A DNA stretch of 32,000 bases from the NCBI GenBank assembly GCA_035400625.1, contig DAOMZT010000004.1, forward strand, positions 35,938 to 67,937, given 5' to 3'. Made by a program: the position numbers and the translations under genes. The notes under the pieces were generated by a model. That model was not told the DNA's origin. It made no database searches and saw only the letters and a list, made by a program, of their open reading frames with translations. This document shows positions 1-32,000 of this stretch, piece by piece. Position 1 is the first letter of the stretch, and each line of letters begins with the position of its first letter. Origin of the DNA: an archaeon (lineage in GTDB: Archaea; Iainarchaeota; Iainarchaeia; Iainarchaeales; CSSED10-239).

Positions 1-1
1 T

Positions 2-1198
2 AAAAAATCAAAAAATAAAAATACAGATATTACAAAAAGCTTAGATTTGGATAAAATAAATGTATCTAAATTAGTTAATACAACGCCTTCTGAAACACTA
101 AAAGAATTGGATTCCAACTCAAATGTCTGGGCATCAGGATTAGCAACCACATTAAATGCAAGATTACACGAAATAGATGAAAAACAGGAAAAATTTGAAA
201 GGCTACTTAAAAAGAAAATGGATGATGAGATAAACAAATTAAAACAGATACAGGAAACTTCTAAACAATTATTAGCTCAAAAAATTGATGAAGAGCTTGT
301 AAGTAGAACAGCAAACATTAACTCTCAATTAACAAAACAACTTGCATTAATAAAAGTAGAATTAATAAAAATTAATAAAAAATCAGACCAGATGACTACT
401 GGTAGACAAGAAGTTGAAGAACTTATAAAAAATCTAAAAGATATACAAACACAAGTTGTAGAAAATAACAATAAATCTCAAGAAAATATTAACAAGATGG
501 TGTTATCAACCTCTGTAAAGTTAAACACGAAAATTAAAGAAATTAACGACATCTTATCTTTGCAATCTAAAATTACACAAGGACTAATAAAAAACACCCA
601 AAATGCAATAGCTAAGGAAATAAAAAAATTCCATCAATTTAAAGAAGAAATTGAAAGTAAAATTAATCCTCAACAGATGTATGATAAATTAAATCAACTA
701 GAAACATTTAAGCAACAACTAGCAAACAGATATGAGGCACGTTTTGAAAATGTTAAAAAACAATTTTTGGTTAAAGCAAAAGATGCTTTTAAAGAAGAGA
801 TTGAAACTCAGCTAAAAGAATTAAAAAATATTAAAGAGACAATAGTTTCAAAAACAGACCCTAAACTGATTAGTGATAAATTAGAAGAACTTGAATCTTT
901 CCAAAACCAATTAATCTCAGCAATTGATGAAAAAATATCTCAATCTCTAAAAATCTATCAATCAGCAATAACTCAGGAAATCACTTCTAAGTCAAAAGCC
1001 ATTGATGAAGAAGTTATTAAAGTTGAAAATGCAATCTTAAAATTAGGAGAAGCAGAAGATAAGATAAAAGAATTAAATCAATTTAAAGACCAGTTTATTG
1101 CAATAATTGATAAAAATATAGAAAAAATGAATAATACTTACACTAAGTTTGAAGGAAAACTAAAAGAAATAGAAGAAAAACAAAAAATGATGATATAA
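2..1198 (+). CDS. coiled-coil protein, 5'-partial (frame open to window edge)
   Basis: The reading frame has no stop from nt 2. The track start at 47 is a TTG, so the gene probably begins upstream of the window. Composition is K/E/Q/I/L-rich and heptad-like throughout. Three internal repeats of about 64 aa are visible (DKLNQLETFKQQL / DKLEELESFQNQL / KIKELNQFKDQF). Stop TAA at 1196-1198. Confidence 0.55.
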   Translation, partial: KKSKNKNTDITKSLDLDKINVSKLVNTTPSETLKELDSNSNVWASGLATTLNARLHEIDEKQEKFERLLKKKMDDEINKLKQIQETSKQLLAQKIDEELVSRTANINSQLTKQLALIKVELIKINKKSDQMTTGRQEVEELIKNLKDIQTQVVENNNKSQENINKMVLSTSVKLNTKIKEINDILSLQSKITQGLIKNTQNAIAKEIKKFHQFKEEIESKINPQQMYDKLNQLETFKQQLANRYEARFENVKKQFLVKAKDAFKEEIETQLKELKNIKETIVSKTDPKLISDKLEELESFQNQLISAIDEKISQSLKIYQSAITQEITSKSKAIDEEVIKVENAILKLGEAEDKIKELNQFKDQFIAIIDKNIEKMNNTYTKFEGKLKEIEEKQKMMI

Positions 1199-3076
1199 TC
1201 AGTTTCTTTTTATCTTAAAAATGCCTAATACGAAAAATAATATTATCAATAGGCAAATAAAGATTATACCAAATAATATTGAATTTCTAAGAGATAACAA
1301 ACCTAGTAGCTTTGATCTCTCTTTTTCGGGCTCTTCTGTTAGCTTAAAAAGTATTGGTTGCTCTAAGACATTTCCATTGTTTGCTACAAATCTTAATTTT
1401 GCATCAATATCTTCTTTTGGAACATCTCCGATATTAACCTTTACTGAGATTGTTTTTGTTTCTCCAGGATTTAATGTTATTACTTGATCTGCAACAATAT
1501 CTACGCCTTGAGGAACATTTGATAACTCAATATTGGTGATTGTTACTTTATTTCCTTTATTTCTTAAAGTTATATCAAATTCTTGTGAACTGTTTGGTTC
1601 AACTGTTAGTTTTTTAGGATATGATAATAATTCTATGTTTATTGTTTCTGAAACCTTAACTACATTAATTGTATATTGTAATTCTTCAGAAAAACCACTT
1701 GATTTTCCTTTTATCTTTACATTTAGAGAAGATAATCTAAGTTGTGTGAATTCTCCTGAAGAAACATATATTGTTAGATATTTGCTTGAATGTTTATCAA
1801 CATTAATCTTTTTGTTCTCAATTGTTGCCTTTAAATCGTTATTTGGTAAAAATTCTATTTCTATATCTTCAGATAAATCACCGTTATTTTTAAGTAATAT
1901 CATAATTGGAAGTGGCTTGCCAATTGTAAGATTTAGATTTGGTTCACTTAGGCTTTCTACTTTAAAACCATATTTTGGATTTACTATTAATTTCACGGTT
2001 TTTGAAATTGACTTAAGGCCGTCAAAAAAGTCTAATTTTATATTATAGGTTCCTGACCTGCAGTCTTCTGAAACATTAAATGTAAATTTAATAGTTTTAC
2101 TTTGATTAGGCTCTAATGTAAATTTACGATTAGAGATATCAACATATATTCCAGAATTAACATTATCTTCTGAAATATAAAATGTTCTGGTTGTGTTAGA
2201 AATGTTTTTCAAAGTATAAGAAAGGGTTTTACTTTGCCCTTTACTTATGTTTTGGGTGGTTGTTGCAGGTCCTGACACAGTAAAATCATTGTTTGGCTCT
2301 GGGCAATCTTCTGCATAAAGTGAAAATTCTTTTGTTACTTCTATCTTCTCATTTTTTATTCTTAAGGTTAAATCTAATTTTTCTTTATCTGTTACATTGT
2401 CTGAAACAATCACAGAATAATCTATTTCTTTTTCATCTTTTAAATATACTGGATTAGAATATTCTGAACTTATTACTAATTTTGGACTGCTTAAATAAAT
2501 GTTGTATAGTCCATCACTATAGTCGTTCTCTATATCAAGAGTTATTGTGTTTGTTCTACCGATACAAACATTTGTATTTGAGATATCTACTGAAAACTCT
2601 CCATCTTCTTCATCTTCTGTAACTTCTATATCTTGTCTAAATTGCTTTATTTCTTGATTTTCTGAATTTAGTAATTTGATATAAACTATTACTTCAGAAT
2701 GTGATTCCTCAAGAGCAGAAACATAAAAAGAACCAGTAAATTCTGAATTCTCTGGAAGAGTGTATTTCTTAGAATAATTACACTCTAACTCATCTTCTTC
2801 ACAATCTACCCAAACATGTATTTTTGCAACAAAGGAATTGTTGTTCTTAATTGTAAAACCTATCTTTGTGCTGGTGTCTTGCATTAAGGAGTAGGTTTCC
2901 TTATCAAAGACAAAGTCAATATTTTCTATTTTTGGCTCATTTGTTTCCGCAAAAACTGCTCTTGCAGTAAATACAGACAATAAAATAAATATACCAATAA
3001 TAAGATACTTTAATTTATTGTGATTTGGTTTTTTATAATATTTTTGAAAATCATTTAATTTTGTTTGCATAAACAT
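1199..3076 (-). CDS. cell-surface protein with N-terminal signal peptide, repeated beta-sandwich (CARDB/NEW3-like) modules and C-terminal TM anchor
   Basis: 625-aa ORF. N-terminal hydrophobic segment LKYLIIGIFILLSVFTARAVFA. Repeated motifs of the type EPNQSKTIKFTFNVSEDCRSGTYNIKL, NPGETKTISVKVNIG and EPNSSQEFDITLRNKG. C-terminal hydrophobic helix ILFGIIFICLLIILFFVLGIF followed by basic residues. Confidence 0.6.
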   Translation of the reverse strand: MFMQTKLNDFQKYYKKPNHNKLKYLIIGIFILLSVFTARAVFAETNEPKIENIDFVFDKETYSLMQDTSTKIGFTIKNNNSFVAKIHVWVDCEEDELECNYSKKYTLPENSEFTGSFYVSALEESHSEVIVYIKLLNSENQEIKQFRQDIEVTEDEEDGEFSVDISNTNVCIGRTNTITLDIENDYSDGLYNIYLSSPKLVISSEYSNPVYLKDEKEIDYSVIVSDNVTDKEKLDLTLRIKNEKIEVTKEFSLYAEDCPEPNNDFTVSGPATTTQNISKGQSKTLSYTLKNISNTTRTFYISEDNVNSGIYVDISNRKFTLEPNQSKTIKFTFNVSEDCRSGTYNIKLDFFDGLKSISKTVKLIVNPKYGFKVESLSEPNLNLTIGKPLPIMILLKNNGDLSEDIEIEFLPNNDLKATIENKKINVDKHSSKYLTIYVSSGEFTQLRLSSLNVKIKGKSSGFSEELQYTINVVKVSETINIELLSYPKKLTVEPNSSQEFDITLRNKGNKVTITNIELSNVPQGVDIVADQVITLNPGETKTISVKVNIGDVPKEDIDAKLRFVANNGNVLEQPILFKLTEEPEKERSKLLGLLSLRNSILFGIIFICLLIILFFVLGIFKIKRN

Positions 3077-3084
3077 TTCCTCTT

Positions 3085-3924
3085 TTATTTTCTATACACA
3101 TATTTAATATATTTTGTTGAGAAAGATAAAATTACAATTATTAAAATACCAACTAAAATTATTTGAAAGATTGTGGAATTTAAAATTGATTTTATATCTA
3201 TATTTTTTGCAAAAGAAACTAAACCAGTAACAACAGAAGTTACTTGTTTCTTGTTTTGTTCTGGTTCTTCTTTTTTTGGCAACTCTAGATCAACAAAGCC
3301 ATAAACTCCATTACATCTGTATTCTATCTTTGTTTCTCTTAAATCTGTTTTAAAAACTCTAACTATTTTTGTTTCTACATCGCTTGTAGCAATTACTACT
3401 CCTATTGGAGAATCTAAATTTACATCTTTTATACCTATTATGTTGATTTCTTGATCTTTATCACTAGAATTTTTAAAAGTTAAATCTAAACTATAGTTGT
3501 CTGTTTCTTTAACATAAACTATTGTGTGCTGTAAATCAATTGGACAAATTCTATTTGCTTTCTGGATAATTTCAAAATCTATTTTTTTAGAATTTTGTAA
3601 ATACATTAACTCAATGCTTACTTTATAGGTAGAATCCAAAACATTTTCTAGAGGAGAAATAACAAAAGTAATTTCTTTAGATTCGTTTGGGTTAAGAGTT
3701 ATTTTGTCTTCTGAGAAATAAGACTCATAAGGGGAAGTATAGGATACCAAAGAATATGTTTGTGCAGTAGAATATGGATTGTAAATATAAAGAGTAGCAG
3801 AGACAGGGGCATCAACTACTGTTACTTTTTTTGGAAAAGAAACTGTAGGGGAGTTATCTGCATAAATTAATTGCAAAGATAATAAGGTCACCATTATAAA
3901 TAAAAATACTTTTTTCTTAATCAT
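3085..3924 (-). CDS. surface/membrane-anchored protein (signal peptide plus C-terminal TM)
   Basis: 279-aa ORF. N-terminal VFLFIMVTLLSLQLIYA signal-like segment. Beta-rich body containing the motif LNPNESKEITFVISP. C-terminal helix IFQIILVGILIIVILSF. Lies 8 nt upstream of the 625-aa surface protein gene on the same strand. Confidence 0.55.
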   Translation of the reverse strand: MIKKKVFLFIMVTLLSLQLIYADNSPTVSFPKKVTVVDAPVSATLYIYNPYSTAQTYSLVSYTSPYESYFSEDKITLNPNESKEITFVISPLENVLDSTYKVSIELMYLQNSKKIDFEIIQKANRICPIDLQHTIVYVKETDNYSLDLTFKNSSDKDQEINIIGIKDVNLDSPIGVVIATSDVETKIVRVFKTDLRETKIEYRCNGVYGFVDLELPKKEEPEQNKKQVTSVVTGLVSFAKNIDIKSILNSTIFQIILVGILIIVILSFSTKYIKYVYRK

Positions 3925-4032
3925 ATTTATCTCTTTTTTTATGTTATTAACTTTTTCCAGTTATAATATATAATTTACTGTGGAGAAAGGCTTATAAACA
4001 TGATTTATTCTTAAAAAAAGAGAAAAATGGCA

Positions 4033-7000
4033 TTATCTAGCCATATCTAGACCAATAACAGAAGAATTGCCTTTTAGAGTTACACCAATTATTTGGTTTG
4101 CACCAGATACAATTGTGCTGTTGTGGGTTATACAGATGACAGCTACTGATTTAGATAGCTCCTTGATATAATTTAGGAGATTCTCTGAGTTTTGATCATC
4201 TAAAGAAGCATCAACTTCATCAAGAATATAGAATGGAGATTTCCTATAAGCATGAACTGCAAAGATAACTGCAAGAGCAGTTATTGTTTTTTCTCCGCCA
4301 GAGATGATGTCTATACTTTTTTTTTGACCATTCTTTATTATGTTAATTATCAATTGAGAAGTCAAAGGATCATCACCTAAAAGTTCAAGACTTCCTTTTA
4401 AAGTATTAGACATTTTTGAGATTACTGTCTTAAATTCTGCATTAACCTTATTGAAACAATCCATAAATATAGTTGTCTTTTTCAAATTTATTTCATCTAA
4501 CATTGCTTCAACTTGTGCTTTTTCTGCAACTATGATATCAAATTTCTGCATAATCTCTGAATATTCCTTTGCCAGCTTTTCATAGGAATCTATTGCATTG
4601 AAGTTAATGTTGCCTAGAGCATTCTTGTCTCTTTTTATGGCTCTAAGCTTTGAGTAAAGCTGTTCTATTGTAAATTCAACGGTCTCATATTTGTCTTTAA
4701 CCTCAAGCATTTTAATATTTTGATCTGCTTGAAGAACTTTGCTTTTTAATGTGTTAATGTTTAATCTTGCATCATTGATTACAAGATTAATTTCTGAAAT
4801 AGAAACATCAATCTCATGTATCTGCTGATTAATCAAAGAAGACTCTTGAGAAACATTTGATTTTTTTTGAAACATTTCTTGTTTTTTCTGGTCTTCAGTT
4901 TGGAATTTTTTGTTTATCTCTTTTATCTTGTTGTCTATCTCTATTATCTGATCACTATAATTGTTCATCTGTTTTTGAAGTTCTTTAATTTTAGAATTAT
5001 TAATATCTATAAGACTAGATTTGCTATCAATCTTTTCTCTTACTGTTTTTTCTTCAGCTTTCTTAGAGATTAAACTTTGCTCTAAGATGTTTGTTTCTGA
5101 GACTAAAGAATCATAATCGTCCCTTAAGGTGGTTTGAGCACCTATACTTAAGGTCTTTAGCTTGTCTTCTATCTCTTGCTTCTCTTTTCTTAGAGTAATA
5201 AGCACATTATCAAGGGCAGAGGTTTGGTCTTTGATCTGTCCAAGATTTTGTGTAATAGATTTAAGGGTTGTTGTGCTTGTGCTTGCTGATTTTATATCAT
5301 CTGTTTTTTCAATAATTTCATCAAGAGCAGCAATGTTAGTGTTAAGCTTTACTTGTAAATCTGTTAGCTCTTTGTTTTTCTCAAAATGCTCTTTATTGCT
5401 TGTTTCACGACTTTTAATGATCTCTAAAATCTTAGAATTTGCGAGTTCAAGCTCCTTTTCTATTGCTACAATTTTGCTTTCAAGCTCTTTTGGGTCTTTA
5501 ATCAATATCTTCTTATAACAAAAGCCATCAAAGTAAAAGCCATCGATGCTTTGTGCTTTAGTCTTAATGCCTGTGTGTTCAAAAAATTTCTTTGATAGCT
5601 CTTTTTCAGATGCCCCTAAAGTTGTTAAAACTACAAAATTAATGTTTGTGTGTTCTCCAATTTCTTTAATAATTTTAGAGATATCCTTAGAGTCCTTTAA
5701 AACAACATAATTAGAGTAGATGGATTTTTGAGATTTCTCAAGAGTAACAAATTCATCTAAAAAGCCAATAAAGCTATTGTGTTTTTTAAGACTTGATTTT
5801 AGCTTTTCTCTTTTATCAAGCGCTAAGGAAGTAAAAGACAGATCCTTTTTGAAACCATTTAGCTCTATGGTCTTTTGAGATATTTTTTTCTGAAGATCTT
5901 CTTTTTCCTTTTCTTCTGTTTTTAATTTTTGGATTAATTTTGAGATTTCGCTTTCAAGAGTTGCTATTTCTTTTCTTTGTTTTGAGATGGTGCCTTCAAT
6001 TTCTTTTTTTCTTTCAAGCAGGGCTTTTGATTCAGCTTCTTTTTCCTTGCTTTGTTTTTCAATAGTTTCTTTTTGAAACTCATAAGCTGATATTTTTGTT
6101 TTATTTGAGAAAAAATCCTCTTGTTTTTTAGTTATTTCTTTATTTAGGCTTGAAAGTCTTGTGTAAAGCTCTTCTTGAATCTTTCTAACTCCTTCAAATT
6201 CCTTAGAGTGCTTCTTTATCTGTTCTTTAAGGTTGTCTCTTGTTTTAGATTTTAGCTTTAATTTTTCTTCTTGTTCATTAATTATTGTCTTAATTAACTG
6301 CTCTTCTTTTTTAAGTTCTGAAAGCTCACCTGACAGCTTTTGATTTTCGTTTTCTAAATATTCTATATTTTCCTTTTTTAGATTAAAATTATTTTGAATA
6401 ATCTCTTTGTTTGCTTTGTTCTCAGAAAGCTCTCTGCCAACTGTTGATTGTACTTTTTCAGAATGGGCAATTAAATCATTATTAATATTTTCTAGTTTAT
6501 TTTCATATTCAGATATCTTTAGCAACAGTTCTTTTTTGTTCTGGTTTTTAACATCAATATCACTAACAAGTTTTGTGATTTTTGCTTCTTCTAGGAATAA
6601 CTCGCTATTGTATTCATCTATTTGCTTATTGTATAGGTTATAGCTGTAGATTTGTTCTAAACTATCAAGTTCTTTAAACTTTAATGCTGCTTCTCTTTCT
6701 GCAGATAATTGTTCAACATATGGTTTTCTTTCGTTTAAGGCAATTGATACCTTTTCTAATCTTTTATTTACTTTATCAAGATTATCTTGTGCTTCTTTTT
6801 TTCTTTCATCAAATAAAGAAATGCCTGAAATATCTTCAACTATTTTTCTTCTTTCCTCTGGGTTCATGTTGATGATCTTTGTAACATCCCCCTGCTGAAC
6901 TGTATAATAGCCATCAGCAGTTATTCCTGTTTCCTCTAAGAAAGATGTGATCTCGTTTAGTGCTTTTCTTTTACCATCAAGATAACATACAGATTTGCCA

Positions 7001-7284
7001 GATTCGTCTATTTCTCTAATAATATCTATATCTTTGCCTTCGTGGTTAAAGACAACCCTGACTCTTGCTGTTCTTTCTTTAGCAGATTGATTAACAAGAT
7101 TAGCTGTCTTATCAACTCTTAGTCTTTTTAAAGAAGTAGAGCCAAATGCAAAAATAAGAGCATCAATAATGTTGCTTTTACCAGACCCGTTAGGGCCAAC
7201 AATAACCTGAAAGCCTGATTTAAAAGGTATGCTTGCGTAGTCAAAAGATTTGAAATTCTTCAGCACAAGCTCTTTTATATGCAT
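4033..7284 (-). CDS. smc: SMC chromosome segregation ATPase
   Basis: 1083 aa. N-terminal Walker A GPNGSGKSN. Very long K/E/L-rich coiled-coil arms with a central non-coiled hinge region. C-terminal ABC signature SGGEKT and Walker B FYILDEVDASLD. ATG start at 7284. Confidence 0.93.
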   Translation of the reverse strand: MHIKELVLKNFKSFDYASIPFKSGFQVIVGPNGSGKSNIIDALIFAFGSTSLKRLRVDKTANLVNQSAKERTARVRVVFNHEGKDIDIIREIDESGKSVCYLDGKRKALNEITSFLEETGITADGYYTVQQGDVTKIINMNPEERRKIVEDISGISLFDERKKEAQDNLDKVNKRLEKVSIALNERKPYVEQLSAEREAALKFKELDSLEQIYSYNLYNKQIDEYNSELFLEEAKITKLVSDIDVKNQNKKELLLKISEYENKLENINNDLIAHSEKVQSTVGRELSENKANKEIIQNNFNLKKENIEYLENENQKLSGELSELKKEEQLIKTIINEQEEKLKLKSKTRDNLKEQIKKHSKEFEGVRKIQEELYTRLSSLNKEITKKQEDFFSNKTKISAYEFQKETIEKQSKEKEAESKALLERKKEIEGTISKQRKEIATLESEISKLIQKLKTEEKEKEDLQKKISQKTIELNGFKKDLSFTSLALDKREKLKSSLKKHNSFIGFLDEFVTLEKSQKSIYSNYVVLKDSKDISKIIKEIGEHTNINFVVLTTLGASEKELSKKFFEHTGIKTKAQSIDGFYFDGFCYKKILIKDPKELESKIVAIEKELELANSKILEIIKSRETSNKEHFEKNKELTDLQVKLNTNIAALDEIIEKTDDIKSASTSTTTLKSITQNLGQIKDQTSALDNVLITLRKEKQEIEDKLKTLSIGAQTTLRDDYDSLVSETNILEQSLISKKAEEKTVREKIDSKSSLIDINNSKIKELQKQMNNYSDQIIEIDNKIKEINKKFQTEDQKKQEMFQKKSNVSQESSLINQQIHEIDVSISEINLVINDARLNINTLKSKVLQADQNIKMLEVKDKYETVEFTIEQLYSKLRAIKRDKNALGNINFNAIDSYEKLAKEYSEIMQKFDIIVAEKAQVEAMLDEINLKKTTIFMDCFNKVNAEFKTVISKMSNTLKGSLELLGDDPLTSQLIINIIKNGQKKSIDIISGGEKTITALAVIFAVHAYRKSPFYILDEVDASLDDQNSENLLNYIKELSKSVAVICITHNSTIVSGANQIIGVTLKGNSSVIGLDMAR

Positions 7285-7547
7285 TGTTTATTCCCTTTGT
7301 TTTGTATTTTATAGATATAACTAAATTAGAATATATACTTATAATATATTATATAAAGAGTATTTAAATATAATGTTTGAAAAAATTACTACCATCAATA
7401 AATATCATCACTCGTTTTAAAGAATCAGACATTTAAATCACATTAGAAATCCTGCCATCACGAATCGAAATGATTCGCAACAACAGGGAGTTAATTATAA
7501 ATATATTATAGCGATATGTTTTTAAAGATTAAAATTGTTTGTTTTCT

Positions 7548-8009
7548 TTAAAACTTATATCCAAAAAAGCTAGTTTTAAATAATTCTACAAGAGTTTTAA
7601 CATTAGGTGCTAGATTATATTCTTCCAAATCTTTAACAGCAACATATTTGGCTTTAGAAAACACGTGTTTTTCTGTAATCCTTGGTTGTTTTGTTGATTC
7701 TCCAATAAAGTTATAGCTTCTTCTTTTTATTTTATCTGGAGTTTCAAAATCAATATAAAAAGGAGGATATTTTAATATTTTTGGCTTAATATTTACTTCC
7801 TCAAAAACTTCTCTAAGAGCAGCATTTTTTAAAGTTACATTTTTTGTTTTTCCTGCATCTAAAAGTTTAATTTTTCCACCAGGAAGTTCCCAATGTTTTT
7901 TGTCTTTTCTTTCTACTAGAAGAATCTTGTCTTTATTAAATATAATAATTCCTGAATTAACAACTCTCTCATCTTCTAAATATTTATCTATAAGTTTATT
8001 GTATTTCAT
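7548..8009 (-). CDS. NUDIX hydrolase
   Basis: Nudix box read as GGKIKLLDAGKTKNVTLKNAALREVFEEVNI (G-x5-E-x7-REUxEExGU pattern). The track start at 8018 is TTG. The first ATG is at 8009, 5 nt after the serS stop, and is preferred. Confidence 0.8.
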   Translation of the reverse strand: MKYNKLIDKYLEDERVVNSGIIIFNKDKILLVERKDKKHWELPGGKIKLLDAGKTKNVTLKNAALREVFEEVNIKPKILKYPPFYIDFETPDKIKRRSYNFIGESTKQPRITEKHVFSKAKYVAVKDLEEYNLAPNVKTLVELFKTSFFGYKF

Positions 8010-8014
8010 AAAAA

Positions 8015-9304
8015 TCAAAAAATATCATTTTTCTTTATCTCTGTCTTTCCATACATGTACTTCTGTAGCACTTTTGGTATCTTAATTGTTCCTTCTTTTG
8101 TCTGGTGGTTTTCAAGTATTGCAACAAGTGCACGAGAGGTTGCTATCGCTGTGTCATTTAAAGTATGAACATAATATTTCTCGCCTTGTCTTGTCTTTGC
8201 TTTGATATTAAGCCTTACTGCCTGAGCACTTGTTAGATTACTACAAGAAGCCACTTCAATATACTTGTTGTTTCTTGGAGACCATACCTCGACATCTGCT
8301 CCTCTGTGCTTTAAGTCCCCTAAATCTCCAGTACAGCTCTCTAATATTCTTGTTGGAAGCTCAAGAGAAACAAAAAGCTTAACTGTATTTTTAAGAAGCT
8401 CGTTATAGGCCTTTTCTGATTCTTCTGGCTTACAGATGATTATCTGTTCAACCTTATCAAACTGATGTAATCTAAACAAGCCCCTTTCATCTAGACCATG
8501 AGAACCGATTTCTTTTCTAAAACAAGATGAAAAACTAAAGATCTTTATTGGCAATTTTTCCTCATCAATAGTTTTATCTACAAACATAGAGATTAATGGA
8601 TGTTCTGAAGTTGCAATCAGATACAAGTCTTCGTCTTCAATCTTATAAGCCATATCTCTAAAAAAAGTAAAATCAACAGAGCCTTCACATGCTCTTTTGT
8701 TTATCATTTGTGGTGGAAGAACATAAACATATCCTTTCTTATGTAAAAAATCAGAAGCATAATTGATTAATGCCCTATTAAGTAATGCCAAATCACCTTT
8801 AAGATAATAGAAGCCTTTTCCTGAAACATTTCTTGATGCCTCAAAATCTGCGATATTAAGCATTTCTGCAATTTCTCCGTGATTTATTACTTCAAAGTCT
8901 AATTTTTTTGGTTCTCCAAATCTTTTGACTTCTTTATTCTCTGTTTCATCTTTGCCAATTGGTGTTTTTTTTGAAATTATGTTTGGTATTTTCTTTTGAA
9001 TATCTATTATTTTTTCATAAAGTTCTCTTTGTTTATCATCTATGACTTTTATTTTTTCTGGCAAAAGCCTAGCTTCTGCAAGCAAGTCATCTATTGGCAA
9101 CCCTTTTTGCTTGTTTTCTGAGATCTTATCAGTAACTGTGTTTCTTTTGTGTTTTAAGTCATTAGCTAATTGTATGTTTTGTCTATATTCTTCATCAAGC
9201 TTTATGACTTCATCAACTAAAGGAAGAAGATACTCTTTATTCTTATTCTTAATATTTTCTTTTACTTTTTTTATATTTTCTCTAATAAATTTCATCTCTA
9301 ACAT
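8015..9304 (-). CDS. serS: seryl-tRNA synthetase
   Basis: N-terminus MLEMKFIRENIKKVKEN followed by a coiled-coil tRNA-binding arm. Class II motifs FRKEIGSHGLDERGLFRLHQFDKVEQ, TGDLGDLKHRGADVEVWSP and LNDTAIATSRALVAILENHQ. The track start at 9313 is GTG; ATG at 9304 gives the typical ML-x-x-K-x-IR N-terminus. Confidence 0.93.
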   Translation of the reverse strand: MLEMKFIRENIKKVKENIKNKNKEYLLPLVDEVIKLDEEYRQNIQLANDLKHKRNTVTDKISENKQKGLPIDDLLAEARLLPEKIKVIDDKQRELYEKIIDIQKKIPNIISKKTPIGKDETENKEVKRFGEPKKLDFEVINHGEIAEMLNIADFEASRNVSGKGFYYLKGDLALLNRALINYASDFLHKKGYVYVLPPQMINKRACEGSVDFTFFRDMAYKIEDEDLYLIATSEHPLISMFVDKTIDEEKLPIKIFSFSSCFRKEIGSHGLDERGLFRLHQFDKVEQIIICKPEESEKAYNELLKNTVKLFVSLELPTRILESCTGDLGDLKHRGADVEVWSPRNNKYIEVASCSNLTSAQAVRLNIKAKTRQGEKYYVHTLNDTAIATSRALVAILENHQTKEGTIKIPKVLQKYMYGKTEIKKNDIF

Positions 9305-9398
9305 AAATATCACACAAAATAAATATTAGATAAAATAATAAGAACAAAAGAATATAAAAAGCTTTATTTTAGTAAAAAATAGAAATTAAAAAGAAGAA

Positions 9399-9938
9399 CT
9401 AGTCTTCTTCACAATCTTTGCTATGCTCATGTTCTGAACAATCGCTTTCACAACTAGAACAATGTCCGCCACAAGAATGTGCCATCATTTCTTCTTCAAG
9501 TTTTTTTCCTTCTTCTTCTGACAAGATTTCAAGAAGCTTTACTTTAAAAGTCAGGTTTTTGCCAGCAAGTGGATGATTCAAGATAGCATCAATTGTGCTT
9601 TCTTCGATTTTTTTAATCTCTATAGCAAGTGGGCCAATACCTGACATCACAACTATTTCTTTGCCTTCTTCTAAGTCACTTATGCCTGCAAGAAGCTCTT
9701 TTGGAAGCTTAGCGATTTCTGTATTTTTTGGTCCATAACCCTCTTCAAAAGGAATCTTTATTTTTTTCTCCTCGCCAATCTTCATACCTATGACTCCATT
9801 ATCAAAGCCAGGAATTACCATGCCAACTCCAACTTTAAACTTTAAAGGTTCTCTGCCTTTGCTTGAATCAAATATTTGGCCATCATCAAGAATCCCTTCA
9901 TATTCTACTGATATCCAATCATTTTCTTTAACACTCAT
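9399..9938 (-). CDS. slyD: FKBP-type peptidyl-prolyl cis-trans isomerase, SlyD-like, with Cys/His-rich C-terminal tail
   Basis: FKBP core read as VEYEGILDDGQIFDSS...PLKFKVGVGMVIPGFDNGVIGMKIGEEKKIKIPFEEGYG. An inserted flap region follows. C-terminal tail HSCGGHCSSCESDCSEHEHSKDCEED is typical of metal-binding SlyD tails. Confidence 0.85.
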   Translation of the reverse strand: MSVKENDWISVEYEGILDDGQIFDSSKGREPLKFKVGVGMVIPGFDNGVIGMKIGEEKKIKIPFEEGYGPKNTEIAKLPKELLAGISDLEEGKEIVVMSGIGPLAIEIKKIEESTIDAILNHPLAGKNLTFKVKLLEILSEEEGKKLEEEMMAHSCGGHCSSCESDCSEHEHSKDCEED

Positions 9939-9995
9939 TTAATTTCAGCTCCTTTTCTAAAATAAGAACATAATTCAAATTTATCCTAAATAATT

Positions 9996-10023
9996 AAAAA
10001 AAGAACCTGCAATTGTTTGCAGG
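9996..10023 (-). terminator. hairpin plus T-run immediately after the 62-aa gene
   Basis: On the minus strand, CCTGCA (10023-10018), a 6-nt loop and TGCAGG (10011-10006) form a perfect 6-bp stem. It is followed by TTC and then T7 (10002-9996). It starts 10 nt after the stop of ORF 10033-10221. Confidence 0.5.
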
Positions 10024-10032
10024 AAACTAATT

Positions 10033-10221
10033 TTATTTCTTCATCTTATATACAATGAAGTAAACTATAGCAGTCAAAATACTAAATAATATTGCTGCGA
10101 TTGTCCAAAGTATTTTTATTTCTACTTTTAACTTTTTGTTATTTGTGAATACATCATATATTACCCAGATTGCACAAATTAATGCAACAACTCCTAATAG
10201 TGTATTTAACAATGATGCCAT
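10033..10221 (-). CDS. small two-helix membrane protein (PLD-nuclease N-terminal domain-like)
   Basis: 62 aa with two hydrophobic helices separated by a basic loop. The pattern AIWVIYDVF...KILWTIAAILFSILTAIVYFIVYK resembles the PLDc_N small membrane domain. The family assignment rests on motif resemblance only. Confidence 0.5.
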   Translation of the reverse strand: MASLLNTLLGVVALICAIWVIYDVFTNNKKLKVEIKILWTIAAILFSILTAIVYFIVYKMKK

Positions 10222-10304
10222 TTTTAAAAAACCCCCTTTATGTTATAATTCTAATATAATTTATTGAAGAATAACGTTTATAAATGGTTTTATTACTAAA
10301 AAAA

Positions 10305-10832
10305 TTATAACTTTAAAAAATAATGATTTAACACAATTTTATTTTTTCTTCTTTTACTTCTTGCTTTTTTTGTAAAAGTAAAACCACATTCTCTTATGTT
10401 TTTCTCTGAAATTTTATTTAATGGGTTTACATTAATTAAGGCGTATTTTAATTTTATTTTTTTGAAATATTCTATTCTTTTATTTATTAGAAACCTCTGC
10501 AAGCCATAACCTCTAAATCTTGGCGAAACAGCAGCAGCTAAAAGAACTGCTGCCTTTTCTATTTGTTTTTCTGTTAAATAGTAATTTTTTGCTTCTTCTT
10601 TATTTATTTGTAATCCCATTCCTGCCCAAGCAACCAATTTATCCTTATAAAAAACAACCCATATCTTTCGACCACAAGACATCATGTTCTTAAGCATTTT
10701 TTTTGTGTGTCTAAAATAGAAATCAGGATTTACTTTTTTATAGATATTTATATCAAATCTGTTTAGTATATCGATATCTTTTTCAGTTGCAAAACGATAG
10801 GTAAATATTTTATCTTTTAGTTTTAATTTCAT
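10305..10832 (-). CDS. GNAT family N-acetyltransferase
   Basis: 175 aa. The acetyl-CoA binding motif A is readable as VSPRFRGYGLQRFLINKRIEY (R-x-x-G-x-G). The N-terminus FTYRFATEKDIDIL is typical of GNATs. Confidence 0.75.
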   Translation of the reverse strand: MKLKLKDKIFTYRFATEKDIDILNRFDINIYKKVNPDFYFRHTKKMLKNMMSCGRKIWVVFYKDKLVAWAGMGLQINKEEAKNYYLTEKQIEKAAVLLAAAVSPRFRGYGLQRFLINKRIEYFKKIKLKYALINVNPLNKISEKNIRECGFTFTKKARSKRRKNKIVLNHYFLKL

Positions 10833-11022
10833 TATTTTTCAATAATTTCTTTTTTAGTTTATTATAATTAAATTCTTTATCTAATACTTGTTTTTAATGG
10901 TCTTAAAATCAAATTTTCTGCTTCTAAAATTTTGGTTTTATATTTATTAATAAATTCTTGATTTTTCATATATTATTTAATTTACAAAGTATTTAAAATT
11001 ACTAATGTTCTTACTATTTACT

Positions 11023-11865
11023 ATGAAAGCAAAAGAAATTTATGAAAGATTAGAAAAAGACTTTATCAAAGGTAAAGGGCTTAGTGATGATTGGAAAGAA
11101 ATTAAAAATTCTAAATATCTTTCTCTTAATTTTAAGAAAAGATCAATGGGTGTTGTCTATGATTTCTCAAAAGAAATAAAGAAAGTATATACAGCAGTTT
11201 TTCCAGATAAATCAATTATCAAGAAAATACTTGCAAAGAAAGAAACAGATATTTTGCTGTTTGTTCATCATCCAATGTCTTGGGATATTACAAAAAAAGA
11301 TGTTTTTACTTCTATTTCTAACAAAGATTTAGAAATATTTAAAAAAAGAAGAATATCGGTGTATAATCTTCATGTTCCATTAGATAACTTTGGAAAATAC
11401 TCAACAGCTAACACTCTTGCAAGGGCAATTGAGGTAAAGGTTGAAACACAATTTGCTCCTTATTTTGGGGCGATGTGTGGCATTATTGGAACAGTAGGTA
11501 CAGATAAAGTTTCAGATTTAAAAAAAACATTAGAAAAAGCAGTTGGGCACAAAGTTAAGCTTTACAAATATGGCTCAGACAAAATCAAAAACAAAAGAAT
11601 TGCCCTAGTTGGTGGTGGAGGAAATAGTCTTGATCTCCTTGAGACAATACCAAAAGGCATTAATCTTTTTATTACTGGTGTTTCTGTAAAAAACGATTAT
11701 GCCAAAAAGTCACATGATTACTTAAAAGAAAAAAAAATCAACCTTCTTGGTGGAACACACTATTCAACAGAAAAATTTGCTTGCATTGCTATGGTTGATT
11801 ATTTTACAAAACTAAGATTGCCTTGCGAGTTTATTGAAGGAAAACCAATGATGGAAGACATGTAA
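11023..11865 (+). CDS. NIF3-family dinuclear metal centre protein (YbgI/GTP cyclohydrolase 1 type 2 homologue)
   Basis: Motifs LLFVHHPMSWD, NLHVPLDN and GGTHYSTEKF match the metal-ligand regions of NIF3 proteins. The track start is ATG 11005; the second ATG at 11023 (MKAKEIYERLEK) gives the usual N-terminus. An A/T-rich TATA-like stretch lies at 10990-11001. Confidence 0.75.
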   Translation: MKAKEIYERLEKDFIKGKGLSDDWKEIKNSKYLSLNFKKRSMGVVYDFSKEIKKVYTAVFPDKSIIKKILAKKETDILLFVHHPMSWDITKKDVFTSISNKDLEIFKKRRISVYNLHVPLDNFGKYSTANTLARAIEVKVETQFAPYFGAMCGIIGTVGTDKVSDLKKTLEKAVGHKVKLYKYGSDKIKNKRIALVGGGGNSLDLLETIPKGINLFITGVSVKNDYAKKSHDYLKEKKINLLGGTHYSTEKFACIAMVDYFTKLRLPCEFIEGKPMMEDM

Positions 11866-11937
11866 ATTAATGCAAAAGACCAGATTTAAAAAACTTATGC
11901 TCTTTCATATTACTATAAATTATAGGGGGGATCATTT

Positions 11938-12819
11938 ATAATTGTTGCTTGCTCTGGAACTGAAAATATCGCAAAGGAAATTGCAAAAAATCTTAATCTT
12001 TCTTTTTCTAAACTTAAAACTACTAAATTCCCAGATGGTGAACTAAATGTTTCTTTTGGTAAGGACCTTAAAGGAGAAAATGTTTTTATTGTACAAAATT
12101 TCCAGAATACAAAAGAAATTAATCTAAATGACAAGATAATGGAAACTCTTTTTGCTATCTATACAGCAAGAGATCTAAAGGCAAAGAAAGTATATCTAAT
12201 AGCAACATATTTCCCTTATTTTAGAGGAGATGCAAGGTTTGAAGAAGGCGGTTGTATCTCAATCAAAGTTATGAATAAACTTTTTGAGGGCTGTGACAAG
12301 ATATTCTGTGTTGACCCACACCTTCATAGAATCAAAAATATAAAAAATGCATTATCTAATGGAATAGAAATCAATCTTGATGAGCCAATAATTGAATATT
12401 TAAAGAAAAAAAAAGTTGTTAATCCGCTTTTTGTAGGGCCAGATATTGAAAGCATACAATGGATTGTTAATGTGGCCAAGGCATTTAATCAAAAACCAGT
12501 GGTTGCTCTAAAAGAAAGAATAAATGCAAGAGAAGTTATAATCTCATTACCAAAGATAAAAACAGCAAAAGGCAGAGACATAGTTATTATTGATGATATA
12601 ATAAGTACAGGCCGTACCATTATTGAAAACATTAAACAACTTAAGAAATATGAACCACGAAAATTCTATGTTGTTGGAATACATGGGCTTTTTACAGAAA
12701 ATGCCTTGCCAAAATTAAAGAAATATGCAACAATTATTTCAACAAACACTCTTAATAACGATGCAGAAAAGATTAATGTTTCTTCTCAGATTGCAAAAAT
12801 AGTAAGGAAAAACATATGA
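11938..12819 (+). CDS. prs: ribose-phosphate pyrophosphokinase (PRPP synthetase); start codon unresolved
   Basis: PRPP-binding loop IVIIDDIISTGRTIIE and the YFPYFRGD region are readable. The conserved N-terminal domain (IIVACSGTENIAKEIAKNL...KFPDGELNVSF...GENVFIVQ) is encoded at 11938-12138, upstream of the first canonical start at 12139. That frame is open from 11926. See the finding on the G6 run. Confidence 0.8.
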   Translation: MIVACSGTENIAKEIAKNLNLSFSKLKTTKFPDGELNVSFGKDLKGENVFIVQNFQNTKEINLNDKIMETLFAIYTARDLKAKKVYLIATYFPYFRGDARFEEGGCISIKVMNKLFEGCDKIFCVDPHLHRIKNIKNALSNGIEINLDEPIIEYLKKKKVVNPLFVGPDIESIQWIVNVAKAFNQKPVVALKERINAREVIISLPKIKTAKGRDIVIIDDIISTGRTIIENIKQLKKYEPRKFYVVGIHGLFTENALPKLKKYATIISTNTLNNDAEKINVSSQIAKIVRKNI

Positions 12820-13259
12820 GCGAAAAATACTTTTTAGCAAGCGATCATGCAGGCTTTGAGCTTAAGGAAAAGATCAAAAAGTATTTGACAACATCAAAAC
12901 TTGATTTTCAAGACTTAGGCCCAAAAACCTACAATCCAGAAGATGACTATAACGACTATGCAAAAAAAGTTGTTAAAAAAGTTAAAAATAACAAAAAACA
13001 TTTTGGAATACTTGTTTGCGGGACTGGACAAGGAATGTCAATACAGGCAAACAGATATTCTGTTGTAAGATGCGCACTTTGCTGGAATAGAGAAATAGCA
13101 AGACAAGCAAAAGAACATCTAAACGCAAACATCATTTCTATGCCTGGAAAATACATAGATATAAAGACAGCAAAAGAAATAATTGATGTTTGGCGAAAAA
13201 CAAAAACTTTAACATTAGAGAAACACAAAAGAAGAATAAACAAATTGGAGATATTATGA
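12816..13259 (+). CDS. rpiB: ribose-5-phosphate isomerase B (RpiB/LacAB family)
   Basis: Motifs ASDHAGFELK, GILVCGTGQGMSIQANR, VRCALCWN and HLNANIISMPG. ATGA start/stop overlap with prs at 12816-12819. Confidence 0.88.
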   Translation: MSEKYFLASDHAGFELKEKIKKYLTTSKLDFQDLGPKTYNPEDDYNDYAKKVVKKVKNNKKHFGILVCGTGQGMSIQANRYSVVRCALCWNREIARQAKEHLNANIISMPGKYIDIKTAKEIIDVWRKTKTLTLEKHKRRINKLEIL

Positions 13260-13888
13260 AACTACAATTGGCACTTGATGTCACTGATAAGAAAAAAGCA
13301 ATAGAGCTTTGTAAAAAGGTTAGTAAATATATAGATGTTATTGAACTTGGAACACCGTTTATCAAGATCTACGGACTAAATGGCTTAGTCAAAGATTTTA
13401 AGAAACTTAAAAAACCAGTTTTAACTGACCTAAAAACTATGGATACTGGTTATTTTGAAGCAGAGCTTGCATTTAAGGCAGGTGCTGATTACTCAACAGT
13501 TTGTGCTTCTGCATATATTGAAACAATAAAAGGCACAATAAAAGCAGCAAAGGACTACAAAAAAAAATCCCTTGTTGACTTGATTGGAACAAAAGACCCT
13601 ATTAAGTCTGCAAAGGAAATTCTTAAGTATAAGCCAGACTACATTGGCATACACTCTGGAATTGATATGCAACAAAAGGGCATAAAGCCTCTTAAGACCT
13701 TAATAAATCTTTCAAAGATAATGGATAGTAAGAAAATCGCAATTGCAGGTGGTATCAATCTTGAAACTATAGAAGAAATTGCAAAATATAAGCCAGGAAT
13801 TATAATTGTTGGCGGAGCAATAACAAATGCTAAAGATCCTGTTGCTGTTGCTAAGAAAATGAAAGAAATAATGGAAAAATATGAGTAA
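13256..13888 (+). CDS. hps: 3-hexulose-6-phosphate synthase (OMP-decarboxylase superfamily)
   Basis: MKLQLALDVTD N-terminus, plus IELGTPFIK, LTDLKTMDTG and IAIAGGINLET. ATG 13256 overlaps the rpiB stop (ATGA) and is preceded by GGAG at 13247-13250. The longer track ORF from 13190 would overlap rpiB and is rejected. Confidence 0.82.
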   Translation: MKLQLALDVTDKKKAIELCKKVSKYIDVIELGTPFIKIYGLNGLVKDFKKLKKPVLTDLKTMDTGYFEAELAFKAGADYSTVCASAYIETIKGTIKAAKDYKKKSLVDLIGTKDPIKSAKEILKYKPDYIGIHSGIDMQQKGIKPLKTLINLSKIMDSKKIAIAGGINLETIEEIAKYKPGIIIVGGAITNAKDPVAVAKKMKEIMEKYE

Positions 13889-14447
13889 AAATATAGATAA
13901 TGTTCTTGAAAGAATAATAAAAGAAATAAAGTTTTCTTTAAAAGACATAAGTGAAATAAAAACAAGCAGATTTCTAGATGAAATCTTAAAGTCAAAGAAG
14001 GTGTTTGTGACAGGGCAGGGCAGAAGTGGCCTAATAGCTGAAAGCTTTGCTATGAGGCTTATGCAAATGGGTATCAAAACCCACTATATAGGAGACAGCA
14101 CAACTCCTGCCATCTCTAAAAATGATTTGCTTGTTGCAATATCTGGCTCTGGCAAAACAGAAATAACAAAAATGATAATAAAGGGAGCAGACAAAGTAAA
14201 TGCAAGGGTTGTTCTTATTACCAATAAAAAAACATCCAAAGAAAAAGCCAAGATAAAAAATACAGACTTGATAATTGAGATCAATGCAAAAGCAAAAACT
14301 GACAAAAACAAGAAATCAATTGAGCCACTTGGAACGCTCTTTGAGCAAGCAAGCCTAGTATATCTTGATGCTGTTATTGTCTTACTTATGAAAAAGCAGA
14401 ATGTTAAAGAAACAGAGCTTGGAAAAAGACATGCAAACTTGGAATAA
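13881..14447 (+). CDS. phi: 6-phospho-3-hexuloisomerase (SIS domain)
   Basis: SIS motifs VFVTGQGRSGLIAESFAMRLMQMG and LLVAISGSGKT. 8-nt overlap with the hps stop. Confidence 0.82.
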   Translation: MSKNIDNVLERIIKEIKFSLKDISEIKTSRFLDEILKSKKVFVTGQGRSGLIAESFAMRLMQMGIKTHYIGDSTTPAISKNDLLVAISGSGKTEITKMIIKGADKVNARVVLITNKKTSKEKAKIKNTDLIIEINAKAKTDKNKKSIEPLGTLFEQASLVYLDAVIVLLMKKQNVKETELGKRHANLE

Positions 14448-14513
14448 ACAATATTTTTATAAGGCTTTTGATTTACATAATAAGTATATTTTGGATTTGG
14501 GGAAACTAAATAA

Positions 14514-15749
14514 ATGAGAACTGTTATTAAAAAAGGCAATATACCTGTAAATAACGACATGCCTAACGAAATTCTTAATAAAGATACATATGTAAAAAAT
14601 GTTCAAACCACAAGAACAAGAACACTAAGACAAACAAAAAATTCTAATTCTGAAATTCTTTTGCCAAAAAAAAAAATTATAAAAACAAAGATTATTAAAG
14701 ACATTAAAACTAAACCAGAACCAAAAAAGATAATTAGAGATCCAGAACTTACTTTTAATAAATCTGTAGATAACCCTATAATTTGCCCAATACCAGAAAA
14801 TAACTGGGAATCCTGGCAAACATTCAATCCTGCAGCAATCTTGATTGATAATAAAGTTCATTTCTTGTATAGGGCCATAGGCGATGATGGGATGTCTAGG
14901 TTTGGATATGCTATGTCAGAAGACGGCTTTACAATTAAAGAAAGGCTTTCTTATCCTGCTTATGAACATGAAATTGTTAAGGGTCCTTATACTCTTGTAA
15001 ACTCACCATCTGGTGGAAGCTGGGGTGGCTGTGAAGACCCAAGGCTTGTTAGGGTTGATAATGAAGATAGGATCTATGTGACTTATACTGCTTGTGATGG
15101 TGGCTTAAGAGTTGGCTTAACCTCAATTAAAGTTTCTGATTTTGTAAACAAAAGATGGAAGTGGAAAAAACCAAAGATTATCTCCCCACCAGGAGAATGC
15201 CATAAAAACTGGTTAATCTTTCCAGAAAAAATAAATGGCAAATATGCAATATTACATAGCATTAATTCAGGCAAAATATTAATAGAGTATTTAGATGATC
15301 TTGAGTTTAAAGACGGGAAAGTCATAAATAGCAAATATCTTCTCACTGAGGTCAGAGTAGATCGCTGGGATAAAAAGGTCAGAGCTGGCGGGCCACCACC
15401 AATCAGAACAAAATATGGCTGGCTATTATTTTATCATGCAGAAGATAAAGACGATCCTGGCAAATATAAGCTTGGAGCAATGATACTTGATATTAATGAT
15501 CCTACAAAGATATTATATCGTTGCAAACAACCAGTGCTTGAACCTAAAGAATATTATGAATATGAAGGGTTTAAGGGAGGGGTTGTTTATGCGCTTGGTT
15601 CTGTTATTAAAGATGGAAAGCTAATTATTTATTATGGTAGTGCAGATAACTATGTTTGTGTTGCCTACACAAAATTAGACTCTTTTTTAGAGGCCTTAAT
15701 CAAAGGAAAGAAAAAGCCTCTTAAACTTAAACTTCTTATGAAAAAATAA
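14514..15749 (+). CDS. GH130-family glycoside phosphorylase/hydrolase with basic low-complexity N-terminal extension
   Basis: From about aa 95: NPIICP...NWESWQTFNPAAILIDNKVHFLYRAIGDDGMSRFGYAMSEDG, GGCEDPRLV, YVTYTA, GGPPPIRTKYGWLLFYH, YKLGAMILDINDPTKIL and IIYYGSADNYVCVA. This is the five-bladed propeller pattern typical of GH130 beta-mannoside phosphorylases. Confidence 0.8.
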   Translation: MRTVIKKGNIPVNNDMPNEILNKDTYVKNVQTTRTRTLRQTKNSNSEILLPKKKIIKTKIIKDIKTKPEPKKIIRDPELTFNKSVDNPIICPIPENNWESWQTFNPAAILIDNKVHFLYRAIGDDGMSRFGYAMSEDGFTIKERLSYPAYEHEIVKGPYTLVNSPSGGSWGGCEDPRLVRVDNEDRIYVTYTACDGGLRVGLTSIKVSDFVNKRWKWKKPKIISPPGECHKNWLIFPEKINGKYAILHSINSGKILIEYLDDLEFKDGKVINSKYLLTEVRVDRWDKKVRAGGPPPIRTKYGWLLFYHAEDKDDPGKYKLGAMILDINDPTKILYRCKQPVLEPKEYYEYEGFKGGVVYALGSVIKDGKLIIYYGSADNYVCVAYTKLDSFLEALIKGKKKPLKLKLLMKK

Positions 15750-15763
15750 CACAGTGAAAAAAT

Positions 15764-17668
15764 ATGATTGTTAAAAGATATGAGAAAAATCCAATTTTAA
15801 AACCAAATAAAAACACATGCTGGGAATCCCATTCAACCTTTAATGGTTGTGCTATAAAGAGAAAATATGAGATGTTTTTACTTTACAGGGCAATGTCATG
15901 TAATGATTTCCATCCTATTAACGAGCAAAAGATGGAGATGTCCTGTATTGGTATAGCAAGAAGCTTTGATGGCTTGCATTTCAAGAATAGAAAAATATTT
16001 ATCTATCCTGAAGAAAGTTTTGATAAATTTGGTTGCGAGGATCCAAGAATCACAAAGCTTGGAGACAAATATTATATTTTCTATACAGCTCTTTCTGAAT
16101 ATCCATTTAAAGCAAGTGGAATAAAGGTTGCTGTTGCTATAACTAAAGATCTTGAAAAGATTGAAGAAAGGCATCTGGTTACGCCATTTAATGCTAAAGC
16201 AATGACTATGTTTCCAGAGAAAATAAATAACAAGATTTGGTGTTTGTTTACACACCATAGTGATTCTCCACCATCAAAGATATGCTTTGCAGTATTTGAT
16301 AAAGAGAAGGATATGTGGTCAAGAGATTACTGGAAAAATTGGTATAACAATCACGAGAAGTTTGTTTTGCCACTTAGAAGAAGAGACAAGGATCATGTAG
16401 AGATTGGTGCTCCACCAATCAAGACAAAGCACGGCTGGTTATTGTTTTATTCTTATATTTTTGATTATTTTTCATCAGATAAAGTGTTTAGTATTGAGGC
16501 TGTTCTTTTAGACCTTAAAGACCCAACAAAGATTATTGCAAGAACCAAAGGACCACTTCTTATTCCTGAAGAATATTATGAAAAATACGGAATGGTTAAT
16601 AATATTGTTTTCCCATCAGGAGCAACAATTAATGGAAATTACATAAATCTTTATTATGGTGCTGCAGACACCACCTGCTGTGTTGCTTTTGTAGATAGCA
16701 AATGCTTGTTTGAACACATGCTTCCTAATCCTTTAGATAATCTTTCATTTAAAAGATCAGAAAAAAACCCAATAATCAAACCAAACAAAAAGAACAAATG
16801 GGAAGCTCGTTCAACTTTTAATCCTGCTGCAATATATCTTGATAACAAAGTGCATATTGTTTATAGAGCAGTATCTGATGATAATGTTTCTACAATGGGC
16901 TATGCTACTTCAAAAGATGGAGTAACTATTGATTATAGAGCTAAAGAACCAATCTATAAGCCAAGAGAAGATTTTGAAATCTCTGGTTGTGAAGATCCAA
17001 GGCTAACACAGATTGGAAAGGACATCTATATGCTTTATACTGCTTATAATGTTAATACAGCACCAAGAGTTGCTTTAACAAAAATATCTGTAAAGGACTT
17101 TATTGCAAACAACTGGGACAAATGGTCAAAACCAATATTAATATCTCCGCCAGGAATAAGCGACAAAGATGCTTGTTTCTTCCCTGAAAAGATTAATGGC
17201 AAATATTATGTTTTACATAGGCTTGAAAACGAAATAGATCTTTGTGCAATTGATGATCTTGAGTTTAAAGGCAAGAACAGATACCTTGAAGAAAACAACT
17301 GGTTAGCACCAAGAAAGGGCTGGTGGGATCATATAAAGGTTGGGGCAGCAGCACCCCCAATTAAAACAAAAGAGGGCTGGATATTATTATATCACGGCAT
17401 TTCTGAAGATCGTTCCTATAATGTAGGAGCAGTTTTACTTGATCTTAATGATCCTACAAAGATACTTGCAAGAAGTGATGAACCATTATTTAGGCCAGAA
17501 AAAGACTATGAAAAACATGGAGATGTTCCAAATGTTGTATTTCCTTGCGGAGCCATTGTAAAAGACAACAAATTATATATCTATTATGGTGGCGGGGACC
17601 TAGTTACTGGTGTTGCCACCATGGATATGGATTTATTACTTAAAAAATTAAAACTTTGCAGGTGTTAA
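15764..17668 (+). CDS. tandem double GH130-domain protein
   Basis: 634 aa. The full GH130 motif set occurs twice: domain 1 spans aa 1 to about 322, and domain 2 runs from about aa 327 to 634 (from about nt 16742). Domain 1 reads EKNPILKP...GCEDPRITK...YTAL...GAPPIKTKHGWLLFY...LLDLKDPTKII...LYYGAADTTCCVA. Domain 2 reads EKNPIIKP...GCEDPRLTQ...YTAY...AAPPIKTKEGWILLYH...LLDLNDPTKIL...IYYGGGDLVTGVA. Confidence 0.8.
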   Translation: MIVKRYEKNPILKPNKNTCWESHSTFNGCAIKRKYEMFLLYRAMSCNDFHPINEQKMEMSCIGIARSFDGLHFKNRKIFIYPEESFDKFGCEDPRITKLGDKYYIFYTALSEYPFKASGIKVAVAITKDLEKIEERHLVTPFNAKAMTMFPEKINNKIWCLFTHHSDSPPSKICFAVFDKEKDMWSRDYWKNWYNNHEKFVLPLRRRDKDHVEIGAPPIKTKHGWLLFYSYIFDYFSSDKVFSIEAVLLDLKDPTKIIARTKGPLLIPEEYYEKYGMVNNIVFPSGATINGNYINLYYGAADTTCCVAFVDSKCLFEHMLPNPLDNLSFKRSEKNPIIKPNKKNKWEARSTFNPAAIYLDNKVHIVYRAVSDDNVSTMGYATSKDGVTIDYRAKEPIYKPREDFEISGCEDPRLTQIGKDIYMLYTAYNVNTAPRVALTKISVKDFIANNWDKWSKPILISPPGISDKDACFFPEKINGKYYVLHRLENEIDLCAIDDLEFKGKNRYLEENNWLAPRKGWWDHIKVGAAAPPIKTKEGWILLYHGISEDRSYNVGAVLLDLNDPTKILARSDEPLFRPEKDYEKHGDVPNVVFPCGAIVKDNKLYIYYGGGDLVTGVATMDMDLLLKKLKLCRC

Positions 17669-17673
17669 ATTAC

Positions 17674-18006
17674 ATGATAGAAACAAAAAGGCCTTGGGGT
17701 AAATTTTTAACATTTGCAAAAAACAAAAAATGCACAGTTAAGATATTAGAGGTTAATCCTGGAGAATCCCTAAGCCTACAAAAGCACAAGCTTAGAGAAG
17801 AACATTGGTATTTTCTGGATTCTGGTTTTGCCCAAATTGGTAAAACAAAAAAAAAGATTGCAGCAGGCAAGAAGATAATAATTAAGAAAAACCAAGAGCA
17901 TAGGCTTTTGGCCGGAAAGAACAAAACAAGAGTTCTAGAAATTTCTTTTGGACATTTTTCTGAAAAAGACGAGGTTAGGTTAGAAGATAAATATGCAAGA
18001 AAATAA
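17674..18006 (+). CDS. stand-alone cupin, type II mannose-6-phosphate isomerase-like (ManC C-terminal domain type)
   Basis: RPWGKF...KILEVNPGESLSLQKHKLREEHWYFLDSG matches the cupin core of type II PMI / ManC C-terminal domains. The track start at 17656 is TTG and overlaps the upstream stop; ATG 17674 (MIETKRPWG) is preferred. Confidence 0.7.
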   Translation: MIETKRPWGKFLTFAKNKKCTVKILEVNPGESLSLQKHKLREEHWYFLDSGFAQIGKTKKKIAAGKKIIIKKNQEHRLLAGKNKTRVLEISFGHFSEKDEVRLEDKYARK

Positions 18007-19315
18007 GGCTTTTAAAACAAACGACATTAGAGGAATATACCCTATAGAAATAAACGATAACCTTGCTTATTTGGTTGGAAAAGCAATAGTCTATAAATAC
18101 AAGCCAAAGAAACTTGTTATTGGCAGAGATGCCAGGGCATCTTCTCCTTTGCTTTTTTCTAGTATTGTTAAAGGAATTCTTGAAAGTGGTTGTGAAATTA
18201 TTGATATTGGCTTAACTAGCACGCCTTTATTCTATTATTCTGTTGGAGAAACAAAAGCAGACTTTGGAATAATGATAACTGCTTCGCACAACCCTGGAAA
18301 ATATAATGGCTTTAAGCTTGTTAAAAAAGGGGTTATTCCAACAACTGCAAAAGAAATACAAGAGCTTAAAAAAATAGTATTTTCTAAAAAGAAAAACACA
18401 GTTTCTAAAGATGCAAAAATATCATTTCTAGATCTTTCTGAAAAATACGTAAATAGACATTTAAAAGAAAGCAAGATTAAAAAGAAAATAAAGGTTGTTG
18501 TTGATACTGGTAATGGTATGGCAGCCCCTTTTTTTAATAAAGTTTTTTCCAAATTGCCTGTTTCTGTAATTTACATTAACCAGAAAATAAACATGGTCTC
18601 TCCTAAACACGAGGCTAACCCATTAAGAGTAGAGACCTTAAAGGAACTACAAAAAGAAGTTAAGAAAAACAAAGCAACTCTTGGCATTGCTTTTGATGGA
18701 GATGGTGACAGGGTAGGGTTTGTTGATGAGAAAGGCGAGATCATACCTATGGATTTGATTACTGCTCTTGTTTCTAAAAAAATATTAAAGAAAAAACGCA
18801 AAGCAAAGATTATCTATGACCTTAGAAGCAGTAATGTTGTTAAAGAGACTATACTTAAAAATGGCGGAATTCCTATAGAATACAAGGTTGGCCATTCTCT
18901 TATCAAGACAAAGATGAGAGAGATCAACGCTACATTTGCTGGAGAAGTTAGTGGCCACTTTTATTTTAAGGAGTTTAATTATTCAGAGGCTCCATTCTAT
19001 GTATGCATTTTATTGTTAAATGAAATTAATAACAAAACAATTTCTGAAATTATTAGGCCATTAAGAAGATACTATAAAACACCAGAGCTTAATTACAAGA
19101 TAAAAGATACAGAAAAGAAAATAAAAGAAATAAAAGAAAAATATAAATCTGGTAAAATTAGTAATTTAGATGGCATAAAAGTAGTTTTCAAAGACTGGTG
19201 GTTTAATGTCAGAAGCAGTCACACAGAGCCACTTCTTCGCCTTAATCTAGAGGCAAACACCAAAGAGCTTATGCAAGAGAAACTAAAAGAAATAGAAGAA
19301 ATAATTAAGAAATAA
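17993..19315 (+). CDS. phosphomannomutase/phosphoglucomutase (alpha-D-phosphohexomutase family)
   Basis: Active-site Ser loop ITASHNPGKYNGFK, metal loop GIAFDGDGDRVGFVDE, sugar loop GEVSGHFYF and phosphate-binding RSSHTEPLLRLNLEA. 14-nt overlap with the cupin gene. Confidence 0.88.
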   Translation: MQENKAFKTNDIRGIYPIEINDNLAYLVGKAIVYKYKPKKLVIGRDARASSPLLFSSIVKGILESGCEIIDIGLTSTPLFYYSVGETKADFGIMITASHNPGKYNGFKLVKKGVIPTTAKEIQELKKIVFSKKKNTVSKDAKISFLDLSEKYVNRHLKESKIKKKIKVVVDTGNGMAAPFFNKVFSKLPVSVIYINQKINMVSPKHEANPLRVETLKELQKEVKKNKATLGIAFDGDGDRVGFVDEKGEIIPMDLITALVSKKILKKKRKAKIIYDLRSSNVVKETILKNGGIPIEYKVGHSLIKTKMREINATFAGEVSGHFYFKEFNYSEAPFYVCILLLNEINNKTISEIIRPLRRYYKTPELNYKIKDTEKKIKEIKEKYKSGKISNLDGIKVVFKDWWFNVRSSHTEPLLRLNLEANTKELMQEKLKEIEEIIKK

Positions 19316-19348
19316 GCTTTCTTACAAAACCAATTATAAGATTATTTA

Positions 19349-20047
19349 TCATCTTACTATTGGTCTTCTAATGGTATTAACCTTTCTATTAGTTGCTTTA
19401 GCTTTAGTACTAGCAAATCTTTTTCCCATTTCTTCTCTGCTTGCTTGTTTTTGTAATTCTTTCTTTTTAACTGCTTCTGTTTTTTTTGCAAAAGACACTT
19501 GTCCTTTTAAGAAAATTGCTCGATCTTTAAGTCTATTTAAGTTTTGAGCATATTCAAATACTAATTTCTTATTTCCTTTACTAAACACAAGTCCAATATT
19601 TCCACTTGCATTTCCTGATTTGTTGCCAATAACTGTTGCTGAAGGGATAAATACTAATTTACCACTTTTAATAATTGCCTTTCCTTGTAATTGAAAATTT
19701 TGATTGATTAACTTTTCTCCTGGTTTCCCTGAAAATGCGAGGGATGCAAAAATTGGTTTTCCAGAAACTGTGCCTAATGAAACTTCCCCTATTCCTGTAT
19801 GACTTACTAATTTTCCTTTATTAAATGTTAAAGTACCGCCTGTTGTTACTCCTTTAATTTTTGTAGATGCTTCAATTGTTGAATTTCTTATTGGATCCAT
19901 TATTGATATTTTTTGAAGTTCATAATTATTTATTTTTGTATTATAGCCTATACTTAAATTTACTTTCTGTCCTCCTATTTCTGATAAACTTGCTGCCAAA
20001 CTTAATTGTTCATATAATTTATCAGGAACAGATTTATTATTTATCAA
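19349..20047 (-). CDS. hypothetical beta-rich protein with basic C-terminal tail; possibly the 3' part of a frameshifted gene
   Basis: 232-aa ORF with no ATG near its start (the track start is a TTG inside a T7 run). G/K/S/T-rich beta-strand-like body and a K/R-rich tail. Overlaps the upstream ORF by 11 nt. Confidence 0.4.
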   Translation of the reverse strand: MINNKSVPDKLYEQLSLAASLSEIGGQKVNLSIGYNTKINNYELQKISIMDPIRNSTIEASTKIKGVTTGGTLTFNKGKLVSHTGIGEVSLGTVSGKPIFASLAFSGKPGEKLINQNFQLQGKAIIKSGKLVFIPSATVIGNKSGNASGNIGLVFSKGNKKLVFEYAQNLNRLKDRAIFLKGQVSFAKKTEAVKKKELQKQASREEMGKRFASTKAKATNRKVNTIRRPIVR

Positions 20048-20366
20048 AAAAAGAATTGGTGCCCATTTGAAGTCCTACATTATATGTTCCTTTTACAATT
20101 TTATTCGCAAGGTCTTTTCCATATTTTAATTCGAGTGCCTTAACCCAAAAATCTTCTTTTTGTTTAATAGAAATACCAGAAACATGGATTGTTCCTGAGC
20201 CCCCTTGTTCCATTAATGGTTTTGAACCTATGGAAAATTGTTGTGCTTGTAAAGGAACAATTGCACTTCCTATAGCAATTAATGCTCCTGAAGCAAGCAT
20301 TTTTGGATTTGCGATTACATCTTTTAATACATCACGTATTTTTTTAGCCATCTTATATTCCTCCAT
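20037..20366 (-). CDS. hypothetical secreted/membrane protein; possibly the 5' part of a frameshifted gene
   Basis: 109-aa ORF with an ATG start and a signal-like hydrophobic segment MLASGALIAIGSAIVPLQAQQ. It ends inside the T7 homopolymer region that also holds the start of ORF 19349-20047. Confidence 0.45.
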   Translation of the reverse strand: MEEYKMAKKIRDVLKDVIANPKMLASGALIAIGSAIVPLQAQQFSIGSKPLMEQGGSGTIHVSGISIKQKEDFWVKALELKYGKDLANKIVKGTYNVGLQMGTNSFFDK

Positions 20367-20429
20367 ATTAAGTATTTAATTTATTAAAAAAATAGATGTG
20401 CGAAAGTTATATAATACTTTGTAATTATT

Positions 20430-20461
20430 AAAAAAAGATAAGCTTCAGGCGCGATCTTATC
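20430..20461 (-). terminator. hairpin plus T7 run downstream of the res-mod-247aa operon (inside repeat copy A)
   Basis: On the minus strand, GATAAG (20461-20456), a 13-nt loop and CTTATC (20442-20437) form a 6-bp stem. T7 (20436-20430) follows directly. It lies about 90 nt after the stop at 20550. Confidence 0.4.
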
Positions 20462-20490
20462 CAAAAGTTAAAAGCGCACAGAAATTAAAA
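20437..20490. repeat. att-like direct repeat, copy A
   Basis: Positions 20441-20483 align without gaps to 26575-26617, with 36 of 43 identities. The match then continues for six more positions after a 1-nt indel. The identical 16-nt core AAAGTTAAAAGCGCAC is at 20464-20479. The copy contains a local G+C-rich patch and a 6-bp hairpin, and lies in an intergenic region. Confidence 0.6.
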
Positions 20491-20549
20491 CCATTCCTTA
20501 AATTTTGGTAAGATTGATACAATAAACCTATATCATCCAAAATTTAATC

Positions 20550-21260
20550 TTATTGTAATATTTCATTTATTACATCCAAGCAATCTTTTACACCATTTAT
20601 GGGATTAATTACCCTGTATTTTGCGCCATTTTGACCAAGATTTGTATCATATCCTTTTTCTTCTAATGTTTTCTTAGATGCCCCTCCCACTATGTAAACA
20701 TCTAAAAAATCATATATCTTTATTTTCAAGTCTTCTGGATTATAATAATGAATAATAAATAAATAGTAGTCTTTATGTATTTCTAACTTTTTATATGACG
20801 CACTATACCAACCAATAATAGAATAAGCGCTTTTACCATTTTTAAGAGGGAACCCTATAAGTCTTCCTAAAGTAGTATAATATTTATAACAAAATGAGGA
20901 CCGCACTTCAATAGTTTTAATTATGCCATTAACAGATATAGATAAATCAGTTTGATTACCTAGAACACTATTATTGTCTTCATCAAAAGTAGAATTTAAA
21001 ATTTTTAAATCAATTTTTTTAGTCTTACTAATCTCATTTAAACAAAAATGAATTGAATGCTCAGCCAATAACCCTCCGACAATCATATTTTCTTTATGTG
21101 CTGAATTTCTTACTATTCCGTTGGGTGCTTTAGAATTAAGTTTATCTAAAAGTTGTTTTGATTTATTGATAATATTATCAATAACAAGCCTATCTATCTT
21201 ATAATTATAGCGTATTTTTATTAATTTATATTTTTCAATTTCTACTATTTCTAAATCCAT
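20550..21260 (-). CDS. hypothetical protein, possible PD-(D/E)xK-type nuclease, third gene of the R-M operon
   Basis: The ORF lies 5 nt (GTG 21293) or 38 nt (ATG 21260) downstream of the mod stop. GGLLAEHSIHF and TDLSISVNGIIKTIEVRSS could be the D...E-x-K/R core of a restriction-endonuclease fold. This is a weak, motif-level guess. Confidence 0.3.
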   Translation of the reverse strand: MDLEIVEIEKYKLIKIRYNYKIDRLVIDNIINKSKQLLDKLNSKAPNGIVRNSAHKENMIVGGLLAEHSIHFCLNEISKTKKIDLKILNSTFDEDNNSVLGNQTDLSISVNGIIKTIEVRSSFCYKYYTTLGRLIGFPLKNGKSAYSIIGWYSASYKKLEIHKDYYLFIIHYYNPEDLKIKIYDFLDVYIVGGASKKTLEEKGYDTNLGQNGAKYRVINPINGVKDCLDVINEILQ

Positions 21261-21298
21261 AATTCTCAAAACCAATAGTCTTATTAAGTGCACTTAAC

Positions 21299-23257
21299 TT
21301 AAATTTCTTTAATAATTAATACTTCTTCTCCTAACATATCAATAATTTTAACGGCAATCGTAGTTTTATTTTTTATATTAAATTCATATGTCCCAACAAT
21401 TAAATCGTTCTTTTTTTCAGGAACATCTGAATATTTTATATTAAATACCTTACCATCATAATTTGTATCAATTAACACAACATCAATCATACTTCTAAAA
21501 TCAGGGATTTTTACTTTAATCAATTTATTACTATTATTTAGTCTTTCAATGATAGTTGGAGATATAAAATCATTTATTTCTATAAATATTTTATCTCCTT
21601 TTCTTTTAATATTTATTTTAGCTTGAGCTTTTTTATGAATTAAGAATTTCCCATATTTTCCATCAGTTCTTAATTCTATAAGTTCTAACTTATTAATTGG
21701 GTGCTTTTTATTATAGTCTTCTATATATGAATCAACACTTAATTCTTTACCTAAACACACAATAGTAACATTTCTATTTTCATCAGGCCTACTTTTTAAT
21801 TCGTCCTGAATTAATTGCAAGTCCAATAAAGTTAATGGATGATTAAAATCAATCATTTTTACTAAATTCTTACCTATAGTTCCTTCAAAAAAATTATCTG
21901 TTTTAGTTCTTTGTATCCCTATATGTTGAATCGCTAATTCAACTGCTTCCGTTCTTAATAACTGTAAATCATAATCATTTACTTTATAATAAGCAAAAGC
22001 CAAATGTTCGTTTGTTTTAGAAACTATTTTTTTTTGTTTAGTTACTTCTTTTTGCGTTTTAATTATCTTTTGCAATCTTTTAGATACTGTTTGAATTGAC
22101 CCTTTATTAATATCTACGCCTATCCATCTTCTATTTAATTTTTGAGCTATTGCTTGAGTAGTGCCACTACCCATAAAACAATCTAAGACAAGTCCATCAA
22201 AATTAGTAGATGATTTTATTACTCTTTCTAAAATGTCTTCTGAATTTTCTGTAGGATACCCTGTACTATCAACTGTATAACCAGGAATATCTGTCCAGTT
22301 ACTGTTTACTGTTTGATGAGGAAATTGATAATATTCTGGCAAATTAACTCTTTTCCCAAATCGGTCTAAATATGTTCTTTTTTCATTAATTCTTATTTTT
22401 CCTTCAGCAATCAGTTTATTGATTACTTCTTGTGAAAACGTCCAATGACTATTTCTACGAGATATAAAAACTTTACCATTTATAGATATCTCAATATTCT
22501 TACTATCTCCTGGTGCTTCCAAAGGCACCCAGTCTGGTTCTTTTTCCTGTTTACAATATTTACAAATCCTGTCCGTCACTATTTTATTAAATAAATTATC
22601 ATTAGATTTTGAATAAAAATATATTGTTTCATAAGCAGTGGCAAATTGATTTTTTGTCGACCCTAAATTAGTACTTCTATTAACTGCTATTTCATTTCTA
22701 AAATTATTTTTCCCAAAGACTTCATCTAATAATATTTTTATATAATGTCCATAATGATAATCAAATCTTACAAAAATACTACCTTTTTCACTCAGTAATT
22801 CTTTTAATAATATTAATCTTTCATACATAAATTGCAAAAACGAATCATCTGCAAAATTATTAAAATACATTGTCTGTTCTTGTGACGTATAATATTCGCC
22901 ATCTAATTTTTCTAATTTAATACCTTTCAATTGAACTTTACGTATATAATCTACCCCTGTATTAAATGGAGGGTCTATATAAATTAAATCAATCTTATTT
23001 CTAAAACCATTCGCTAAAAGATAACCTAGAACTTCTTTGTTATCCCCGTGAAATATTAAATTCTGCCAATTATCTTTTAAGTTATCAAAATTAGGGTTAT
23101 CTATTGGTTTAGATTCGCCTGTTGGGTCAAATATCTCTACCAGTTGTGCAGGAAAGCTTTGTACATAATCTATTGGTCTTTTCCCCACCCATTGTAGCAT
23201 TGGTCTCCCTTTAGCCTCTGATATTTTAATTTTTTTTTCATTCATCCTTGTCACCAT
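21299..23257 (-). CDS. mod: Type III restriction-modification system methyltransferase (Mod), beta-class N6A/N4C MTase
   Basis: N-terminal LQWVGK, FHGDNKEVL and IYIDPPFNTG (motif IV) lie upstream of LDCFMGSGTTQAIAQKLNRRWIGVDIN (motif I). This is the circular permutation of beta-class MTases used by Type III Mod subunits, with a long variable region between them. Alternative ATG at 23245. Confidence 0.85.
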   Translation of the reverse strand: MVTRMNEKKIKISEAKGRPMLQWVGKRPIDYVQSFPAQLVEIFDPTGESKPIDNPNFDNLKDNWQNLIFHGDNKEVLGYLLANGFRNKIDLIYIDPPFNTGVDYIRKVQLKGIKLEKLDGEYYTSQEQTMYFNNFADDSFLQFMYERLILLKELLSEKGSIFVRFDYHYGHYIKILLDEVFGKNNFRNEIAVNRSTNLGSTKNQFATAYETIYFYSKSNDNLFNKIVTDRICKYCKQEKEPDWVPLEAPGDSKNIEISINGKVFISRRNSHWTFSQEVINKLIAEGKIRINEKRTYLDRFGKRVNLPEYYQFPHQTVNSNWTDIPGYTVDSTGYPTENSEDILERVIKSSTNFDGLVLDCFMGSGTTQAIAQKLNRRWIGVDINKGSIQTVSKRLQKIIKTQKEVTKQKKIVSKTNEHLAFAYYKVNDYDLQLLRTEAVELAIQHIGIQRTKTDNFFEGTIGKNLVKMIDFNHPLTLLDLQLIQDELKSRPDENRNVTIVCLGKELSVDSYIEDYNKKHPINKLELIELRTDGKYGKFLIHKKAQAKINIKRKGDKIFIEINDFISPTIIERLNNSNKLIKVKIPDFRSMIDVVLIDTNYDGKVFNIKYSDVPEKKNDLIVGTYEFNIKNKTTIAVKIIDMLGEEVLIIKEI

Positions 23258-25841
23258 AAACCCAATCTTTTATTTTTTTATAATTTTTAAATCCTATTTC
23301 CTCAACAGGAGTAAATAATACTTCGTATTTAAGTTTATCTGGATTTAAATTTTCTATCTTTTTAATTGCCATTTCTTTATTTTCATCTTTATAAATTTCG
23401 CCCTTAACTTCGACTATAAGAATTCTTCCATCTTTCTTTTTAATAACAAAATCAGGAGTATAATTTCTCCATTTGCCATTTTTATCTTTATATTCAAATA
23501 GGAAATCTGTTTTATTAATATCGGTTAACTGCCCAGTATAATATATATCTTCAATATTATCTGGATTTTCATTTAATGAATCTATGAGTTTAATAAAAAA
23601 ATCAGTTTCAGGATTAGAATCCATTTTATATGGCGAATAATGAAATCCAAACTCCTGTTTATTTTTATCTTTAAATTGTTTATAATATAAAAATAAATTT
23701 TCTTTATCTTTGTGATACATTATTTCTGCAGTATAAATAATTTCCCCATTTTTTTCTTCTTTATTAAAGCCTTCTTTTTTAATTAATGCTAAGTGTACTT
23801 CTATCTCTTCTTCAATAATTTTATAATTTCTTAATTGTGATTCAATTTGTTTTTTTAATTCAATAATGTGACTTGCAGGTATTTCTGAGTCATCATATAA
23901 CTTTTTCAACATATCATAAACATATCCTAAATCTAATCTGTAAATTTGGGATAAATCAATTGAAACACTATATAAATCACAAAATTCTTCTTCAATCTTA
24001 ATTTCTTCAACATTTTCTTGAACTAACACACCATTTTTATCAGTTCTATCTTTCAAAGAATATTCCTTTTTTTTCATTATTTCATATTTTATAGTGGGTT
24101 TATTTAAGATAATTTTAGAATCGCCTTCATTTTCTAAAATTATTTTTTGAACTTTTTTCTTAACCAAAATTGGTGGAATTTCGGTCTTTCTTAAAATTAA
24201 TCTTTCTTTCCTCAATTCTGGCTTTGTAATATCTAAAATTTGTAAAGATTCTCCAAAAGTTTCCTTAAGTTGATAATCTAAAATCTTTCTATTATCTTCA
24301 GATAAATAAATTCTTGCTCTTTTATTATTATTTGGAACTTGCCTTAAACACCGTGTTGCTGATTGAAGTATAAAATTATTACTACTCTTTAATTTCCTTG
24401 CTAATGCTGTTGCGAATAAAGATGGGCAGTTCCATCCTTCTGTACCCATATTAACTAATAAAAAAACTCTATACGGATTTGTAGGGTCATTTATTCTATT
24501 GTTAAACAAATCTTTAATTTTATCCTCAGATTTATTATTGACTTCTAAAACAATTGAAGAATCTAATCCCAACTCTAAAATTTTATTTACAATTATTGGT
24601 TTAATCTTTTTTACATCATCTGTTTGAGGAAAATAAATCGCAATCTTAGATTTTGCACCAGTATATATAGTTACATCTCTGTATTCTTTAAAAAAATCAT
24701 CAATTACTATATTTACAAAATCCGTTAAACTATCCGTATCATAAGAATAAATACCATCTTTTACATCTTTAAGAATTCCGTCTTTAATACCTTGAGATAA
24801 ACCATACCAAAAAACAACATCTCTTAACATCTGTTTTTTATAATAGGGAGTCCCTGTTGTATTAATTACTGCAATTACATTTGTGTTCTCTGCCAAATAA
24901 TCAACAGTTTTTCTAACTTTTTTTAATTCGTCATCTAATGATTGCCCATATGTGTGATGAGCTTCATCAGAGAAAATGGCTAAATTTGGTAAAGAGGATA
25001 TTGTTTGTAATCGTAAATTTGCAGTTTCTTGCGCTTCTTCTATCTTTTCTTTTTCTTTATAATTAAATAAACTTAATTGTGTGCTTTTTCCTGTCGATTT
25101 TTGAATCCTTATTTTTTCCGTGTTTGTTACAATTATATTATAGGAACTGCCTCTTATTATTGGAATGTCTTTTTCTTTATCTTGTGTATATGTTATTTTT
25201 ACTGAACTCATAAATTGTTTATACAATCTTAAAGGTAAAATTTTATCAAAAGGAATATCAGATATTTCTTTTAATGCTCCTAAAATAGTTTTACCTGGGG
25301 CAAAAACTAATGCGTTTTTTACAAAATCATTTTTATATTCTATTGCTAAGCTAAATTCCGTACAAATAATTGTTCCAATCAATACCGTTTTACCTGCACC
25401 CATGGCTAATGCAAAAATATAACTGGGATAATCTAATGTTAATGATTCTCTTACTGCCTCAAGTTTATTTTGTTTAACAAAAACATCATCATAACTGATT
25501 TTTTCAAATATAGAATTTAAACCGCCCTGACTCATTAATTTAATAATATCTTCTGATTTAAGATGAATCCCTAATGCCTTTAGTAATTCTACAGGGTCAT
25601 CATAAAATTTTTTATATAATTCGAAAATGTGGGGTGTTTTTTCTACAACCCTTAAATACCAATATGTTTCTAATGCTTCAAATTGTGCTCTTCTTAAATA
25701 TCTTAAATTTTTATTCCCAAATTCATCTTCATATAAATTATAATCAAATATTTCGGATAATATCGGATAATTAGACGGATAGCCTTCTTCTCTCCAATTT
25801 TTTACTCTCTCTTTTAATTTTGTTGGAATAAAAAAATCCAT
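23238..25841 (-). CDS. res: Type III restriction enzyme Res subunit (SF2 helicase plus C-terminal PD-(D/E)xK nuclease)
   Basis: Helicase motif I ALAMGAGKTVLIG, motif II IFSDEAHHTY, motif III NTTGTP and motif VI QSATRCLR. C-terminal nuclease core YTPDFVIKKKDGRILIVEVKGE. Overlaps mod by 20 nt (8 nt if mod starts at 23245). Confidence 0.85.
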   Translation of the reverse strand: MDFFIPTKLKERVKNWREEGYPSNYPILSEIFDYNLYEDEFGNKNLRYLRRAQFEALETYWYLRVVEKTPHIFELYKKFYDDPVELLKALGIHLKSEDIIKLMSQGGLNSIFEKISYDDVFVKQNKLEAVRESLTLDYPSYIFALAMGAGKTVLIGTIICTEFSLAIEYKNDFVKNALVFAPGKTILGALKEISDIPFDKILPLRLYKQFMSSVKITYTQDKEKDIPIIRGSSYNIIVTNTEKIRIQKSTGKSTQLSLFNYKEKEKIEEAQETANLRLQTISSLPNLAIFSDEAHHTYGQSLDDELKKVRKTVDYLAENTNVIAVINTTGTPYYKKQMLRDVVFWYGLSQGIKDGILKDVKDGIYSYDTDSLTDFVNIVIDDFFKEYRDVTIYTGAKSKIAIYFPQTDDVKKIKPIIVNKILELGLDSSIVLEVNNKSEDKIKDLFNNRINDPTNPYRVFLLVNMGTEGWNCPSLFATALARKLKSSNNFILQSATRCLRQVPNNNKRARIYLSEDNRKILDYQLKETFGESLQILDITKPELRKERLILRKTEIPPILVKKKVQKIILENEGDSKIILNKPTIKYEIMKKKEYSLKDRTDKNGVLVQENVEEIKIEEEFCDLYSVSIDLSQIYRLDLGYVYDMLKKLYDDSEIPASHIIELKKQIESQLRNYKIIEEEIEVHLALIKKEGFNKEEKNGEIIYTAEIMYHKDKENLFLYYKQFKDKNKQEFGFHYSPYKMDSNPETDFFIKLIDSLNENPDNIEDIYYTGQLTDINKTDFLFEYKDKNGKWRNYTPDFVIKKKDGRILIVEVKGEIYKDENKEMAIKKIENLNPDKLKYEVLFTPVEEIGFKNYKKIKDWVYGDKDE

Positions 25842-25957
25842 ATTATCACATAAAATTTATAATAATATATTATACAAATAATATAAAAACGTTGGGATTA
25901 TTTTTTTAAAAAAATAGGACATTTGCCACTCTTCATATTCTTTATCTCTTAATTGTT

Positions 25958-26554
25958 CTAAGTATTCTTTTGTTTGTTGGTTGTTTGGTATATTGTTATT
26001 TGATATATTATTTTTATTTTAATATAGATTTCTAAAGGAAGATAACAGAAATAACTATTCTTATTATGCCTTAGATAGTTCGTTGTGATTTTTACAAAAT
26101 TTCCATATTGTTGGGCCTTTAGTTTATGAATATTTGCTAGTAAATAATTACCTTCTACTTTCCTTATTCCACTCACTAAATACATTATATAAACTAGTCT
26201 ATTATTTAAGGTTAGCTGAGAAAGAGTTTGTTTGATTTCAGGGTCTGTTGGGACATAGTTATCTACTCCTGACTTATATGTTTTTATCATTTTTCTACAT
26301 TGTATTAATTGGTCAGTAGTTAATATTTCTTTCTTTTCGCAATAGTTTAAGATATGCCTAACCATCTTAATTGCTGTTTCGTCCTTGTTTATAATGTCAT
26401 AATTGTCACAAATGACATCTAATAGTTCATTATTTTTATACACACTTTTATTAAAAATTAGAGGAATTTTAGCAATTAGGTTCTTTGTATAGTTTTTAGA
26501 ATAATTTGCGTTAGATAGTGCTTCTTTCCACTCTACGAGCGAAACCACAGGCAA
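25958..26554 (-). pseudogene. tyrosine recombinase (integrase) fragment lacking the C-terminal catalytic half
   Basis: VPTDPEIKQTLSQLTLNNRLVYIMYLVSGIRKVEGNYLLANI matches the start of the integrase catalytic domain, including the box I Arg (xGxRxxE). LRHNKNSYFCYLPLEIY fits the beta-hairpin Lys region. The ORF then stops. No H-x-x-R or catalytic Tyr region is encoded in any frame in the about 115 nt before the res start. The start is TTG, with no nearby ATG. Confidence 0.4.
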
Positions 26555-26571
26555 ATCACTACTAACTGAAC

Positions 26572-26623
26572 AAGAGCTCCAGACGCGCTCTTACCTTAAA
26601 GTTAAAAGCGCACGGAATTAAGA
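26572..26623. repeat. att-like direct repeat, copy B
   Basis: Partner of copy A. The identical core AAAGTTAAAAGCGCAC is at 26598-26613. A 6-bp hairpin AAGAGC/GCTCTT lies at 26572-26592. The copy sits between the stop of ORF 26624-27535 and the integrase-like start. Confidence 0.6.
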
Positions 26624-27535
26624 TTAATATTTAAAATCATCAGACAAATAAAAAACATAAGAAACTGAAAATATAAAAATATCTTCTGAAATTTTATTAT
26701 ACAAGTCAAATAGGCTTGTTTGTTCAGTTATTTCTTTTAATTCTCCATAAAATTTAATATTAGAATAAAAATTTGCTAAATAGACATCGTCTGGTCTTAA
26801 TTTTTTAAGTTTTTCAGTTAAATCTAATAACTTCTGCGAAAATACTTTGTTTATTAATAAATTAATATTACTACAATCCTCTTGAAAACAACTATGTTCA
26901 TAATAATTTAAATGAAATCCAAATTTGTTCCTTAATTCAGTAATTATATTTAAATATAGTAACCATACGGGGTCAAGACTATTGCTTTCTTTATAATTTG
27001 AAGAATCTAAATAACTGTTAAATTCACGTAATCCTACGTTCCCCCTTTTAATTAAATCCAATATGTCAAGAATGCACTCTTTCCCGTTGCGTTCAATTTG
27101 TTTAAATTTACAATCATCTTTATTAATTATAATCTTCTTTTTTAATTCAGGGGTTGTAATTAATTGTTCTCTTTGAATATAATTCATAATTAAATTCACA
27201 CACAACATTTCAGAAATTCTTAAAATACAGTAAAAAACAGATTGTTTATTTTCTAATATGACATTTGTTTTTAATTCATTTAAAATATCTATATCTTGAA
27301 ATAAGTAAAAATAATAAGAACCCTTTATTTTTCTTTCAAAAGAATATATTTTTTTTATAATATTTATCTTATTTTTTTTAATCGTATTGCCATAAGAATA
27401 ATTATATTCCTCAAAAATATAAAAAGAATCTAAAATATTATTTATAGTCTCTTTAAATTCATTATCAATAAAAAACTGATTGCCTTCAAATTTCCATCTG
27501 TTAAATAATCCTGATTCGTCTATTTCATTGCACAT
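26624..27535 (-). CDS. hypothetical protein with HEPN-type R-x5-H motif (RNKFGFH)
   Basis: 303-aa ORF whose start lies 2 nt after the upstream stop. ITELRNKFGFH (R202, H208; nt 26912-26932) fits the HEPN Rx4-6H signature with the typical Asn after Arg. A candidate first helix ILRISEMLCVNLIMNYIQ lies about 95 aa upstream. Motif-level only. Confidence 0.4.
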   Translation of the reverse strand: MCNEIDESGLFNRWKFEGNQFFIDNEFKETINNILDSFYIFEEYNYSYGNTIKKNKINIIKKIYSFERKIKGSYYFYLFQDIDILNELKTNVILENKQSVFYCILRISEMLCVNLIMNYIQREQLITTPELKKKIIINKDDCKFKQIERNGKECILDILDLIKRGNVGLREFNSYLDSSNYKESNSLDPVWLLYLNIITELRNKFGFHLNYYEHSCFQEDCSNINLLINKVFSQKLLDLTEKLKKLRPDDVYLANFYSNIKFYGELKEITEQTSLFDLYNKISEDIFIFSVSYVFYLSDDFKY

Positions 27536-27537
27536 AA

Positions 27538-28383
27538 CTAATCGCTCTTAAGTTTTATAAACCTTTTATAATCTTTTATCAATATTTCATCAATTTCTTT
27601 TATTTCATCAAGTTTTTTAGTCAAATCCATTGTTTTATAAGTAAAATAATTTATATCTCCCCGCCTATATCGGGGATTAGAAAAATGGGGCAAAAATAAC
27701 AAATACAAGAGGATAATATTATAATTTAAATAATTAAAAAACAAGGTGTCTCTTACTAATTTATCTGAAAATACGTATTTTACTTCTTTTTTCTTTGCAG
27801 AGATATTAAACCATTTAATAAGTAATTTTTGAATAAAAATTAATTTCTGCCCCTTCGTATTTTTTTTAATTAATTTTGCAATAAATATTTCATCAGTACA
27901 TTTATCTCTAATCTTATTTAAAAATAATAATAATAATGCAGAAATTTCTTTTTCTGTGGGATTAATTGAAATGGATTTCTCATTAATTATTGATTTTATG
28001 TTTGCATCAATATTTTTATTTTCTATATCATTATAAATATTTATATATCTACTAAATAATTTAGTTTTTTTTACAAAATCATTTATTTTTACTACTGCTT
28101 TATTGTGATTTTCTAAATCTTTTGATTCAAATCTACCTGATAAAAGTAAAAAAGAATTAATTAATTTTTCGTGAAATTGTTCTAAATGATATATCCCAAA
28201 TGCAGGGTCATCTAAGTATAATTTTTTAAATGCCTCAAAATCAGCACGCGCAATTAGGAAATATTCATTTGCAGACCTTAGGTTTTCGGGAGTAATAATT
28301 ACATTCATTTCTTTAGATATTTCTTCTAAATTTCCTAAAGTGTCAAATGAATTAAAATTTAATAATTTCAATATATTCTCCAT
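27538..28383 (-). CDS. hypothetical protein, HEPN-like helical domain without recognisable Rx4-6H motif
   Basis: 281-aa ORF. ANEYFLIARADFEAFKKLYLDDPAFGIYHLEQFHEKLINSFLLLSG resembles the first helical hairpin of classical HEPN (nucleotidyltransferase-partner type) domains. The C-terminal HFSNPRYRRGD resembles their RYP region. No R-x4-6-H was found. Confidence 0.3.
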   Translation of the reverse strand: MENILKLLNFNSFDTLGNLEEISKEMNVIITPENLRSANEYFLIARADFEAFKKLYLDDPAFGIYHLEQFHEKLINSFLLLSGRFESKDLENHNKAVVKINDFVKKTKLFSRYINIYNDIENKNIDANIKSIINEKSISINPTEKEISALLLLFLNKIRDKCTDEIFIAKLIKKNTKGQKLIFIQKLLIKWFNISAKKKEVKYVFSDKLVRDTLFFNYLNYNIILLYLLFLPHFSNPRYRRGDINYFTYKTMDLTKKLDEIKEIDEILIKDYKRFIKLKSD

Positions 28384-28518
28384 TTATTCAATTTTAGGGA
28401 TATAATCATATCCTTCTTTAATTAACTTTTCTCTTGCGTGTTCTTTACAAAGATAAATCTTCTTTTCTTTCTCTGTTATGTAATACTCTGCTTTTTTAGA
28501 ACATTTTGAACACTTCAT
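28384..28518 (-). CDS. 44-aa zinc-ribbon-like mini-protein (not in the ORF track)
   Basis: Translated by hand as MKCSKCSKKAEYYITEKEKKIYLCKEHAREKLIKEGYDYIPKIE, with CxxC (C3, C6) and CxxH (C24, H27). ATG at 28516-28518. Its TAA stop (28384-28386) abuts the ATG of the next gene (28381-28383). Confidence 0.5.
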   Translation of the reverse strand: MKCSKCSKKAEYYITEKEKKIYLCKEHAREKLIKEGYDYIPKIE

Positions 28519-28549
28519 ATAAATCTTATAGAATATACATTATTAAAAC

Positions 28550-29797
28550 TTATTGATTATTTCCCTTCAATTCCAAACATTCTTCTTTATAATTACATTT
28601 CTTACACAACCAAAAATAAAATGGGAGCAATCCCTCTAAATACTTTTTATCTTTATTAAATAATAATGAAAATTGTTCTAAATCAAATACCGCCTTTTCT
28701 TTATCTGTGTTTTGTGTTATAGTTTTGATTTGCTTAGTTGATTTATCATAAAAGTCTACCAAAATTCTTTCTTTTTTAAAGAAATAACCGTATAAATTTG
28801 CCTGAGTAATTGCAAAGTTTTTATAGCAATCAATTAAATAACTATTTCCCCCAGTTTTGAATTCATATGCATAATCCTGCCCTATTCCGTCTGGAATGCC
28901 AACAACAATATAATCTCTCCATCTAAAATTCCACCTAATTTGAGGTAATTTCCTTGCAATTTTACTTTCTAAATAGTCTCCTTGTATAAGTGGGTCGCTT
29001 GATTCTATATTTTCTACACTATTGTTTGTTTCAGTAGTATTAGGATATTCATTTAATACATCAAAATACTTTAATCCGTCTCTTCTTTTTTCTATAATTG
29101 AATTAATTTGCTCAAAATCAATTAAATCTCCTACTCTTAATAACTCATCTTCATCTATTATATCTTTAATTAAATTAAACTCTATAGCCAAATTGACCCT
29201 ATCATAAAGATAACTACTAAACATTGCCAATTCCATTTTTTTGTGCTCAAAATAAGATTTTATTGGACACATATAATAACTTGCAATGTCATTAATCCCA
29301 AAAAATACCAATTTATCTTTTAATCCAAGTCTTTCTTTTTCTAAATTCATATACCTCTTTAATTCTTCTTCATCTGTAATTATTTCATTTAATTGGCGTC
29401 TCATTTTTTCTTTAACTACGATTTCCTTTTCATTAGAATATAATAACAAGCCTTTATTAGAATTTGTATCAATAGCAAAATAATCGTTAGACTTATAACT
29501 ATCCTCTAAAAAATCATAATCCCAGATTTTTGTTGAATTCTCCAAAAATATTTTTGGTTTATATGTTGATAAATTAACTAAATATCTGATTGTGTTGTCA
29601 TTAATTTCTATGGGAGTATCCAAACACAATCTATTTTTAATTTCTGTACTAAATTCATCTGTTAAAACAATCTTTTTTGCATCGGATAACGATTTTGCTT
29701 TAAACCTATATTCAATAGTGCTCAGACTACAAGGAATTCCATTCTTTGAATCTGTAAGGTGTTGATTCATTGAAATATTTATTATAAATGTAAACAT
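28550..29797 (-). CDS. Cas4/RecB-like PD-(D/E)xK nuclease with 4-Cys Fe-S cluster motif, fused to an unknown N-terminal domain
   Basis: The C-terminal half carries the full Cas4/DUF83 motif set. It comprises C177 (YYMCPIKSYF), GDYLES, D303 (VVGIPDGIG), E312-x-K314 (YAYEFKTG), Q332-x3-Y336 (QANLY), and C398-x2-C401-x5-C407 (CKKCNYKEEC). The N-terminal region of about 165 aa is unrecognised. Alternative start ATG at 29770. Confidence 0.65.
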   Translation of the reverse strand: MFTFIINISMNQHLTDSKNGIPCSLSTIEYRFKAKSLSDAKKIVLTDEFSTEIKNRLCLDTPIEINDNTIRYLVNLSTYKPKIFLENSTKIWDYDFLEDSYKSNDYFAIDTNSNKGLLLYSNEKEIVVKEKMRRQLNEIITDEEELKRYMNLEKERLGLKDKLVFFGINDIASYYMCPIKSYFEHKKMELAMFSSYLYDRVNLAIEFNLIKDIIDEDELLRVGDLIDFEQINSIIEKRRDGLKYFDVLNEYPNTTETNNSVENIESSDPLIQGDYLESKIARKLPQIRWNFRWRDYIVVGIPDGIGQDYAYEFKTGGNSYLIDCYKNFAITQANLYGYFFKKERILVDFYDKSTKQIKTITQNTDKEKAVFDLEQFSLLFNKDKKYLEGLLPFYFWLCKKCNYKEECLELKGNNQ

Positions 29798-29829
29798 TTA
29801 ATCACCAAATTATACTTCATACATAATAA

Positions 29830-30669
29830 TTATTTATAATATAAAAATGCAATTTCTTTGTGTGGTATTTTCTTTTTTAAAAGACGCATAAATAAATTAT
29901 ATGATACAACATATGTTCTTGATTTATATAATCTTTTATATATTTCAAAAATTACACAAATAGTTAAATATGCCTCTTTATACCCAAAGAATTCTGGTTT
30001 AAATTCTTCATTTTTCTTAAGTTTTTTCCCCATCGCCATAATTGTTTGAACAACTCTTTTCTGACCATTTATTTTAAAATAACCATCTCTAAAACCCACA
30101 CTTTGAAGATATTTACATAATCCTTCTTTTCTTGTTTTTAGATTAGTATGAATATATGAATTTCTAACATTAACAAAAGTTAAAAGCACATCTTTAATTG
30201 GCTCTAATTCTGGGATTTTTACAAATAAGTCAATTTTTTTGTATTTTGGTTTGGTTTCATCAACTAAATCTCCCAAACTATATTTTCCGCTATAAAATAC
30301 CTCTTCTATTAATATCTCATTATTAGAATCTCGCCTACACAATTCATATTTAATTAAATATTCTATAAATATTCCTGTTAAAGATATTAATCCTGCGTGA
30401 TTAATTGTTTCAGTATTATAATCTGAAATAATTTCAGAATAAAGGTGTTCTATTTCTTCAGCTACATCATACCATTCTTTGTATTTTGATTTAGAAACAT
30501 AATAATCTAATGGGGTTACTTTTTTCGCTAAAGGAATTTTAATATAAGAATATAATTCTTCCGAATCTATAATTTCAACAGGATATGAACCTGGTTCTTT
30601 AACACTAAATATGTATTTTTGATACAAGGTGCCAGTTAAATCAGGACGTACATTTATTTTGTTTGTCAT
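29830..30669 (-). CDS. hypothetical protein with canonical HEPN R-N-x3-H motif (RNSYIH)
   Basis: 279-aa ORF starting 1 nt after the upstream stop. VNVRNSYIHT (R169, H174; nt 30148-30165) lies about 70 aa after a candidate helix GLISLTGIFIEYLIKYEL. Motif-level only. Confidence 0.45.
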   Translation of the reverse strand: MTNKINVRPDLTGTLYQKYIFSVKEPGSYPVEIIDSEELYSYIKIPLAKKVTPLDYYVSKSKYKEWYDVAEEIEHLYSEIISDYNTETINHAGLISLTGIFIEYLIKYELCRRDSNNEILIEEVFYSGKYSLGDLVDETKPKYKKIDLFVKIPELEPIKDVLLTFVNVRNSYIHTNLKTRKEGLCKYLQSVGFRDGYFKINGQKRVVQTIMAMGKKLKKNEEFKPEFFGYKEAYLTICVIFEIYKRLYKSRTYVVSYNLFMRLLKKKIPHKEIAFLYYK

Positions 30670-30670
30670 A

Positions 30671-31456
30671 TTAAAACTTTGTAATAACTTTTTTTAATTT
30701 TTTATTATTAACAACTTCGTCATATATTTTATCTTCGAAACAATGAACCATTGTATTCCTTACAGATACAATCTTAAGTTCTTTAGATACTTTATTTATG
30801 CATAATAAACGTTGTAGTTCTAAAATATCTGTATCAGATACGTTCGCCCACGGATTTAATATTAATTCTACAAATTCATTATGTAAAAATGTAATAACTC
30901 CCCACATTTCAGGCATATGATTTATAGAAATTTCATAATTAAATTTAGGAATGTCTTTTACATCCACTCCTTTTTTACTAAATGCAAACTTTGTTTGATG
31001 AAATAACCCGTACACTATCCCTTCAAAATTCACAGAAAAATATTCTTTAATTATACTTGGATTTAATACTTTATTTCCAAAATAATAATTGTGATTCACA
31101 TCCGAAAATAAGAACCCATCTTTATCTAAATTAATAATTAGAATTTTATTTGGGTTTCCTTTAAATTGAATTATATATTTTTTTATGGTAATAAATACCA
31201 AATAGTCATTATCAATAGCCACAGACCCATTAATCTTAAATTTATTAACCAATTCGCGGTCATTTTCTTCTGGGCTCCATACTTCAAAAAGATATGCTTT
31301 ATTCTTATTATTTATTTTTACATCAAATAAATTAGATTCTTTAGACCCTCTAAAATCTTGGGGATATATCACATCATAATCTGTGTTTTTCACTTTTTCT
31401 TCTATTAACTTAAACACATTGGTTTGCCCTTCATCTCCAGAATTGTTCCCCCCCAT
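30671..31456 (-). CDS. hypothetical protein (orphan)
   Basis: 261-aa ORF with an ATG start 4 nt after the stop of the Res-like gene. No confident motif. A weak D...E-x-W pattern (FDVKINNKNKAYLFEVWS) is not enough to call a nuclease. Confidence 0.45.
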   Translation of the reverse strand: MGGNNSGDEGQTNVFKLIEEKVKNTDYDVIYPQDFRGSKESNLFDVKINNKNKAYLFEVWSPEENDRELVNKFKINGSVAIDNDYLVFITIKKYIIQFKGNPNKILIINLDKDGFLFSDVNHNYYFGNKVLNPSIIKEYFSVNFEGIVYGLFHQTKFAFSKKGVDVKDIPKFNYEISINHMPEMWGVITFLHNEFVELILNPWANVSDTDILELQRLLCINKVSKELKIVSVRNTMVHCFEDKIYDEVVNNKKLKKVITKF

Positions 31457-31460
31457 AATC

Positions 31461-32000
31461 TCACAAATAATCTCCTAATGTACCTTTGATTCTTGCTTTT
31501 GTCATTATTGCATATTCTAATAATTCTTTTGTATTTGCTCCGTTTTTAGTTAATGACCCAAAAGTTTCTTCTCCAAGTAATGCGTATTTCCATTCTGCAT
31601 TCATTCTATCTTCTGGTTTTAATTGATTTATTTTATCAATTGTATCAAATGTAGCAATTCTTTTTTGAGTTACATCTATATTATCTAAATCTCTTTCTGC
31701 TTTTGTTTCTACAATATATACAGAGTCTTTAATTTTTACTATAAAATCAGGATAATAGTGTGCAAGTAACCCGTCACTTCTAATGTATTTTATTCCTGCA
31801 AAATCATTATAATTTTCATCAATTTTAATAAACGCATTTACCTCTGAATCTCTATCTATAAATTCTATAAATCTCTTTTCAAATCCCCCTTTATTAGATG
31901 GATATTTTGTTTTTGGATAAATACATTTTGCAACATCTAATGAAAATGAAGACCTAATCTTTAATTCAGGAATCTCTGAAAAATATCTTTTATTTACTTC
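31461..32000 (-). CDS. C-terminal nuclease domain of a second Type III Res-like helicase-nuclease (5' end outside window; not in the ORF track)
   Basis: Hand translation from nt 32000 downward gives 179 codons without a stop. It includes GGFEKRFIEFIDRDSEVNAFIKI, YYPDFIVKIKDSVYIVETKAE (nt about 31701-31751) and AEWKYALLGEETF. The layout matches the C-terminus of the complete Res at 23238-25841 (YTPDFVIKKKDGRILIVEVKGE). Stop TGA at 31461-31463. Confidence 0.6.
   Translation of the reverse strand, partial: EVNKRYFSEIPELKIRSSFSLDVAKCIYPKTKYPSNKGGFEKRFIEFIDRDSEVNAFIKIDENYNDFAGIKYIRSDGLLAHYYPDFIVKIKDSVYIVETKAERDLDNIDVTQKRIATFDTIDKINQLKPEDRMNAEWKYALLGEETFGSLTKNGANTKELLEYAIMTKARIKGTLGDYL

Follow-up and report, generated by a model that had tools for sequence, protein, structure and literature searches.

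An integrative element with a Type III restriction-modification system and a mosaic block of predicted nuclease genes in a DPANN archaeon

Gene block, element borders and the decayed neighbour

The window, that is, the whole 32,000-nucleotide stretch of DNA analysed here, ends in a gene block on the minus strand (Table 1). A previous reading made from the sequence alone had described it as packed, low in G+C and lying beside a Type III R-M cassette and an integrase remnant. All six complete ORFs were found, with intergenic gaps of exactly 4, 1, 32, 31, 0 and 2 nt, and the G+C content was 0.244, while the core part of the window had 0.299. The tight packing and apparent translational coupling are also compatible with a co-functioning complex in the window's variant. 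The Type III-like Res (867 aa) and Mod (652 aa) and a 198-aa integrase fragment do adjoin the block, and the two quoted motifs were confirmed: RNSYIH spans residues 169-174 in the 279-aa protein, RNKFGFH residues 202-208 in the 303-aa protein. The dN/dS test covered the 279-, 415- and 44-aa genes, the 261-, 281- and 303-aa genes having no orthologue. Values against orthologues were 0.02-0.23 (0.16-0.20 for the 279-aa gene and 0.02-0.22 for the 44-aa gene), in the same range as for Res and Mod, and these three genes are therefore real. All six genes downstream of Res are closely spaced and are regarded as genuine.

Table 1. Features of the window in and next to the gene block
Feature	Position	Strand	Remarks
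Type III-like R-M cassette (Res 867 aa, Mod 652 aa) and 247-aa companion	20550..25841	-	Pfam ResIII, N6_N4_Mtase
Truncated integrase and junction	25876..26554	-	198-aa ORF at 25958-26554
att-like repeat, 40 nt	26575..26614	-	right end of element, directly after 303-aa gene
303-aa ORF	26624-27535	-	complete
281-aa ORF	27538-28383	-	complete
44-aa ORF	28384-28518	-	complete
415-aa ORF	28550-29797	-	complete
279-aa ORF	29830-30669	-	complete
261-aa ORF	30671-31456	-	complete
Res, C-terminal 179 aa	31461..32000	-	frame open to window edge

Extension of the contig, which the sequence-only reading had suggested, was carried out via L007 (GCA_029563035.1, a Diapherotrites/Iainarchaeota DPANN archaeon) and recovered the rest of Res, Mod, an integrase and tRNA-Thr upstream. 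The "helicase-nuclease" at the window edge is a 975-aa Res with the Pfam domains ResIII, Helicase_C and RE_endonuc, which matches PADLOC REase_III at 5.4e-7 as the window fragment and at 3.8e-28 as the full protein. The statement that no methyltransferase is present does not hold, as a 650-aa Type III Mod (PADLOC MTase_III, 1.9e-75) lies directly upstream of Res, just beyond the window. Together they make a complete Type III R-M system (Mod 650 aa, Res 975 aa), the main payload of a ~14-kb integrative element that is inserted at tRNA-Thr(GGU) and made up of a tyrosine integrase, four backbone genes and then the payload; no replication, partition or transfer genes were recognised in the backbone. 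The tRNA-Thr (L007 614-687) abuts the integrase at one end of the element. At the other end the 303-aa gene is the last, followed by an att-like repeat whose final 8 nt (CTGGAGCT) are identical to the 3' end of tRNA-Thr(GGU). In contig L005, similarity to the window ends after nucleotide 489 of the 303-aa gene. The repeat is also found at the element ends in L013 and in three copies in L019, where a PADLOC PDC-S01 gene lies between the repeats; the locus is therefore a defence hotspot.

The Type III-like cassette at the other side of the repeat is the payload of a decayed neighbouring element. Its counterpart in L028, Res868-Mod652-236, shares 94-97% identity with it and follows the same 271/382-aa backbone genes. 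The integrase fragment between cassette and repeat (PHROG integrase, E 1.7e-12; Pfam Phage_integr_3, 3.6e-4) is joined at its 3' end to ~105 nt (25876-25977) that duplicate the sequence preceding Mod650 in the intact element; the direct repeats D1 and D12 are 93-95% identical. The junction belongs to the second, decayed element, which is of the same family; L028 carries that element in its intact version.

Mosaicism among element variants

Four variants of the element were compared, with the gene orders Res-261-279-415-44-281-303 in the window, Res-121-278-416-46-64 in L013/L027, Res-115-276-43-110-120-240 in L019 and Res868-Mod652-236-44like-126 in L028. The 279-aa protein follows the Res975-type gene in each such variant seen (L007, L010, L013/L027 and L019-22), an association that reflects few independent events, since closely related populations of anaerobic-digester-type metagenomes supplied the variants. 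The 44-aa gene is kept in all four variants at 93-100% amino acid identity, even in L028 with its other R-M type. The remaining genes come and go. The slot after Res holds the 261-aa gene in the window and an unrelated 115-121-aa protein in two other variants, the 415-aa gene is missing from L019, where the 279- and 44-aa homologues adjoin, and the 281- and 303-aa genes are found only in the window's version. Between the window and L027, dS is 0.06 for Res975 yet reaches 0.45 in the 279-aa and 0.41 in the 44-aa gene, a jump that places a recombination breakpoint at the 3' end of Res. The gene content, the element borders and the mosaicism are established, as are purifying selection on the 279-, 415- and 44-aa genes and the families assigned to Mod, Res and the 415- and 281-aa proteins.

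The block had been proposed to be one undescribed seven-gene system; the four variants show its genes independently swapped, lost or replaced. General co-occurrence of the families, put forward in the same proposal as a check, was not supported either, as none of the 37 other loci of the Cas4-like family carried a relative of the 261-, 279-, 303- or 44-aa protein or a similar Type III R-M. The accessory genes probably form a stack of separately exchangeable modules and not an obligate single machine.

Predicted nucleases and small proteins of the block

In the 415-aa protein, the residues on which the Cas4-like assignment had been based (D303, E312-x-K314 and C398-x2-C401-x5-C407) proved to be fully or almost fully invariant in 24 members of the family, and C177 and Q332/Y336 are further motif residues. 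Profile matches to Cas4 were weak (PADLOC E 1e-3; TIGR00372 16.8 bits, with the cut-off at 65), and weak matches to Exo5 were obtained too. About 90 homologues align over the C-terminal 60-69% alone; a lineage-specific N-terminal domain of ~140 aa is followed by the nuclease domain at residues ~142-412. The protein is predicted to be a solo Cas4-like Fe-S PD-(D/E)XK nuclease, encoded by a facultative cassette. Its family is otherwise stand-alone in heterogeneous contexts, with no conserved partner in the 37 other loci. The 44-aa zinc-ribbon protein (CxxC...CxxH; zinc-ribbon Pfam matches sub-threshold) is a backbone gene product of the element and probably a small regulator. The AT-rich spacer 5' of its gene is conserved in L019 despite the missing 415-aa gene, and looks like the promoter of a second transcription unit.

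The 281-aa protein had been called HEPN-like. Although it falls below every Pfam threshold itself, 14 of the 18 representatives of its family, found among 1.84 billion proteins, match PF05168 (best E 1e-10), which bears out the assignment. The family shares with classical PF05168 HEPN proteins (TM0613, 1wol type) the N-terminal A..D...Y..QQ..EK..K helices and the C-terminal RYP motif, but its domain is split by a helical insertion of ~130 aa. Invariant in the family alignment are D48, Y65, Q69, E72, K73, H233, R238, Y239 and Y249. The view that the protein is without catalytic residues is thereby made doubtful, as the invariant H233-x4-R238 resembles the alternative active site of AbiV/AF0298-type HEPN proteins, in which H likewise stands four residues before R (PMC3710099). 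Members of the family lie beside R-M genes in four contexts, the window's element included: directly downstream of another Type III Res in L064, at a locus with a UvrD-PDDEXK gene; adjoining a Type II R-M and a Cas4-like gene in L036; and after the end of a methyltransferase gene in L066. Two of these loci, L064 and L036, repeat the triad made up of R-M, a Cas4-family nuclease and a 281-type HEPN.

An RNx3-4H motif occurs in three of the six block proteins, including RNTMVH at residues 233-238 of the 261-aa protein, which had been missed earlier; the 24 other proteins of the window lack it. Shuffling gave a probability of 5e-5 for three or more, a value to be read with the pattern having been picked after the data were seen. 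Catalytic HEPN domains typically have a polar residue after R, as does the RNxxxH motif of the block. The 279-aa protein has three relatives only (99, 87 and 82% identity) among 5.8 billion proteins, and its RNSYIH is conserved. Its AlphaFold model (pLDDT 56) and the single-sequence model of the 303-aa protein (pLDDT 34, unusable) gave no significant Foldseek match, and the HEPN structures 1wwp and 8xdj reached a TM score of only 0.46 against the former. For the 303-aa protein we found no relative below 90% identity and no family or PDB match; the 261-aa protein had no match in profile libraries, PDB or IMG/VR, and is the sole member of its 90% cluster. None of the three matched a HEPN profile, and profile-profile comparison among them gave no relation beyond 13 columns. 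It is the short motif that makes them candidates for HEPN status, and the 279-aa protein is accordingly termed a candidate HEPN-type RNase.

Interpretation and relation to known systems

We read the block as the distal cargo, or variable tail, of a mobile element whose R-M is an ordinary Type III system, with a probability of roughly 0.6. A first unit would continue the Mod-Res operon with the variable slot (261 aa), the 279-aa RNxxxH protein and the facultative Cas4-like nuclease, and a second unit, starting from the promoter-like spacer, would comprise the 44-aa zinc-ribbon protein, the 281-aa HEPN and the 303-aa RNx4H orphan. The R-M would cleave unmodified incoming DNA, and the HEPN-type proteins may be latent RNases that, once freed on failure or inhibition of restriction, would stop translation and so lead to abortive infection or to addiction to the element, along the lines of PrrC/EcoprrI. 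DNA ends might be degraded or processed by the Cas4-like nuclease. RNase activity, coupling to R-M and the roles of the 44-, 261-, 279- and 303-aa proteins are inferred. The R-M front end with a HEPN RNase back-up, as proposed in the sequence-only reading, corresponds to the published PrrC-type paradigm (PMC3710099), and the principle of an R-M element with stacked second-line nuclease modules is already known.

Links to R-M systems are known for at least 16 HEPN clades, and the PrrC model has been proposed for them (Anantharaman et al. 2013, PMC3710099). In PrrC/EcoprrI-type loci, too, the HEPN-type genes lie within or directly behind the R-M operon on a mobile segment (PMC3710099). However, the block is without the ABC-ATPase domain of PrrC/RloC, its R-M is Type III and not Type Ic as in EcoprrI, and instead of the one HEPN of PrrC there would be up to four small separate HEPN-type proteins, three of them without a known HEPN profile match. 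The published links are mainly bacterial (PMC3710099), whereas the host here is a DPANN archaeon. In DPANN genomes, solo Cas4 genes have R-M genes as neighbours (Hudaiberdiev et al. 2017, PMC5704561), and the 415-aa protein is similarly a predicted Fe-S PD-(D/E)XK nuclease outside CRISPR, of the solo-Cas4/PF12705 Cas4-like kind, adjoining a Type III R-M in a DPANN organism. It differs from these published nucleases, among them UvrD-Cas4 with Type III Mod/Res, in its unique ~140-aa N-terminal domain and lack of a helicase fusion, and no neighbour is conserved across its family (about 300 aa). L064 has the published UvrD-PDDEXK-Mod-Res arrangement (PMC5704561) followed by a 281-type HEPN gene; HEPN partners have no occurrence in that study (PMC5704561).

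It is rather unlikely that the accessory genes benefit the mobile element and not the host, as addiction toxins, regulators or recombination/anti-defence functions that stabilise the element or help it spread; Cas4-like nucleases carried by MGEs are a familiar case. The block does lie within an integrase-bounded element with att repeats and includes a strictly conserved backbone gene for the 44-aa protein, Cas4-family genes are common on MGEs (PMC5704561) and among the toxins of TA modules HEPN proteins are classic examples (PMC3710099). However, unlike in HEPN-MNT toxin-antitoxin pairs, no antitoxin-like MNT nucleotidyltransferase was found by Pfam or beside the 281-aa gene, the backbone has no recognised replication, partition or transfer gene, and the accessory genes differ between otherwise conserved elements, which fits defence cargo better than core maintenance. 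As addiction and abortive infection overlap, this explanation is only partly distinct from that of an R-M element with cargo.

We give little credence to the idea that Res and the six downstream genes constitute one new multi-component defence system in which every part is needed, with a DNA-sensing helicase-nuclease signalling to several HEPN RNases and the Cas4-like nuclease. The co-oriented genes with gaps of 0-4 nt within two sub-blocks, the three RNx3-4H proteins and one PF05168 HEPN in a single block, and the triad seen again in L064 and L036 speak for it. HEPN domains work as dimers. Several paralogue-like partners in the block could thus pair (PMC3710099). Against this, Res has its own Mod and both subunits match Type III R-M models; the 415-, 261-, 281- and 303-aa genes are each missing or replaced in sister elements where Res and the 279-aa gene are intact and under purifying selection; the 44-aa gene is found with a different R-M cassette; the 415-aa family keeps no partner elsewhere; and relatives of the 303-aa protein are near-identical copies only, with none for the 261-aa protein in the databases searched. 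That the block consists of viral (proviral) genes, structural or of morion type, whose products are not nucleases and have RxnH motifs only by coincidence, is highly implausible: an integrase and many proteins without a family match are present, and orphans are abundant in archaeal viruses, but IMG/VR held no relatives of the 261-, 279- and 303-aa proteins or of the 415-aa family, PHROG matches were limited to integrases and a weak Cas4, the 279-aa model had no structural match in BFVD, no capsid, portal or terminase gene was recognised, and the RNx3-4H enrichment is improbable by chance.

Another close parallel is formed by the integrase-linked mobile R-M complexes of Furuta et al. 2010 (PMC2853133), which likewise are integrase-bearing segments carrying R-M, with tandem insertions and recombination between related elements. 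Relative to these complexes, the present element differs in its archaeal DPANN host and in having two alternative Type III cassettes behind one backbone, followed by a variable nuclease-rich tail.

The tRNA-integrated element and its Type III R-M cassettes

By exact sequence match, the window lies on a 232-kb contig of GCA_029563035.1, and the labels of identical or near-identical proteins indicate a DPANN archaeon (Candidatus Diapherotrites or 'Ca. ainarchaeum'). Extension of the contig past the window edge (L007), as proposed in the sequence-only reading, recovered the 5' end of the Res open frame (975 aa) and a 650-aa Mod directly upstream of it, with the mod stop adjoining the res start. 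The earlier statement that no methyltransferase was present is, thus, true inside the window only. Pfam RE_endonuc matched Res975 with E-values of 0.054 for the full protein and 8e-4 for the window fragment, both under the Pfam cut-off. Both components that define Type III membership were found, namely a Mod with N6/N4 methyltransferase domain and an adjacent Res with an SF2 helicase-like ATPase and a C-terminal PD-(D/E)XK, and by these domains Mod650 and Res975 are predicted to constitute a complete Type III R-M system. Outward from Mod650 lie, in this order, four genes without a family match, a 394-aa tyrosine integrase and tRNA-Thr(GGU). At the other end, directly after the 303-aa gene, lies a 40-nt sequence ending in CTGGAGCT, which is the last 8 nt of tRNA-Thr(GGU). 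This att-like repeat, CGTGCGCTTTTAACTTTTGGGTAAGAGCGCGTCTGGAGCT, closes each inserted segment at the tRNA-Thr(GGU)/phosphoglucomutase interval, including those of related elements (L013, L019), and a 16-nt inverted copy, AAAAGTTAAAAGCGCA, is present just past the tRNA at the left end. The interval is an insertion hotspot. Since Mod-Res, integrase and tRNA are located upstream and the 40-nt repeat follows the 303-aa gene, the block forms the distal part of the cargo in an element of ~14 kb that is integrated at the tRNA and has a complete Type III R-M as its main payload.

The idea that att is an exact repeat of the tRNA 3' half was rejected, because the tRNA shares 8 nt only and the longer 40-nt repeat is element-specific. 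An SSV-type split integrase was also rejected, the intact integrase being a tyrosine recombinase adjoining the tRNA. In L019, the three 40-nt copies flank extra cargo, consisting of a PADLOC PDC-S01 AAA_14/DUF4143 gene and a radical-SAM gene.

Coordinates of the features discussed in the text
Feature	Location	Description
Mod650	L007 5116-7068, outside the window	Pfam N6_N4_Mtase 2e-41; PADLOC MTase_III 1.9e-75, residues 62-647
Res975	C-terminal end in window 31461-32000 (-)	Pfam ResIII 2.3e-14, Helicase_C; PADLOC REase_III 3.8e-28
Six-gene block	window 26624-31456 (-)
40-nt repeat	window 26575-26614	directly after 303-aa gene
40-nt repeat	L013 3855-3903	at end of related element
40-nt repeat, three copies	L019 12479, 13896, 16076	each after an inserted gene set
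16-nt inverted copy	L007 614-760 (with tRNA-Thr(GGU))	left end
~105-nt direct repeat	window 25876-25977; L007 4993-5101 (outside window)	3' end of 382-aa backbone gene plus spacer
Res867-Mod652-247	window 20550-25841	second R-M cassette
247-aa gene	window 20550-21293 (-)	directly 3' of Res867-Mod652
625- and 279-aa proteins	window 1199-3924 (-)	adjacent, large; N-terminal hydrophobic segment and C-terminal membrane anchor
Type III R-M with HEPN gene	L064 1-8828	JGI 3300028603; G+C 0.21
Compact R-M island	L036 2405-7803	Archaeon HR04, BEHG01000026.1
Variant 303-aa gene	L005 3290-3935	163-aa product
110-aa protein gene	L019 10991-11323	small hydrophobic protein

At its end, the 198-aa integrase fragment beside the second R-M cassette of the window runs into a ~105-nt copy of what precedes Mod650 (93-95% identity). 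This direct repeat lies immediately 5' of both R-M cassettes, and may be an exchange point for alternative R-M payloads or simply a common promoter region. An intact counterpart is found in L028, a related element. The 271- and 382-aa backbone genes recur there (96-97% identity), with Res868-Mod652-236 coming directly after them; this cassette is 94-97% identical to Res867-Mod652-247 of the window. Two elements of one family therefore stand in tandem in the window, one intact and the other decayed by a deletion. A relationship between the 198-aa ORF and the 382-aa backbone protein was not accepted, as the last ~56 nt alone are in common and in a different reading frame. The 247-aa protein is kept with its cassette in L028 (95% identity) and may be an accessory partner of the second R-M; it carries RNSAH (R-x3-H), one residue short of the HEPN motif, and its sole family match is a weak one to PHROG 16175 (E 0.004).

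Block genes, Cas4-like nuclease and split HEPN family

The minus-strand block consists of six complete ORFs and the open frame running past the window edge, separated by gaps of 4, 1, 32, 31, 0 and 2 nt, with a G+C of 0.244 as compared to 0.299 in the core part of the window. Re-reading of the sequence confirmed the ORF positions, strand, gaps and lower G+C described earlier, as well as the motifs RNSYIH (residues 169-174 of the 279-aa protein) and RNKFGFH (residues 202-208 of the 303-aa protein). The 261-aa protein, earlier called an orphan, indeed had no family match but does carry RNTMVH at residues 233-238, which had been overlooked. Of the six block proteins, three have RNx3-4H, whereas the remaining 24 window proteins all lack it, and at least three matches arose in 1 of 20,000 trials when the six proteins were shuffled (P = 5e-5, for a pattern picked post hoc). 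No tRNA, Rfam family or CRISPR-like array was found within the window.

About 90 homologues of ~300 aa aligned to residues ~142-412 only of the 415-aa protein, the N-terminal 140 aa being found otherwise in its closest relative only. In a 24-sequence alignment C177, D303, E312, K314, Q332, Y336, C398, C401 and C407 were invariant or at least 90% conserved, and the complete Cas4 motif set (D...ExK, QxxxY and four Cys, one N-terminal and then C-x2-C-x5-C) is present, a signature of the Cas4/Exo5 type and in agreement with the Cas4-like nuclease proposed earlier. However, the curated score and CRISPR-cas location of Cas4 are absent. TIGR00372 scored 16.8 bits against a cut-off of 65, PADLOC Cas4 gave an E-value of 1e-3, Exo5 and Cas4 profile matches were weak and well under curated cut-offs, there was no Pfam match, and neither the window nor the extended contig holds an array or a cas gene. 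Because the curated family cut-off was not reached, we regard the protein as a predicted Cas4-like (solo, PF12705-like) Fe-S PD-(D/E)XK nuclease rather than a Cas4 equivalog. The 415 family had no conserved neighbour in 37 further loci, taken from widely differing archaea and bacteria; the neighbours ranged from BREX, methylases, PIN and Cas1 through to housekeeping genes.

A full HMMER search for the 281 family yielded 18 cluster representatives. Pfam PF05168 HEPN was matched by 14 of them (best 1e-10), thereby supporting the HEPN-like nature of the 281-aa protein claimed earlier; the window protein alone gave no match. The HEPN domain of this family is interrupted by a ~130-aa insertion, and the family profile matched HEPN structures 1wol and 1o3u weakly (E about 0.1). 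The 281-aa protein is devoid of Rx4-6H and carries instead H233-x4-R238-Y239, invariant in the family alignment and resembling the alternative active site arrangement described for AbiV and AF0298-type HEPN domains (PMC3710099). Since the invariant H233-x4-R238 matches this alternative site, the earlier view of a protein without catalytic residues is unsafe. HEPN-MNT toxin-antitoxin pairs possess an adjacent minimal nucleotidyltransferase gene, whereas the 44- and 303-aa proteins neighbouring the 281-aa gene showed no NTase family match in Pfam.

Relatives of the 281-aa protein were found in further R-M contexts. In the metagenomic locus L064, a UvrD-helicase/PDDEXK_1 fusion is followed by a 1047-aa Mod, a 1056-aa Res and, directly 3' of the Res, a 275-aa homologue (66% identity). 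The Type III R-M of this locus is unrelated to that of the window, and the order is that of the published UvrD-Cas4/Type III neighbourhood plus the HEPN gene. The compact island of Archaeon HR04 (L036) comprises an N6_N4 methylase, an EcoRII-C-like endonuclease, a 281-family HEPN on the opposite strand, a 415-family nuclease and an NYN-domain RNase. Thus, the triad of R-M, Cas4-family nuclease and 281-type HEPN is repeated in three unrelated loci, namely the window, L064 (Type III) and L036 (Type II). Elsewhere, a homologue follows the end of a methylase gene (L066) or stands alone on a short contig (L023). The full 18-sequence alignment was too divergent for collection scans and a 4-sequence subset was used, which found nothing in GTDB genomes and one stand-alone locus in metagenomes.

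Modular exchange among element variants and the candidate HEPN proteins

Comparison of four versions of the element revealed modular exchange of the cargo. The 279-aa protein alone always accompanies Res975, downstream of it, and the 44-aa protein is present in all four variants, including L028 with its different R-M. The 415-aa gene is cleanly missing from L019, where the spacer 5' of the 44-aa gene is kept; the 261-aa slot is occupied by an unrelated 115-121-aa protein in two variants; and the 281- and 303-aa genes are found in the window version only. When the window is compared with L027, synonymous divergence is low in Res975 (0.06) and rises sharply in the 279-aa (0.45) and 44-aa (0.41) genes, and therefore a recombination breakpoint lies at the Res 3' end. 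The dN/dS values of 0.02-0.23 for the 279-, 415- and 44-aa genes, the three block genes with orthologues, indicate purifying selection. Gene spacing suggests two putative transcription units, Mod-Res-261-279-415, in which starts are overlapping or SD-preceded, and 44-281-303, the 5' spacer of which is AT-rich, conserved and, as read from the sequence, promoter-like.

Gene order in the element variants
Variant	Gene order
Window/L007	Mod-Res975-261-279-415-44-281-303, then att
L013/L027	Mod-153-Res975-121-278-416-46-64, then att
L019-22	Mod-195-Res975-115-276-43-110-120-240, then att
L028	Res868-Mod652-236-44like-126

In variants without the 281- and 303-aa genes, a small hydrophobic protein, probably a membrane protein, comes next after the 44-aa gene (64 aa in L013/L027, 110 aa in L019). 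In L019, the last gene encodes a 240-aa protein with a further Rx4H string, RTNLEH, and no similarity was found between this protein and the 303-aa protein. On the metagenome contig L005, the 303-aa gene is similar to that of the window over the first 489 nt and continues into unrelated sequence; either another recombinant or a chimeric assembly could account for this.

The 261-, 279- and 303-aa proteins all carry the Rx4-6H motif, and by this motif we consider them very divergent candidate HEPN families. All four sequences of the 279-aa family have RNSYIH, with a polar residue after R, although at 80-99% identity they are weakly informative as to conservation; the three relatives of the window protein all come from sister elements. 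The AlphaFold model of the 279-aa protein had a pLDDT of 56, with residues 91-174 alone moderately confident, and Foldseek on this low-confidence model gave a best E-value of 0.68, HEPN structures 1wwp and 8xdj reaching TM 0.46 only (probability 0.25-0.30), with no significant match in PDB or BFVD. The 303-aa model (pLDDT 34) was unusable, and this protein had no relatives apart from near-identical copies. Pfam, PADLOC, NCBIfam and PHROG gave nothing for the 261-, 279- and 303-aa proteins or for the 281-aa sequence alone, and single-sequence PDB searches returned noise only (SnoaL, DASH/DUO1). The 261-aa protein had no matches in profile libraries, PDB or IMG/VR, and the 415 family, like the 279- and 303-aa proteins, also gave nothing in IMG/VR. 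Comparisons by hhalign of the 279- and 281-family alignments, made between the two and against the 261- and 303-aa proteins, gave a 13-column motif match at most. The 303-aa protein was rejected as an MNT-like nucleotidyltransferase, since its GS-x7-DID string has the wrong spacing and no profile support. The 44-aa protein is a CxxC...CxxH zinc ribbon with sub-threshold zinc-ribbon matches, and no other protein of the element is as strongly constrained.

Proposed working and alternative explanations

DPANN archaea have tiny genomes, mostly without CRISPR, and for this reason their resistance to viruses and plasmids is poorly known. At the locus described here, a small mobile element that targets a tRNA brings in alternative Type III R-M cassettes, along with a set of probable nucleases that can be swapped. 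We propose that the Type III R-M would serve as first-line defence, with small nuclease modules beside it that change between variants. The 281-aa protein and those with RNxxxH would be latent HEPN RNases, acting as second-line effectors (abortive infection/addiction) once restriction is bypassed. The 279-aa protein would be the likeliest functional partner of Res975, the Cas4-like 415-aa enzyme would act on DNA ends and the 44-aa protein may be a regulator. Such a working follows a principle put forward from the PrrC/EcoprrI case, that of "multi-pronged R-M plus HEPN", at least 16 HEPN clades being linked to R-M (PMC3710099). PrrC and RloC, however, have an N-terminal ABC/Rad50-like NTPase fused to HEPN, and none of the six block proteins has an ATPase match. 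Earlier work also described R-M genes of DPANN genomes with a solo Cas4 gene next to them, and UvrD-Cas4 fusions near Type III R-M genes (PMC5704561). The locus itself does not reveal a new defence principle; of note here are the very divergent candidate HEPN families, the split PF05168-type family and the repeated triad.

The same data that fit abortive infection also fit accessory genes for maintenance of, or addiction to, the element, and this may be their role. A bolder reading takes R-M, Cas4-family nuclease and 281-type split HEPN as a recurrent unnamed three-part defence module, extended here by three new HEPN families (261, 279 and 303 aa) that might pair mutually or with Res for an R-M-gated RNase response in DPANN; we consider this unlikely. 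The undescribed seven-gene system of the sequence-only reading stands as regards its defence context, its Cas4-like nuclease and the presence of one or more true HEPN relatives, but its unity and novelty were overstated. PADLOC did not assign the block to a named system beyond R-M, there being no component matches in PADLOC-DB v2 to any other named multi-gene defence system, only REase_III, MTase_III and a weak Cas4. A single obligate system of seven genes is disfavoured, since genes are swapped or lost among element variants and co-occurrence was not found elsewhere: relatives of the 261-, 279-, 303- and 44-aa proteins, or of a window-like Type III R-M, were absent from all 37 other 415-family loci. 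A proviral structural role for the block has no support, as no matches were obtained in IMG/VR (261-, 279- and 303-aa proteins and 415 family), PHROG (261-, 279-, 281- and 303-aa proteins) or BFVD (279-aa model).

The element, with its Type III R-M and exchangeable cargo, offers testable candidates in the three orphans with HEPN-like motifs, the split PF05168-type HEPN family tracking R-M and the Cas4-like nuclease, which has a new N-terminal domain. Should the HEPN assignments prove correct, new and very divergent families would join the R-M-linked second-line defence repertoire, and a principle known mainly from bacteria would be extended to DPANN archaea.

The 625- and 279-aa proteins encoded near the other end of the window are probably cell-surface proteins unconnected with the block. 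An identical copy of the 261-aa protein, WP_292561019.1, is labelled 'Methanoculleus sp.', whereas core genes on this contig bear the labels archaeon or Diapherotrites. This suggests that either a DPANN contig was mis-binned into a methanogen MAG or a symbiont and its host occur in the same digesters.
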